A stretch of 64,000 nt of DNA from NCBI GenBank assembly GCA_963786725.1, contig CAWBAD010000002.1:125667-189666 (forward strand), given 5' to 3'. This document shows, in pieces, positions 1 through 64,000 of the stretch. The DNA is from an uncultured Actinomycetes bacterium. Its GTDB lineage: Bacteria > Actinomycetota > Thermoleophilia > Gaiellales > Gaiellaceae. The translations under genes were made by a program, and so were the position numbers. The notes below the pieces were generated by a model, which saw only the letters and a list, made by a program, of their open reading frames with translations, had not been told where the DNA came from and did not search any database. The first letter of the stretch is position 1. Each line of letters begins with the position of its first letter.

Positions 1-655
1 TCCACCCGCTCGACTGGCGGACGCCGGCCGGCGTGCTCGTGCCCGATCGGTCTGTCGCGCGCCGTCATGCTGCTTCGGCGGGTCGAGACTGCTCGCGCTC
101 GGCGCCTGGATCGTCGTATCGGCGGTGTTCCTCGTCGCGCAGCAGCCACTGCTCGACCATCACTTCGTGCTGCTTGCAGCCGCCCTCGCGGTACCCGCCG
201 GCGCGGGGCTCGGCGCGGCCGCCGCGCGCACGCCGGTACCGGCGCGCTACGCAGTCGCGGGCGTCGTTGCGGTGGCGATCGCCGTGGGCTTCGCCCAGGA
301 GGAGCGCAGGCTCTGGCGCCAGAACGGCGACCCGGCCGCCGTGACCTGGGCCGCCGAGCAGCTACGTCTGCGGACGTCAGCCTGACGAGCTCGTCGGCAC
401 GGACCTCCCCATCGTCGCCTACCTCGCCGACCGGCGCGTGCCCGGGCCAGCTGATCGACTCGTCGTTCGTGCGGCTCGGCACCGGCTCGCTGACGGATGA
501 CGAGATCCTCGACGAGCTCGAGCGGAACCGACGTTCGCGCGGTGGTCGTCGGCGCGGCTCTACGCCGAGCGGCCCGGCGCTGCTGGCGGCGCTGCGCGAG
601 CGCTATCCGACACGGCTCGAGCGACGACGGCGTCACGATCTATCTCGCTCCCTGA
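1..655 (+). CDS. membrane protein, 3' part only (cut by window edge); possibly GT-C/ArnT-like with a soluble C-terminal domain
   Basis: ORF 125..385 has a hydrophobic stretch (VLLAAALAVPAGAGLGAAAA...AGVVAVAIAVGF). After frame changes it continues ...GTDLPIVAYLADRRVPGQLIDSSFVRLGTGSLTDDEILDELERN...RERYPTRLE...VTIYLAP, ending at TGA 653-655. Function is guessed from context only. Confidence 0.3.
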
Positions 656-1724
656 GCTTCTCCTCGAGGATCGCGAGCCGCTGCGCGAGCGTGACGTTCT
701 GGTCGACGAGCTTCGAGATCACCGTCGAGTAGTCGAGCAGCACGAGCAGGATGAAGAACGTCGCCACCGCGAACAGCACGGCCGGCGGATACGTCTCGAC
801 GCCGAACCAGCCGGCGATCGTGTTCAGCCCGGAGCGCCAGAGCGAGAGCACGAGCAGCACGATCCCTGTCGCGAGCCAGAGCAGCGCGTAGCGCTCCTTC
901 AGCCGCCGCTTGCGGATCAGCTCGAGCACGACGAGCACGAGCAGGACCGAGGCGATCGCCGCCGCGATGGAGACGGTGAGCGGCGTCACCGCGTCTCCTC
1001 CGGCACGGCGTGGCCGGCGGAAGATCGCGACGAAGAGCGCGAGCAGCACCTTGGCCAGAAAGTACGTGGACTTGAGGACGCCATGGGACGACGTGCCGGC
1101 CAGCCGCTCGCGCATCGGCGCCGGCACCTCGACCCGTCGCAGTCGATGCTTGGCGACGAGCACGGTCGCCTCCACCTCCGGGAACTCGTGCGGGTAGTCG
1201 TTCGCGAAGAGCTCGATCGCGCGCCGGTTGAGCGCCTGGAAGCCGGACGACGGATCGGTGACGTGCTGCCGCGCGACGAGCGACGCCGCGCCGGCGAGGA
1301 TGCGGTTGCCGAGCTGCCGGTGCGCGGCCTGCCGGTAGCCGCCGTCGCCGAGATAGCGCGAGCCGACGGCGACGTCCGCCTCGCCGTCGAGCACGGGCGC
1401 GATCAGCGCCGGCGAGATGCGCCGCGTCGTGCTGGCCGTCCCCGTCGAGGCGCACCGCGAGCTCGAAGTCGTTCTCCAGCGCGTAGCGAAAGGCGGTCTG
1501 CACCGAGCCGCCGATGCCGAGGTTGTAGGGCAGGCGTGAGCACGCGCGCGCCCTTCTCCTCGGCCACCTCGGTCGTGCCGATCACCGGAGCCGTCGTCCA
1601 CGACGACGACCTCGAAGCCGGGGTCGAAGGCGCGGATCTCGTCGATCACGCGCGCGACGCTGCCCTCCTCGTTGTAGGCGGGAACGACGGCGATGCCGCC
1701 GGCGAGCGCTATGCCAGCCTGCAG
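633..1724 (-). CDS. GT2 family glycosyltransferase (DPM1-like) continuous with a DUF2304-like membrane domain
   Basis: IAVVPAYNEEGSVARVIDEIRAFDPGFEVVVVDDGSGD, then LPYNLGIGGSVQTAFRYALENDFELAVRLDGDGQHD (frame of ORF 640..1503), then APVLDGEADVAVGSRYL...SGFQALNRRAIE (ORF 633..1649). The C-terminal ~120 aa are TM helices (LLWLATGIVLLVLSLW, VLFAVATFFILLVLLDYS). At least 3 frame changes. Start unclear: no ATG/GTG/TTG follows the upstream stop (CTG 1722-1724?). Confidence 0.7.
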   Translation of the reverse strand: MQAGIALAGGIAVVPAYNEEGSVARVIDEIRAFDPGFEVVVVDDGSGDRHDRGGRGEGRARAHACPTTSASAARCRPPFATRWRTTSSSRCASTGTASTTRRISPALIAPVLDGEADVAVGSRYLGDGGYRQAAHRQLGNRILAGAASLVARQHVTDPSSGFQALNRRAIELFANDYPHEFPEVEATVLVAKHRLRRVEVPAPMRERLAGTSSHGVLKSTYFLAKVLLALFVAIFRRPRRAGGDAVTPLTVSIAAAIASVLLVLVVLELIRKRRLKERYALLWLATGIVLLVLSLWRSGLNTIAGWFGVETYPPAVLFAVATFFILLVLLDYSTVISKLVDQNVTLAQRLAILEEKLRERDRS

Positions 1725-1737
1725 GGTCGAGCGTCGG

Positions 1738-2590
1738 TCAGCGAATCACCTTCTCGATCGACAGCTCTCGCAGTGGAGTCGGCCCAAGGTAGTCGCACAG
1801 CTCGCTCAAGAGCGCGAATTCGTACCCTCTCGAGCGCAGGAAACGCAGCATCCTCTCGAGCAGCTCGAAGGCGGCACCGGCGTTGCGCCGCAGCAGCCGG
1901 CCTTCACAGCCGCCGATGTCGTACGGCAGCACGATGGACGTAGTGGTCGTATGGATGCGACAGCACGGCGATGTGATCCGGCAGCGGGAATGCCTTCATC
2001 AGCAGCTCGTACGTCCTCCAGCCCAGCATCTTGACGTAGCTCAGAGAGAAGTCCAGCCGCACACCCGAGAGGGCTCGCGAACGGCACCTCGATGATCGAC
2101 TTCGCGCCGCGCGTGATCCTGAACGGCGCGACGGACAGGTGCAGGTTGTTGTGCCCCCACTTCCCCGGCCGCAGCAGACGGATAGATGCTCGAGTCGTAT
2201 CGGAAGCCGAGATCGAGCAACGTGTCGAGACCCTCGCGCGTGAGCTGTCCGACCGGCGCGCGATAGCCGATCGGATCCCTGCCGGCGAACCCACGGAACG
2301 CGCTCACGGCCGCCTCGATATCGGCGCGCGAGCACGGATTCCGCAGGTCATGGGCATGCGAGTGAATCTCGAACTCCACCGGCATCAGCTCGCGCAGCCG
2401 CTCGACAGCTGTCGCCGTACCTGTCGAGTAGCGACGTGACGAGAAAGGCCGTGACCTTGACGCCGGTCCGTTCGATGATCCTGACGTACTGGCTCAGCAG
2501 CGCCTCGTCCTCGAACAGGCGGATACGCCCCTCCGGGTCGTCGAAGTCCGCCTCCACGTCCAGCGTGAGGCAGGCGATCCTTCTGCTCAT
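1738..2590 (-). CDS. polysaccharide deacetylase (CE4 family)
   Basis: MSRRIACLTLDVEADFDD from ATG 2588-2590, then FEIHSHAHDL, GYRAPVGQLTREGLD, and C-terminus RGYEFALLSELCDYLG...IEKVIR*. The pieces are spread over ORFs 2348..2749, 2041..2385, 1806..2294, 1904..2335 and 1738..1932. Confidence 0.75.
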
Positions 2591-3284
2591 GACCGCGGCA
2601 GGTTCGTGGCGAAGTCGAATGCCGAACGGCGGGCGAACCACACTCCCTCGAAGCCGTGCTCTGCGGCCATGCGCCGGAACTCGTCCTGCGAGTAGAGGTA
2701 GACGCCAGGGCATCGGTTGACGCGCAGGTACACCTGACGGAGGTACCACGTGCAGCCGGTTCCGCTTTCGTCCCTCGGCGTCGGGAAAGTCGATCAGGAA
2801 GTGCTCGTGTCGAACTTCCCGAGCAGCGCCGAGAGCGCCGGGGCATCGAAGTACTCGATCACGCCGAGCGCGGTGATCAGATCGACCTGCGGAAGCTCCG
2901 TCTCGGGATTGGTCACGTCCATGATCCTGAAGTCGAGCCGGTCGGCGGACGGGCTCTGCGGCGCTGCGCGTCGGCCGCCTCTATCGCGGCCGGAGAGACG
3001 TCGACGCCGATCACACGCTCCGCGCCGGCCGCCAGCAGCTCGAACGCAAAGCGTCCCGAACGCGCAGCCGATGTCGAGCACGCTGCCGCCCCGCGACGTG
3101 CGGGGAGACGAGCTGCAAGGCCGCGTCCATGCGGACGTACATCGCACGTCCCCGGAAGATCGACGACGTCCTGTCCCAGAGGGAAGGGCTCGTGCGCCGG
3201 TCCTTGTAGTACGGCGCCGGCTTCCCAGCTCAGCACGTGCTCCTGCCAGTACTTGCCGCTCTCGGACGTGGGCTCAGGTCCCAT
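2587..3284 (-). CDS. class I SAM-dependent methyltransferase
   Basis: SGKYWQEHVLSW..., VLDIGCAFG, FELLAAGAERVIGVDVSPAAIEAA, DRLDFRIMDVTNPE..VDLITALGVIEYF. Read in three frames (ORFs 2913..3284, 2794..3147, then ...HFLIDFPTPRDESG...YSQDEFRRMAAEHGFEGV...PRS*). Its TGA overlaps the deacetylase ATG (ATGA 2587-2590). Confidence 0.7.
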
Positions 3285-3302
3285 GCCGGCTCTCGAGAGG
3301 TC

Positions 3303-4517
3303 TCATTCACCGGCTCCCGAGACAGAGATCTCGAGCAGCTCGAGCAGGCGCCGCGCACGGTGGACGTACGTGTGCTCGTCGAGGGCGCGCTCGCGGGCGG
3401 CGCGGCCGAGCTCGCTCGGCCTGAGCGGGATCGCCGAGCAGCTCCTCGTACGCCGAGACGGCCTCGTCGGCGCTCGCGACGACGACGAGCTCGCGGCCGG
3501 GCTCGAACCAGCGCTCGATGCCCGCGTGCGGATTCGAGACGATCGTCGCGCCCGCCATCGCGAGCTCGAATGGGCGCGAGGTGGACGACATGGGCACGGT
3601 CGCGTGCGGACGGCGGGTGATGTTGAGGTTGATGCGCGCAGCCGAGATCGCGTTCGGAAAGACGTTGAACGGCACGTCGCCCGCATACCGCGCGCTGCCG
3701 ATGTCGCTCCGAAAGTCGTTGCCGCCGAGCGCGAAGTCGGCGTCGGCAAGGCGGCCGCTCGGCTCGACGACCATGCTCTCGATCCAGTCCGCGCGGAACT
3801 TCTCCCCGTAGCCGTAGAAGTAGACGTCGGTCGTCTTCTCGACCGGCAGCGGGCGGAAGAGCTCCGGGTCGGCCCCCCAGAAGATCGCCTCGGCGCGGCG
3901 GGCCCCGAGCTCGCGCAGTCGGCCGAGGCCCCCCTCCGAGTTGCAGACGACGAGGTCGTACTCGCCCGGTTCGGCGCCGTGGTAGTTGTTGAAGCCGGTG
4001 TCCATGCCGCCGTACTCGGGCAGGCTCATCGGCACGTCGCCGTCGTAGAACACGACCGGGATGGAGAAACGCTCGCGCAGCCGCTCGGGGAGACCCCGGA
4101 AGTGGCTCATCGGCACGCCGAACACGACGACGGCGTCGACGTCGCGCTCCCGCACGAGGATTCGCTCGAGATGGCGCTGCCAGCGTGGCGTCACCCAGCG
4201 CCAGATCGCCTGCGCGGACGAGCTTGTCCAGCGTCCTGTCGGGCGGGTGCTCCTCGCCGCGGCGGAAGTGCGTGTCTCCCATCGCCCGCGCGACGACGTC
4301 ACGGCCGCTCACGAAGAGCTCGCCCTCGCGGTAGCAGGGGTTCGGCTCGGTGCGCCACCACGGCGCCTCGATCGGGACGGCCGCGATAGGGCGTGACGAT
4401 GAGGTCGACGCCGGCCTCGTGCAGGCCCTTCCACAGCTGCCACCAAGCCGGCGTGCAGCCGTACTTGAAGTCGAGGTCGATCGCCGACGCGACGGCGAGG
4501 ATCTTCGGTGACTTCAC
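3303..4517 (-). CDS. CgeB-family / DUF3880-like glycosyltransferase
   Basis: GTG 4515-4517 gives KSPKILAVASAIDLDFKYGCTPAWWQLWKGLHEAGVDLIVTPY. The ORF 3307..4302 core reads GADPELFRP...VYFYGYGEKFR...ARINLNITRRPHATV..SSTSRPFELAMAGATIVSNPHAGIERWFEPGRELVVV. The tail ...HTYVHRARRLLELLEI is in ORF 3303..3749. Confidence 0.65.
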
Positions 4518-4597
4518 GGCGGGCAGTATGGCGACTCGCTCCGTTACAAAGACGTTCTGGTGCCAGGCACGAGTTACGTGTCTGTGCCAGCTTCGTG

Positions 4598-6121
4598 TCA
4601 GTACGCGCCCCGCTGCGAGATCACCGCCGGGATCGTGCGCGCGAGGATGGTGATGTCGAGCCAGATCGACCAGTTGTCGAGGTAGATAGAAGTCGAGCCG
4701 GACGAGGTCGTCGAAGGAGAGGTTCGAGCGGCCGGAGATCTGCCAGAGCCCGGTCATCCCCGGCAGCACGAGGTACCGCTTCAGGTGCCACTCCTCGAGC
4801 AGGCTGTAGTCGCGGGTCGGCAGCGGCCGCGGGCCGACGAGGCTCATCTCGCCGCGGAGGACGTTGACGATGTTCGGGATCTCGTCGAGCGAGAAGCGGC
4901 GCAGGAAGCGGCCGACGCGGGTGACACGCGGGTCGTCGCGGATCTTGAAGAGCGCGCCTGGGGCCTCGTTCGCGTCCTCGAGCTCAGACTGCTGCGTCGG
5001 CGGCGTCCGCGTACATCGTCCGGAACTTCAGCATCCCGAACTCCTGCTCTCCGAGGCCGACGCGGCGGTCGCTGTAGAACACCGGGCCGCGCGACGTGAG
5101 CTTCACGGCAGCCGCGATCGCGAGCCAGAGCGGCAGGCCGACGACGAGCACGACCAGCGACACGACGACGTCGAAGGCCGCGCTTCAGCGCCCAGTCGAG
5201 GCCGACGAGCACCGGCTGCCTGGATCTCGAAGAGCGGGATGCCCCTGGCCCGGGACGAAGTCCGCGTGCTTCGTCAGGAGCTCGGTCGTCCTCGGCGCGA
5301 TCCGGACGCGAACGCCGGAGCGGTGGGCCTGGTCGACGATGCTCGAGCAGCTCGCGTTCGCCGAAGTCGGAGTCGGTGACGATCAGCTCGTCGACCGGGT
5401 TGCTCGGCGAGGATCGCCCGCAGCGAGTCCGGCGCTGCCGAGCACCGGGAGCGGCAAGTCCGTCTCCTCGTCACTCGACACGATGCCCACGAGCTCGTAG
5501 TCGATGCCGCTGCGGCCCGCACCGAGCGTCCGGTAGAGATGGAGCAGGTGCTCGCCTTCGCCGACGAGCACGGCGCGGCGGCGGACGCCGAGCATGTGGA
5601 AGATCTCCTGCGTGACGACGTCGTAGCTCGCCCGGAAGAGGCCGATCAGCAGGGCGCGCGATCACCGCAGTGGTCGGGATGAGGCCGAAGGTCGAGAACT
5701 CGTGCCCGGTGCCGAGCCCGAAGGCGAACGTCAGCAGCGCGACGAGGAAGAGCGACGAGACGACCTGGCCGAAGCCGGCGCGGCGCTCGCGGCTCGCGTA
5801 CAGGCGCGCCTGCGAGAAGACGAGCACCGTGACGAGCGCGACGAACGGCAGCCACTCGCGCTCCGCCTCCCAGAGCACGCCCCAGAGAATCGGCGTGTTC
5901 CCGTAGTAGATCTCCCGCAGCGCGAGCGCGGCATAGAGCGCCAGCGCGAGGCCGCAGAGGTCGAGGAAGATGAGGAGGGCGACGCCGCCGACGCGGAAGA
6001 CGACGGTCCGCAGTTGCGAGCGAGCGACGACGAACGGCTTCGCGCGCCGGATGTCTCCGAGGTCGCGGCGTTCCTCCGGCGCGCCGGCGGGCTGCTCCGA
6101 GGGCGCAGGCTCGCTTGCCAC
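4598..6121 (-). CDS. polyprenyl-phosphate glycosylphosphotransferase, large WbaP/EPS-priming type
   Basis: GTG 6119-6121 is preceded by GGAG. The N-terminus has TM helices (VVFRVGGVALLIFLDLCGLALALYAALAL...) and a central Rossmann-like AVLVGEGEHLLHLYRTL. The C-terminus reads FDVVVSLVVL..., LKFRTMYADA, SLDEIPNIVNVLRGEMSLVGPRPLPTRDY, GMTGLWQISGRSNLSFDDLVRLDFYxLDNWSIWLDITILARTIPAVISQRGAY*. At least 5 frame changes. Confidence 0.8.
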
Positions 6122-6149
6122 GGAAGTACTCCAGTGTAGGGCGAACGCC

Positions 6150-6836
6150 CGCTGAGGGGCATCCACAGAGGCTTCTCGGAGTGCGTCGAGATCCGAGACC
6201 TCGCAGCGCCGCGACGAGCACCTCGAGCGCGATTCGCAGCGCCAATTCGGCGTTTCCGGGAGAGCAGATCCGTGTCGTGGAAGTACACGTGGACGTACGG
6301 CGGCAGCGTGCCGCTTGCGCCACGGGCGGCCATGCCGAGCGAGTGCGTCGCCGGCAGCTCGAGCAGGCGTCGGCCGTCCGGCAGCGTGAGCCAGGCGGGA
6401 CCGTCCGCCGCCAGTCGCGGCGCGCCATGTCCGAGATACGACGGGCGGAAAGCGGTGCCCGTGCAGTCGGCGTAGCCGAGCTCCGCCAGGACGGCGGCCA
6501 CGTCCTCGTCGATGTACCAGCCGCCACCGCAGAAGAGCCGCGGCTCGAGGCCGTGCTCGCGCATCCACAGCGCTTCGCGCCGGACGCGCTCGGCGTGCTC
6601 GCCGCTACCGGCCGCCGGCCGGGCGTGCGTGGGCCCGACGAAGTGCGTGTGATGGCCGAACGGCCCCTGCTGCGCGGCGGCGCGTGCCCGCTCGAGCCAG
6701 AGCTCTGCGTCCTCACCGGCGTCGGCGTCCGGCGGCCGCAACAGCGCCGCGATCGCGAAAGCCGCCCGGCGTTCCCTCCTGAAGCCGGGAGAACTGCCGC
6801 CAGCACTCGTCGTCGAGAGGTCGTTCGACGTGGCAC
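6150..6836 (-). CDS. hypothetical protein, possibly a deacetylase/esterase-like fold
   Basis: The frame of ORF 5731..6948 reads ...GPFGHHTHFVGPTHARP...REALWMREHGLEPRLFCGGGWYIDEDVAAVLAELGYADCTGTAFRPSYL...LLELPATHSLG...LPPYVHVYFHDTDLL. Both ends are uncertain. No minus-strand stop codon exists in any frame before the downstream gene start at 6121. Confidence 0.3.
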
Positions 6837-6863
6837 GAAACAACTGCGTACCGTTTGTTCGTC

Positions 6864-8706
6864 GTGTGCGGCATCTGCGGATTCCTAGCAGCCTCCGGCC
6901 CGGCGGACCGCGTCCCTCGTCGGGCGGATGAACGCTGCGCTCGTCCACCGCGGGCCGGACGAGGGCTCCGTCGACAGCTTCGGCCGCTGCGTCCTCGGCA
7001 ACCGGCGGCTGCGGATCATCGACCTCGTCACCGGCAGCCAGCCGGTCGCGAACGAGGCCGGCGACGTCGTCTGCGTCTTCAACGGCGAGATCTACAACTT
7101 CCTCGAGCTGCGCGAGGAGCTCAGCCGAAGCGCGGCCACGACGTCCGCGGCACCGGCGACACGCCGGTCATCCCGCATCTGTACGAGGAGCACGGGATTG
7201 GGTTCGCCGAGCACCTGTCGGGCATGTTCACGGTCGCGCTGTGGGACCAGAGGCGCGAGCGCCTCGTGCTCGCGCGCGACCGCGTCGGCAAGAAGCCGCT
7301 GCTCTGGACACGGCTGCCGGATGGCTCACTCGCCTTCGCGTCCGAGCTGAAGGCGCTCCTGACGCTGCCCGGCGTCTCGCGCGAGGTCGACCCGCAGGCC
7401 ATCGACGCGTATCTCGCTCTCCAGTACGTCCCCGGGGGCACCGGCCTGACGGGCGTCGAGAAGCTCCCGCCGGGACACGTGCTCGTCGCCGAGGGCGGCA
7501 GCGTTCGCGTCGAGCGCTACGCGAAGCTCGAGCAGCTGCGAGCCCGAGAGCGAAGGCGACTGGCTTGCACTCGTCCGCGAGCGGGTGGAGGCCGCGGTCC
7601 GGCGCCGCTTGATCTCCGACGTGCCGCTCGGGGCGCTGCTCTCGGGCGGCATCGACTCGAGCATCGTCGTCGGCCTCATGGCGCAGGCGTCAACGCATCC
7701 CGTGCGGACGTTCACGGTCTGCTTCGACGACGAGCGCTACGACGAGCGCCGCAACGCCCGCGCCGTGGCAGAGCGCTACGCGACCGAGCACGAGGAGATC
7801 GTGCTCGAGGAGGACGTAGCCGGCACGCTGCCGCGGCTCGCCGAGGCCTTCGACGAGCCGCTCGGGGACGACGCTGCGCTGCCGCTTGTACCTCGTGTGC
7901 GAGGCGGCACGCCAGCACGTCACCGTGGCGCTGACCGGGGACGGCGGCGACGAGTCGTTCGCCGGCTACGAGCGCTACGTCGCGCACGAGCTCGCCGGCC
8001 GCCTCCACGTGCCCGGCGCGGCAACGGCGGCCCGAGCCCTGCGCTCCCTCGGCAGGGAGCGGCGCTCGACGGCCGTGCGGGCAGCGCGTCTGCTGGAGGT
8101 CGCCGCCGCGGAGCCCGGCGAGCGCTACGGGAGGCTGATGGAGGTCTTCCCCGCAGAGGCTCGCAGCGAGCTACTCGACGCCGACTTCGTGCCACGGCCG
8201 TCCCCGGCGTGGCAGCTGCTCGGCCCTCCGCCGGCCAGCGGTATCGCCGGCCTGCAGCTGCTCGACGTCCAGACGTATCTCCCCGGCGACCTCCTGCTCA
8301 AGGCCGACATCGCCTCGATGGCGCATTCGCTCGAGCTCCGCTCGCCGTTCCTCGACTGGGAGGTGCTCGAGCTCGGCGTCTCGCTGCCGCCCGAGCTGAA
8401 GACGAAGGGCCGGCGCGGCAAGGAGGCGCTGCGGCGGGCGTTCGCGGCCGACCTTCCCGACGAGATCGCAGAGCGCGGCAAGACAGGCTTCGGCGTGCCG
8501 ACTCGCCGACTGGTTCCGCAACGAGCTCCGCGAGCTCGCCGGAGACGTGTTGCTCGACGCTCGCGCGCGAGGCCGCGGCCAGCTGCGACCGCGTGCGGTG
8601 GAACGGCTGCTCGAGGGACCACGTGGCCGGCCGCGCCGACCACGCACACGGGCTGTGGTGCCTGCTGATGCTCGAGCTGTGGCAGCGGACGCACCTCGAT
8701 AGATGA
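6864..8706 (+). CDS. asnB: asparagine synthase (glutamine-hydrolysing) family amidotransferase
   Basis: GTG 6864 gives (M)CGICGF with the Ntn-Cys. Further motifs: NAALVHRGPDE, NRRLRIIDL, PVANE, GMFTVALWD, SDVPLGALLSGGIDSS (PP-loop), ALTGDGGDESFAGYERY. It ends LWCLLMLELWQRTHLDR*. At least 6 frame changes across ORFs 6855, 6928, 7585, 7886 and a third frame. Confidence 0.85.
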
Positions 8707-9945
8707 CCCGCCGCCAGGCATACGTCGTCGTCGCGGCGGCGGCGGTCGTGCCGCGGCTCGCCGTCCTCCTCCACGAGCGCGGCGCCATCCTCGAGTCGTT
8801 CACCGAGAAGAGCGACGAGTTCGCCCGCACGTTCGTCGACCACGGGACGTTCGGCTTCCTCCCGGGCGAGCCGTCGGCCTGGACGCAGCCGCTCTACTCG
8901 TTCTTCCTGATCCCGATCTACTGGATCGTCGGGCGCGACTGGTGGTCGGTCGGGCTCGCGCAGATCGCCGTCGCCGCCGCTCACCGCGCTCGTCGTGTAC
9001 GAGACGGGGCGACGGTTCCTCTCCCATCGGGCAGGCCTCGTCGCCGCGATCGTGGCCACGCTCAGCCCGTATCTCGTCTGGCACGACGTCCACGTCAATC
9101 GCGAGTTGCTCGACCAGCTGCTGGCTGCGTTCGTCGTGCTGCTGACGCTCGTCGTCGGAGAGCGACGCGGCGGGCTCGTAGCCCCAGCGCTACTCGGGCT
9201 CGCCCTCGGGCTCGCGATCCTCGGCAACTCGCGCCTCGTGCTGCTCCCGCTCGTGATCGCCGGCTACCTCATCTGGCGCAGAATGGGCTGGCAGACCGTA
9301 GGCGTGGTGCTGGCCGCAGGCGTCGTCGCGGTCGTCCCCTGGCTCGTCCGCAACCAGGCGAACGTCGGCTGTTTCACGCTCACCACCGACTCGCGCGCGC
9401 TCTGGAAGGCGAACAACGCCAACACCTACCGAACACTCGCAAGCGGAGCCTGGATCGACGACGTCCCTAACCTCGCCGGCGCGCCACCATGGCCCGAGCT
9501 GGCGGCCGATCTCACGAAGGCCGGCACGCCGACGAGTGTCGACGAGTGCGCGCAGATGCGGCTCTACCGCCGCGAGGTGATCGACTTCTGGCAAGACCAT
9601 CCCGATGAGAAGGCGCGGCTGATGGGGCAGGCGGCCCGCATGCTGTGGGATCCGCGGTCGATCCGCACCGAGGGGCGGGCGGAGGCGGGCGGCCTCGTCG
9701 ACGACGCGCGAACGTGGGTGCAGCCGCCGTACACGATCCCGCTCTACGTGCTCGCGGTGATCGGCCTCTTCGTCATGCCGAGACGGATCGCCGTGCTCTT
9801 CGTCGCACTGCTCGCCTACAACACGCTTGCCGCGCTCGTGTTCGCCGGGGCGACGCGCTACCGCGTGCCGTGGGACTTCGTGCTCGCGCTCGCTGCCGGG
9901 GCGGCCGTCGTCTCGCTCCTCGACCGCTGGAAACCTGCGCGATGA
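8703..9945 (+). CDS. polytopic membrane glycosyltransferase, GT-C fold (GT39/PMT_2/ArnT-like)
   Basis: ATGA overlap with asnB. ...FTEKSDEFARTFVDHGTFGFLPGEPSAWTQPLYSFFLIPIYWIVG..., then ORF 8995..9945 carries many TM helices (LLGLALGLAILGNSRLVLLPLVIAGYLIW, VVLAAGVVAVVPWLVRN...). One frame change near 8990. Confidence 0.55.
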
Positions 9946-10966
9946 AGGTCGTCCACATCCATCGCATCGGGGGCATCGGCGGCTCTGAGCGTCACCTCTT
10001 GACCTTGTTGCCGGCGCTGGCCGCCAGGGGCGTCGACGTGTCGTTTCGTCGGGCTCGACATGCCCGGCGCGGACCCCTTCTACGACGAGCTCGGCGTGCC
10101 GTTCGAGCGCCTCTCGAGGTCGTGGCAGCTGCGGGGGGCCATCAAGCGCGCGAAGCCGGATCTCGTGCACACGCATCTCGTGCACGCCGACGTCTACGGC
10201 TCGGTCTCGACGCGCACGCCGATCGTGTCCACCAAGCACAACCCCGACCCGTTTCGCGCAGGGCCATGGCGCTTCGCCGAGCGCGCGCTTGGCCGCCGGG
10301 CGACGCGGATCATCGCCATCAGCGAGGCCGTTCGACGCTTCAACGTGGAGGACGTGGGGCTGCCCGAGGACAAGGTCGAGGTCATCCACTACGGGCTCGA
10401 CGCGTTGCCCGAGCCGTGGGCCGAGAACCCCGACCTGCCGATTCCCGAGGGCGTCGCCGCTGCTGCTCTGCGTCGCACGGCTCGCGCCGCAGAAGGGCGT
10501 CGACACGGCGATCCGCGCGCTGCCGACGATCCCCGACGCGACGCTGCTCGTGCTCGGCGAGGGACCTGAGCGGCCGCGACTCGAATCGCTCGCGCGTGAG
10601 CTGGGCGTCTCCGACCGCGTCCTCATGCCGGGGCGTGTAGGAGACGTCGCGGCCCTCTACCGGCGGTGCAACGTCGTCGTCCACCCCGCGCGGTGGGAAG
10701 GCTTCGGCCTCGCGATGCTGGAGGCGATGCTGGCCGGGAGGCCCGTCGTGGCGGCCGGTGCAGGCTCGGCCCCGGAGCTCGTCGCGGACGGCATGACCGG
10801 GTTGCTCTTTCCGCCTGACGATGCAGAGGCACTAGCGCGCGACGTCACCACGGTGCTGGCCGACTGGATGTACGGCACGCTCGGGCTCGGCCGCGCGCGG
10901 TCGCTGTTCTCAGTCGCGCGGATGACTCATCGCACGCTCGCGCTCTACGAGAGGGCCTGCTCGTAG
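9942..10966 (+). CDS. GT4 family glycosyltransferase
   Basis: MKVVHIHRIGGIGGSERHLL..., LLCVARLAPQKGVD, PARWEGFGLAMLEAMLAGRPVVAAGAGSAPELV (E-x7-E). ATGA overlap with the upstream gene. At least 2 frame changes. Confidence 0.8.
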
Positions 10967-10969
10967 AGC
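10942..10969. terminator. perfect 10-bp inverted repeat spanning the overlapping 3' ends of convergent GT4 genes
   Basis: gctctacgag (10942-10951), agggcctg loop, ctcgtagagc (10960-10969). The left arm holds CTA (the minus-gene TAG, 10945-10947). The right arm holds TAG (the plus-gene stop, 10964-10966). Confidence 0.4.
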
Positions 10970-12043
10970 TGCTCGGTGCGCTCGATGCAGCGCTCCTCGA
11001 GGAACTCCGTCAGCGCTCGCCGGCGCCCTGCCGCTCCCATTCGCGCAGCCCGTTCGAGGTCGCCTGCCACCTCGACGATCGCTCGCGCCAGCGGCTCAGC
11101 CTCGCCCGGCGCCACCAGCACCCCGGTCTCGCCGTCGGCCACGAGCTCGCCGAGGCCGCCGATCGACGCAGCGATCACCGGCCGCGCTCGCTCCATCGCC
11201 TCGAGCGCCACCATGCCGAAGCCCTCGCCCATCGACGGGACGACGATCACCGCCGAACGCTCGATCGCGTCCTGGATCGGCGACACGTAGCCGAGGAAGC
11301 GCACGGCGTCGTCTACCTCGAGCTCGCGGGCCAGCGCCTTCAGCGCCGGCTCCAGCGGCCCGCGGCCGGCGATGTCGAGCGTCAGGCCGGGCACCTCCTT
11401 CCGCGCCTCCGCGAAGGCACGCAGCAGCACGATGTGCCCCTTGATCGGGATCAGCCGGCCGACGCAGAGCAGCCGCGGCGCCGACTCCCGCGTACGGCAA
11501 CGGCTCGCCGCGCGGCGCGATGCCGTAGTGGACGATCTCGAAGTCCTCCTCGTCGAAGCCCTCCGTCTGCTCCAGGTACTGCGCGAGGCCGCGCGAGATG
11601 GCGATGTGGACGTGCGCGAGGCTGGCGACGCCGCGGTCGGCGAGCGCGAAGGCGCGGCCCTCGCGGAACTCGTTGAAGCCGTGCTTCGTCGACACGCGCA
11701 CCGGCACGCCCGCGAGCGCGCCGGCGATCTGCCCGTACGCGTCGGCGTGGACGAGGTGCGTGTGGAGGATGTCGGGTCGCTCACGGCCGAGGTAGCGAGA
11801 CGAGCCGCATGAAGGCGACCGGATCGACGTCGCGGGCGATCGGGATCGCGTCGAGCGGCACGCCGCGCGACTCGAGCTCGCGCGCGAAGTCCCAGGCGCC
11901 AGGCTCGTGCTCGTGGAGCATGAGCATGCGCACGTCCCAGCCGCGCTCGGCGAGCCGCGGCAGCAGCGAGAGCAGGTGCGCCTCGGAGCCGGAGATGCCC
12001 GCCACCTTCTGGAAGTGCAGGACCTTGCGCCGTTCGTGCTCAT
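10945..12043 (-). CDS. GT4 family glycosyltransferase
   Basis: ATG 12041-12043, then ...RKVLHFQKVAGISGSEAHLLSLLPRLAERGWDV, ILHTHLVHADAYG, LLCVGRLIPIKGH, PSMGEGFGMVALEAMERARPVIAASIGGLGELV. At least 3 frame changes. Confidence 0.8.
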
Positions 12044-13101
12044 CGCTGGGCCACCTCGAGGATACGCTCGGCCCAGTGCTCGACCGAGTGGTCCGGCCGC
12101 CACGCGCTCGCGCAGCACGCGGCCGATCGAGGCGCGCTGCGCCGGGGTCATCACGGCCAGGCGCTCGATGCGAGCCGCGAGCTGCTCGGGGTCGTCGCGG
12201 TCGAACTGGAGCGGCACGAGCAGGCCGTCGAGCAGCTCGTCGAAGACGGGGTTCGACGCGATCACGGGCAGGCAGCTCGCCCCGGCCTCGTAGACGATCT
12301 TGTCCGGCGCGCCCGCCTCCATGTTGTTGACGAGGCAGTCGGCGCGGCCGAGGATCTCGGGCACCTCCGAGCGCAGCACGGCCGCGTCCGAGGCGTACGC
12401 GCGTGTCGAGGCCGAGCTCTCCGACGAGCCGCTCGAGCTCGGCCGCGGTGCTCGCGCTCGGCCGCGGTCAGCGCCGGGCCGTGGACCTCGAGCCGCGCGT
12501 CGAGGCCGCGTTCCGCGGCCAGTGCGACGCCCGCGCACGATCGTCTCCAGCCCCTTCGCGCGCGAGTAGCGGCCGAGCGACGCGACGCGGAAGTCGTTCG
12601 CACGCTGGCCCTCGCGTCGGCACGGGAACTCGTCGAGGTCGATGCCGTGGCCGATGGCGACGACCTTCGGCGAGTCGATCGGGAACGAGCGCCGGTCGAC
12701 GCTGACCACGGCCGTCGACGCCTTCTCGGCCGCCTCCAGCGTCCGCGTGCGCTTCCAGTGCGTGAACCAGAGCAGCAGCGGCACGCCGAGCGGTCGCGCG
12801 AGCGGCGCCGCCAGCACCGCGTAGATCGGGCACATGTGCGCGACGATCGCGACCGGCCGCGGCCGCCGCGCGAGCTCCTTCGGCGAGCGCGGCCTCGAAG
12901 CGCAGGCCGCGCCCGGCCTTCGTGCGCGACGCGAAGCTGAGGCTGCGGCAGTTGTCCGGCAGCGTGCCCGGGAAGCACGCGGTCGGCGAGCACGACGACC
13001 TCGTCGACCCGCTCGGCGAGCGCGCGGATCTTCGGCACCGTGGCCGCGAGCGCCGGGTGGCCCGGGTCGACCTGCTGGGTGATGAAGACGAGCCGCCGCA
13101 T
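12040..13101 (-). CDS. GT-B fold glycosyltransferase (GT4/GT1-like)
   Basis: MRRLVFITQQVDPGHPALAATVPKIRALAERVDEVVVLADRV..., MCPIYAVLAAPLARPLGVPLLLWFTHW, NNMEAGAPDKIVYEAGASCLPVIASNPVFDELL. It ends ...EVAQR* with an ATGA overlap at 12040-12043. Several frame changes. Confidence 0.65.
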
Positions 13102-13986
13102 CAGAAGAAGTCCGTGTCGCCGAGCGTGAAGCGCCAGGCGCGCGGGATCGGTGTTCAGCCGGCCCGCCAGCGCCTTGCCCATGAAGTGCAGCGTCTGCGG
13201 CGTCGGGCAGGAAGCCCGCGGCCAGGAACGCCCGCCGCTGCTCGGGCGCCGGCAGCGCGAACAGGAGCCGCGCCCGCGCCCGCTGTCGCGCCTCGGCGCA
13301 GCAGATCGGTCGGGCCAACGAGATCGGCGACCACCGAGATCGTCCGTCCCTTGTGCCGCTTGGCCGGCCAGACGACGGCGTAGCCGTCGTGCGTCGCGAA
13401 CGAGCTCGTAGCCGCGCGGCGAGTCGACGTAGCGCCAGCTGAGGTACTCGCGCGTCGCGGACGACGTGATTCGGCCAGCTCGACAGCCGCGTCGTCCGTC
13501 GATGCCGGCGGTGTACGCCGTCCGGTCCGAGGCGACACTTCGCCACGCGGGCCGCGCCCAGACGCGAAGCCTCCCGATCTCCGTCCAGCCGAGCGGGCCC
13601 GAGGAAGAGCGGCGCCGTCGGCGCGCTCGCGAACGCGAGCACGCAGGCGACGCCGCGCTCGGGCGCCTCCCGCTCGTGCTTCCGCTCGAGCTCGACGAAG
13701 ATGCCGCGCCCGCGCGCCGACGGGTGCGTCGTCGCGTGCACGGAGAAGCTCGCCGTCCGCTCCTCGCCGTCGAGCACCATGCGGCAGAGACGAGTGCGCG
13801 GCGACGCCGACGACGCGATCGTCCAGGACGCGCCACCGAGCGCAGGCTGCCCGCGGGGTTGCCGTCGAACCACCAGTCGAACTCGTCGCCGCGACATCGC
13901 GCCCTCGCCCCACGCCTCGCGCAGCAGCCGCAGGTAGTCCTCGCGATGCTCGGGCTCGTACGCCGACGAGCTCGGAAGTCACTCAC
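13101..13986 (-). CDS. GNAT-type acetyltransferase
   Basis: GTG 13984-13986, then ...YEPEHREDYLRLLREAWGEGAMS, GDEFDWWFDGNPAGSLRSVA, VLDDRVVGVAAHS, FSVHATTHPSARGRGIFVELERKHE (R-x-x-G-x-G). It ends WRFTLGDTDFF*. Many frame changes. Confidence 0.6.
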
Positions 13987-14878
13987 TTCGAGCTGGTGCC
14001 GAGCGCGGCGTTGAACAGCCGCCGCGCGTGCGTGCCGGCGACCGTGTCCTTGACCGCGATCAGGTCGCAGGCGCCGGCGAGCACGAGCTCGAACGTCCGC
14101 GGCGGGTACGGCTCGACGTTGTAGCGGTGGAGCTGGAGCGGGTCGGTGCTGCGGGCCGTTCGCGCCCGAGATCGACGTGAAGGCGACCTCGTAGCCGGCC
14201 TGCTTGAGCAGGCTCAGGTGGACGAGCCGGTAGTGCGCCTCCGAGCCCTTCACGTAGGCGAACGCGCGCACGGGCCGCCCGAGCGCCTCCTCGAGCCGCA
14301 GCTTCGAGAGCGTGATCTCGCGCGCCGCCTCGTCCACCTCGAGGTCGGCGAGCGGCCGGTGTCCGATCCCGTGCGACTCGACGCGGACGCCGGCCGCGTC
14401 CGAGCTCGGCGAGGTCCGCCCACTGAAGCGTCCGGTTGAGGATGCCGCGGCTGGCGAGGTGCTCGTCGTGCGGCAGCGGCCGCGAGCCGTCGAGGTAGCC
14501 GATCGGCACGAACAGCACCGCCGGGTAGCCGTAGCGCTGGAGCACGGGGACGGCGTTCTCGAGGTTGTCGCGGTAGCCGTCGTCGAAGGTGATCAGCACG
14601 GCGCCGCGGCGGCAGCGGCGCGCCGTCCACGTAGTAGGCGAGCACGTCGTCGAGCGAGACGGCGTGTAGCCGAGCTCTCCGAGCTGCGCCATCTGCTCGT
14701 CGAACAGCGTGACGGGGACGGTGACCGAGTTCTCCGGCTCGTCGTTGACCTTGTGGTACATGAGCACGCGCAGCGTGCGCTCGTCGCCGTTGTCGACGAC
14801 GCCGACGCCCGTCGCCGCCTCGCCGAGCGTGCGGTAGACGCCGTTCTTCAGCAGCTGCTTGAGCTCGTCGGCCCGCAC
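13983..14878 (-). CDS. polysaccharide deacetylase (CE4 family)
   Basis: VLMYHKVNDEPENSVTVPVTLFDEQMAQLGELGYTP, AVLITFDDGYRDNLENAVPVLQRYGYPAVLFVPIGY, then ESHGIGHRPLADL (my reconstruction), FAYVKGSEAHYRLVHLSLLKQAGYEVAFT. GTGA overlap at 13983-13986. Confidence 0.75.
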
Positions 14879-14882
14879 GGCG

Positions 14883-15998
14883 TCAGTGTAGAGCCGCTTC
14901 GACCAGCGCCTTCATGCGCTCGGCGAACTCCTCTGCGGTCTGGTTCCAGTCGGCGAAGCGCGCCGAGGCGGCGGCGCCGAGCCGCTCCGCGAGCTCGCGT
15001 TCGGAGAGCACGGCGGACGAGCGCGTCGGCCAGCCCGGCGGTGTCCTCCGGATCGACGAGCAGGCCCTGGACGCCGTCGTCGACGAGGTCGAGGACGCCG
15101 CCGGCGCGGCTGGCGACGACGCCGCGGCCGCGCGCGAACGCCTCGATGACGACGCGGCCGAGCCCCTCGTGGCGCGAGGGCAGGACGAGCAGCGTCGCAT
15201 CGTCGAGCGCGGCGGCGACGCCCTCCGGCGGTAGCACCTCGGTCAACTCGACCCGTCCGGGCAGCTCGGCGGCGAGCGTCTCGACCTCGCCTCGCAGCGG
15301 GCCCTTGCCGACGACGACCAGCCGCGCGTCCGGCACGCGGTCGGCGACGCGTCGCCAGGCAGCGGCGAGGCCGTCGACGTTCTTGTAGCGCTCGAGCACG
15401 CCGACGAAGAGCGCGGTCGGCGGCTCGGGCAGCGGCCGCAGCGGACCGCTCGGTGAAGACCGAGAGGTCGGTGTAGGTGGGAAAGACGGCGTCGGGCAGC
15501 GGCCGCGCACGGCCTCCACGAGCGTCGCGGTGTAGAGCGAGAGCGCGCGCACGGCGTCGGCGTGGCGGACGCCGTAGCGGTCGAGCGCGTCGACGAGCGG
15601 CGAGAGCAGTCGCCGCCCACCCGCAGCCGTAGAGCCGCGTCGAGTGGCGCCAGTCGCCGTGCACCTCGCAGATCACCTTCGCCCGGGGCGGCCCGCGAGG
15701 CGACGTCCGAGCATCACGAGCGTCGCCGTGCGCGGATCCTCGGCCACGATCGCCTCGGGCCGGAACTCCCGGATCGCCCGACGGACGCGGAAGGGCAGCC
15801 GTGCGTAGAAGACGAACCGTCCGCAGCCGGTGCCGCAGCGATCAGCTCGAACCGGCCGCTGGAGCGCGCCCCGTCCGCAGCACTCGCGAGCACGCGGTAG
15901 TCGAGCGCGTCGCCGACGGCCTCCCACTTGCGCTCCAGCCACGACGGCAGCGGCAGCCGGTAGCGCGTGCGACCGACGAAGAGCACGCGAGCCTTCAT
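14883..15998 (-). CDS. GT4 family glycosyltransferase (tandem paralog 1)
   Basis: MKARVLFVGRTRYRLPLPSWLERKWEAVGDALDYRVLAS, VICEVHGDWRHSTRLYG, FVGVLERYKNVDGLAAAW, PSRHEGLGRVVIEAFARGRGVVASRAGGVLDLV. Several frame changes. Confidence 0.75.
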
Positions 15999-17110
15999 CG
16001 GCGCTGCACCGCGCGCTCGACGAGCGCGCAGTCCGCTCCGCGAACTCCTCCGGCGTGAAGACGAATTCGTTCGCGCGCTCGCGGGCGCAGCGGCCCATCC
16101 GCTCTGACTCGTCCCGATCGGAGAGCAGCCCGGCCATCGCGTCCGCGATCCCCTCCACGTCGTCGGGGTCGACGAGCACGCCGCTGACGCCGTCCTCGAC
16201 GACGTCGGGCACGCCGCCGACGCGCCCGCCGACGACGGCGCGGCCACGGCAGAAGCGCCTCCAGCACGATGCGCGGCGTTCCCTCGGCACGCGAGGGCAG
16301 AAGCAGGAGCCAGGCGTCGTCGAGGGCGCGGACAACCTGCTCCTCCGGCTCGCTCGGCGTCCACGTGACGCGGTCTGGGAGTTCCGCGACGAGCGTCTCC
16401 GGCAATGTCGCGCCGGTGCCCGTCCCCGATCAACCGCAGCGATGCGCCGGGCAGCTCGCTCGGCGACGAGCCGCCATGCCGCGGCGAGGTTCTCGACGTT
16501 CTTGTACGACTCGAGCACGCCGACGAAGAGCGCACGTGGCTCGGCGGGCAGCGGCGACGGGCGCGCTCGGTGAACGCCTCGAGGTCGGTGAAGGCGATGA
16601 AGGCGGCCGCCGGCTCGACGCCGACCTCGCGCGCGAGGCTCGGTCGTGTACGGCGACAGCGTGCGCACGGCGTCCGCGTGGCGCAGCGCCCACGGGGCGA
16701 CGCGGTCGGTCACGGGCGACAGGGCACGACGAAGCGGCGAGCCGTAGAGGCGCGGGAACGTCCGCCAGTCGCCGTGGAGCTCGACGATGAGTGCGGCTCG
16801 CGAGCGCGCGAGGCCGCGACCGGCGAGCACGGCGACCGCCTCGTACGGGCTCTGCGTCGTCACCGCGTCCGGCCGGAAGCGGCGCAGCTCGCGTGCGACA
16901 CGAAACGGCAGCGCGCCGTAGAACGCCGCGCCGTCGAGCACCGGCAGCCGTCGCCAGAGGCTGAACGTCTCGTCGCCGCGCGAGCCGTCGGCCGACGACG
17001 CGAGCACGCGGACGTCGAGCGCGCCGCGCAGCGCCGCGAACTTCCGCTCCAGGCTCGTCGGAGAGCGGCAGCCGATAGCGCGTGCGACCGACCATCAGCA
17101 GCTTCCTCAT
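15995..17110 (-). CDS. GT4 family glycosyltransferase (tandem paralog 2)
   Basis: MRKLLMVGRTRYRLPLS..., LIVELHGDWRTFPRLYG, FVGVLESYKNVENLAAAW, PSRAEGTPRIVLEAFCRGRAVVGGRVGGVPDVV. The layout matches 14883..15998. ATGA overlaps at both ends. Confidence 0.75.
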
Positions 17111-18242
17111 CGCGCCGCCTCCACGAGCACGGCTTCGATGCGGGAGAGCATCTCCTCGCGCCCGTAGCCGGCCACCGACGGCGCGGCCGCCGCTGCGAGC
17201 CGTTCCCGCAGACCCCGCTCGCCGTAGAAGCGACGGATCGCCGCTGCCAGCGCGCCGGCGTCTCCGGCGGGCACGAGCAGGCCGTTCTCGCCGTCCCGTA
17301 CGACCTCGCCCACGCCGCCGACCCTGGTCGCGATCACGGGCGTGCCGACTGCGAGCGACTCGACGACGGTGTGCGGGAAGTTCTCCCACGTCGAGGAGAG
17401 AAGGCTCGCGTCGGCGGCGCGGAAGAGCTCAGAACACGTCGTCGCGCGGCAGCGGCCCGAGGAAGCGGACGCGTCCGCCGAGCCGGAGCTCGCCCGCCCG
17501 ATGCTCCATCTCCTCGCGCTCTGGCCCGTCACCCGCCACGAGCAGCGAGACGCCTGCCACCTGCGCCACGGCTTCGAGCCCCACCTCCGAGCGACTTCTG
17601 GCGGCCGATCCGCCCGGCGAAGGCGAGCGTGGGGCCGTCGACGCCGACCGCGGTCGCGTGCCTCGTCGCGAGTAGGCAGCCGCGGGAGGTCGGGCGCCGG
17701 GTTCGGGATCACGAGCGCCCGGTCGGCCGGCACGCCCCAGGAGACGGCCATGTCCCGCAGGTATGCGCTCGGGCAGAGGACGCGTATCGCCTGCCGTAGC
17801 GCTGCGTCCCGCGACCGGCGCAGCCCACGGATACGGAGATCGCCGTCGGCGTGCTGGAACGCGTCCATGTCGCCGTCGAAGAGACCCCGCCGCTGCGCGC
17901 GCTCGTACGCCTCGTCCGTCGTCAGCTTGATGACGAGCGGCCGCCGCGCCGCCTTCGCTCCCAGCGCCGCCCGGCCGATCATGCTCGTCGCGTAGACAAC
18001 GTCTGCGCCACGCGCGCGGGACCGGACCTTTTCAGCCACGCCGAAGGTGTCTGACGCCTAGCGGAGTCTCTCTGGAGATCCAGTGCACGGGGTACGACTC
18101 GGGCGCCGGCGAGCCGTCCGCAGTGGTCACTACCTCCACCTGGTGGCCGCGCTCCAGCAAGATACGCCGCCAGCTCCGGCGCATGGCTGGCAGGTCCGCC
18201 GACGTCCGGCGGCCAGATGCCCGAAACGATCAACACGTTCAC
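17107..18242 (-). CDS. GT4 family glycosyltransferase
   Basis: GTG 18240-18242 gives NVLIVSGIWPPDVGGPASHAPELAAYLA. ORF 17107..18039 adds VVYATSMIGRAALGAKAARRPLVIKLTTDEAYERA and SSTWENFPHTVVESLAVGTPVIATRVGGVGEVV. Confidence 0.75.
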
Positions 18243-19524
18243 GGGGTCGCACCTCGAATCTGGGCCAGCAGCACGATCCAGATCACGCAGAAGACGACTG
18301 TCGAGGCGAGCACGGCGCCCGCGGCTCCCGTCGCCCCCCACTCACGACCGAGAACGACGACGAGCGGGATCATCACGACCGACTCGATGCCGTGCGCGAT
18401 GACGCGCAGCCCCGGCCGCCCGATCGAGACCGGCAGCGACTTCGACCAGCCGAAGACGAACTGCAGCGCCGCCGCCAGCAGCACCAGCCGGGCGGCGTCG
18501 CTCGCGCCCTCGTAGTCCTCCCCGTAGAGGACGCGGACGAGCCAGGGCATGAGGATGTAGACCGGCGGCACGATCAGCGCCATCAGCGGCGCCGCCCACG
18601 ACGCGTAACTGCGAACGCCTGCGAACACAGCGGCGGTAGCGCCGCGTGCCCAGTCCCGCGTCTGCTCGGTGAGCATGATCAGCCGTGCCGGCGCGCTGAG
18701 CGAGGCGAGCCCCTGCTGCGGCGCCTGGGCGATGCGGAAGAAGCCGACCTGCACCGGCTTGGAGACGACGCCGAGCAGAAGCGGTGCCAGCGCACCACGC
18801 AGCGAGACTACGCCCGTCGCGAGACTCGAGTGAAAGACGAAGCGGAGGATGTCGCGGCGGTCCTCTTCGAGCCGCACCGGCTCGGCGGCGGGAAAGCGAC
18901 GGAACGCGGCGAGCGCGACCGCGGCAAGCAGCACGGTCGCCAGAGCTTGCGCGACGACGATGCCCACAACAGCCTGCGTGACTCCGAAATGGGCGCCGAT
19001 GGCGAGCCCGGTCATCCGCAGCCCCATCGAGGAGGCGAGCAGCCAGGCGCGGACGTCGTAGCGCTCGCGAAGGATGAGCGCCGCGCTGGCGACGCCCTCG
19101 GGGCTCTGTAGCAGGGGCAGTACCGCGGCGACGAGGAACGGGACTGTGAGGTCTGTGCCGCCGAAGATCGAGTCGGCGACCGGCGCGATGGCGACGAGCA
19201 CGATGCCGGCGGCGACCCCGCCCGCCGCCTTGACCAGGAGCGCCTGTCGGAACAGCCGGCGCAGCCGTCCCCACGACTCTCGCCGTCGCGTAGTCGAACC
19301 CATACTTCACGAGCGCTTCCTCGGCGGTGAGGTCGAGGAGGCTCTGGAAGAAGCCCGTCGCGACCACGACCACGGCCAGGAGGCCGAAGTCGTCCGGGCC
19401 CAGCTGACGCGCCGCGAACAGGGTCCCGAGGAAGCCGAACCCGACGGAGAGATAGATACCCGCCGCAGTTGCGGAACGCCGGAGGCCGATAGCGAGACAG
19501 CCGTTTGAGCGGCGAGGCCGTCAA
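18239..19524 (-). CDS. wzx: oligosaccharide/polysaccharide flippase (MOP/Wzx family)
   Basis: ORF 18239..19303 is polytopic (12 or more hydrophobic segments, e.g. LLVKAAGGVAAGIVLVAIAP, VVGIVVAQALATVLLAAVALAAF, VVMIPLVVVLG). The N-terminus LAIGLRRSATAAGIYLSVGFGFLGTLFAARQLGPDDFGLLAVVVVATGFFQS lies in other frames. Start is approximate (TTG 19522-19524?). Confidence 0.7.
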
Positions 19525-19549
19525 ACGGGGGCCAGTATAGTGGCCGCCC

Positions 19550-20953
19550 GTGGCGGTACCCACGCCTTCGAACGGCGGCTCGGGCGCCGAGACGGCCTCG
19601 CTGACGCGGCTCGATGCCATTCCGGCCTCGGTGGTGCTCGCGGCCGCGATCCCCCTCCTCTTCTTCCACATCGACTTCCAGCCGGGCTTCACGGTGGACG
19701 TCGGATCGCTGTCCGCCCACGTGGTGCTGTCCGACTTCGCAGTGCTTGCGGTCGCCCTCGTCGCGGTCATTGCCGGTGTCAGACACGGGTTCGCGCCACT
19801 CCGCGCCGGGTGGCCGATCTGGCTTGCCGGCGGGCTGCTCGTCCTCCTCGTCGGCGCCGCGAGCCTCTATCCGAGGATCTGGGACGACGGGTACGACGTC
19901 TCTACGCACGCGGTGACTGCGGCGAAGTTCGGCGAGTACGCGCTGCTCGCACCGGCCGTGCCGTTGCTGCTGCGCACGGCGCGCGATCTCGAGCTCGTGC
20001 TCGCTGCGCTCGTCGTCTGGGCGACCGCCGCGGCGGCCGTCGGCGTGCTCCAGATCTTCGGCGTCGACATCTTCGATGCCTGGTCCGCCGGGCGGCGCCA
20101 GCCGTCGTTCCTCGGCCACTACGACCTGGCGGCGCTGTGCGGGGCGTCGCTGCTGCTCGCCCTGGTCGTGCTCGCGCTGCGACCGACGATCTCGCTTCCC
20201 GACTGGCTGCTCGTCGTCGCCGGGGTCAGCGGGTGCCGTCGGAGTGACGGTGTCCGGCTCGGCGGCCGCGGGACTCGGCCTCGCCGCCGCCGCGGCCGCC
20301 GTGCTGCTCGTCGCCGCCTACTTGCGGCGTTTGACCGTCAGGCGAGCACTGGCCTCGCTCGCCGTGGTCGGCGCCGTCGCCGTCGGCATCCTCGTCATGC
20401 GCGGCGGCGACGTCGACCAGTTCGTCCGCTTCCTCGGCATCCGCGAGCACGATCCGTCCGCCCAGGAGAACGTCCAGACCTACGTCCAGCGCACGATGCT
20501 CGCGTACATCGGCTGGCAGATCTTCCTCGACCATCCGGTCGGCAGGCGCAGGCTGGCAGGCCTCTGGGAAGGAGGAGCAGGTCTACGGCGACTACCTCGA
20601 CGACGCCCGGCGCGAGTTCCCGGACACGCCGGAGGAGGCGTTCCCCTCGCCGGAGCACCCGTACGGAATCCAGAACGCGTACGTCCAGGCGCTCGCCGAC
20701 CTTGGCCTCGATCGGCTTCCTGTTGCTCATGGCGACGTTCGTTGCCGGCTTGTGGCTGGCCACGCGGGCTGCGCTGCGAGGGCCGCCTGAGGCTCGCCTG
20801 CCCGGCGTGCTTGCCGGCGCCTGGCTGCTGCTCGCGATGGGCACATGGACGGCTGTCGGGCTCGTCGCGGGAGTGCCGCTCGACGCGCTCACGTGGATCG
20901 CCCTCGGACTGGCCGCGGCCGCCGCCGCTGGAGCGAAGCTTGGCCGCGCCTGA
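19550..20953 (+). CDS. O-antigen ligase/polymerase-like membrane protein (Wzy_C-type)
   Basis: Polytopic (VVLAAAIPLLFFHI, VVLSDFAVLAVALVAVIAG, LAGGLLVLLVGAASL...). The central part YIGWQIFLDHPVGGAGWQ... is in another frame. The C-terminus reads IGFLLLMATFVAGLWLATRA...LLLAMGTWTAVGLVAG. I cannot separate a Wzy role from a WaaL role. Confidence 0.6.
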   Translation: MAVPTPSNGGSGAETASLTRLDAIPASVVLAAAIPLLFFHIDFQPGFTVDVGSLSAHVVLSDFAVLAVALVAVIAGVRHGFAPLRAGWPIWLAGGLLVLLVGAASLYPRIWDDGYDVSTHAVTAAKFGEYALLAPAVPLLLRTARDLELVLAALVVWATAAAAVGVLQIFGVDIFDAWSAGRRQPSFLGHYDLAALCGASLLLALVVLALRPTISLPDWLLVVAGVSGCRRSDGVRLGGRGTRPRRRRGRRAARRRLLAAFDRQASTGLARRGRRRRRRHPRHARRRRRPVRPLPRHPRARSVRPGERPDLRPAHDARVHRLADLPRPSGRQAQAGRPLGRRSRSTATTSTTPGASSRTRRRRRSPRRSTRTESRTRTSRRSPTLASIGFLLLMATFVAGLWLATRAALRGPPEARLPGVLAGAWLLLAMGTWTAVGLVAGVPLDALTWIALGLAAAAAAGAKLGRA

Positions 20954-21008
20954 CACGCCGCCGGGCGCCGAGCATCGGCAGCCCGCGAAGAGCCGCATCA
21001 CGTACCAC

Positions 21009-21664
21009 GTGCGCGCCGCGCTCTCGACGTGGCTGCAGGCCGAAGCCGCCCGCGCCGCATACCGACCTCGGCCGTTACCGAGTGCTCGACGTCGGTTGCG
21101 GCATCAAGCCGTACCTCCCCTACTTCGAGCCGTATGCGGACGAGTACGTGGGCGTCGACATCGACAACCCCGCGGCCGACCTCGAAGGCTCGGTCGAGGC
21201 GCTGCCGGTCGAGGACGGGCTCGTTCGATCTCGTGCTCTGCACGCAGGTGCTGGAGCACGTCGAGGATCCCGCGCGGGCCGTGCGCGAGCTGCATCGCGT
21301 CACGTCGCCGGGCGGGCGCGTGCTCGCCTCGACGCACGGCGTCCAGGTCTACCACCCGTCTCCGACCGACTACTGGCGCTGGACGCACGCGGGGCTCGAG
21401 CGGCTGTTCGACCGCGGAGCGCAGCCTGGGCGTCCGTCTCCGTGACGCCGGTCGGAGGCGCGGCCACCTGCCTCGCCGCGATGTCGGCCGTCTACGCCGA
21501 CCTGCTCTTCCGCAAGGTGCACCTGACGCCGCTTGCGCGGGCATCGGTCTGGACGCTCAACTCCCTCGGCGGCCTCGTCGACCGGCGCGGTACCCTCGTT
21601 GCGCGCGCCGATCCCCGGCTCGCTCTTCCTCAACTTCCACGTGGTGGCGGACAAGCCGAAATGA
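21009..21664 (+). CDS. class I SAM-dependent methyltransferase (type 11-like)
   Basis: YRVLDVGCGIKPYLPYFEPYADEYVGVDID, LPVEDGSFDLVLCTQVLEHVEDPARAVRELHRVTSPGGRVLAST. It ends ...FLNFHVVADKPK*. Start is uncertain. At least 3 frame changes. Confidence 0.65.
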
Positions 21665-22598
21665 CGAGCCTGGTTACCGGCGGCGCGGGCTTCATCGGCT
21701 CCAACCTCGTGCGGGCGCTGCTCGAGCGCGGCGACGACGTCCGCGTGCTCGACAACTTCTCGACGGGGCGCCGCGACGAACCTCGCCGGGCTCGAGGCAG
21801 ACGTCGAGCTCGTGGAGGGCGAGCTGCGGAGCTACGAACGTGTGCACACGGCCGTCCGCGGCTGCGAGCTCGTCTTCCACCTCGGCGCGCTCGGCTCGGT
21901 GCCGCGCTCGGTCCAGGATCCGCTGACGACGAGCGCCGTCAACGTCGAGGGCACGCTGAACGTCCTGCTCGCGGCGCGCGACGAGGGCGTGCGCCGCGTC
22001 GTCTTCGCGTCGTCCTCGTCCGTGTACGGCAACGCCGCCGAGCTGCCGCTGCGGGAGTCGATGTCGCCCGACCCGATCTCGCCCTACGGCGTCGCGAAGC
22101 TCGCCGCCGAGCGGTACTGCGTGAGCTTCAGCCGCGTGTACGAGCTTCGAGACGGTCGTGCTGCGCTACTTCAACGTCTTCGGGCCTCGCCAGGACCCCG
22201 GGCTCGCAGTACGCCGCCGTGGTGCCGCTCTTCATCACCGCGATCGCGCCAGGGCGAGCCGGTCACGATCTTCGACGACGGCGAGCAGTCACGCGACTTC
22301 ACGTACGTCGACAACGTCGTCGCGGCCAACCTCCGCGCCGCCGAGGCGGCGGGCGCGAACGGCCGGATCTTCAACGTCGTCCGCCGGAACGCCGACGACG
22401 CGTCAACGCAGCTCGCGGAGACGATCGCCCGACTGCTCGGCAAGCAGCTCGAGAAGACGTACCTGCCGCCGCGCTCGGGCGATCTCCGCAACTCGTGGGC
22501 CGACCCGCGCGACGCGCGCGAGCGTGCTCGGCTGGGAGCCTCACGTCGGACTCGAGGACGGCCTGCGCCTGACCGCCGAGAGCCTTGGCGCCGCCTGA
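21661..22598 (+). CDS. NAD-dependent sugar epimerase/dehydratase (GalE/WbpP-like)
   Basis: MTSLVTGGAGFIGSNLVRALLERGDDVRVLDNFSTG, FASSSSVYGN, SPYGVAKLAAERY (YxxxK), LRYFNVFGPRQDP, DGEQSRDFTYVDNVV. ATGA overlap at 21661-21664. Confidence 0.8.
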
Positions 22599-23778
22599 GC
22601 CCGTCCGGGTCCTGCGAGTCATTGCGCGGCTGAACAAGGGCGGGCCGGCGCTGCACGTCGCGTACCTCTCTGCCGGGCTGGAGGAGCGCGGCTACGAGAC
22701 GACGCTCGTCGCCGGCTCGCTGGCACGCGGCGAGGGCTCGATGGCGTACGTCGCCGAGCAGCGAGGAGTAGAGGTCGTCGCTCTGCCCGACCTCCATCGC
22801 GAGATCTCGCCGTTCCACGACCTGCGGGCGGCACACCGCCTCGCCGCGCTCATCCGGCAGCGTCCGCCCGCACATCCTCCACACGCATACGGCCAAGGCC
22901 GGCGCAGTCGGCCGCACCGCCGCGCTGCTGGCGGGCGACGCACGGCCACCGATCGTCGTCCACACGTTCCACGGGCACGTCCTCCGCGGCTACTTCGGCC
23001 CTGTGCAGCTCCGGCTTCTTCCGGATGCTCGAGCGCAGCCTCGCGGCGACGACCACCGCGCTCGTCGCCGTCAGCCCGGAGGTGCGCGACGACCTCGTCG
23101 CGCTCGGCGTTGCGCCGCGAGAGAAGTTCACGGTGATCCGCCTCGGCGTCGAGGTCGAGGAGCGGGTCGATCTCTCGCCGGAGACGCGGGAGCGGGCGCG
23201 ACGGATGATGGGCATCCCGCCCGAGCGCTTCACGGTCGGGTGGATCGGACGCATGACCGGCGTCAAGCGAACGGACGACATCGTGCTCGCGATGAAGCGG
23301 TTACTCGATCGCGGCGTCGACGCGTGCCTCTGCCTGGTCGGGCGACGGCCCGGACCGGGAGTCGACCGAGCAGCTCGCGCACGACCTCGGCATCGTCGAC
23401 CGCTGTCTCTTCCTTGGCTACCAGGACGACGTGGCGCCCTTCTACGCCGCGTTCGACGCACTCGTGTTGCCGTCGGCGAACGAGGGGACGCCGGTCAGCG
23501 CAATCGAAGCGCTGGCCGGCGGACGGCCGGTCGTCGCAACGCGGGTCGGCGGTGTGCCCGACGTCGTCCGCGACGGCGTCGACGGGTTTCTCGTCGAGCT
23601 CGGCGAGGTCGACGCGCTCGCGGATCGCCTCGGCCAGCTGGCCGCGGACCCCGAGCTCGCCAGGCGGATGGGAGAGGCAGGACGCGCGCGCGTGCTCGAG
23701 CGCTACTCCGTCAAGCGCCTCGTCGGCGACATCGACGACCTCTATCGCCGGCTGCTGGCCGAGAAGGGTCTCGCGTAG
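22585..23778 (+). CDS. GT4 family glycosyltransferase
   Basis: VRVLRVIARLNKGGPALHVAYLSAGLEERGYETTLVAGS, ...LVAVSPEVRDDLVALGV, PSANEGTPVSAIEALAGGRPVVATRVGGVPDVV. TAG at 23776-23778 abuts the convergent stop at 23779-23781. Confidence 0.75.
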
Positions 23779-26157
23779 CTAAACGACGGGAGTGCGCGTG
23801 ACCGAGGCGAGCAGGCGGCGCAGACCTTCCTCGAGCCGCACCTCCGGCTCCCAGCCGAGCACCTGGCGGGCGCGGGTGATGTCGGGCTGGCGCACCTGCG
23901 GATCGTCGACGGGCAGCGCCTCGAACACGACCGGGCTCTGCGAGCCCGTCACCTTGAGCACGGTATTTGCCAGCTCGAGCAGCGTGAACTCGTCCGGGTT
24001 GCCGAGGTTGACCGGGAGATGCTCCTCGCTCGTCGCGAGGAGATAGAGGCCGCGGATGAGGTCGTCGACGTAGCAGAAGCTTCGCGTCTGCGACCCGTCG
24101 CCGAAGACCGTCAGCGGCTCGCCGGCGAGCGCCTGGCGGACGAAGGTCGGGATCGCGCGGCCGTCGTGGGCACGCATCCGCGGGCCGTACGTGTTGTGAG
24201 CCATCACACCGGTCCCAGCCCAGAAGTTCTCATGCTCGGGTACCGAGAAGTCGTACACAAGAGGCGTAGCCTCGATCTCCCGGACTGCGGTCACGGCGGC
24301 CCACACGAGATCGCTCGTGCTCCGCGCATTGAGGCGCTGTGTAACTCCCGAGTCCCAGGCAAGCGGGCTCCAGGGAGAGACGTTCGCGAGAGTGAGACGC
24401 CAGAACGGGTAACGGCGCTCTCCCGTCTTTGCACGCAGGGTCGGCGTGTAACGACCAACCGAGGGGACCAAGCCGAAGCGGGCGAAGGCGACGATCGAGA
24501 TCGTCCTTGAGCTCGTCGTGGACGGTGGAAAACTCGTGCCGGACGCCTTCGGCCAGCTTCTTTCCGGAATGCACGCCGTCACCCTCTCGGTATCCCTCGA
24601 GGAACCACTTGAGCCGCGCGAGCGGCAGCCCGAGAATCCAGCCCGGGATTCGCTTGCGGTGTGTCGTCGAAGCCGAGGTAGTCCATGAGCCGCAGGAGTA
24701 GCTTCGAGTGAATGAAGATCGACGGCGCGCGATCTGTGTCGCCCCGCGCGCGAGTGACGTGAAGACCAAGGTGACGACGAACGATGGCTTCGGCGCGGTC
24801 GAGGAGCCGGCGGTCGCCGCTTATCGTCAGATGACGCGCTCTTGCCCTTCTCGTGCAGGCAGCCCTCTGCGACGTAGAGGCCGAGCAACCACAAGAGCTC
24901 GTCGGTGATGACGATTCGAGCGGGGAGAGGCACGCTACGACCCGCATGGTTGATGCCGCACGCGGGCTCCCCTGGCACCTCGTGGTCCACGCGGCGGAGA
25001 ACCGGCAAAGGAACTCGATCGCTCTCCCGCATGCGAATGAGCTTCGTCCACGCACCGTTCCGCCAGTTCGGGCCGTTGTTCCTACGCTCTGTCACGAGTA
25101 GGCCGAAGATGTCGAAGCGCTGTTCCCAGGCCAGCCGGCCGAGGCCCGGCGCTGGACAAGGAGATCCCAGGGATCGCCTTCGGCGTACTGCCATACATCG
25201 AGCATGCTCACTTCGCGCCGATCGCGTTCGGGGACGTCAATCCTCCGAGCGATTGCGATCCTGTCGCCAAGCTCGAGCGACTCGACCTCGCGTGGCACCG
25301 GCTCGCCGTCCGGTCCCTCGACGAAGACCGAGTGATCACCCGTGACGCGGATCGAGCGGCCGTAGCGAGTCTGCACCTCGAAGCACCGAGCGTCCGTGGG
25401 GTGGCCGATCAGCGAGCTCGCCGCGGCCGCAACGAGACGGCCGCCGTGCGTGAACGCCGGAACCGTGACGCCGTCGAGCGCGTACTCGACCGAGGGCGAT
25501 GTCAATACGGCTCCGTCTCGCTCAAGACAGCACGGGAACAGGTGAAGGAATCAGCCGGCCAGCGAGCTCGGACACCCGTTCACGCCGGAGCTCCTTCCCG
25601 TCGTCATAGAGCACTTGCTCGTCGGCAAGGATCGAATTGAAGATGCGGACGATCGACGTGTTGACGCCCTGCTGGCCGTGGTACGCCATCGTCAGCGCCT
25701 CGCCGTAGCGTTTCGCCTCGTCGTAGACGCCGCGCGGGCCGATCGGGTTCACGTTCCCCCAGTAGCTCTCGGGCTGGGGGTGCACGAGCGGGTCGCCGTA
25801 GACTTCGCTCGTCGACGCGAGCAGGAACCGCGCGCGCTTGAACTTCGCGAGGCCGAGCGCGTGATGCGTCCCGTGCGAGCCGACCTTGAGCGAGTGCAGC
25901 GGCTGCCGCATGTAGTCGATCGGGCTGGCGAGCGCGGCCAGGTGGAAGACGAAGTCCACCGGCCCCTCGATCTCGATCTGCTCCGTGACGTCATGATTCA
26001 GGTAGACAAAATCGTCGCCACGGATGTGCTCGAGGTTCTCGAGGGTCGACGTCTCGAGGTTGTCGACGCAGACCACGCGGTGGCCCTCCGCGAGCAGGTA
26101 GTCGCAGAGATGCGAGCCGAGGAACCCGGCCCCGCCGGTGACGACGCAGGTGCTCAT
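23779..26157 (-). CDS. UDP-glucuronate decarboxylase-type extended SDR (UXS/RmlB-like), interrupted by an intein
   Basis: N-extein 25636..26157: [21 protein letters not shown] (GxxGxxG), [19 protein letters not shown] (YxxxK), ...IVRIFN. C-extein 23779..24192: [45 protein letters not shown]...[12 protein letters not shown]. Joined, the exteins give an uninterrupted RIFNTYGPRM. Confidence 0.85.
24193..25635 (-). mobile_element. intein with LAGLIDADG homing-endonuclease domain (Ser1 ... His-Asn / Thr+1)
   Basis: Block A is [16 protein letters not shown] from 25635. Block B is [12 protein letters not shown] (25332-25343). LAGLIDADG motifs are LLGLYVAEG (24862-24885) and [10 protein letters not shown] (24575-24604). 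Blocks F/G are [40 protein letters not shown] (24193-24312). The 1443 nt keep both exteins in one frame. There are several internal frame changes. Confidence 0.85.
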
Positions 26158-26192
26158 CGATCGAACTCTAGCCCGCCGGAGTTCGCGGTTTG

Positions 26193-27129
<937 letters not shown>

Positions 27130-27132
27130 GGA

Positions 27133-28047
27133 CTAGGCGTTGCGTGTTGCCATGCGACCCGCCACGGGATCCCAGAGCAGCGCCGCCACGATGCCGAGCA
27201 GGAGGCCGATGAAGGCGCCGACGAGTACGCTCGTCCGCCGGCTCGTCGGCTCCGTCCGCACCGCCATCGCCGCCGCCGTGATGCGGCTTTGCTCGATGTC
27301 CTTGGCCAGCGAGACCGCGCGTCGTCGTGTTGAAGCGGTTGAGCTCGAGCGTGGCCTGCCGCTGCTCGGCGAGCGTGATCTCCGAGTTGAGGCTCGTCAG
27401 CGCGACGAGCTTCTCGGTGGGGCTGAGCGTCGGATCGGCGACGATCTCCTTCTGCGACGCCCGTGCGGCGTCGAGGCGGCGCGTTGACGATCCCGAGCTG
27501 GCGTGTCGATGTAGGCGAGCTGCTGCTCGAGCGTGTCGATCTTCGTGCTCGTGTAGCCGCCGACCTTGCCCACGACCTGCCGCGCGAGGTGGTTCGCCGC
27601 CGCGGCCGTCTTCGCCGCGATTCGACCCGGTGACCTGAATCGAGAGCAGCGGCGCCGGGAACGCCTGTCTGCGTGTTCGATGTGCCGGGTATCGGTCGCG
27701 CGGTGATGTGGTCGCGCAGTCTCGACGGGCCGTAGCCCTACCGCCGAGGCAGCCTTCTCGATCGCGTCCTCGCTCGTGACGAACGCCTGGACGAGGCCGA
27801 GCGTGGTCGGTGACGTGGTGACGGCGGCGGCGGAGTCGGGAGCCAGCGGCTGGCCGAGATACACCTGCGCCGTCGCCTTGTAGATCTTTCCGTCCGAGAG
27901 CGAGAAGAGAAAGCCGATCAGCGCTCCGAGCACGGCGCCGACGACGAGCAGCCACCAGCGGGCGGCAATCGTCCGGGCGTAGCGCCCGAAGTCGACCTCT
28001 TGCTCGGCCTCCAGCTCGACAGCCTGCGGCTCTGAATCGGGGCTCAT
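27133..28047 (-). CDS. polysaccharide co-polymerase / chain-length determinant (Wzz-like, no kinase domain)
   Basis: MSPDSEPQAVELEAEQEVDFGRYARTIAARWWLLVVGAVLGALIGFLFSLSDGKIYKATAQVYLGQP. The middle is coiled-coil-like (STKIDTLEQQLAYID..., LNSEITLAEQRQATLEL). There is a C-terminal TM helix SVLVGAFIGLLLGIVAALLW. Several frame changes. Confidence 0.6.
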
Positions 28048-28957
28048 TGGGCGCCGACTGTAGCCGAGGCCCACTCCCACTGTGCCCGCAAGCCGTCCTC
28101 CAGCGAGACCTTCGGCGACCAGCCGAGCTCCGTGCGAATTCGCGTCGTGTCCGCGTTCGTGCGCCGCTGGTCACCGGGAACCGGCGGCTGCTCACGGATC
28201 TCCAGCGAACGGCCGGCGAGGCCCTCGAGGATGCCGATCGCCTCGCGCAGCGACGCCTCGACGCCGCCGCCGACGTTGTACGTGCCGCCGCCGCCGCCCA
28301 TGGCGAGGATCGTCGCGTCGACGACGTCGTCGACGTACGTCCAGCCGCGCGACTGCTCGCCGTCGCCGTAGAGGTCGAACGGCTCGCCGGCGGCGAGGCA
28401 GTGCACCACCTTCGTGAAGGCCATGTCCGGCCGCTGCCTCGGGCCCGAAGGCGTTGAAGTAGCGCAGGACGACCGCGTCGAGGTCGAAGCTGCGCGCCGT
28501 AGGCCCGGGCCAGGTGCTCGCACGTGAGCTTCGTGATGCCGTACGGAGAGACCGGCGCAGGCGGCGTGTCCTCCGGCGTCGGGTACCGCTCGGCCTCGCC
28601 GTACACGGACGACGACGATGCGAAGACCACGCGCACGCCGTCGCGCGCTGCGGCCTCGAACACCCGCTGCGAGGCGAGCACGTTCCGCTCGACGTAGAGC
28701 GGGAAGACGCTGCCGAAGCTGCGCACGCCCGGCTGACCGGCGAGATGAAAGACGCCGTCGAAGCCGGCGAAGTCGAGCTCGTCCACGGCCAGGTCGAGAC
28801 GCCTCACGTCCAGCCGTTCTGCGTTCTGCTCCTTGAGCCGCGGGTCGTAATGGTCGGTGAAGTTGTCGATGCCGACCACGTCGTCGCCGCGCGCGCCGAG
28901 CGCTTCGGCGAGCAGCGAGCCTATGAACCCGCGGCGCCTGTGACGACGTACTCTCAC
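28044..28957 (-). CDS. NAD-dependent sugar epimerase/dehydratase
   Basis: GTG 28955-28957, then (with two indels within 25 nt) VVTGAAGFIGSLLAEAL, FASSSSVYGE, SPYGITKLTCEHL (YxxxK), LYGDGEQSRGWTYVDDVV. It ends ...WEWASATVGAQ*. Confidence 0.8.
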
Positions 28958-30252
28958 GACGGGCTAGCGTAATCGCGGCTGCGCGTGGCGGTGAGCAACA
29001 ACCAGCCTGTGAGCGCGAGCGCGACGGCGAACATCAGAACCGACACCGGCTCCCAGATCCCGGAGGGGCCCGGCAGCACGAACGGATAGACGAACGCGTT
29101 GAAGAGGCTCGCCACGGCTGCGGCCGCTCCCAGCAGAAGCTGCTCGCGCCGGCTGCGTGCGAGGAGCGCGATCGCGATTGCCCACGCGACGAGCAGCACC
29201 ACGAGGAATTGCGCGCTGAAGATGCGGTTCGTGAGCAGCAACGCCACGGGCGCCAGGGCGGCGAGGGCGACTCCCGCGGCCAGCCGACCGCGTGCGAGCC
29301 AGGCGAGGGCGAGCACGCCGGCGAGGATCAGCAGCTGAACGACGGTAACCGCAGGATCGGCCCAGTCGGGCACGACCGCCGAGTGTGAGAAGTCCTCGCC
29401 CAGGTCGGCCTGCCCGAGCCAGTGCAGCGGGAGGTACGGCAGCGACTCACCGGTGATCGTGCGGCCGCTCTGGATCGAGTACGCCGCCCAAACGTCGTCC
29501 GCGTCCCAAACGAGGTAGGGAAGCGTCAGCACTGCGAACGCGACTACGAACCCCGCCGCGTGCCGCAATCCTTCACGCGCTCGTCGCGACGCGAGCAGCC
29601 ACACGAGCAGGCTGAGCGCAGCGAGCGCCGGCGTCCACTTGACGGCCGCGCCGACGCCGAGCACGAGGCCTGCGAAGCCGAACCGCTCCCGGTACGCGAG
29701 CGCGAGGCCGACGGCCAGCAGCGCAGCCGGCACGAGGTCGAACTTGAACTCCCAGAAGTACGCGTTCAGCGGCCAGAGGGCGACGAGCGCCGCCAGCCAG
29801 GCGCTCCAGCGGGTCCGCAGCGACCAGATTGCCGCGACGGCGGCGAGCTGGAAGACGATCATCAGCAGCGCGTTCGGCGTGCGTGCGTCGTCGCCCAGCC
29901 AGGTCTCCAGCGCGAAGAGCGAGACGGCGCCGGTCGGGTACTCCGAGCGCGGGTAGTCGCCATCCGGTAGCGATTGGCCCTGCCTCGTGTAGATCGAGAT
30001 GTCGAAGTCGACCGGGACGTCCTGGGCGATGTGGACGCCGACGATTGCCAGCTGGAAGGCGAAGGCAATGCCCAGCAGCGGCAAGAGCCGGAGCCGCTCC
30101 TGGCCCCGCCACGCGATGAACAGCGCGGCCGCCGCGGCTGCTGCCTCGGCCAGCAGCCAGGCGTAGTCCCGCCCGGCTTCGACTCGTCCGGCCTCCAGCA
30201 GCACGATCGACGCCGCGCCGCCGGCGAGCGCCCATATCGGGTGACGCGTCAC
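28954..30252 (-). CDS. polytopic membrane protein, GT-C-like (DUF2029/GT87-type)
   Basis: A single uninterrupted 432-aa ORF with about 11 hydrophobic helices and a GVGAAVKWTPALAALSLL loop motif. GTGA overlaps at both ends (28954-28957, 30249-30252). Confidence 0.6.
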   Translation of the reverse strand: MTRHPIWALAGGAASIVLLEAGRVEAGRDYAWLLAEAAAAAAALFIAWRGQERLRLLPLLGIAFAFQLAIVGVHIAQDVPVDFDISIYTRQGQSLPDGDYPRSEYPTGAVSLFALETWLGDDARTPNALLMIVFQLAAVAAIWSLRTRWSAWLAALVALWPLNAYFWEFKFDLVPAALLAVGLALAYRERFGFAGLVLGVGAAVKWTPALAALSLLVWLLASRRAREGLRHAAGFVVAFAVLTLPYLVWDADDVWAAYSIQSGRTITGESLPYLPLHWLGQADLGEDFSHSAVVPDWADPAVTVVQLLILAGVLALAWLARGRLAAGVALAALAPVALLLTNRIFSAQFLVVLLVAWAIAIALLARSRREQLLLGAAAAVASLFNAFVYPFVLPGPSGIWEPVSVLMFAVALALTGWLLLTATRSRDYASPS

Positions 30253-31357
30253 GCGCGCTCGGCCACGAGCTCTGTGTACACGGCCTCGTGAGCCTCGGCC
30301 GCGCGCTCCCAGCTCAGCTGCTCGCGCGCGGCCGTGCTAGTCGCGACCGGGTGCTGCAGCAGGCGGGAGCACGCGTCGGCGAGTGCTCCTGGATCCTCGG
30401 GCGGGACGACGGCGCCGGCGTCGAGCTCCCGGACCGTGTCGCCGAGCGAGCCCACGTCCGTCACGACCACCGGCCTGCCGTAGCCAAGCGCCGTCGCGAG
30501 CACGCCGGACGACTCGATGTGGCGGTAAGGAAGCACGACGACTGCAGCCTCCTCCATGACGTCGGCGATCTCATCGTCGCCGAGAAATCGCAGGCGCCAC
30601 TCGATCCGCTCGGCGACTCCGAGCTGCCGAGCGAGGTCCTGGAACGGCTTGGCCGGCTCGATGGGATCGCCGGCCACGACCAGCCGGACGTCGGGCACCT
30701 CCGTCGGCGATCGCCGGCAAGGCTCGGATCGAGCAGGTCGAGCCCCTTCGACCGGCGGATGAGCCCGAAGAAGACGAGCGTCGGCCCAACGGGCGGCGCG
30801 ATCTCCCGCGAGGGCTCGAACACCGGATGCGGGATGCGCACGATGCGCGCGCGGTCGACGCCGAGCTCGGCCAGCTGATCGACGGCGCCGGCGCCGTGCA
30901 CGACCACCCGATCGACCGTGTTGAACACGCGCCGCCAGAGGTCGACCTTCTCCGCAGTCCGTCGCGGCAGGACGTCGTGCGCGGTGAAGACGACCGGTCG
31001 CTCTCGTCCCACCTCCTCCAGCCAGCGCAGGTCGTAGCGCGGCAGGCCCAGCCATTGCACGTGCAGCACGTCGGGGTCGAGCCGCGCGATCTCCCTGGTC
31101 ATGCGCCGCGCGCTCGGCACGTACTCGAGACCCTTGGAGAGGAACCGCAGCCGTGAGCGCGGGTTGCCGCGCAGCAGCCGAGCACTGCGCGTGAAGAACA
31201 CGTCGTGTTGGCGGTAGCCGTCGGGCGGCGGCAGCTCCGCAAACACGAAGCTCGCGGCGAACAGGTCGACGTCGTGCCCGCGGCGCGCAAGCGCCTGAGC
31301 CAGGCTACGGTCGTACGGCAGCGTGTAGCTCACGGGATCGGCAAGGCTGATCCGCAC
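30249..31357 (-). CDS. GT4 family glycosyltransferase
   Basis: GTG 31355-31357 gives RISLADPVSYTLPYDRSLAQALARRGHDVDLF. Further motifs: LHVQWLGLP, FFGLIRRSKGLD, LPYRHIESSGVLATALGYGRPVVVTDVGSLGDTV. One frame change near 30700. Confidence 0.75.
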
Positions 31358-31366
31358 GGCACGTAG

Positions 31367-32327
31367 TCTGCTGCAATCACGACTGCGCGCGACTTTCCCT
31401 TCTTCCTCCTCGGCCACGACCGCTCCGGGACGACCATGCTGCGGCTCATCCTCGACCGCGGTGACGTCGCCATCCCGCCGGAGTCGATGTTCCTGCTGGA
31501 CGTCGACCCGCAGCAGGGAGCAGAGGACGTGTTGCGCGCGGCGTGGAACCACCCGCGGGTGCGGCTTTGGGGCCTGTCCGGCGAGCCCCCCGCCGTTGCC
31601 GGAAGGGATGAACGGCGCGGACGCGTTTCGCTTCGCCGTCAGCGCCCCGTTCGTCGCCTACGCCGATCTGGAAGGAACGACGCGCTGGGGTGACAAGACG
31701 CCCGCCTACATCGCCCACGTCGACCGGCTGGCCTCGATCTGGCCGGATGCGCGCTTCGTCGTGCTCGTGCGTGATGGACGCGACGTTGCCCTGTCGGTGA
31801 TGGGCGTCCCCTTCGGGCCCAACAACGCGTGGGCGGCGGCGCGCTCGTGGGCGGGCGCCATCCGCCAAGGGCGAGCCGCGGCGGCGCGCTACCCGGGACG
31901 AGTGCTAGAGATTCGTTATGAAGACCTCGTCTCCGAGCCGGCGGAGACGATCACGGCCGTGTGCGAGTTCCTCGAGCTCGAATATGCCCCGGACATGCTC
32001 GCGATCGAGCAAACCGACCGCTCGAAGGTGGTCGAAGACCAGGCTGGATGGTTCACGAACGTCTGGGCAGGAATCACCACCGCCGCCGTCGGCAAGTGGC
32101 GGACGGAGCTGACGCCGCGCCAGGTGGAGGTGTTCGAGTCCGTCGCCGGAGACGAGCTCCGCGCGCTCGGCTACGAGACGAGCGGCGGTGAGGCGTCGCA
32201 GGCTCTCGTCCCGGCGTATGCGGCCCATGACGCCGCCATGCGCGGAGTGAACTTCGTCCGCCTGCGTCTCGTGCAGGAGCGCGGCCGGGAGGTTCGACAC
32301 GTGCTCAGGCGAAAGCTGGCGCGGTGA
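31367..32327 (+). CDS. sulfotransferase family protein
   Basis: FFLLGHDRSGTTMLRLILD is a 5'-PSB-like G-x-x-RSGTT loop that lies upstream of the first listed ATG at 31436. WGDKTPAYIAHVDRLASIWPDARFVVLVRDGRDVALS is 3'-PB-like. Also YEDLVSEPAETITAVCEFLELEY. There is no canonical start after the in-frame stop at 31364-31366. Confidence 0.7.
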
Positions 32328-32966
32328 GCCACCTCGTCAAACGGGTCGCGGATCCGGTGCTCGGCCGGGATCGCGCTCGTCCTGCTCAGCCCGGTGTTCC
32401 TCGCCATCTCGCTGTGGATCGTCGTCGAGTCGGGGCGGCCGGTCTTCTTCGTCTATCCCCGGGCGGGTAAAGACGGCAAGCCCTTCCGGATGTTCAAGTT
32501 TCGGACGATGGTGCAGGACGCCATCGAGCTCGGTCGCTCGACGGGCATCAGCCGCGATCCGTTCGGCGTCGTGAAGGACGATCCTCGCATCACCGGCGCC
32601 GGCCGCTGGCTACGCCGCACGAGCCTCGACGAGCTGCCTCAGCTCGCGAACGTCGTGCTGGGCCAGATGAGCCTCGTCGGGCCCCGCGCAGACCTCGTCG
32701 AGCAGGCGGCGCGGTATACGCCGGAGGAGGAGCGGCGGCTGACCGTGCTGCCGGGCATCACCGGCTGGGCCCAGGTGCACGGACGGGACAGCATCGGCTG
32801 GGCCGAGCGCTTCCGGATGGACCTCTGGTACATCGACAACTGGTCGCTCTGGCTCGACGTGAAGATCATCTTCTCGACGTTCGGCGAGCTGTTCCGCAGC
32901 GAGCCCGAGCCTGTCGAGGACGAGCTCAACATCGAGCGCGCGCGGGCCGCCGAGACCGAGCGTTGA
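32324..32966 (+). CDS. small monotopic phosphoglycosyl transferase (PglC/WecP-like 'bacterial sugar transferase')
   Basis: GTGA overlap at 32324-32327. ...LLSPVFLAISLWIVVESGRPVFFVYPRAGKDGKPFRMFKFRTMV, SLDELPQLANVVLGQMSLVGPRA, LPGITGWAQVHGR, DLWYIDNWSLWLDVKIIFST. Confidence 0.8.
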
Positions 32967-33914
32967 GGGAGGTTCCCGCCGGCGAGTGGGACGAGCTGCT
33001 CGCCGGGCTCGGCTGCGCTGACGCGTACCTCCTGCGGGCCTACGTCGAGGCGAGCTGCGTGCTCGATCCCGGCGAGCCGGTGCTGCTGGAGCACGACGGC
33101 TCGGTCCTGGCCTGCATCGTCGGGCGATCCCCGGCACGCGACGCGTATGACGTGACGACGCCGTACGGCTACGGCGGGCCAGTCGGCGCGCGGTTCCTTT
33201 CACGAAGCCGTACGAGCGCTGGTGCGCCGAGCGCGAACGTCGTCTCGACGTTCATCCGCTACCACCCGCTGTTCGAGAACTATCGCGGCGCACCGCACGC
33301 GACCTACGTCAGTCCGACGATCGGCTGGCCGCTGCGAGGGCGACCTGCTCGCGGGCATGCACGGCAAGCACCGCAACGTCGTCCGCAAGGCGCAAAAGGC
33401 CGGCGTCGCCGTGGACGCAACCCCCGCGCCCGACGACCTCTCGACGTTCGTCGCGCTGTACGAGCAGACGATGGAACGGCAGGACGCCACCGGGTACTAC
33501 TTCTTCCCAACTGAGTACTGGGAACGGCTCACCGCGCTCGGTGGCAACCTCGTGCGCTTCGATGCGCTGGCTGCCGGAGAGGTCGTCGCCTCGGCACTCT
33601 GCCTGCGCGGCGACCGCTGGCTCCACTACCACCTCGGTGCCACGGCTGATGCCGCGCGCGACCTCGGCGCCTCGAACCTCTTGCTCTACACGGCCGCTCT
33701 CTGGGGTCAGACGCAGGGCCTCGAGGAGTTCCACTTGGGCGGCGGCGCCGGAGCCACGGAAGACTCGCTCTACGCCTTCAAGCGGCGCTTCAGCCCGGAG
33801 GGCCGACGCGAGTTCTGGGTGGGAACGCTCGTCCACGACGAGGAGGCATATCGCCGCCTTTCTGGGCGCGCCGAGATCGACTACGAGGGCTTCTTTCCGG
33901 CCTATCGCGCGTAG
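32963..33914 (+). CDS. FemAB/CelD-like GNAT (Acetyltransf_6-type) protein
   Basis: TPYGYGGPVG, FIRYHPLFEN, GKHRNVVRKAQKAGV, FVALYEQTMERQDATGYYFFPTEYW, WLHYHLGATADAARDLGASNLLLYTAALWG, FHLGGGAGATEDSLYAFKRRF. TTGA overlap at 32963-32966. One frame change. Confidence 0.65.
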
Positions 33915-33917
33915 GGC

Positions 33918-34423
33918 TCAGGTGCGCATGCCGGTCGGCGGAACCGGGGGCTCGGCCACGATTCGCGGACGGCCGGATGGTCGAGCGGGCACGGCGCCAG
34001 CGTTGTCGACGAAGAGGCAGAGCACCCGGCCCTCCGGTCGCGCAGCGCTGGACGCAAGCAGCCCTCGCCAACCCTCGCGCCAAAGCTGCTCGCCGACGCT
34101 TTGATACGGCCCCCACGTCTTCCGCCCCGGAGCCGGCAAGTCGAGTCCGACTCTCCCGAGCCGGGCAGCACTGGTGAGATTGGCGACGCGGCCGGCGGCG
34201 ACCCGGTAACGCCACACGTCGCGGGGAAGCTTCATCAAGGGCGGAAGGCCATGCTCCGCAAGGTGCCGATACCACTCGGCCCAGAGCGTTGCCTCTTCGT
34301 CGGCGAGGTACAGCGCGTCCACGACACGCCCGCGTTGCCAGCGCCCGTTGCCGGGTGGATACGGCCGGCCGCGGGGATCCGCTCCGTGTGGGAGGTAGCG
34401 CAGCCACGTTCCGCTGACGTCAA
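33918..34423 (-). CDS. RES-domain toxin (MbcT/ParT-like NAD-targeting family)
   Basis: One frame stays open from about 34450 to TGA 33918-33920: ...GTWLRYLPHGADPRGRPYPPGNGRWQRGRVVDALYLADEEATLWAEW...GWRGLLASSAARPEGRVLCLFVDN. This carries the R, E and S signature positions. No canonical start lies upstream of the essential GRW arginine. A TTG at 34421-34423 is in a neighbouring frame. Confidence 0.75.
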
Positions 34424-34455
34424 TCGAGCCGACGTCGAGCGGCAGGGCGGTGTCC

Positions 34456-34794
34456 TCAGACCGCGCCGGGCGACTCGAGCTCGGAAATCACTCTCGCAAC
34501 CTGCCGCGCGCGGCCGCGGGCGATGAGGTGGAGCGGCTTCCGATCGTCGAGCGCCTCGATCGGCTTAGACATCCATACGGGGATGTATTCGGGCGGGATG
34601 ATGCGCGTAAGCCGATCGACGATCTCGGCCAGCTCCGCAACCCGTTCTGCCCGCTTGCCGGTCGGAGAGCTGCGACCGCTGAACCAGTCGCGGACGGTGC
34701 TGGGCGCTGCGCCGGTGGCCAGCGCAACCTGGGTGTCAGAGAGATGCCCGAGGTCGCGAATCCTGATCGCTTCCTCTGCGAATGCCGTCGCCAT
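34456..34794 (-). CDS. Xre-family antitoxin with DUF2384-type toxin-binding domain (MbcA/ParS-like)
   Basis: Intact 112-aa ORF. HTH is LSDTQVALATGAAPSTVRDWFSG. The C-terminus is PVWMSKPIEALDDRKPLHLIARGRARQVARVISELES. It lies directly upstream of the RES gene. Confidence 0.75.
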   Translation of the reverse strand: MATAFAEEAIRIRDLGHLSDTQVALATGAAPSTVRDWFSGRSSPTGKRAERVAELAEIVDRLTRIIPPEYIPVWMSKPIEALDDRKPLHLIARGRARQVARVISELESPGAV

Positions 34795-34801
34795 GCAACT
34801 C

Positions 34802-34831
34802 AGCGTAGCGGCTCCGTCGCTTTTTCGTCAA
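34802..34831 (-). promoter_or_regulatory. putative sigma-70-type promoter giving a (near-)leaderless Xre-RES transcript
   Basis: The minus strand reads TTGACG (34826-34831), 18 nt, TACGCT (34802-34807), 7 nt, ATG (34792-34794). It lies in the 52-nt gap after the upstream GT2 stop. Confidence 0.4.
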
Positions 34832-34846
34832 GATTCCGCGGCGAGG

Positions 34847-35945
34847 CTACCGCGTGCCGGGAGCCTTGTCCCACACCGCAGGCACGCCGCGCTCGGCGTA
34901 GTTCTTCAGCGACTCGACGGTGCCCCACGTGACGAGCGTGTAGTAGCGCGCGAGGCCGGGCCGACGGGCCGCCTCGGCGAGAAACGCGAGCTGTCCGAGC
35001 CACGCGAGCCGATAGATCCCGCCGCGCCGCGAAAGCAGGAAGCTCGAGCCGAGCAGCGCGAGGTGCAGCACACCGCTCCCGTAGCGCAGGTGACGGTGCG
35101 AGACGAGCTTCACGAGGTACCCGGGCGGCAGGTTCTCCAGCATCCGGCCCTTGTGCAGCATGAGCCAGCCGTGCTCGAACATCCGCACCTTGCGGCGGTA
35201 CTCGTCCTCGACGTCGGGTGTCGGCTTCTCGAAGGCAAGCGCAGCCGGGTCGTACACCGCGCGCCGGCCGCGCTGCACCATGAGGTACGGGAACGACAGG
35301 TCGTGGCCGAAGCGCGTGTCGACGTCGACGTAGTCGGAGCGGCGCACGGCGTAGATGGAGCCGTTGCCGCCCGTGATCGAGCCCGTCTCCGACTCCTGCT
35401 CACGCAGCCAGTGTCTCGAGCGCCAGTAGGCGCCCTCGACGTTCGTGCCGTCCGCCGTCCTCCAGCACGAGCCGGCCGCAGACGTAGGCGACCTCGGGGT
35501 CGGCGAAGGCGCGGACGAGCAGGCGCAGCGCGTCGGGCGCCCACGTCGCATTCGCGTCCGAGAACGCGACGACGTCGGCCTTCGAGTGCGCGACGGCGAG
35601 ATTCTGCGCGGCCACCTTGCCGCCGCGCGGGCACTCGAGCAACGACACGCGCGGCTCGCGCGCAGCGATCTCGCGACGATCGCGTCGGTGCGGTCCGTGG
35701 ACGCGTCCGAGGCGACGACGATCTCGACGAGCCCGGTCGGGTAGTCGAGCTCGAGGAGGTTCTCGACGCGCCGCGCGATCACGTCCTCCTCGTCGTGGGC
35801 GGCGACGATGACCGTCACCGTGCGGCAGGACGTCCTCGCGCCGCACCGGCCTCGGCGCGATCCGCGCCGCGGCGGCAGCGGCGGCCGGATAGCCGACGTG
35901 CGTCCACGCGAGCGCCGCGAGGCTGCCCCAGAAGACCTTCCGCAT
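34847..35945 (-). CDS. GT2 family glycosyltransferase, processive-synthase-like with C-terminal TM segments
   Basis: MRKVFWGSLAALAWTHVGYP..., TVIVAAHDEEDVIARRVENLLELDYPTGLVEIVVASDASTDRT, GKVAAQNLAVAHSKADVVAFSDANA, GGNGSIYAVRR, EDEYRRKVRM. At least 3 frame changes. Confidence 0.75.
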
Positions 35946-35949
35946 CAGG

Positions 35950-37162
35950 TCACCAGCTCCCGAGCACTTCGCGGTAGCGGCCGAGCGCCACGCGGGTGTC
36001 CGCGTCCTGCCGTCGACGTACGCGCGCCCGCGCGCGCCCATCGCCTCGAGGTCGTAGCGGCCCTCGTACGCGTCGCGAATCACCTCGGCGAGCAGCTCGG
36101 GGCGGCTGGGCGGGATGACGATGCCGCAGCCGACTCGCTCGACCACCTGGGCGGTCTCGCTCTCCGGGTCGGCCGCGACGACGACCGGCCGGCCGGCGGC
36201 CATGATCCCGTACAGCCGGCTCGGCACGACGAAGCCGGCGAGGCCCTCGGCGAGCCCGACGAAGTGCAGGTCGTGCCGCGGACAGCGACATCGGGCAGCA
36301 CGTCGCGCGCCTGGTACGGCAGCGAACGCAGCTTGTCGGCCTGCAGCCGCTCGGCGAGGCGAACGAGGTCCATGTAGCGCGCGCCGCCGCCGATGATCAC
36401 CACGGAGAGCTCGTCGAGGTCGCGGAGGAACGTCGTCGCCCGCACGAGCGTCTCGAGGTTCTGGGCATGGCCGATGTTGCCCGAGTGCATGACGACGAAC
36501 TTTCCGGACAACCGGTTGAGCCGCGACCACGGCGTTGTCCCGCGGCTGCGGCGCGATCGCCTCCGTGTCGACCCAGTTCGGAATCACGCGGATGCGATCG
36601 GCCGGAGCGCCCTTCTCCTCCAGCCGGCTGCGCATCGTGTCGCCGATCGCGACGACGCGGTCGGCGCGCTTGAGATAGAGCCCGATCAGCTGGCGGAGCG
36701 TCGCCCACGAGCAGCCGGTTGTTGAGCCGCCCGAGCTGGGTGGCGATCTCCGGGAAGACGTCTTCGGAGATGACGAGCAGCGGCACGCCGAATCGCCTGG
36801 CGACGGCGAGGCCCGACGTCGCCGACCATCGGCGGATCGGTCATGCAGAGGACGAGGTCGGGCCGCGGCCCGGTCAGTCCCTGGAGTAGCGAGCTGCCGA
36901 TGTACGAGACGTAGTTGAGCGCCCGCAGGCCGAGATTGGCGCGCTCGAAGGCAGTCGACGACACGCGCACGATCTCCACGCCGTTGCGCACCTCGCGCCG
37001 CGGGAGCTGCTCGTGGCCGCGCAGCACACCGGTCAGCACGCGGATCTCGTACTCGTCGGCGAGCGCCTCGCAGAGCTCGGTGAGCAGGTGCGCCGTCGCC
37101 TCGACGCCCGGCCAGTAGTACTGGTTGACGACGAGCAGGCGTGGCTTTGCGGGCTCGCTCAC
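35950..37162 (-). CDS. GT4 family glycosyltransferase (WcaI-like)
   Basis: GTG 37160-37162 gives SEPAKPRLLVVNQYYWPGVEATAHLLTELCEAL. Further motifs: FVVMHSGNIGHAQNLETLV, DLHFVGLAEGLAGFVVPSRLYGIMAAGRPVVVAADPESE. It ends ...YREVLGSW*. Confidence 0.75.
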
Positions 37163-37188
37163 GGCGCAGAAGGCTACCGTCCACCCGC

Positions 37189-38384
37189 ATGCAGAGGTGC
37201 TCCGCTGCGGATTCTCTTCGCCGCGCCGGCCTGGTGGCCGGCGGTCGCCTTCGGCGGGCCGATCCCGGTCACGCGAGAGCTGACCGAGCGGCTGGCGGCG
37301 CACGGCCACGACGTCTCGGTCGTGACGACGACGCTCGTCGACCTCCACTCGCGGGCCTCGGCGAGGTCGCGCACGGAGACGCACGGCGGCGTGCGCGTCG
37401 ACGTACCTCTCGACGCCGATCAGCTACCGCTGGATGGGCATCACGCCGTCGCTTCCGGTCGCCCTCGAGCGGCTGGAACGGCCCGACGTCGTGCACGTGC
37501 TCGGCTTTCGCGACGCCAGTGTCGACGGGCGTCGCGGCGTGGGCACGGCTGCGGCGCATCCCGTACGTCTTCGAGCCGCTGGGGATGTTCGAGCCGCGCC
37601 TGCGCAAGGTGGCGCTGAAGCGGGCGCTCGACGCGACGCTGTACCGCGGCGTCGCGGGCGGGGCGGCGGCGGTCGTCGTCAGCTCCGAGCGCGAGGCGGG
37701 GCACCTTCGCGACGGCGGCGTGCGCGTCGACCGCGTGCGCGTGCGCGGCAACGGATTCCCTGATCCCGACGTCGATGCCTGCGACTCGCGGCGTGCTGCG
37801 GGGCGAGCTCGGCATCCCCGAGGAGGCGCCGATCGTGCTCTACGTGGGGCGTATCGCCTCCGGCAAGGGGATCGATCATCTGCTCGCGGCAACGCGCGAG
37901 CTGACGGACGTGCATCTCGTGCTCGTCGGGCCGGACGATCGCCACGGCGCAATCGACCAGGTTCGCGCGGCGCAAGCGCGGACCGGCCGCGTACACACGC
38001 TCGGCGCGACGGCCGAGCCGCCCCTCCACCTGTACGCCGAGGCGGACGTCCTCTGCCTGCCGTCGGCCGGCGAGAGCTTCGGCATGGCCGCCGCGGAGGC
38101 AGCTGTCGGCTGGAACGCCGGTCGTCGTCACGGACCGGTGCGGCATCGCAGGCTTCTTCCAGGAAGGGGAGGCGCTCGTCGTCCCCTACTCGGCAGCGGC
38201 AGTGACGAGCGCGTTGCGTCAGGTGCTCGGCGACGAAGAGCTGCGCAGCTCGCTTGCGGCCGGGGGCGTAGCGGCGGCGCGGCGGACGTCGTGGGAGCGA
38301 GTGACCGCCCACCAGGAGGAGATCTACCGCGAGGCGATCGCTTCGCGGCAGGCTTCGACGAAGGCCTCCACCGACGGCTCGTAG
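37189..38384 (+). CDS. GT4 family glycosyltransferase
   Basis: LRILFAAPAWWPAVAFGGPIPVTRELTERLAAHGHDVSVVTT, IVLYVGRIASGKGIDHLL, LPSAGESFGMAAAEAA.AGTPVVVTDRCGI. It ends ...EEIYREAIASRQASTKASTDGS*. Start is uncertain (ATG 37189 is in a neighbouring frame). Confidence 0.7.
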
Positions 38385-39444
38385 CCCCACGCCGAGACGA
38401 GCTCGCGCGAGCGCGCGCCGTAGCGCTCGCGGAGCGACGGATCGACGGCGAGCAGGCGAAGGGCGTCGGCCGTCGCGGTCGACGTCGCCGAACGGCACGA
38501 GCACGCCGTTCTCGCCGTCGACGCAGCAGGTCGGCTGCAGCGCCGACGCGGTCGGAGAGGACGAGCGGGAGAGCCGACGCCGCGGCTTCGTTCACGACCA
38601 CGCCCCACGGCTCGTGGGCGGAGAGCAGTGCGAAGACATCTGCTGCCGCGTACGCCTCGGCGACGCGGTCCTCGGGAAGCTCGCCGGTGAAGATCGCGGC
38701 GCCGCCCAGGGTCTCGAGGTACGCACGCTCGGGCCCCGAGCCGACGAGCAGCGCGCGGACGTTTGCCGCGGCCACCGCCCGCAGCAGCACGTCGAGGCCT
38801 TTCTCGGCCACGAGCCGCGCGACGCTGACCACAACGACCTCCTCGGCCAGCCCGAGCGCGGCGCGCAGCTCGGAGCGCCTGGCGGCAAGCGCGTCGGCCC
38901 GCTCTGCCCAGGCCGCGACGTCGATCGTGTTCGCGAAGACGCGTACGTGTGCGGGATCGGCTCCCAGCGCGACGACGGAGTCGCGGGCGAGCGACCCGAC
39001 GACAAGCACGGACGCCGCCCCACGTAGGACGGGCGGCACGACCGTCGTCTTCACGTGCCGGCGCCAGCCGGCCTTCGGTCCCGCGTCGTGGCTCTCCACG
39101 AGCAGCACGTACGGAACGCCGCGCAGGCGGCACCAGAAGAGGGCGGCCTGCGAAGCGAACGTGCTCCAGCCTGACACGACGACGACGTCCGGCTGCGCGC
39201 TCCGCAGCGCGTCGAAGATCGAGGGCGTGATCGGATAGTCGTGACGGACCACCCGCCGCGCGCCCGGCACGGCGATGCCGCGAAGGAAGACCGCCTTATG
39301 GTCGAGCACGGTGTTCCATTGCCTGGAGGCGACAGTGTGGGCCGCGTAGATCGCGGTCAGCTCGACGTCGGGGAGCGCGGCGATCCGGTCGAGCAGCGGC
39401 GCCCTGTACGGCGTCGGCTCGGGCGAGACGAACGCAACCCTCAT
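38324..39444 (-). CDS. GT4 family glycosyltransferase
   Basis: MRVAFVSPEPTPYRAPLLDRIAALPDVELTAIY, VVVSVARLVAEKGLDVLL, LSAHEPWGVVVNEAAASALPLVLSDRVGAAADLL. It ends ...EAFVEACREAIASR* (TAG 38324-38326). Confidence 0.75.
38327..38348. other. 22-nt near-perfect palindrome inside the 61-nt overlap of convergent GT4 genes
   Basis: ccgcgaggcgatcgcttcgcgg has one G-T pair. It can form a 9-bp stem with a 4-nt loop on either strand and encodes REAIASR in both genes. Confidence 0.3.
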
Positions 39445-40185
39445 TGCTTCCCCAACTTCCAGGCGAGCTTGCGGACGCTCTCGCGCCAGCGCAAGGGCGC
39501 GCCGAGGTTGCGCCGGAGCTTCCCGCCGCGGAGGACGTGGCTCGCGTCGTGGAGCGTGTACAGGTGCCCCTTGCCGCCCGCGAGCTGGAGGTTCCGCGCC
39601 GCCTCCTCGCCGTAGTACGCCTCGTCCATCCCGCCCTCCACGTGGTCGTATCCGTGCGGCTGGTGGACGGCGCGAACGTCGTGGGTCGCGTCGACGACGA
39701 TGCCGACCTGCGCGCGCCTTCCAGACCAGCCAGTTGTCGAAGCCCGCACGGCCGATGGCGAACGGCGGCACCTCGCCGAAGAGCCCGGCCGGGAAGACGA
39801 ACCAGTCCATGGCCGCAGCGCCGCGCCGCTTGCCGTTCTCCTCCGTCTGGCCGACGAGGAGGAAGCGCTGCTGCCTGGCCCGAGACGGTGCGCGCGGCTA
39901 TCGAGCAGGTCGTGGCCGAAGATGACGTCCGCGTTGACGAAGCAGCGCAGCGGGAAGCGGGCCGACGCCGTCGGCGAGCGCGAACGCGGAGTCGAGCCGC
40001 GGCGTGCCGTGCACCGTCAGCTCCAGGCCGGCCACGTGCTCGACGTTCAGCTCGCGTGCGGCGTCCTCGACGTCGCCGAGGAGGAGCACCTGGACGCCGA
40101 GCGCGCGCCAGCTCTCGACCGAGCGGCGCTGCAGGGCGCCAATGTCGCCTTCGAACGGCTTCGGCACCGAGAAGAGGGTCAGCAC
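39441..40185 (-). CDS. hypothetical protein, possibly a small GT-A-like glycosyltransferase of unassigned family
   Basis: GTG 40183-40185 gives LTLFSVPKPFEGDIGALQRRSVESWRALGVQVLLLGDVEDAAREL. Further parts: MDWFVFPAGLFGEVPPFAIGRAGFDNWLVWKAR, VVDATHDVRAVHQPHGYDH. It ends ...KLAWKLGKQ*. Overlaps both neighbours. Confidence 0.4.
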
Positions 40186-41386
40186 AGCTCAGCGTAGAGG
40201 TCGAGGTACGCGTCCACCTGCCGGTCGAGCGAGAAGCGCGCGCGGGCGTCGGCCGCGGCCGCGGCGCCCATGCGAGCACGGCGCTCGTCGTCGGCGAGCA
40301 GCTCCGAGATCGCCGCCGCGAGAGCTCTGTGGATCCCCGGGCTCGACGAGCACGCCCGTCTCGCTCGGTCAGCTGCTCCGGGATCCCGCCCACACGAGCG
40401 AGCGACGACCGGCACGCCGCACGCGAGCGCCTCCAGCACGGCCAGAGGGTGGTTGTCGGCCTTCGTCGCGTGGACGTAGACGTCGGCTCGACGGAGCCAC
40501 TTCGCGACTTCCTCCCGACCCTGAAACGGCTCCGAGCGTAGCGTCACGCTTCCGATCCGCTCCTCGGGGCCTCCTTCGCCGAGCGCGACGGCAAGCAGCC
40601 GCCGGTCGTGGAGCAGCTCGAGGGCCCCACGCAGCGTTTCGAAGTCCTTGTACGGGTTCGTCCGAGCGCCCTGGGCGGCAAACACGACGACGGGCTCGTC
40701 AAGCTCGTTGCGTCGCTCCGGAGCGAAGAGCCCGGTGTCGATCCCGTTCGGGAATCACGCGCGCGGAGGCGATCGCCGGCGCGAGCATCGAACGCTGGGC
40801 GCGCTCCAAGAGCCACGCTGACGGGCAAACGACGTGCAGCTGCGATCGTTCGTAGAGGGCTGCCTTACGGCGCCAGTTCTCAGCCGTCCCGTCGACGCGC
40901 AGCGCGGGATAGGAGTCGAGGTGCGGGCACGATCCGCACCCCGTCGAGCCAGCGCTCGGAGTCGAGCGTGTACGCGCAGTGGCCCGTGTACAGCCATTCG
41001 TCGTGCATGGTCACGACGGTCGGCTGTCGCGCCGAGAGCTCGGGCAGCACACGCAGGTCGAAGTAGCCGCCGTGGAGGTTGTGGAGATGAAGTACGTCGG
41101 GCGGGCGCGGCGGCAGCTCGAGCACGCGATGCGAGGCCGGGAAGCGGAAGTCCTCTCGACCGCGAAGCGTGTCGAGCAGGACGCCGCGGATCGCGCAGCG
41201 CCCGCGCGCGTCTCGTACGAGCGTCACCGATCTGCGACCACGCCGTCCTCCCCGTCCGCGAGCGAGCCCCACGGCGAGCCACGCGTCGATGTCCGCGCTC
41301 TCGGTACGCGCGATGCAGTGCGAGCGAGACGACTTCGGCGCCACCGCCGATGTCGGAGGAGTTGACCTGGAGGACGAGAGCGTCAT
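40179..41386 (-). CDS. GT4 family glycosyltransferase
   Basis: ATG 41384-41386. VLHLHNLHGGYFDLRVLPELSARQPTVVTMHDEWLYTGHCAY, HATKADNHPLAVLEALACGVPVV. It ends ...VDAYLDLYAELC*. Several frame changes. Confidence 0.7.
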
Positions 41387-42371
41387 CGCCCGCGAGCGTA
41401 GGCCGCCAGCTCGCGCGCGGCCTCGCCGAACCGCCCGTGACGCAGCGCGCGCTTGAAGATCAGGCCGCGTGCTCGACGCGCGAGCTCCTGACGCGAAGGC
41501 GCCCCGTCGACGGCCGCGGCCGCGTCGAGCAGCGCCGCCGCCTCGTCGTCCCTGCCGCACGCGCGTCGAGCGTCGCCGCCCAGCTGCACCGCGTCGGACA
41601 CGATCGTCTCGTCGAGCCGCTCGCGAGGCACGCCGAGCCGTGCGAGCACCGCCTCGTCGAGCCGCTCGACACCGTCCAGCGGATCCGGCTCTCCGCGCCG
41701 GCGCCTGATCGCCGCCTCCCGCACGCAGAGGAAGCCGAGCGCCTGGCGCTCGAGCGCAGTCACAGAGAACTGCCCGGGATGGAGCCGGTAGCGGATGACC
41801 GGCTTCGCGAGCGCGGCACCCCGTAGCGCTCGTCGAAGCGCAGCCAGAGGTCGTAGTCCTCGGACTGGTCGAGCCGGTAGCCGCCGAGCGCCCGGAACGC
41901 GTCGGCGCGCATCATCACCGTCGCGTGCGTGAGCTCGTTGCGGACGAGGAAGTCGAGCTGTGGCCGGCCGGGCTCACGGTCGATCTCGCGGCCTGTCTCG
42001 TCGACGAGCACGATCCCGCCGCCGAGCAGTGCCACGTCCGGATGCGCGTCGAGGTACGCGACCTGGCGCTCGAGCCGGTCGGGCAGCATCACGTCGTCGG
42101 CGTCCATGCGCGCGATCAGCGGCGCCCGTGCCAGCGCGCAACCGGCGTTGAGAGCCACGGTCAGGCCGCCCGGCTCCTGCCGCTGCACGCGCACGCGGGA
42201 GTCGCGCTGCGCCGCCTCGGCCAGAATCGCCGGCGTCGCGTCGGTCGAGCCGTCGTCGACGACGATCAGCTCGAGGTCGTCGAGCGTCTGCGCGAGCGTC
42301 GAGTCGAGCGCCTCGCGGAGAAAGCGCTCTCCGTCCCGCACGGGCATGACAACGCTGACCCGCGGCGTCAT
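41383..42371 (-). CDS. GT2 family glycosyltransferase with about 125-aa C-terminal extension
   Basis: MTPRVSVVMPVRDGERFLREALDSTLAQTLDDLELIVVDDGSTDAT, ARMDADDV, EDYDLWLRF. After one frame change it continues into ORF 41383..41763 (...RYRLHPGQFSVTALERQALGF...). Confidence 0.75.
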
Positions 42372-43414
42372 CCGACGAGCTCCGCGAACAGCGTCCTGTG
42401 CCGCTCCACCCACGGTGCGAGATCGAAGCGCTCGACGGCGCGCGCACGCGCCCGCTCGCGATAGGAGCCGAGCGAGGCCAGCACCGTTCGCACAGCGTCG
42501 GCCAGCTCGTCAGGCGCAGGAGGAACGTCTCGCTCCCACGTCGTCTCGCGACGTCGACGCCGATCCCGGCCTCGCCCACCAGCTCAGGCACGCCCCCGCT
42601 CGCCGAGTGGACGACCGGCACGCCACAGGCGAGCGCCTCGAGCACCACGTTCGGGCACGGGTCGTCGCACCTTGGGATGGAGGAGCACGTGTGCGCGGCG
42701 GTAGAGCGCAGGGGCATCCCGCTGGGCGTAGCGGCCGACGAGCTCGACGCGCTCGGCGATCCCCAGCTCGCCGATCAGCTGCTCGCCGCCGACTACGGCG
42801 CCGGTCACGAGCAGGCGCGCCTCGGGCAGCAGCGCCAGCGTCGCGTAGCGCGGTCTCCAGGCGATAGGTCTGCGACTGGTCGCCGGCGAGCAGGAGCAGC
42901 GGGGCGCCTGCCGGCGCGCGCTCGGACGGGCGTGAACTCGTTCGTGTCGACGGCGTTTCGCAGGATCTCCCACGATCCCGCGGGCGGGCCGAGGAACTCG
43001 TCGGCCGCCTGCTTGCAGAACTCGCCCTGGTAGACGACGTGGCGCAGCAGCCCCGAGCACGCCGCGTAGCCGGTCGTTCAGCCGCTCCGTGTCGGCTCCC
43101 GCCCACGCCGGATACGCCACCCCGTCTTGGTTGACGACGACAGGCGCACCGCGACGCCGTGCGAGCGCGATCACCGTCTGCTCGTCAGTCGGCAGCGAGC
43201 TCGAGCCGAGATAGAGGAGATTGAAGTCGCGCGGCCGGTGCGGGAAGGCGGCCTGCAGGCGCTGGAACTTCACCATCCCGCCCTCGACGGCTTCGCCTGG
43301 TGCTGGGATGCGGCGATGGCCGTAGGAGACGGCGACCTCCCCGCGGGCCGGCCGCGACAGCGCGATCAGCGCCGCGCGAGCCTTCGCGCGCAGCCACCCT
43401 CCGGCGCTTCTCAT
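42368..43414 (-). CDS. GT-B fold glycosyltransferase (GT4-like)
   Basis: MRSAGGWLRAKARAALIALS..., FNLLYLGSSSLP, VVVNQDGVAYPAWAG, HPKCDDPCPNVVLEALACGVPVVHSASGGVPELV. ATGA overlaps at both ends. Confidence 0.6.
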
Positions 43415-44537
43415 GACTCGCCCAGAGCGACGAACCCGGTCGAGCAGCTCGCGCCAGCGCGGCGCGAGCGCGTCGTAGGAGCACTCCTCGGCCGTAGCCC
43501 GTCCGGTCGGCCGCCAGCCGCGCCAGCGTCTCGTCCGGAGCCTCCGCGACATAGCCCGCCCAGTCGGCGATGCCGTTCGCGTCCTCCACGTCGACGATGT
43601 AGCCGTTCCGCGAGTGGCTGACGAGATCGGCCGCCTGGCCGACCCGCGTCGTCACGAGCGGGACGCCGGTCGCCATCGCCTCCAGCACGGCCTTCGGCCC
43701 GCCCTCGTCGCGCGAGGTGACGAGGCAGACGTCGAGCGCGCGGTACGCCTTGGCCACCCCGTCGTGTCCGTGGACGAGCACGTGCTTGTACGGGACGCCG
43801 AGCCGGTCCAGGCCCTGCTTCACGTAACCGCGCGCGGGCGCCGTGAGCAGTAGCCACAGCTCCGGGACGCGCATTCGCGAGCCGTTCCACCGCGTCGAGC
43901 AGCACGTCGGGGCCCTTGATCAGCTTCGGTTCCAGCCCCTCCTCCCAGCCGACGCCGTCCTTCTGGAACGAGCCGGCGACGAACGCGTCCTCCGGCAGGC
44001 CGAGCTTCGCCCGCGCCTCGGCCCGCTCGGCCGGCGTGCGCAGCGTGAAGCGCTCGAGGTCGATGCCGATCGGGATCCGGAACACCTTCTCCGCGCGACA
44101 CACCGGCCTCCAGCACGAGCTCCTCCATCGCCCGCGACGGCACCTGGATCCGGTCGAGCTCCTCGTGCCGGCGTCCGCACGGCCTCGTAGCACGTGTCGA
44201 ACTCCGGCATCCCCTTCGTCCCTGGTCGGCCGTGGAGATACGCGACGCCGAGCCGGTTGCCGTTGCGCTCGAACGGCTGGCCGAGCAGCGCGAACTGGCT
44301 CGCGTGGAAGACGGACTGGTCGCGCACAGCCGACACCCAGCTCTCGCTGCCGACCTGCGCGCCGAGCCGCTCCGCCATGCGCGCAATCTGGCGAGCGTCG
44401 TCGGCGATCGCCCAGTCGTTCCCGTCACCTGCAACGAAGAGACGCGAATGGTCGCGCCACGTCTTCGTCCGGGCCTCGATCGCCCAACGGCGCAGCGGAC
44501 TGGCCACTGGTCTCACGACGTCTCGCGCAGACTTCAC
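43411..44537 (-). CDS. GT-B fold glycosyltransferase (GT4-like)
   Basis: GTG 44535-44537 gives KSARDVV...LFVAGDGNDWAIADDARQIARMAERLG. Further motifs: FRIPIGIDLERF, TSRDEGGPKAVLEAMATGVPLVTTRVGQAADLV. Several frame changes. Confidence 0.65.
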
Positions 44538-45479
44538 GGGCGCAGCACCTCGAGGTAGCGATCTGCGGTCTCGGCGAGCGACGGAACGCGGATGGCCGCT
44601 TGCAGCTCGGCCCAGCGCTCGACGAGCTCGTCGAGGCGCGTCGCGGCTTCGGCCGCGTCGCGGAAGGGCAAGCCCGCCGCCGCCGACGACCTCGGCGTTC
44701 GAGCCGCTGTCCACGTACAGGGCCGGGAGGCCACACGCAAGCGCTTCGAGCAGTGAGTTCGAGCACGCTTCGTTGAGGCTCGCGAAGACGAAGACGTGAT
44801 GCTCGCGGAGCAGCCGAGCGACTTCAGCCGACGGCACCGGAGGGACGATGCGTGCCTGTTCGAAGCCGACGGGCGAGCGGCCGACGAACGTCAGCTGGAA
44901 CCGCGCCGGATCGAGCTCACGCTCGAGCTCCGCGATCACGTCGGCGCCCTTGCGCGGGTTGTCGGACCAGCTCGTCGTGATCAGGCATACGGGCTCCCCC
45001 GCGCGAAGCTCCACGCGACCGTCGGCGTTGAACACCGCGGGATCGGGCGCGTTCGGGATCACGACCGGCTCCCGCAGCTCCAACCCCAGCTCGCGATGCT
45101 TCTCGAGGCTATAGCGGGACTGGAAGACCGTCGCGGTCGCCAGCTCGCTGTTGAGCTCGTAGATGTGGCGATCGGTACCGTCGTCGAAGCCTCGGTAGAC
45201 GCCAATCGGGCCGTCCACGCGATGCACCATCCGGCAACCCGCGCGGGCGAAGCGGCGCAGTCGGCGATCGTCGAAATTGAACGAGTTGAAGAGGCAGACG
45301 GGCGTCTCGCCGGAGATGCGGTTCACTTCGATCTCGAGGCCCCGCCGGCGAAGCTCGCCCACCAGCCCGGCGAGAAACTGATTGCCACCCCCGGAGGGCG
45401 GCGGTGCGAAGTCGTGGAAGACGGCGAGATCGGCGCGGCCGCGACGGGACGTCAGGCGGGCGACCTCGGTGCCTGCCAT
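44534..45479 (-). CDS. GT-B fold glycosyltransferase (GT4-like), first gene of the 45.5->38.3 kb minus-strand operon
   Basis: MAGTEVARLTSRRGRADLAVFHDFAPPPSGGGNQFLAGLVGELRRRGLEI, ASLNEACSNSLLEALACGLPALYVDSGSNAEVV. It ends ...YLEVLRP*. An alternative GTG start lies at 45584. Confidence 0.65.
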
Positions 45480-45651
45480 ACGGCTCAAGCCGCCCCAGGC
45501 CTTGCGGGCGTGGACGTACGCGGCGCGAGGGGTTGTGCGGAGATTCACGCCGAGAAGTAGACCACGCGCTGGCGCGCCCTTCACATCGTCGTGGTTCCGA
45601 CGTCACAGCCCGCCGGCGCGGGTAGGCCTTCCTGCGCCATCCCTAAGCTAA

Positions 45652-45673
45652 ACCTCCTCTCGCCACAGGAGGT
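45652..45673 (+). promoter_or_regulatory. hairpin able to sequester the Shine-Dalgarno of the 45680 ORF
   Basis: acctcct (45652-45658), ctcgccac loop, aggaggt (45667-45673). The 3' arm is the AGGAGG SD, located 7 nt before ATG 45680. Confidence 0.35.
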
Positions 45674-45679
45674 CATGAC

Positions 45680-46168
45680 ATGCGTATCCGACTGCCAAGC
45701 CCCGCGCTGGTTATCGCGGCGGCCGCGCTGATCGTCGCTCTCACCGGCACCGCCATCGCCGCCAACGTCGTTCCGCTTGCCGCCCGCGCGAAGGTCGCGG
45801 ACAACGCGAAGAAGCTGAGCGGCAACACGCTGGCGCAGGTCACCCGCATACCAGGCCCTGCAACCACTCTCGACGGGAAGACGGCCGAGGCGATTGCCGC
45901 CACGCCCGGCCCGGCCAGTTCGGTCGCGAGCCTCGTGACGTACAAGACGGCCACGCAGACGCTCGGGTCCGGCGCCATCGTGGACACGACCACGGCTTGC
46001 GATCAGGGTCAGAAGGCGGTCGGAGGAGGCTTCCAGGGCCCGGCCGACAGCGTCATCACGGCGCTCGACTCGCGGCCGAGCTCCGACGGGGCCTCGTGGA
46101 GGCTTCGCCTCGCGAGCTACGAGTTCGAAAACGCGAGCGTCACGCTCGTCGCGGTTTGCTTGAAGTAG
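45680..46168 (+). CDS. hypothetical secreted or membrane-anchored protein
   Basis: Intact 162-aa ORF with a strong SD. N-terminal anchor/signal is MRIRLPSPALVIAAAALIVALTGTAIAA. There are two A-x-x-L-[SD]-G-[NK]-T-like repeats. The C-terminus is beta-rich with two Cys (ACDQGQKAVGGG...VTLVAVCLK*). I recognise no family. Confidence 0.55.
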   Translation: MRIRLPSPALVIAAAALIVALTGTAIAANVVPLAARAKVADNAKKLSGNTLAQVTRIPGPATTLDGKTAEAIAATPGPASSVASLVTYKTATQTLGSGAIVDTTTACDQGQKAVGGGFQGPADSVITALDSRPSSDGASWRLRLASYEFENASVTLVAVCLK

Positions 46169-46982
46169 TCAGGCGTCCAATTCGCGAAGGCCGCTGACCG
46201 CTTCCAGGCGGTCGCTCGAGCGTGTCTCCTCGAGGAGGCCGACGTTCGGGCGCGGTCCCTTGCGGCTCTCGTGCCAGAGGTGCAGCAGCGTGCCCTGCGG
46301 TCCGGGCCAGCCGCAGCGCAGCTCGAGCCGGCGCAGGCGGACGGCGAGATCGATGTCCTCCTCGCCCCAGCCCTCGTAGCGCATGTCGAATCCATTGACG
46401 CGCTCGAAGTCTTGGCGGTGCACGCCGAAGAGGAAGCCGTAGCGCTCCGTGTGCGGCACGAACTCCGGCAGGCCGTCGCGTCCGGGGCGGCGACGATCGC
46501 GCGGCGTGAGCGCGGCGAGCGGGCTTACATGGGCACGCTCTCGCAGCCACCGCCCTAACGACCAGCGGTGGACGGGCAGCCGCTCGGAGAGCACACGTCC
46601 GCTCAGCTCACGCGATAGCTCCAGCCGCTTGCCGCCGAGGAACCAGCCGGGCAGCGCGCTCGTCCGCATCGCTTCCACGAAGCCGCGCCGGGGCACGGAG
46701 TCGCCGTCGATCATCGCGAGGAAGTCCCCGGTCGAAGCCTGCGCGCCGAGGTTCTTGACGCGAGCGAGCCGGTAGCCGGCGTCGTCCTGGCGGCACGTGG
46801 CGCAGGCGCTCGCCGAACGCGTCGCTCCAACGCTCGATCGTGGCCGCCGTTTCGGGCCCCGATCCGTCGTCCGCGACCACGACGTCGAAGTCCGGGTCGC
46901 TCTGCTCAGACAGCGCAAACAGCACAGCGTCGAGGGCCTGAGGCCACTCGTACGTGGCCACGATCACGCTCACACTCGTCAT
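46169..46982 (-). CDS. GT2 family glycosyltransferase (with Glyco_transf_7C-like C-terminus)
   Basis: MTSVSVIVATYEWPQALDAVLFALSEQSDPDFDVVVADDGSGPET, DGDSVPRRGF, GFDMRYEGWGEEDIDLAVRLRR. One frame change. TGA 46169-46171 abuts the TAG of the 45680 ORF. Confidence 0.75.
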
Positions 46983-47771
46983 GGGAAGAACGGCGTCGCG
47001 TCCTTCGTGACCAGGTCGCCCTGGCGGTACTTCTCGTCCTTCCACGGCGACGGCGGCGGAGCGGGGCGCAGCCGGCCGACGAGCGAGTTCAGCCGTGAGC
47101 GACGCTTGCCGCCGAGCTCGATCGGGCTCAGCCTGCCGTGGCCGGCCGCGTCAGGCGGATCGAGGCTCGACCGGCGCAGGAAGCACACATGGAGGCAGCG
47201 CAGCGGGCTCTCTTCCCATGAGCAGCGGTCACTCAGGACGCCTATCGACTCGCGGTCGAAGCCAGGCCGAAACGCGATCTCGCCGTCGTGCATGTACTGC
47301 CGGTAACAGTGCGTCCACGAGTCGATGGCGGCGAAGTTGAAGAGCTTCGTGATCGAGCGCGACGGCGGCGAGAGGTAGCCACTCGCCACGCGGCGCGCCT
47401 CGTCCAGCTCGGCGACGTTGAGCACGTTCGACTTGAGGCTGAACCACTCGCGGTGGGCCCCGCCGAGGAGCTGCTCGCGGAAGGTGGCCAGCCCGGCGGG
47501 GTCGTAGAGCTCGTCGCCGTCGACGCCGAACACCCAGGTGTCGGTCCCCGCGTAGGCCTCCACGAGCGCATGCGAATCACCCGTCCGCGCGTACGCGCAC
47601 CGGCTCGACGTGGTCGAGCTCGGCAGCCACGCGCCGGATGGCGTCCCACGTGCCGTCCGTGGACATGTTGTCGGCGACGTGGAAGCGGTCGCAGAAAGCG
47701 GCGGCGTTGCGCAGCGCCTGCTCCACGAACTCGTCCTCGTTGTGGACGAGCATGACGCCCACGATCTGCAT
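46979..47771 (-). CDS. GT2-like glycosyltransferase
   Basis: MQIVGVMLVHNEDEFVEQALRNAAAFCDRFHVADNMSTDGTWDAI, WVFGVDGDELYDPAGLATFREQLL. Its ATG follows the Wzt TAG by 9 nt (caatcgagg). One frame change. Confidence 0.55.
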
Positions 47772-47780
47772 CCTCGATTG

Positions 47781-49059
<1,279 letters not shown>

Positions 49060-49060
<1 letters not shown>

Positions 49061-49874
49061 CAGATGGAGTCCGCGAACCGGGGCTCAGCGCTACGGAAGA
49101 CGGCGAGCCCGACGACGAGTAGGAGGATCGCCATCGCAGTGCTCACGGCGATTACGTACCAGGGCATCGGCGTGCCGAGCAACGACCAGCGAAGGCCGGT
49201 GATGGCGCCGGTCATGGGGTTGAGAGCGGCGAGCAGCTGGTAACTCTTCTCGAGGGAGTTGATCGGAGTAGAAGACGGGCGAGGCGAACATCCAGATCTG
49301 GATCACGAAGGGGATCGCGTACGGCACGTCGCGGTAGCGGACGCCGGCCACGGTGAAGAGCAGCCCGACCGCGAACGCGGTGACCAGCGCCAGCAACACG
49401 AAGAGCGGGAAGAGGAGCGCCTGCGCGCTGAGGGGGACGTCGAACCAGAACGTCATCGCCACCAGGATCGGGAAGACGATGACGAAGTCGACGAGCGGAG
49501 TCACCGACGGCTCCGAGCGGGAGCAGGACGCGCGGGAAATACACCTTGGTGATCAGTGCCTTGCTGCCGGCGATGCTGCCGCTGGCGCTGTTGAACGCCG
49601 GCTGGAAGTACGTCGTCCACATGATCACGCCTGCGAAGACGAAGATCGGATACGGAAGGTCGTCTGACGGGAACTCCGCGAAGCGGCCGAAGATGAGCGT
49701 GAAGATGCCCGTCGCCAGCAGCGGCTGGAGCACCACCCACGCGATGCCGATGAGCGTCTGCTTGTAGCGCACCTTGAGATCGCGCCAGACGAACGTCAGC
49801 GCCAGCTCGCGGTAGCGCCAGAGCTCGCGCAGGTCGAGCCTCGGCAGGCGCGTCGCGGGCGCGATCGTCGTCAC
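49060..49874 (-). CDS. wzm: polysaccharide ABC exporter permease (ABC-2 type)
   Basis: GTG 49872-49874. [41 protein letters not shown], ...[13 protein letters not shown], ...[32 protein letters not shown]. Its TGA overlaps the wzt ATG (TGATG 49058-49062). Confidence 0.8.
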
Positions 49875-51059
49875 GCGATCGTCGCGCGGCGGCGCCTCGA
49901 CGGGCGCGAGCCTCGGGCGCCGTCTTCTCGAGGACGCTCACGTCGTCCAAGGCTACCGAGCGTTCGTGAAGTTTCAGTGCGTTCCCGATCTTGCGGGCGT
50001 AGGCCGGAATGGCGAATTCGGCGCGGAAACGCTCACGGCCGGCGGCGCCGAGCCGCTCGCGCAGCGCCGGGTCGTCGCGCAGGCGTGCAAGCGCGCTCGC
50101 AGCGCGTCGGCGTCGCCTTCGGGGACGAGCAAGCCGGCCGGTCCCATGATGTCCGGGATACCGCCGCTGTCCGAGGCCACGATCGGCAGTCCCATCGCGA
50201 GGCCGTCGACGAGCGTCGACGCCGACTGCTCCTTCCAGCGCGGGGTCGTCAGCGACGGCACGGCAAGGCAGTCGAGCGCCGCGTAGAAGCTCCACAGCTC
50301 GTCCTTCGGCAGCAGACCGAGGTAGTGGACCCGGCTGTCGTTGGCGGCCAGCGCCTCCAGCTCCGCCCGCTGCGGGCCGTCGCCGGCGAGCACGAGCCGC
50401 GTGCCCTCGGGCAATGCGCGGGCGAGCACCTTCCAGCCCTTCTCCTCGACGAGCCGCCCTGCGAAGCCGACCGTGAAGCCGGCATCGAGTGCCATGGCCT
50501 TCACCTTCCCGTCCGGCTCCAGGCCACCTGCGACGAGCGTCGACGCGGGCACCGACGAGGGCATGCCGGCGGCGCGGATGCCCTCGAGCGACGGCTGGGC
50601 GACCGTCAGCAGGTGGTCGAGCCGGGGCCAGAGGAGGCGCCGCGCGGTGCGCTCGGCCAGCCGCCTCGGCCGAGGGAAGATGTTCTCGCAGACAGCCGTG
50701 ACGATGCGTGGCCTCTTGTGGAAGCGGTAGAGCGCGAGCATCTCGAGCAGGAACGGGTCGATCGGCTCCTCCTGGACCCAGATCACGTCGGGCCGGATCG
50801 CACGCAGCTGCCGGGCGATCCAGGCCAGCCGCTCGCGCCGCGAGCCGCGTGGCACGTGTCGCACCTGAATGGGCAAGCCCGCGGCGGGATCCGCCGTCCC
50901 GTGCGCCTGGTGCACGGTCGGCAGGTCGGCAGGCGGCGGTGCAGCCAGCACGACCGCCCTGGCCTCGAAGCGCCGCACGACCTCTTCCAGGGCCAGCCAG
51001 TGCACGGGGTAGAAGGCCAGGCGGCTGTAGAGGACGAGGGTCGGCTCGGGACGTGTCAT
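49871..51059 (-). CDS. GT4 family glycosyltransferase
   Basis: MTRPEPTLVLYSRLAFYPVHWLALEEVVRRF, FTVGFAGRLVEEKGW, PSLTTPRWKEQSASTLVDGLAMGLPIVASDSGGIPDIM. The 3' end is uncertain. The only stop that fits is the TGA overlapping the wzm GTG, and it is reached only after a frame change. Confidence 0.7.
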
Positions 51060-52430
51060 CCGAGCCGAGAGACGATGGCCTCGACGACGCGCTCGCCTGC
51101 CTTGCCGTCCACCTCGCCGACCACCTCGCGTGCGATCTGCTCGCGCGCGGCGGCCAGCTCGCCCGGCTGGGCGAGAGCACGGTCGATCCCCGCGACGAGC
51201 TCGTCGAAATCGTGGGCGCGGAGAAACGCGCCCGACTCCGCCAGCTGCTTGTAGTGGTCGCCGACGAGGTTGCGTTCGGCCCAGCGCTCGCCCTCTGGGG
51301 CGCCCTCGTCGAACAGGACGCACACCGCCGCGCGGTCGTTCACGAGCGCGTCGAGGAGAATCGTGCCGGCATTGGCCACGACGACGTCGGCGTGCTGGAG
51401 GAGCGTCGCGAGATCCTCGAGGTCCGTGTAGCTCGGCGCTTGCACGGCGGCACCGGAGACCCCGGCGGCAGCTCCGAAGCGCTCCACCACACGGTTGTCG
51501 CGCGGATGCGGCCGGAAGAGGAGCGAGAAGCGCTGGTTCGCGCCCGTCTCCTGCCACCACGCGAGCGAGACGCTCGACCAGCTTTCCCTCGTAGGGAGCG
51601 TTGTCGGGCGTGTTGCCGGCGAACAGGACGAGCGGCCTGTCGCGGGTCGAGGCCGTGCCGCCGCAGAAGCTCCGCGTAAGCCTCCCGCGAGCCGGCGGCG
51701 GTAGTAGACGTCCGTTTGCGGCCAGCCGGTGATCGTGATCCTCGCCGGATCGATGCCGTGATAACGAACGAGATCCGACCGCATGATCTCGTTCTGCACG
51801 ACGTAGAGGTCGAGGTGCGGCGAGACGACACCCTTGCCCACCGTGTGGTCCCAGGATCGCGACGTAGCCGACGACCGGCACGCCCAGCCTGCGCGCCGCC
51901 ACGAGGTACGGCATCGACACGTGAGCCTGGAGGTTCGTCACGACGAGCCCCTCGCAGTCGGCACCCATGGCGTCGAGCAGCGGCGCGGGCACGTACCGCC
52001 GGCCGGAGAAGAGCCAGGCCGCCATCGCCGCGGTCGACGACGTCCCAGCGCGGCAGATGCCCCGCGCGGTCGATGTCGAGGAACGCGATGGGGTGGCCGT
52101 GCGCCCACCGCTCGCGGTTGAAGCCGTGCCGGAGGCTCGTACGCACGGCGAGCGTGTGAAAGCCCACGTGATCGTCGAGGAAGATGTCGGCACGCCGGAC
52201 GATGCGAGGCCCGAGCGGCACCTGCTCCGGCATCAGCTCCGCCGCCTCAACCACTTGCAGCCCAGCGAGCTGGTCGCGCCAGGGATCGATGTGCTTCGGG
52301 TGCAGCGGGAACAGCGCCGTCAGGCGATCGTCGAACGCACTACGCAGGCCGGCGACGATGCCGCAGTCGAAGAAGACGCGGTTCGGCAGCGGATCCACGA
52401 ATGCGACCCACAGCCGCTGCGGCCGCGCAT
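51056..52430 (-). CDS. uncharacterised GT-B-like protein (glycosyl- or phosphoglycerol-transferase-like)
   Basis: LWVAFVDPLPNRVFFDCGIVAGL..., LVVTNLQAHVSMPYLVAARRLGVPVVGYVAS, VLFAGNTPDNAPYEGKLVERL, LLFRPHPRD, ADVVVANAGTILLDALVNDRAAVCVLFDEG. Many frame changes. Start is approximate. Confidence 0.4.
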
Positions 52431-52480
52431 TCTGAGTGCCCGCCCCGTCGACTGCCACGACGGCCGATGATACGGAGGCG

Positions 52481-53755
52481 ATGACTGCGAACGAGCGGCG
52501 GGCGCGTGGCGGGACGCTGATCCTCGGCGGTGGCTTCGCGGGCAGCTGGGTAGCGCGGCTGCTCGGCAAGCGTGGGGCCGAGACGACGATCGTCTGCCCG
52601 GAGAACTTCATGCTCTTCACACCGCTCTTGCCCGAAGCCGCCTCCGGCACGCTCGAGCCACGCCACGTCGTCGTGCCGCTGAGGATGATGTGCCCGCGCT
52701 CCGAGCTGTTGCTGGGCAGCGCAACCGCGCTCGACCAGGGGCGTCGGGTCGTGACGGTCGAGACGCAGGACGGATCGCTCGAGGTCACCTACGACCGGAT
52801 CGTGATCGCCCTCGGCGCTACCAGCCGCGCGCTGCCCATCCCCGGGCTCGCCGAGCACGGGCACGGCTTCAAGGATCTCGCCGACGCGATCGCTCTCCGC
52901 AACCACGTGCTGCGCCAGCTGGAGCTGGCGGATGCAGGGCTGGACGCCGTCGCGGCTCGCCGCCACCTCACGTTCGTCTTCGTCGGCGCCGGCTACGCGG
53001 GCGTCGAAGCTCTCGCGGAGCTCTCCGATCTCGTGCGCGACGCCATGCGCTACTACCCGCGCCTGCGCGAGATCGCGCCGAGGTGGATCCTCGTCGACGC
53101 GGCTCCCTCCATCCTGCCGGAGATCCCGACGAAGCTCGGCGAGTACGCCACGCGCGAGCTGACGGGCCGTGGAGTGGAGATCCGCGTCGGCACGACACTC
53201 CAAGCTCTCGACGTCGACGGCGCATTGCTGTCCGACGGCGTGCGCGTCGAGACGAACACGCTCGTCTGGACCGCCGGCGTCCGGGCGAACCCGCTGCTTG
53301 CGGAGCTCGGCCTTCCCGTGGACGATCAGGGGCGCGTGCGCGTCGACGGCTTTCTCGGCGTCGAGGGCAGCAATGGCGCGTGGGCGCTCGGTGACTGCGC
53401 GCGAGTGCCGAACGAGGCGACGCCGGACGCGTTCGATCCGCCGACGTCCCAGCATGCGCTGCGCCAGGCTCGTGCGCTCGCCCGCAACCTCACTGGATCG
53501 CCGCGTCCGCATCGCTATCGCATGCTCGGTCAGGTGGCGACGTTGGGCCGCTACAGGGGTGTCGCCGACGTGCTCGGACTGCGCCTGCGCGGCTTCCCCG
53601 GGTGGTTCGTGACGCGCACGTACCACCTGAGCCAGCTGCCGCTCTTCTCGCGCAAGCTCCGTGTCGTGGCTGACTGGACTCTCGCGCTCTTCTTCCGCCG
53701 CGACATCGCCGAGCTCGGCACTCTCGGCCACCCGAGGCGGCTCGGCGAGTCGTAG
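52481..53755 (+). CDS. ndh: type II NADH:quinone oxidoreductase (NDH-2)
   Basis: The ORF is intact. Two dinucleotide folds: LILGGGFAGSW and FVFVGAGYAGVE. Also VWTAGVRANP and WALGDCA. An alternative GTG start lies at 52436. Confidence 0.85.
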   Translation: MTANERRARGGTLILGGGFAGSWVARLLGKRGAETTIVCPENFMLFTPLLPEAASGTLEPRHVVVPLRMMCPRSELLLGSATALDQGRRVVTVETQDGSLEVTYDRIVIALGATSRALPIPGLAEHGHGFKDLADAIALRNHVLRQLELADAGLDAVAARRHLTFVFVGAGYAGVEALAELSDLVRDAMRYYPRLREIAPRWILVDAAPSILPEIPTKLGEYATRELTGRGVEIRVGTTLQALDVDGALLSDGVRVETNTLVWTAGVRANPLLAELGLPVDDQGRVRVDGFLGVEGSNGAWALGDCARVPNEATPDAFDPPTSQHALRQARALARNLTGSPRPHRYRMLGQVATLGRYRGVADVLGLRLRGFPGWFVTRTYHLSQLPLFSRKLRVVADWTLALFFRRDIAELGTLGHPRRLGES

Positions 53756-53764
53756 GGAACGCCG

Positions 53765-56123
53765 CTAGCGGACAGACGAGAGTGCCTGCGCGAGGGATTG
53801 CCCTCCCTCGAGCACGCCTGAGAACAGGTCTCCGTCCTTCGCGACCCGCCGCAGGACGGCGTCCATCGTGAAGTCGGTGGGCTCGAGGCCCGCCTTCACC
53901 TCGTCCCAGCGCAGCGGCGTCGAGACGGGCGCTCCCGGCCGGGGTCGTACCGAGTAGGCCGACGCGATCGTCTTTCCCTCGCCGTTCTGGTTGGCGTCGA
54001 TCAGGACCCCTTTGCGCTTGCGCTTTACCCACTCCGTCGTGACGAGCCCGCGGTGGGTCGACGCGAGGGTGCGCGCGACGATCTCCCCGAACTCCCGCGC
54101 CTGCGCATACGTCGAGCGGCGGGCGATGGGCACGAGCACGTGCATCCCGTCGGCGCCGCTCGTCTTCGGGTAGCCGGCGAGGCCGAGCTCGTCGAGCACC
54201 GACTTCACGAGCTTCGCGACCTCCACGACCTCGGCGAAGCCCACGTCGGGTGAGGGATCGAGGTCGAAGAGCACCCAGTCCGGGCGATCCGGCTTGTCCA
54301 CGCGGGAGTACCACGTGTTCATGTCGATGCAGGCCATGTTGACCATCCACAGCAGGGCCAGCTCGTCGTTGACGAGCGGCACGTTGATCATCCTGCGCTG
54401 GCGTGGGCTCTCGCGCGTCGAGACCTCGAACCTCCGCGTCGGAATCCACTCGGGCATGTGGGACGGCGCGTCCTTCTGGAAGAAGAACTTGCCGCTCGAT
54501 GCCGTCGGGATAGCGCTTCATCGTGAACGGCCGGCTGCGGAGATGGGGGAGGATCACCGGCGCGATCTCGCGGTAGTAGGCGAGCAGATCGCCCTTCGTG
54601 ATCCCCTCGTCCGGCCAGAAGACCTTGTCGAGGTTGGAGAACTTCAGAGCCCGCTTGCCCTTCCTGAAGCTCGGTCGGGAACGGCTCCTCGCGCCGGACT
54701 TCCTCGGGCACCTTGTCCTCTCGTACTCCGAGAAACGACGGTGAACGCAGGTGGCCGTCGTGCGTCCACTCGGCGAACTCGACCTCGACGACGAGCTCCG
54801 GCTCGACCCACGCGACGTCGCTCTTCCGCACGCGCGGCATCTTCGGCACGGTCGCGAGCGGCGAGTCGGGCCGCTCGAGCGGCTTCAGGCGGGCGAGCAG
54901 CTCGTCGATCGTGTCCTCCGTGAAGCCCGTGCCGACGTTGCCGGCCCAGCGCAGGCCGCCCTGCTCGTGGACCGCCGAGCACGAGCGCGCCCATGCGCTC
55001 ACGCCTGCCCTGGCCCTTCGTGTAGCCGGCGACGACGAGCTCCTGCCGCGGACGCACCTTCACCTTCAGCCACTGCGCGCGACCGGCGCTGCTCGTAGCG
55101 GGAGTCCGCCCGCTTCGCCATGACGCCTTCGAGGCCCGTGCTGAGCGGCCGCCTCGAGCAGCGCTTCGCCGTCGTCGAAGGTCTCCGTGATGATCGACGG
55201 TCTGCGAGCGTCGGTCGAGGAGCTGTCTGCGAGGCGACGGCGTCGCTCGGTCAACGGCAGGTCGACGAGCGGCTCGCCGTCGACTCTCGAGCAGGTCGAA
55301 GACGTAGTAGACGAGCGTGCCCGTCGCCCTGCTGCATCGCCGAGAAGCTCGCCCGGCCGGTGTCGTCGAGCGCGCAGATCTCGCCGTCGAGGACGCAGTC
55401 GGGGGTGCGCACGGCACGCGGCGAGCGCCCTTGCGATCGGGTCGAAACGCTCCGTGAGGTCGTTACGTCCCGGCGGCTCCGCAGCTCGACCTCACCGCCG
55501 CGCACGTACGCGAGCGCGCGGTAGCCGTCCCACTTCGGCTCGAACAGCCAGCCGTCGCCCGCGGGGCAGCTCCTCGACGGGCGTCGCCAGCATCGGCCGG
55601 TAGCGGCGGCGCCGCCGGATCGACGGCTCGGCGGCTCGTCGCGCTTGCGCAGGAGCGAGCCAGTTCTTCTCCTGGCCGGAGAGCTGCGCCGGGACGAGCG
55701 TCCACGTCCCCTCGAGGCGCTCGCCGTGCAGCCGAACGGTCAGGCCGCCGTCCTTCTTCTCCTCGAGCAGCTCGTACGTGCCGCGGTCCCAGATCTCGAC
55801 GGTGCCGGCGCCGTACTCCCCCTTCGGGATCTCGCCCTCGAACGCTCGCGTACTCGAGCGGATGGTCTTCGACGTGGACGGCGAGATGCCGCTGCCCGGG
55901 CTCGAGCGGCATGCCGTTCGGCACCGCCCAGCTCGCGAGCACGCCGTCGCGCTCGAGGCGCAGGTCGTAGTGGAGGCGTCGCGCCTGGTGGCGCTGGACG
56001 ACGAAGATCGGCCCTTTCCGGCCCCGCTTCTGGCGACCCCTTCGTGGCCTTCCCGGCGGGCTCGGGCGTCTTCCCCGGCGTCCGCTTGCGCCGATAGTCA
56101 CGAAGTCGGTCGGTTGAGGGCAT
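53765..56123 (-). CDS. ligD: multidomain NHEJ DNA ligase D (phosphoesterase - ligase - polymerase order)
   Basis: PE domain: LRDYRRKRTPGKTPEP, FVVQRHQARRLHYDLRLE, HLAVHVEDHPLEY. Ligase domain: FEPKWDGYR (KxDG), CVLDGEICALD, WLKVKVRPRQELVVAGYT. Pol domain: FSNLDKVFWP..., DWVLFDLDPSPD, KTSGADGMHVLVP, KGVLIDANQNGEGKT. Multiple frame changes. Confidence 0.85.
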
Positions 56124-56220
56124 CTTCGGGCGCCTGTCGGGCCGAAAACGGCTATTTCATGCGGCTTTGGAGCTCTGTATGGATCGGGGAAAAGCCTGTG
56201 GAGACTGTGGATTGCCGTTT

Positions 56221-56244
56221 CTTTGTGCCGGAAACGGCACAAAG
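56221..56244 (-). terminator. putative terminator hairpin downstream of accA
   Basis: ctttgtgcc (56221-56229), ggaaac loop, ggcacaaag (56236-56244). The 9-bp perfect stem lies 15 nt after the accA TGA (56259-56261). There is no U-tract. It sits in the lowest-GC spacer of the window. Confidence 0.4.
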
Positions 56245-56258
56245 TAACGCCGATCCGC

Positions 56259-57194
56259 TCAGGCGTAGACCCCCATGCGCCGGAATTTCGCCCGCCGCTC
56301 GCGTCGCAGGACGTCCGACGGCGTCCCTTCGATCTCGCGAGCGCGTGCTCGAGGGCCTCGCCGAGCAGCCGCGCGGCCTCGTCGTGGTCGCTCCTGCGCC
56401 CCGCCGGGCGGCTCGGGCACGATGGCGTCGATCACGCCCAGCTCGAGCGAGTGCATGGCGTCCGGCTTGAACGCCGCCGCCGCCTTGCGCGCCTCGCCCG
56501 CGTCGCGCCAGAGAATCGCCGCGCAGCCCTCGGGGCTGATCACCGAGTAGATCGCGTTCTCCTGCATGAGCACGCGGTCGGCCACCGCGATGGCGATGGC
56601 ACCGCCCGATCCTCCCTCGCCGATGATGCAGGAGACGATCGGCACGCCGAGCCTCGCCATCACCGCCTGCGAGCGGGCGATGGCGCCGCCCTGGCCGTGC
56701 TGCTCGGCGGAGACGCCCGGATAGGCGCCCGGCGTGTCGACGAGCGTGAGCAGCGGGAAGCCGTGACGATCCGGCGAGCTCCATGACGCGCATCGCCTTC
56801 CGGTACCCCTCCGGATAGGCCATGCCGAAGTTCCGCTGCGGTGCGCTCCTTGAGGTCGCGGCCCTTCTGGTGACCGATGAGCGCGACCGTCCGGCCGCCG
56901 AAGCGACCGATGCCGGTGACGAGCGCGTGGTCGTCTGCCCGCCCCCGGTCGCCGTGCAGCTCGACGAAGTCGTCGAGCAGGCGCTCGACGTAGTCCAGCG
57001 TGTACGGCCGATCGGGATGGCGGGCGAGCTCGACGGAGCGCCAGATCTCCTCGTCGGTGACATCGGCCTCGCATGCGCTCGAGCTGCTTCTCGAGCCGCT
57101 CGAGATCGCCGGACACGCGCGTGCCGCCGAGCAGGCTCAGCCGCCTGAGCTTGGCGAGCCGCTCGCGGAGGCGAAGTTGCTCGTCAGCCGTCAC
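56259..57194 (-). CDS. accA: acetyl-CoA carboxylase carboxyltransferase subunit alpha
   Basis: [87 protein letters not shown] overlap with accD. The N-terminal half needs frame changes. Confidence 0.85.
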
Positions 57195-58043
57195 TCGTGC
57201 TCACGTGAGAACAGCCGCAGCAGGCGCGCCAGGTAGGGCCGCAGCTCGTTCCGCGGAAGGATCGCGTCCACGTGCCCGTAGCGGTAGTTCGACTCGGCGA
57301 GACCGAAGTCGTCGGGGAGCTTCTCGCGCGTCGTCTGCTGCACGACGCGAGGGCCGGTGAACGACAGCAGCGCCTCCGGCTCGGCAACGATCACGTCGCC
57401 CAGCGACGCGAAGCTGGCCAGCACGCCGGCGGTCGTCGGATGCGCCATCACGCTGATCATCGCGCCGCCCGCCTCGTGGAGGTCCTCGACGGCGCAGACC
57501 GTCTTCGGCAGCTGCATCAGCGAGAGGATCCCCTCCTGCATGCGGGCGCCGCCCGACGCGGTGACGGAGATGAGGGGTACCTGGCGCTCCGCTGCGCTCT
57601 CGCAGGCGCGAACGAACTTCTCTCCGACTGCGCTGCCCATCGAGCCGCCGAGGAACGAGAAGTCCATGACGGACAGCTCGCAGTCGTGCCGGTCGAGCGT
57701 CGCCCGGCCGATGACGATCGCCTCGCCGAGGCCCGTCTGCAAGCTCGGCCTCGGCCAGCCGCTCGCGATAGGGGCGAAGGTCGAAGAACTCGAGCGGGTC
57801 GGCCGAGCGCACGTCCGCCGCCTCCTCCTCGAAGCTCCCCGGGTCGGCGAGGTGGACGATCCGCTCCGCGCGCCGGCATCGGGAAGTGATGGCCGCACTG
57901 GCTGCAGACGCGCAGCGCCGCCGGAGCTCCTCGTCGCGGTAGTGCGAGCCGCAGGATGGGCACGTGTTCGGATGCCGCTTGCCTTCCGCCGGCGCAGGCT
58001 CGTCCTTGCGCTCGATGGAAACGTCGATGCCGCTCTCGGCCAC
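57191..58043 (-). CDS. accD: acetyl-CoA carboxylase carboxyltransferase subunit beta
   Basis: N-terminal Zn ribbon is CPSCGSH...VCSQCGHH. Further motifs: [56 protein letters not shown]. Frame changes lie in the first third. Confidence 0.85.
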
Positions 58044-58062
58044 GGAGCCAGTCTAGGTGGGC

Positions 58063-58845
58063 TCAGAGGCCCAGGGCGGCGACGAGCCTGGCCAACGGCT
58101 CGATGCCGGCCGGATCCGGCGTGACGCCCGTCAGGCCGGCGCCCGCGACCGTCGAGCGCCCGGCAACGGAGCGCAGCACCTGCTCGGCCTCGTCGAGCGC
58201 TCAGCCCGCCCGGCTCGGGCATGAACGACGGCAGCTCGTCCGGGTCGAGCACGTCGGCAGTCGAAGGCGACGTACACGGCGTCGGCGCCGTCCGAGCGCA
58301 GCCGTCGATCGCGTCGACGCCGGTCGCCAGGCCGGACTCGCGGATGAAGACCTCCTCCGGCGGGTCGAGATTCCGCGCGCCGACGAGCACCGCGTCCTCG
58401 ACGCGGACGGAGCCGGCGTCGAGCACCATCCGCAGCGGCATGCCCCACTGGTTGCCGCTCGGCGAGGTCTCGGGCGTGTTGAGATCACCGTGCGCGTCGA
58501 GCCAGACGAGCGCGAGCCGGTCGAAGCGCGCCGACAGGGCCCTCGATGGCGCCGACGTGCGAGCAGCAGCAGCCGCCGAGCACGAGCGGTCGCTCGGGAA
58601 GCGCCGCCGCCATCGCGAGCTCCTGCTCGCCGAGGCTCGGCTCCTCGATGACGGCCACCTCGGGATACGGGAGCGCGAGCGAGGCCGCCGCCACCATCAC
58701 GTCGCCACCGTCCCCCCAGGCACGCGGCACGCGCACGAGGCCGGCCGCGAACTCGCGCCCACAGGCGTGGCACTCGTAGCCAGGGCCCGATCGCGACCGC
58801 CGTGTACGTCTTGCAGTACGGGCACTTGGCGCGGAGCAGGCTCAC
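58063..58845 (-). CDS. arginase/agmatinase/formiminoglutamase-fold protein with N-terminal zinc-ribbon
   Basis: GTG 58843-58845 gives SLLRAKCPYCKTYTAVAIGPGYECHACG. Further motifs: LVLGGCCCSHVG, LVWLDAHGDLNTPETSPSGNQWGMPLRMV, YVAFDCDVLDPDELPSFMPEPGGLS. Several frame changes. Confidence 0.7.
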
Positions 58846-59735
58846 GCGAGCTCCTTCTCGAACGTCACGTGCTCGCTCTCGACGTGCATGCCCGACACTC
58901 TCGTACAGCCGCGTCGCGCCGGTCGGATTCGCCGAGTCGACGCCGAGGCTCGCTCGCTCGAAGCCGCGCCGCCTGAACTCACGAAAGGCGTGCAGGAGGA
59001 GGGCTTGCCCGAAGCCACGCCGCCGCCACGGCTTACGCACGCCGAGCATCCCCACGAAACCTCCGCCGTACCCTTGCCTCGCAGCGCTCGCAGGCGGCGA
59101 TCTCGCCTCCGTCGCGAATGACGAACCAGAGGCTCTTGTCGTCGTCCTTGCGCATCTCCCACCACTCGTCGAACGGCAGGGCGTGGTGTCCCCACTCCTC
59201 GGCGAACGCCTCGCCGGCCGTCGCGTGAAACGCGGCCGCGTCCTCGTCGCGGACGGTGTCGATCGCGAAGCCGTCCGGGAGCACGGGCGGCGGAGGCTCC
59301 GAGTCGAGCCGGAGCGCCATGACGTAGTGGTGTCTGCACGTCCTTGTAGCTGCGCGATTCGAACAGCGCCCTCGCCGCTTCGTCAGCTCCGAGTGCGAAC
59401 TGCCGCACGAAAGGGCCCTCGAGCTCGCGCGCACGCCGCTCGGCGATCTCGACGAGCGCGACGCCGAGTCCCCTGCGCTTCTCCCCGGGACGGACGGCAC
59501 CGCCTCCGATGACGTCGCCCCCGTACTGGTCGAGCCAGCCCGCTGCCACGAAGCGCCCGCCCTCCTCGCGCGCCCACGAGTTCCGGTCCAGGTCTGTGCG
59601 GCGCCACCAGCTGAGGACGTCCTCGGCCGAGAGCTTGCCGGGGAGCCCGTGGGCGATCTCGTCCTCGGCGAGCAGCTCGGCGACGGCGGCGGCGTCCTCC
59701 ACTCGAAGCGGCCGCCAGCCGTCGGGCAAGCTCAC
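58842..59735 (-). CDS. double-GNAT acetyltransferase (MshD-like architecture), tandem copy 2
   Basis: VSLPDGWRPLRVEDAAAVAELLAEDE..., VRPGEKRRGLGVALV, ...FAEEWGHHALPFDEWW..., VRKPWRRRGFGQALLLHAF, GVDSANPTGATRLYESVGMHVESEHVTFEKELA*. Confidence 0.7.
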   Translation of the reverse strand: MSLPDGWRPLRVEDAAAVAELLAEDEIAHGLPGKLSAEDVLSWWRRTDLDRNSWAREEGGRFVAAGWLDQYGGDVIGGGAVRPGEKRRGLGVALVEIAERRARELEGPFVRQFALGADEAARALFESRSYKDVQTPLRHGAPARLGASAARAPGRLRDRHRPRRGRGRVSRDGRRGVRRGVGTPRPAVRRVVGDAQGRRQEPLVRHSRRRRDRRLRALRGKGTAEVSWGCSACVSRGGGVASGKPSSCTPFVSSGGAASSERASASTRRIRPARRGCTRVSGMHVESEHVTFEKELA

Positions 59736-60629
59736 GTGAGCTCCTTCATGAAGGTGACGTGGTCGGCTTCGACGTGCATGCCGACGCTCTCGTAGAGGCG
59801 AGTGGCACCCGTCGGGTTCTGAGAGTCGACGCCAAGGCCGGCGCGCGCCGCGCCGCGGCTTCCGTAGCTCATGGAAGATGTGCAGCAGGAGCGCTCGGCC
59901 GAGCCCGCGGCCCCTCCACGGCGCCTTCACCCCGAGCCACTCGACCAGGCCGCCGCCCCGTCGCCGATCCTGTCCGTGCACGAGCGCCACGATCTCTCCC
60001 CTGTCACGGGCGAGGAACCACAGCGTGTGATCGTCGCCTTCGTGCCTCAGCCACCACTCGTCGAACGGCTCGAGCTCGAAGCCCCATTCCTCCTCGAAGA
60101 TCTGATTCATCGCGGCGTACCAGGCCGCTGCGTCAGCTTCCTGGAACGTCTCGATCACAACCCCCGGTGGAAGCTCGGGCGCCGGGATCGAGTCGTCGAG
60201 CTCGATCGTCATCTCGTAGTGGCGCCGCACCGCGACGTAGCCGCGGGAATCGAGCAGTGTGCGCGCGGATTCGTCGGGACCGAGCGCTACCTGGTGCACG
60301 GTCGACACCCCGTGAGCCCGCGCCCGCTCCTCCGAAGCATCGAGCAGCAAGGAGCCGAGCCCGCGGCCCTTGGCTCCGGGCCGGACACAACCGCGGGCGA
60401 AGTACGTCCCCGCGTGGAGCTGCCCTCCGCCGGCAGCCACGATCTGGCCCTCCTCTTCTCTGAGCCATGAATCGTGCTCGAGGTCGGTATGGGCCCACAT
60501 GTCGACGACGTCCTCCTGTCCCAGCCGCGAGCGGAACCCGGCCGCCACCTCGTCTTCGTCGACGAGCGCAGCGACCGCGCTCGCCTCCTCCGGCCGGATC
60601 GGCCGCCAGCCGTCAGGCAGCGAGCTCAT
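59732..60629 (-). CDS. double-GNAT acetyltransferase (MshD-like architecture), tandem copy 1
   Basis: MSSLPDGWRPIRPEEASAVAALVDEDE..., VRPGAKGRGLGSLLL, FEEEWGFELEPFDEWW, VKAPWRGRGLGRALLLHIF, GVDSQNPTGATRLYESVGMHVEADHVTFMKELT*. GTGA overlap at 59732-59735. Confidence 0.7.
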
Positions 60630-61253
60630 CGAGCGCCTCCGCGAGGCCGGCGAGAGTCGGCAGCTCGCGCGCGGGTGCGTATCCGTTCACGCTCTCGCCG
60701 AGCCGGTTGATCCAGACACAGGGGATGCCGAGCTCCGTCGTCGGCGCGACGTCGTGGAAGAGGCTGGCCGCGACGTGGACGTCGGGCAGCCGCCCGACCT
60801 CTGCCTCGAACGCGCGCCAGTGCCCATGCGCGGGCTTGTACGAGCCGATCTCCGACGCGACGATCGCGCGGTCGAACGGCACGCCGATCGCCGCCATCGA
60901 CGCGTCGATGAAGTCGCGGTCGGTGTTCGAGAGGATGCAGAGCTTCCAGCCGCGGCCCTGCGCCTCCTCGAGAGCGCCGCGGCACCTCCGGAAAGACCGG
61001 CCAGCCGGGCAGCGATCGCCCGAGCGCGTCGCGCTCCTCCGCCGGCGCGCCGAGCCGCTCGAGCACGCGCGCCATCACCTCGCGATACGGCGAGCGACGG
61101 CTCGTCGTGCTCGACGACCGGCTCGAGCTCGTGGTACGCGGCGAGCTTCGCGTCGGCCTCGTCCTCGCCGAAGATCCGCGCCAGCTCGCGCCGGATGCCG
61201 CCGTTCCAGTCGACGAGCGTGCCGTAGCAGTCGAACGTCGCCCAGCGCTCCAC
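60613..61253 (-). CDS. HAD-superfamily hydrolase (haloacid dehalogenase type II-like)
   Basis: GTG 61251-61253 gives ERWATFDCYGTLVDW (DxYGT motif I). Further motifs: KLCILSNTD (reconstructed), VASEIGSYKPAHGHW, FHDVAPTTELGIPCVWINR. Its 3' end overlaps the next ATG by 17 nt. Confidence 0.7.
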
Positions 61254-61305
61254 GGCCCGACTTTACCGGTGCCCCGGAACGCCGTAGCACCGCGCGTTCT
61301 CTCGT

Positions 61306-62166
61306 TCAGCCCCGGAAGCGAAGCAGAGCCCCGACGTCTGCCTCTAGCCCGGATATGACGACCTCGAGGCCCCGTTCGAATTCGCGGAGTGGGTCGGGTG
61401 CGCTCGTCCAGAGCTCGATTGCCTCCGCTGCCCAGGGGTACTTGCCGGGAGGAAGCACGTCGACGTCACGGCGCAGCCGGCGAAGCCGTTCCTCACGGGG
61501 CTCATCCATGTAGCCGGGCCCCAATGCCGGCGAAGTCTCACGCAGGATGAGCGCGAAGCAGAGGTTGACGAAGAGATCAAAGAGCTCGAGGGCTTCTCCC
61601 GGGGTGACGCCGGCCTTCCGGAACGCGCCGATGCCCAAGTCCCTGAGGCGAAGGGCATTGTCTCCCAGCGCAATCGGGCGCGTTGTCCCGAGCAGAGCCA
61701 CGGACGGATGAGGGGCGAAGGCGTCCCGCGCCGACAGCGCTAGCGCCCTCAGCGTCTCTTGCCAGGTCATGTCGGGAGCTTCCCCAACGTTGACGCGGCC
61801 CAGGACGGAGTCTGCGATCGCGTCGAGGAGCGCGTCCTTGCTCTCGAAGTAGCGGTAGAGCGCCATCGGCGTCACGCCGAGCTCCGTGGCGACGCGCCGA
61901 AGGGTGAGCGCCTCGAGCCCGTGCTCGTCCGCAACGCGGAGCGCCGTTTCGACGATCAACTCACGATCAAGGCTTCCCCGCGCTCGTTTCGCCTGCCCGA
62001 GGGACTCCAGATAGTCATGAAGTTCGCGTGGCGACACACCCAGCTCGTCGGCAAGGCGCTCGATGAAGGCCCCGCCGGAGCCCGAGTCCCCGGTGAGACG
62101 CGACACAGCCTGCGTCAGCTCGGCGGGAGTGATGTCCTTGCGGGTTCGCTGTCCCCTCCGCGGCAT
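61306..62166 (-). CDS. TetR family transcriptional regulator with about 80-aa N-terminal extension
   Basis: Intact. TetR HTH is LEALTLRRVATELGVTPMALYRYFESKDALL. It is preceded by a second HTH-like stretch, FIERLADELGVSPRELHDYLES. ATG 62164-62166. Confidence 0.8.
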   Translation of the reverse strand: MPRRGQRTRKDITPAELTQAVSRLTGDSGSGGAFIERLADELGVSPRELHDYLESLGQAKRARGSLDRELIVETALRVADEHGLEALTLRRVATELGVTPMALYRYFESKDALLDAIADSVLGRVNVGEAPDMTWQETLRALALSARDAFAPHPSVALLGTTRPIALGDNALRLRDLGIGAFRKAGVTPGEALELFDLFVNLCFALILRETSPALGPGYMDEPREERLRRLRRDVDVLPPGKYPWAAEAIELWTSAPDPLREFERGLEVVISGLEADVGALLRFRG

Positions 62167-62259
62167 CTCCACCCTAGTATCAAGGTTAACGATGTAGATG
62201 TACAGTATGAAGACGTGATAAGGCGTCTGGTTTCGCGGACCTTTACCGGCGCCTGCGAC
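62167..62259. promoter_or_regulatory. AT-rich divergent control region between the TetR gene and the substrate-binding-protein genes
   Basis: ctagtatcaaggttaacgatgtagatgtacagtatgaagacgtgataagg is far below the local GC. It contains a direct repeat AGTAT[C/G]AAG (about 29 nt apart) and TAnnnT-like hexamers. I found no convincing palindromic operator. Confidence 0.3.
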
Positions 62260-63890
62260 GTGCGCAGGATCCCGCACACGATTCGCAGGACCATGACCGT
62301 CGCGGTGCTGGCTGCCGGCGCGGCACTACTCCTCGCCGCAGCCGCGAGCCCGCGCGGCGATCAAGGAGGGCGGCACGTTCCGCATCGCCATCGCCGCTCG
62401 GCTTCTTCGACACGATCGACCCCGCGCTCGTCGACTTTCCCGCCGAGGTCAGCCTTCCTCGCCCCGGCGTGCGGCAGCCTGATGGACTACCCCAGCAAGC
62501 CGCTTCCCGAAGGCGGCCGGCTGAGGCCGGAGCTCGCCGAGGCCGACCCGGTCGTCTCCAGGGACGGCAGGACGTACACGTTCACGGTCCGCAAGGACGC
62601 GCGCTTCTCGGACGGCTCGCGCGTGACGGCACGCGCCTTCGTGCGCGCGATCGAGCGCGTCCTCGATCCGACGATGGAGGGCTTCGGGGCCTCGGATACT
62701 CGCGGCAACACTCGTCGGCGGCGAGGACATGCTCGCCGGCAAGACGAAGACACCGAGCGGCGTCAGCGCCAAGGGCAGAGTGCTGACGCTGAAGCTGACG
62801 AGGACGGGTCCCAGACTTCCTGGCTCTGAGTGAGCAGACCTGTGCGCGGTGCCGCCAAACCTGCCCGCGGAACCGGAGGGCGCCAGGGCGCCGCTCCCGA
62901 GCGCGGCGCCCTACTACGTGAAGGAGTACGTCCCCGGCGACCGGCTGCTGCTGGAGCGGAACCGCTTCTACAAGGGGGATCGGCCGCACCACGTCGACCG
63001 CTTCGTCGCCGATCTGGCGGTGGACGAGAGCACCATCATCGACGAGATCGCAAGCGGCAAGCTCGACTGGGGCTGGGCGGTGGGGCCCTGCGGCCGCGCG
63101 GAGCCGAGCTCAAGCAGCGTTACGGCGTCAACAAGTCGCGGTTCTTCGTCCAGCCTCGAACTTCCTGCGCATGTTCGTGCTCAACACGAGCCGCCCGCTG
63201 TTCAAGAACAACCCGAAGCTGCGACAGGCGATCAACTTCGCCGTCGACCGGAAGGCGCTACTACGCGAGCTCGGCACCTTCGCCGGCACGCTCACCGACC
63301 AGTACCTGTCACCGTCGCAGGCCGGCTACACGGATGAGCGTATCTATCCGCTCAAGGCACCCGACCTCCGTCGCGCGCGTTCGCTCGCCAAGGGCCACAC
63401 GCGCGGCGGCAAGGCGGTCCTCTACACGAGAAGCGACCCGGTCGACGTGGCCCAGGCACAGGTGCTCCAGCAGAACCTCAAGGCGATCGGCCTCGAGGTC
63501 GAGATCGTGCAGTTTCCCCGGCACACTTGCTCTTCGAGAAGCTGGCGACCGGAGCGAAGGACTTCGACATCGGTCGTATCGCCTTGGGGTCACTCGCCCG
63601 ACCCCTCGTGGTTCACCGGCATCTTCGACGGGCGGACAATCGGTGAGACCGGCAACGAGAACTGGTCCTACTTCAACTCGCCGAAGTACAACCGGCTCTT
63701 CGACGAGGCGGCGCGGCTCACAGGCAACGAGCGTTACAAGGCCTACGGCGAGCTGGACGTGCAGCTCTCGCGGGATGCCGCGCCCGCGGTGCCCATTGCG
63801 AACCTCAACGCACTCACGTTCGTCTCGGCCCGAACTGGCTGCATCGTCGTCAACCCGTTCCTCGACCTGACCGCGGTCTGCCTCAAGTGA
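62260..63890 (+). CDS. ABC transporter substrate-binding protein (family 5, peptide/nickel type)
   Basis: Signal-like N-terminus is (V)RRIPHTIRRTMTVAVLAAGAALLLAAAA. Further motifs: IKEGGTFRIAIA, DGRTYTFTVRKDARFSDGSRVTARAF, YYVKEYVPGDRLLLERNRFY, FVLNTSRPLFKNNPKLRQAINFAVDRKAL. It ends ...NPFLDLTAVCLK*. Several frame changes. Confidence 0.75.
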
Positions 63891-64000
63891 CGAGGGCGCT
63901 CGCAGCCACGCTCTTCGCGGCGCTTGTCCTGATCCCGGCGGCGGGCACGCACGTGATCAAGGAGGGCGGCACGTTCAGGATCGCCGGCGGTCCACAAGGC
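63887..64000 (+). CDS. second family-5 substrate-binding protein, 5' end only (tandem paralog)
   Basis: GTGA overlap at 63887-63890. (V)TRALAATLFAALVLIPAAGTHVIKEGGTFRIAGG repeats the IKEGGTFRIA start of the mature upstream protein. Confidence 0.6.
   Translation, partial: MTRALAATLFAALVLIPAAGTHVIKEGGTFRIAGGPQG

Follow-up and report, generated by a model that had tools for sequence, protein, structure and literature searches.

A predicted oxygen-nucleophile LAGLIDADG intein in a UDP-xylose synthase gene of a soil actinobacterium

The window considered here, that is, the whole stretch of 64,000 nucleotides that was analysed, contains a Wzx/Wzy-type polysaccharide locus of a soil actinobacterium, and in this setting lies a gene whose coding sequence is divided by a long insert. 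The split gene is identified from its sequence as one for a UDP-glucuronate decarboxylase/UDP-xylose synthase (UXS), an extended SDR, and the insert has the features of an intein. The relevant elements are listed below with the evidence for each; here and in the following, a slash within a motif marks the junction.

23779..26157, minus strand: whole precursor gene, a predicted UXS interrupted in frame by the intein (end-to-end match with the 791-aa homologue P0001 when frameshifts are allowed for); start codon ATG at 26157-26155, stop codon at 23781-23779
25636..26157, minus strand: N-extein, 174 codons, ending ...VRIFN and holding GGAGFLGS, the TSE triad and YDEAK (Epimerase and 4GLL matches of the joined exteins)
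24193..25635, minus strand: predicted intein, 1443 nt as given, 1440 nt or 480 aa after correction of five single-base indels (intein HMMs and homologues)
25612..25635, minus strand: block A, Ser1-ILADEQV (Ser1 in 46/46 parsed homologous loci)
25398..25412, minus strand: NX motif of Ser1 inteins, LIGHP, with His78 (His in 43/43 homologues)
25323..25358, minus strand: block B or N3, with TxxH (T98-G-D-H101) at 25343-25332 (Thr98 and His101 invariant in 43/43 homologues)
24862..24888, minus strand: LAGLIDADG motif 1, LLGLYVAEG, acidic residue Glu256 (Glu in 39/43 homologues)
24575..24604, minus strand: LAGLIDADG motif 2, acidic residue Asp351 (Asp in 41/43 homologues)
24214..24258, minus strand: block F (family comparison)
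24193..24207, minus strand: block G, VMAHN, with the penultimate His and the terminal Asn, followed by Thr+1 at 24192-24190 (HN/T in 46/46 homologous loci)
23779..24192, minus strand: C-extein, 137 codons and stop, opening with TYGPRM and holding the UXS-specific Arg in DDPQVRQPD (hUXS1 alignment)

A sequence-only reading of this DNA had pointed to two open reading frames, 25522..26415 and 23779..25194, as carrying the halves of the host. Both are present, with the true start at the ATG at 26157, and the halves abut at RIFN/TYGP as proposed. When joined, the exteins give a protein of 311 aa that matches Pfam Epimerase at 1e-51, and its top PDB matches are all human UXS1. The alignment to that enzyme (PDB 4GLL/2B69, E=7e-103) has no gap across the junction, and the one to the intein-free 311-aa protein P0121 is likewise gap-free, with 97 % identity. 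The exteins also retain the UXS signature, namely the GxxGxxG NAD fold, the Thr-Ser-Glu triad, YxxxK and the equivalents of the Glu120/Arg277 pair, the hUXS1 residues used for this comparison being those named in PMC3438964. Since no second UXS gene is found within the window, it is reasonable to assume that the supply of UDP-xylose would depend on protein splicing.

The boundaries of the insert can be placed to the codon. On the minus strand, the last N-extein codon is AAT (Asn, 25638-25636), followed by Ser1 (TCG, 25635-25633), while at the other end His-Asn (24198-24193) is followed by Thr+1 (ACG, 24192-24190). The oxygen nucleophiles claimed by the sequence-only reading are thus confirmed at the codon level, and both are conserved in 46/46 loci, all of which read RIFN/S(I or V)L...HN/T. 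The boundaries 24193-25635 given for the removal were exact, but the length of 1443 nt, or 481 codons, is accidental, because five single-base indels (four insertions and one deletion, net +3) separate it from the real 1440 nt and 480 aa. Among the motif positions only that of LLGLYVAEG needs a correction, to 24862-24888.

The proposal of an intein splitting a UXS-type gene at RIFN/TYGP is supported by HMM matches, by the fold, by alignments and by comparison with homologous loci. Profiles for both the Hint and the LAGLIDADG parts, the check that had been suggested for the frame-corrected translation, give significant matches: Pfam Intein_splicing PF14890 at 7e-17 (62 bits, cut-off 35.8), and LAGLIDADG_3 PF14528 at 6e-5 with 23.7 bits, which is marginally over its cut-off of 22.5. 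The scores for TIGR01445 (intein_Nterm) and TIGR01443 (intein_Cterm) are 25.4 and 19.4, against cut-offs of 24.5 and 15.6, respectively. The six in-frame pieces of the insert tile the family HMM colinearly over positions 1-479, and the window copy conforms to the family at all columns with a conservation of at least 90 %. The PDB sequence relatives, Mja TFIIB and PI-PkoII, are both Ser1 inteins; the match to PI-PkoII (1.7e-15) extends over the N-splice, endonuclease and C-splice parts. The intein of P0001 is 86 % identical to that of the window at the amino acid level, and the AlphaFold model of this homologue matches PI-PkoII with E=5e-25, the TliVMA intein with a TM of 0.80 and hUXS1 with a TM of 0.84. 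Of the features of a class 1 intein, Ser1, TxxH, HN with Thr+1, a removal that restores the host, and profile matches are all present; an uninterrupted precursor frame is lacking in the window copy, with its five indels, but intact in homologues. The family HMM finds no second intein in the six-frame translation of the window, and no tRNA or Rfam matches occur anywhere in it.

The NTYGP site turns out to be well populated in the databases when homologs are searched for, as the sequence-only reading had recommended. The same intein occupies the same site in at least 97 species-level Actinomycetota genomes (GTDB) and the intein-bearing allele is found across several actinobacterial classes, the best intein identity among the GTDB representatives being 71 %. 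A search with the intein matched more than 1157 protein clusters (E<=0.001), and among the matches listed 120/120 are UXS/SDR proteins with the intein, many of which carry the JGI automatic annotation "epimerase/intein/homing endonuclease". Homologous inteins are also present at the FN/T or FN/S motif of other extended-SDR subfamilies, where the hosts are less alike than the inteins. No copies were found in IMG/VR viral contigs or plasmids, and phages gave only remote matches to the endonuclease domain, at 27-30 % identity. By sequence, the window intein is thus a further member of a family that is abundant in soil-actinobacterial databases, while full-text literature searches found no paper describing an intein in UXS or an extended SDR. 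The earlier description of the host as unusual therefore holds relative to the literature's host list, but the arrangement is not rare.

We now turn to the history of the element. In the syntenic relative L082, which is 91-94 % identical to the window at the nucleotide level over 21 kb, an intein-free UXS gene is found at the same position. Its exteins are 95 % (nt) and 97 % (aa) identical to those of the window, both flanks are syntenic up to the junction, and the empty site reads ...GTCCGTATCTTCAAC/ACGTACGGCCCGCGA... A neighbour-joining extein tree of 182 alleles, built on 311 columns and bearing no support values, places the window allele in the midst of 34 alleles that lack the intein, and at least 15 gain or loss events are required on this tree. 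Among the intein-free alleles, 93/120 carry the target motif IVRIFNTYGPR.

The base composition was also compared. The G+C content is 65.1 % in the intein, 66.5 % in the N-extein, 70.3 % in the C-extein and 70.7 % in the window, and the contrast obtained from hand counts in the sequence-only reading (55-65 % against 70-73 %) was thus overstated. There is nevertheless a real contrast between the intein and the exteins, restricted to third codon positions: the intein has a GC3 of 0.78 and the exteins one of 0.92-0.94, and the same is seen in L081.

These observations point to an intein that is probably mobile. The main competing view is that it is an old, essentially vertical resident, possibly co-opted as a conditional-splicing switch for UDP-xylose, with the intein-free relatives representing precise losses. 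Vertical descent does appear to account for much of the history, and recent homing is only a possibility, because the divergence of the intein rises with that of the exteins from genome to genome (r=0.57) and no near-identical inteins in distant hosts, and hence no outliers indicating recent transfer, were found across the genomes compared. In the comparison of the window with L081, moreover, the intein has a dS of 0.64, similar to the 0.51-0.54 of the exteins, the allele is held by several actinobacterial classes, and the acidic residues of the endonuclease are missing in a few members. A possible co-conversion tract at the junction gave a null result: the dip in identity to L082 is weak (0.88 versus a mean of 0.95) and the donor type is found at 3/5 adjacent informative sites, which is not significant. 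However, parsimony for the clade of the window and P0001 favours two gains over at least six losses, purifying selection acts on the endonuclease part no less strongly than on the splicing part, the GC3 of the intein is foreign-like, and the occurrence of the lineage in SDR hosts that are not orthologous implies that it has moved laterally. As to the switch, there is no evidence of a regulatory trigger, and redox control is ruled out because the nucleophiles are Ser and Thr. We therefore regard an essentially vertical residence as unlikely, although it is the most serious competitor of mobility.

It is important to point out that the window as given does not encode a continuous precursor, because the intein contains exactly five indels of one nucleotide. 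Relative to the DNA of an intact 85 %-identical homologue, which was used as the reference, these are:

25526..25527: indel 1, extra base in the window
25154..25155: indel 2, missing base in the window
24832..24834: indel 3, extra base
24661..24662: indel 4, extra base
24496..24497: indel 5, extra base

Read literally, this could mean a decaying intein-bearing pseudogene from which no UXS is made, particularly as all five frame breaks fall within the intein, whereas the 936 nt of extein are free of them (the N-extein has no indel relative to either L082 or L081). At the background rate about four indels would be expected there, which makes their absence only mildly unlikely. An excess of frameshifts in the intein over the exteins was considered and rejected, since the window has, in other places, indel-free runs of 1,122 and 1,553 nt, which exceed the exteins in length. 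With one indel per 289 nt, the intein is no more affected than ten other genes of the window, which have 55 frameshifts in 11,992 nt (1 per 218 nt), or than the 21 kb compared with L082, in which 89 gaps are found (1 per ~250 nt). Of these gaps, 84 are single-base (67 insertions and 17 deletions), without any link to homopolymers. Twenty-one neighbouring genes are damaged in the same way, and removal of their indels gives 6,620 codons with only two stops and with 834 synonymous versus 408 non-synonymous codon differences. The corrected intein itself has no stop codons, retains all conserved residues and shows a dN/dS of 0.108 (0.118 for the endonuclease part), compared to 0.09-0.10 for the exteins. 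On the grounds of the window-wide rate, the damaged neighbours, the absence of stops and the dN/dS of 0.11, the five frameshifts are assigned to indel noise from sequencing or assembly, present throughout the window, rather than to decay of the element, and a pseudogene is very improbable. The sequence-only reading had already noted that nearly every gene here changes frame; this is single-base noise and not a property of the intein, and the practical lesson for the window is that there is no biology to be read in its frame breaks.

An assembly chimera, or a non-splicing Hint-domain insertion (BIL-type or a fused domain), can be set aside almost entirely, as nothing specific speaks for either beyond the chimeric join that the earlier reading had raised, while the architecture and junctions are identical in 46/46 loci from independent assemblies and in the 120/120 matches listed (>1157 clusters), the synteny of both flanks with L082 reaches the junction, Ser1, TxxH, HN and Thr+1 are all invariant, and the split host motif is invariant and needs religation. 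Taken together, it is highly probable that the insert is a class 1, cysteine-independent Ser1/Thr+1 intein with a two-motif LAGLIDADG endonuclease, located at RIFN/TYGP of UXS, and that its frameshifts are noise.

Among known systems, the closest are PI-PkoII/Tko Pol-2 (PDB 2CW7) and other archaeal Ser1 inteins (Mja TFIIB, rPol A'', RFC, Psp-GBD Pol), which have in common with the window intein the oxyester chemistry of Ser1 and Ser/Thr +1, the NX His followed ~20 residues on by TG(D/S)HS(L/V)F, the two-motif LAGLIDADG endonuclease and the terminal HN. PI-PkoII is the best PDB match both in sequence and in fold, and the rPol A'' model is the best NCBIfam match (1.4e-18). The identity is nevertheless only ~22 %, and the archaeal inteins reside in replication and transcription proteins, in contrast to the bacterial sugar-nucleotide SDR considered here.

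A further difference concerns the NX motif. His78 is found in 43/43 homologues, ~20 residues upstream of block B, and is aligned with the RH of PI-PkoII. The archaeal group has Arg or Lys ahead of this His, but in the present family this position is taken by Gly (27/43) or by Ala (16/43), and by Arg or Lys in none of the 43 homologues. In PMC10189870, where the motif is defined, the preceding Arg/Lys is reported to be invariable in catalogued Ser1 inteins. Compared to the Ser1 'cysteine-less' NX inteins (Pasch et al. 2023), the family thus has the His but lacks the Arg/Lys before it.

With regard to the host, the sequence-only reading had considered a homing intein in a sugar-nucleotide enzyme unusual, but there is a precedent in the UDP-glucose/GDP-mannose dehydrogenase inteins of Euryarchaeota (Mja UDP-GD), likewise in a sugar-nucleotide enzyme of COG category M (PMC4760082). 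The product of UDP-GD, UDP-glucuronate, is the substrate of UXS. The likeness noted is one of host enzyme type; those inteins are archaeal and have another host fold and another site. The same host and site are found in annotated epimerase/intein proteins from Thermoleophilia and Acidimicrobiia MAGs (P0001, P0008, P0113), whose inteins are 51-86 % identical to that of the window; in contrast to these, the nearest relatives of the window's extein background (95-97 % aa identity) are all intein-free. Finally, 'Ter Ndse-2' from Trichodesmium erythraeum is listed in InBase among the Ser1/Ser+1-or-Thr+1 inteins with an NX motif. A search with an OCR-derived fragment gave no candidates for its host. 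We presume that 'Ndse' may stand for nucleoside-diphosphate-sugar epimerase, in which case an extended-SDR intein was catalogued long ago. What is new here is the intein-free allele in the syntenic L082, the nesting of the window allele, the GC3 contrast, and the FN/T or FN/S inteins in other SDR subfamilies.

From the sequence features of the family we infer both splicing and cleavage activity. The precursor of ~791 aa would be translated whole, and Ser1 would undergo an N-O acyl shift. The resulting oxyester would then be attacked by Thr+1, and cyclisation of the terminal Asn would release the 480-aa intein. An O-N shift would finally restore RIFN-TYGP and thereby yield the active 311-aa UXS. 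Once free, the intein could cut alleles that lack it (...ATCTTCAAC/ACGTACGGC...) in the manner of a site-specific endonuclease, and double-strand-break repair would copy the intein into the cleaved allele.

More broadly, one can tentatively suggest that a lineage of mesophilic bacterial Ser1/Thr+1 LAGLIDADG inteins circulates in soil Actinomycetota and has colonised the invariant FN/T or FN/S motif of UXS and of at least three other extended-SDR subfamilies. It could then represent a large family, outside replication and repair, undescribed in the literature, with a Gly/Ala-His variant of NX, and a fresh cysteine-less source for protein engineering. There is a demand for natural Ser1/Thr+1 inteins of mesophilic origin that splice in oxidising conditions (PMC10189870), and the hundreds of variants with an unusual NX motif that the UXS intein family has on offer are of practical interest in this respect. 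Surveys assign ~80 % of bacterial inteins to nucleotide metabolism and DNA replication/repair (PMC4760082). An intein that is widespread, apparently mobile and housed in an enzyme for glycan precursors widens this picture of the hosts, and it would mean that cell-envelope polysaccharide synthesis depends on protein splicing in many soil actinobacteria.

The gene that carries the insert encodes, on the minus strand, a UDP-glucuronate decarboxylase-type protein (UDP-xylose synthase, UXS), and is divided as follows:

26157 (ATG) to 23781-23779 (stop), minus strand: intein-split UXS gene
26157-25636, minus strand: N-extein, 174 codons, last residues ...SIVRIFN
25635-24193, minus strand: insert between the extein halves, 1443 nt
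24192-23782, minus strand: C-extein, 137 codons, first residues TYGPRM

Joined, the extein halves give a 311-aa extended SDR (Pfam Epimerase, 1e-51), and this protein aligns to human UDP-xylose synthase (hUXS1; PDB 4GLL/2B69) with no gap across the junction (E=7e-103), which bears out the sequence-only reading that RIFN and TYGP are contiguous once the insert is removed. The residues that define UXS according to the hUXS1 structure paper, namely Thr118-Ser119-Glu120, Tyr147/Lys151 and Arg277 (PMC3438964), are all kept in the joined exteins, as ASTSE, YDEAK and DDPQVRQPD, respectively. Because of this alignment and the kept residues, the host protein is identified by sequence as a UDP-glucuronate decarboxylase. 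The junction codons are AAT|TCG (Asn|Ser1) and CAC-AAC|ACG (His-Asn|Thr+1), exactly as had been read before, and the split motif is invariant at R171, I172, F173 and N174 on one side and at T, G and R on the other.

On its frame-corrected translation, the insert scores above cut-off with Pfam Intein_splicing (7e-17, 62 bits; cut-off 35.8), LAGLIDADG_3 (6e-5, 23.7 bits; cut-off 22.5) and the TIGR intein N-terminal (25.4 bits; cut-off 24.5) and C-terminal (19.4 bits; cut-off 15.6) models, and the full-length NCBIfam models that score best represent archaeal proteins with inteins (RNA polymerase A'', Tes and RFC). The best PDB sequence match is PI-PkoII (2CW7, 1.7e-15), in three colinear stretches corresponding to the N-splicing, endonuclease and C-splicing parts, and the second is the Mja TFIIB mini-intein. 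The AlphaFold model of P0001, a 791-aa UXS homologue with an 86 % identical intein, has a mean pLDDT of 76.7; it matches 2CW7 (E=5e-25), the TliVMA intein (TM 0.80), PI-PfuI and PI-SceI, and its extein halves match hUXS1 (TM 0.84). Ser1, TGDH (block B), block F and VMAHN followed by Thr+1 are found in the window intein, and both LAGLIDADG motifs (motif 1 being LLGLYVAEG) keep their acidic residues. At no column with 90 % or higher conservation in the set of 43 homologues does the intein depart from the consensus, and the junction pattern RIFN|S(I/V)L...HN|T(Y/F)G is present in 46 of 46 parsable loci. The HMM, PDB-sequence and homologue-fold matches thus agree in identifying the insert as an intein, and the original finding was both real and correctly read.

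Frameshift-aware alignment to P0001 needs no frame change in either extein and five within the intein. Compared with the intact P0001 gene (DNA locus L081, 85 % nucleotide identity), the window shows exactly five gaps, all single-base, with four extra bases and one missing in the intein. On the basis of these gaps, the true intein is taken to be 1440 nt and 480 aa, and the previously reported 481 codons with the exteins in one frame are a product of the net +3 from the five indels. The earlier remark that nearly every gene here changes frame holds: ten other window genes aligned to homologues have 55 frameshifts in 11,992 nt (1 per 218 nt). L082, a 713-kb metagenomic contig (ENA ERZ25039490 contig_34063), aligns colinearly, with 91-94 % identity, to window 36183..13744, and relative to it the window has 89 gaps (ca 1 per 250 nt), 84 of them single-base, with 67 insertions and 17 deletions (ca 4:1); an identical base adjoins only 22 gaps, so there is no homopolymer tie. 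Single-base indels are pervasive in window 13744-36183, and the whole window is probably affected. Elsewhere the window has stretches of 1,122 and 1,553 nt with no indel, which makes the clean exteins unremarkable.

With indels removed, 21 projected genes contain 2 stop codons in 6,620 codons, and their codon differences are 834 synonymous versus 408 non-synonymous. The dN/dS of the intein versus L081 is 0.108 (0.118 in the endonuclease region), that of the exteins is 0.09-0.10, and the indel-corrected intein has no stops. The few stops, the synonymous excess, the low dN/dS and the kept conserved columns indicate that the substitutions resemble those of working genes and that indels alone break the frames. 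The indels, including the five in the intein, are attributed to sequencing or assembly error, and any frame-based reading of the window needs correction beforehand. Both in-frame stops fall in one SDR epimerase-like gene (window 28171-28947), the other 20 projected genes having none; its L082 counterpart is just 258 aa, and both genomes may carry a truncated or degenerate version of the gene.

Among 5.8 billion proteins, the intein has more than 1157 matches, the best 120 of which are all ca 800-aa UXS proteins with the intein; the NTYGP site, of which the sequence-only reading could not say whether it was catalogued, is thus already populated. Many matched proteins carry a JGI label of the form epimerase/intein/homing endonuclease, while the NCBI label is plain epimerase/dehydratase. 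With each GTDB species represented by a single genome, at least 97 of the genomes scanned encode the intein at 51-71 % identity (Solirubrobacteraceae, Gaiellaceae, Thermoleophilaceae, Conexibacter, Rubrobacteraceae, Acidimicrobiia and Nitriliruptorales). The window intein is by these matches another member of a database-abundant family, not a unique case. Searches of the literature gave no paper that reports an intein for UXS or for an NDP-sugar epimerase/dehydratase of any kind. In a 2015 survey, UDP-glucose dehydrogenase (10 inteins, Euryarchaeota) is the sole sugar-nucleotide enzyme among the top hosts, and COG categories L and F account for 61.5 % and 21.7 % of the bacterial hosts, respectively (PMC4760082). 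One supplement lists the InBase name "Ter Ndse-2" with the Ser1 inteins. In P0241, which represents the UXS-intein 50 % cluster, Lys replaces the otherwise invariant penultimate His (VMAKN|TYGP); the motif-1 Glu is missing in 4 and the motif-2 Asp in 2 of 43 homologues. These may be degenerating members, and loss of a LAGLIDADG acidic residue in some homologues matches the expectation for a homing cycle.

A recent paper describes the NX-motif histidine as a feature specific to inteins with Ser1 oxyester chemistry, with a preceding Arg/Lys reported invariable in 58 catalogued cases (PMC10189870). In the window intein this residue is His78 in LIGHP, to which the RH of PI-PkoII aligns. In contrast to the catalogued Ser1 inteins, the preceding residue is Gly or Ala in 43 of 43 UXS-intein members, and Arg/Lys in none.

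The alleles closest to the joined exteins (ca 40 clusters, 89-97 % amino acid identity) are all 311 aa and intein-free. The closest, P0121, is encoded in L082 at the position that corresponds to the window UXS, and the order of genes there (epimerase, Wzz, GT2, UXS, convergent GT4) is conserved too. The empty site there reads ...CGTATCTTCAAC|ACGTACGGCCCG..., and the window's intein flanks read ...CGCATCTTCAAT|ACGTACGGCCCG.... The extein distance is 0.089 to P0001, the nearest intein-bearing allele, three times greater than the 0.030 to the closest intein-free one. When 182 exteins are placed on a neighbour-joining tree, the window allele falls inside a group of 34 intein-free alleles and P0001 lies in a separate small group of intein-free alleles, with at least 15 presence/absence changes required over the tree. 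The G+C contrast had been put too strongly, total values being only 1-5 points apart (intein 65.1 %, N-extein 66.5 %, C-extein 70.3 %), but it does exist at GC3 (0.78 versus 0.92-0.94), equally so in L081. Against a strictly recent spread count the correlation between intein and extein identities across genomes (r=0.57), the absence of near-identical inteins in distant hosts among the genomes compared, and the similar dS of intein and exteins between the window and L081. The co-conversion signal at the window's junction versus L082 is weak, and searches of plasmids and viral contigs turned up no copy of the intein.

Searched by full HMMER against 1.84 billion cluster representatives, a 121-aa intein fragment has 133 matches, several of which are metagenomic proteins of other extended-SDR subfamilies with a homologous Ser1 intein after the same FN motif (FN|T/S):

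Intein-bearing SDR proteins, with identities to the window
P0255: RIFN|SVL...HN|SFAP; extein 33 %, intein 42 %
P0295: RPFN|SIL...HN|TYGR; extein 24 %, intein 29 %
P0297: RPFN|SIL...HN|TFGE; extein 28 %, intein 36 %
P0308: RFFN|SIT...HN|SYGP; extein 27 %; shortened 355-aa intein, no LAGLIDADG match

In all three full-length cases (P0255, P0295 and P0297) the intein is closer to the window's than the host is. One intein lineage is thus common to paralogous SDR hosts at one structurally equivalent site, which points to lateral moves between paralogues.

The intein-bearing UXS lies within a ca 22-kb Wzx/Wzy-type polysaccharide locus (window 13983-35945, projected from L082), together with a Bac_transf initiating transferase, a sulfotransferase, GT87, several GT4 and GT2, a methyltransferase, Wzz, a Wzy_C polymerase, a Polysacc_synt flippase, two further SDR epimerases and a polysaccharide deacetylase. 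Inside this locus, HTH_3 (Xre-like) and RES-domain genes form a toxin-antitoxin-like pair (window 33918-34794), adjoined by an Acetyltransf_6/FemAB gene (window 32963-33921). The RES and FemAB genes are 77 % and 80 % identical (amino acids) to L082, their neighbours 93-97 %, and there is a 7-nt insertion near window 33907.

The best-supported account is class-1 splicing via oxyesters. Ser1 would undergo an N-O shift, Thr+1 would carry out the transesterification and Asn480 would cyclise, after which an O-N shift would rebuild the RIFN-TYGP motif of UXS. The freed intein would be a LAGLIDADG endonuclease able to home into empty alleles. Since the insertion cuts the enzyme in mid-chain at an invariant motif, no activity is expected of the precursor before splicing, and as there is no second UXS within the window, UDP-xylose supply at this locus would depend on splicing. 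The interest of the system lies in its atypical host class, the mobility evidence, the variant NX motif and a possible engineering value.
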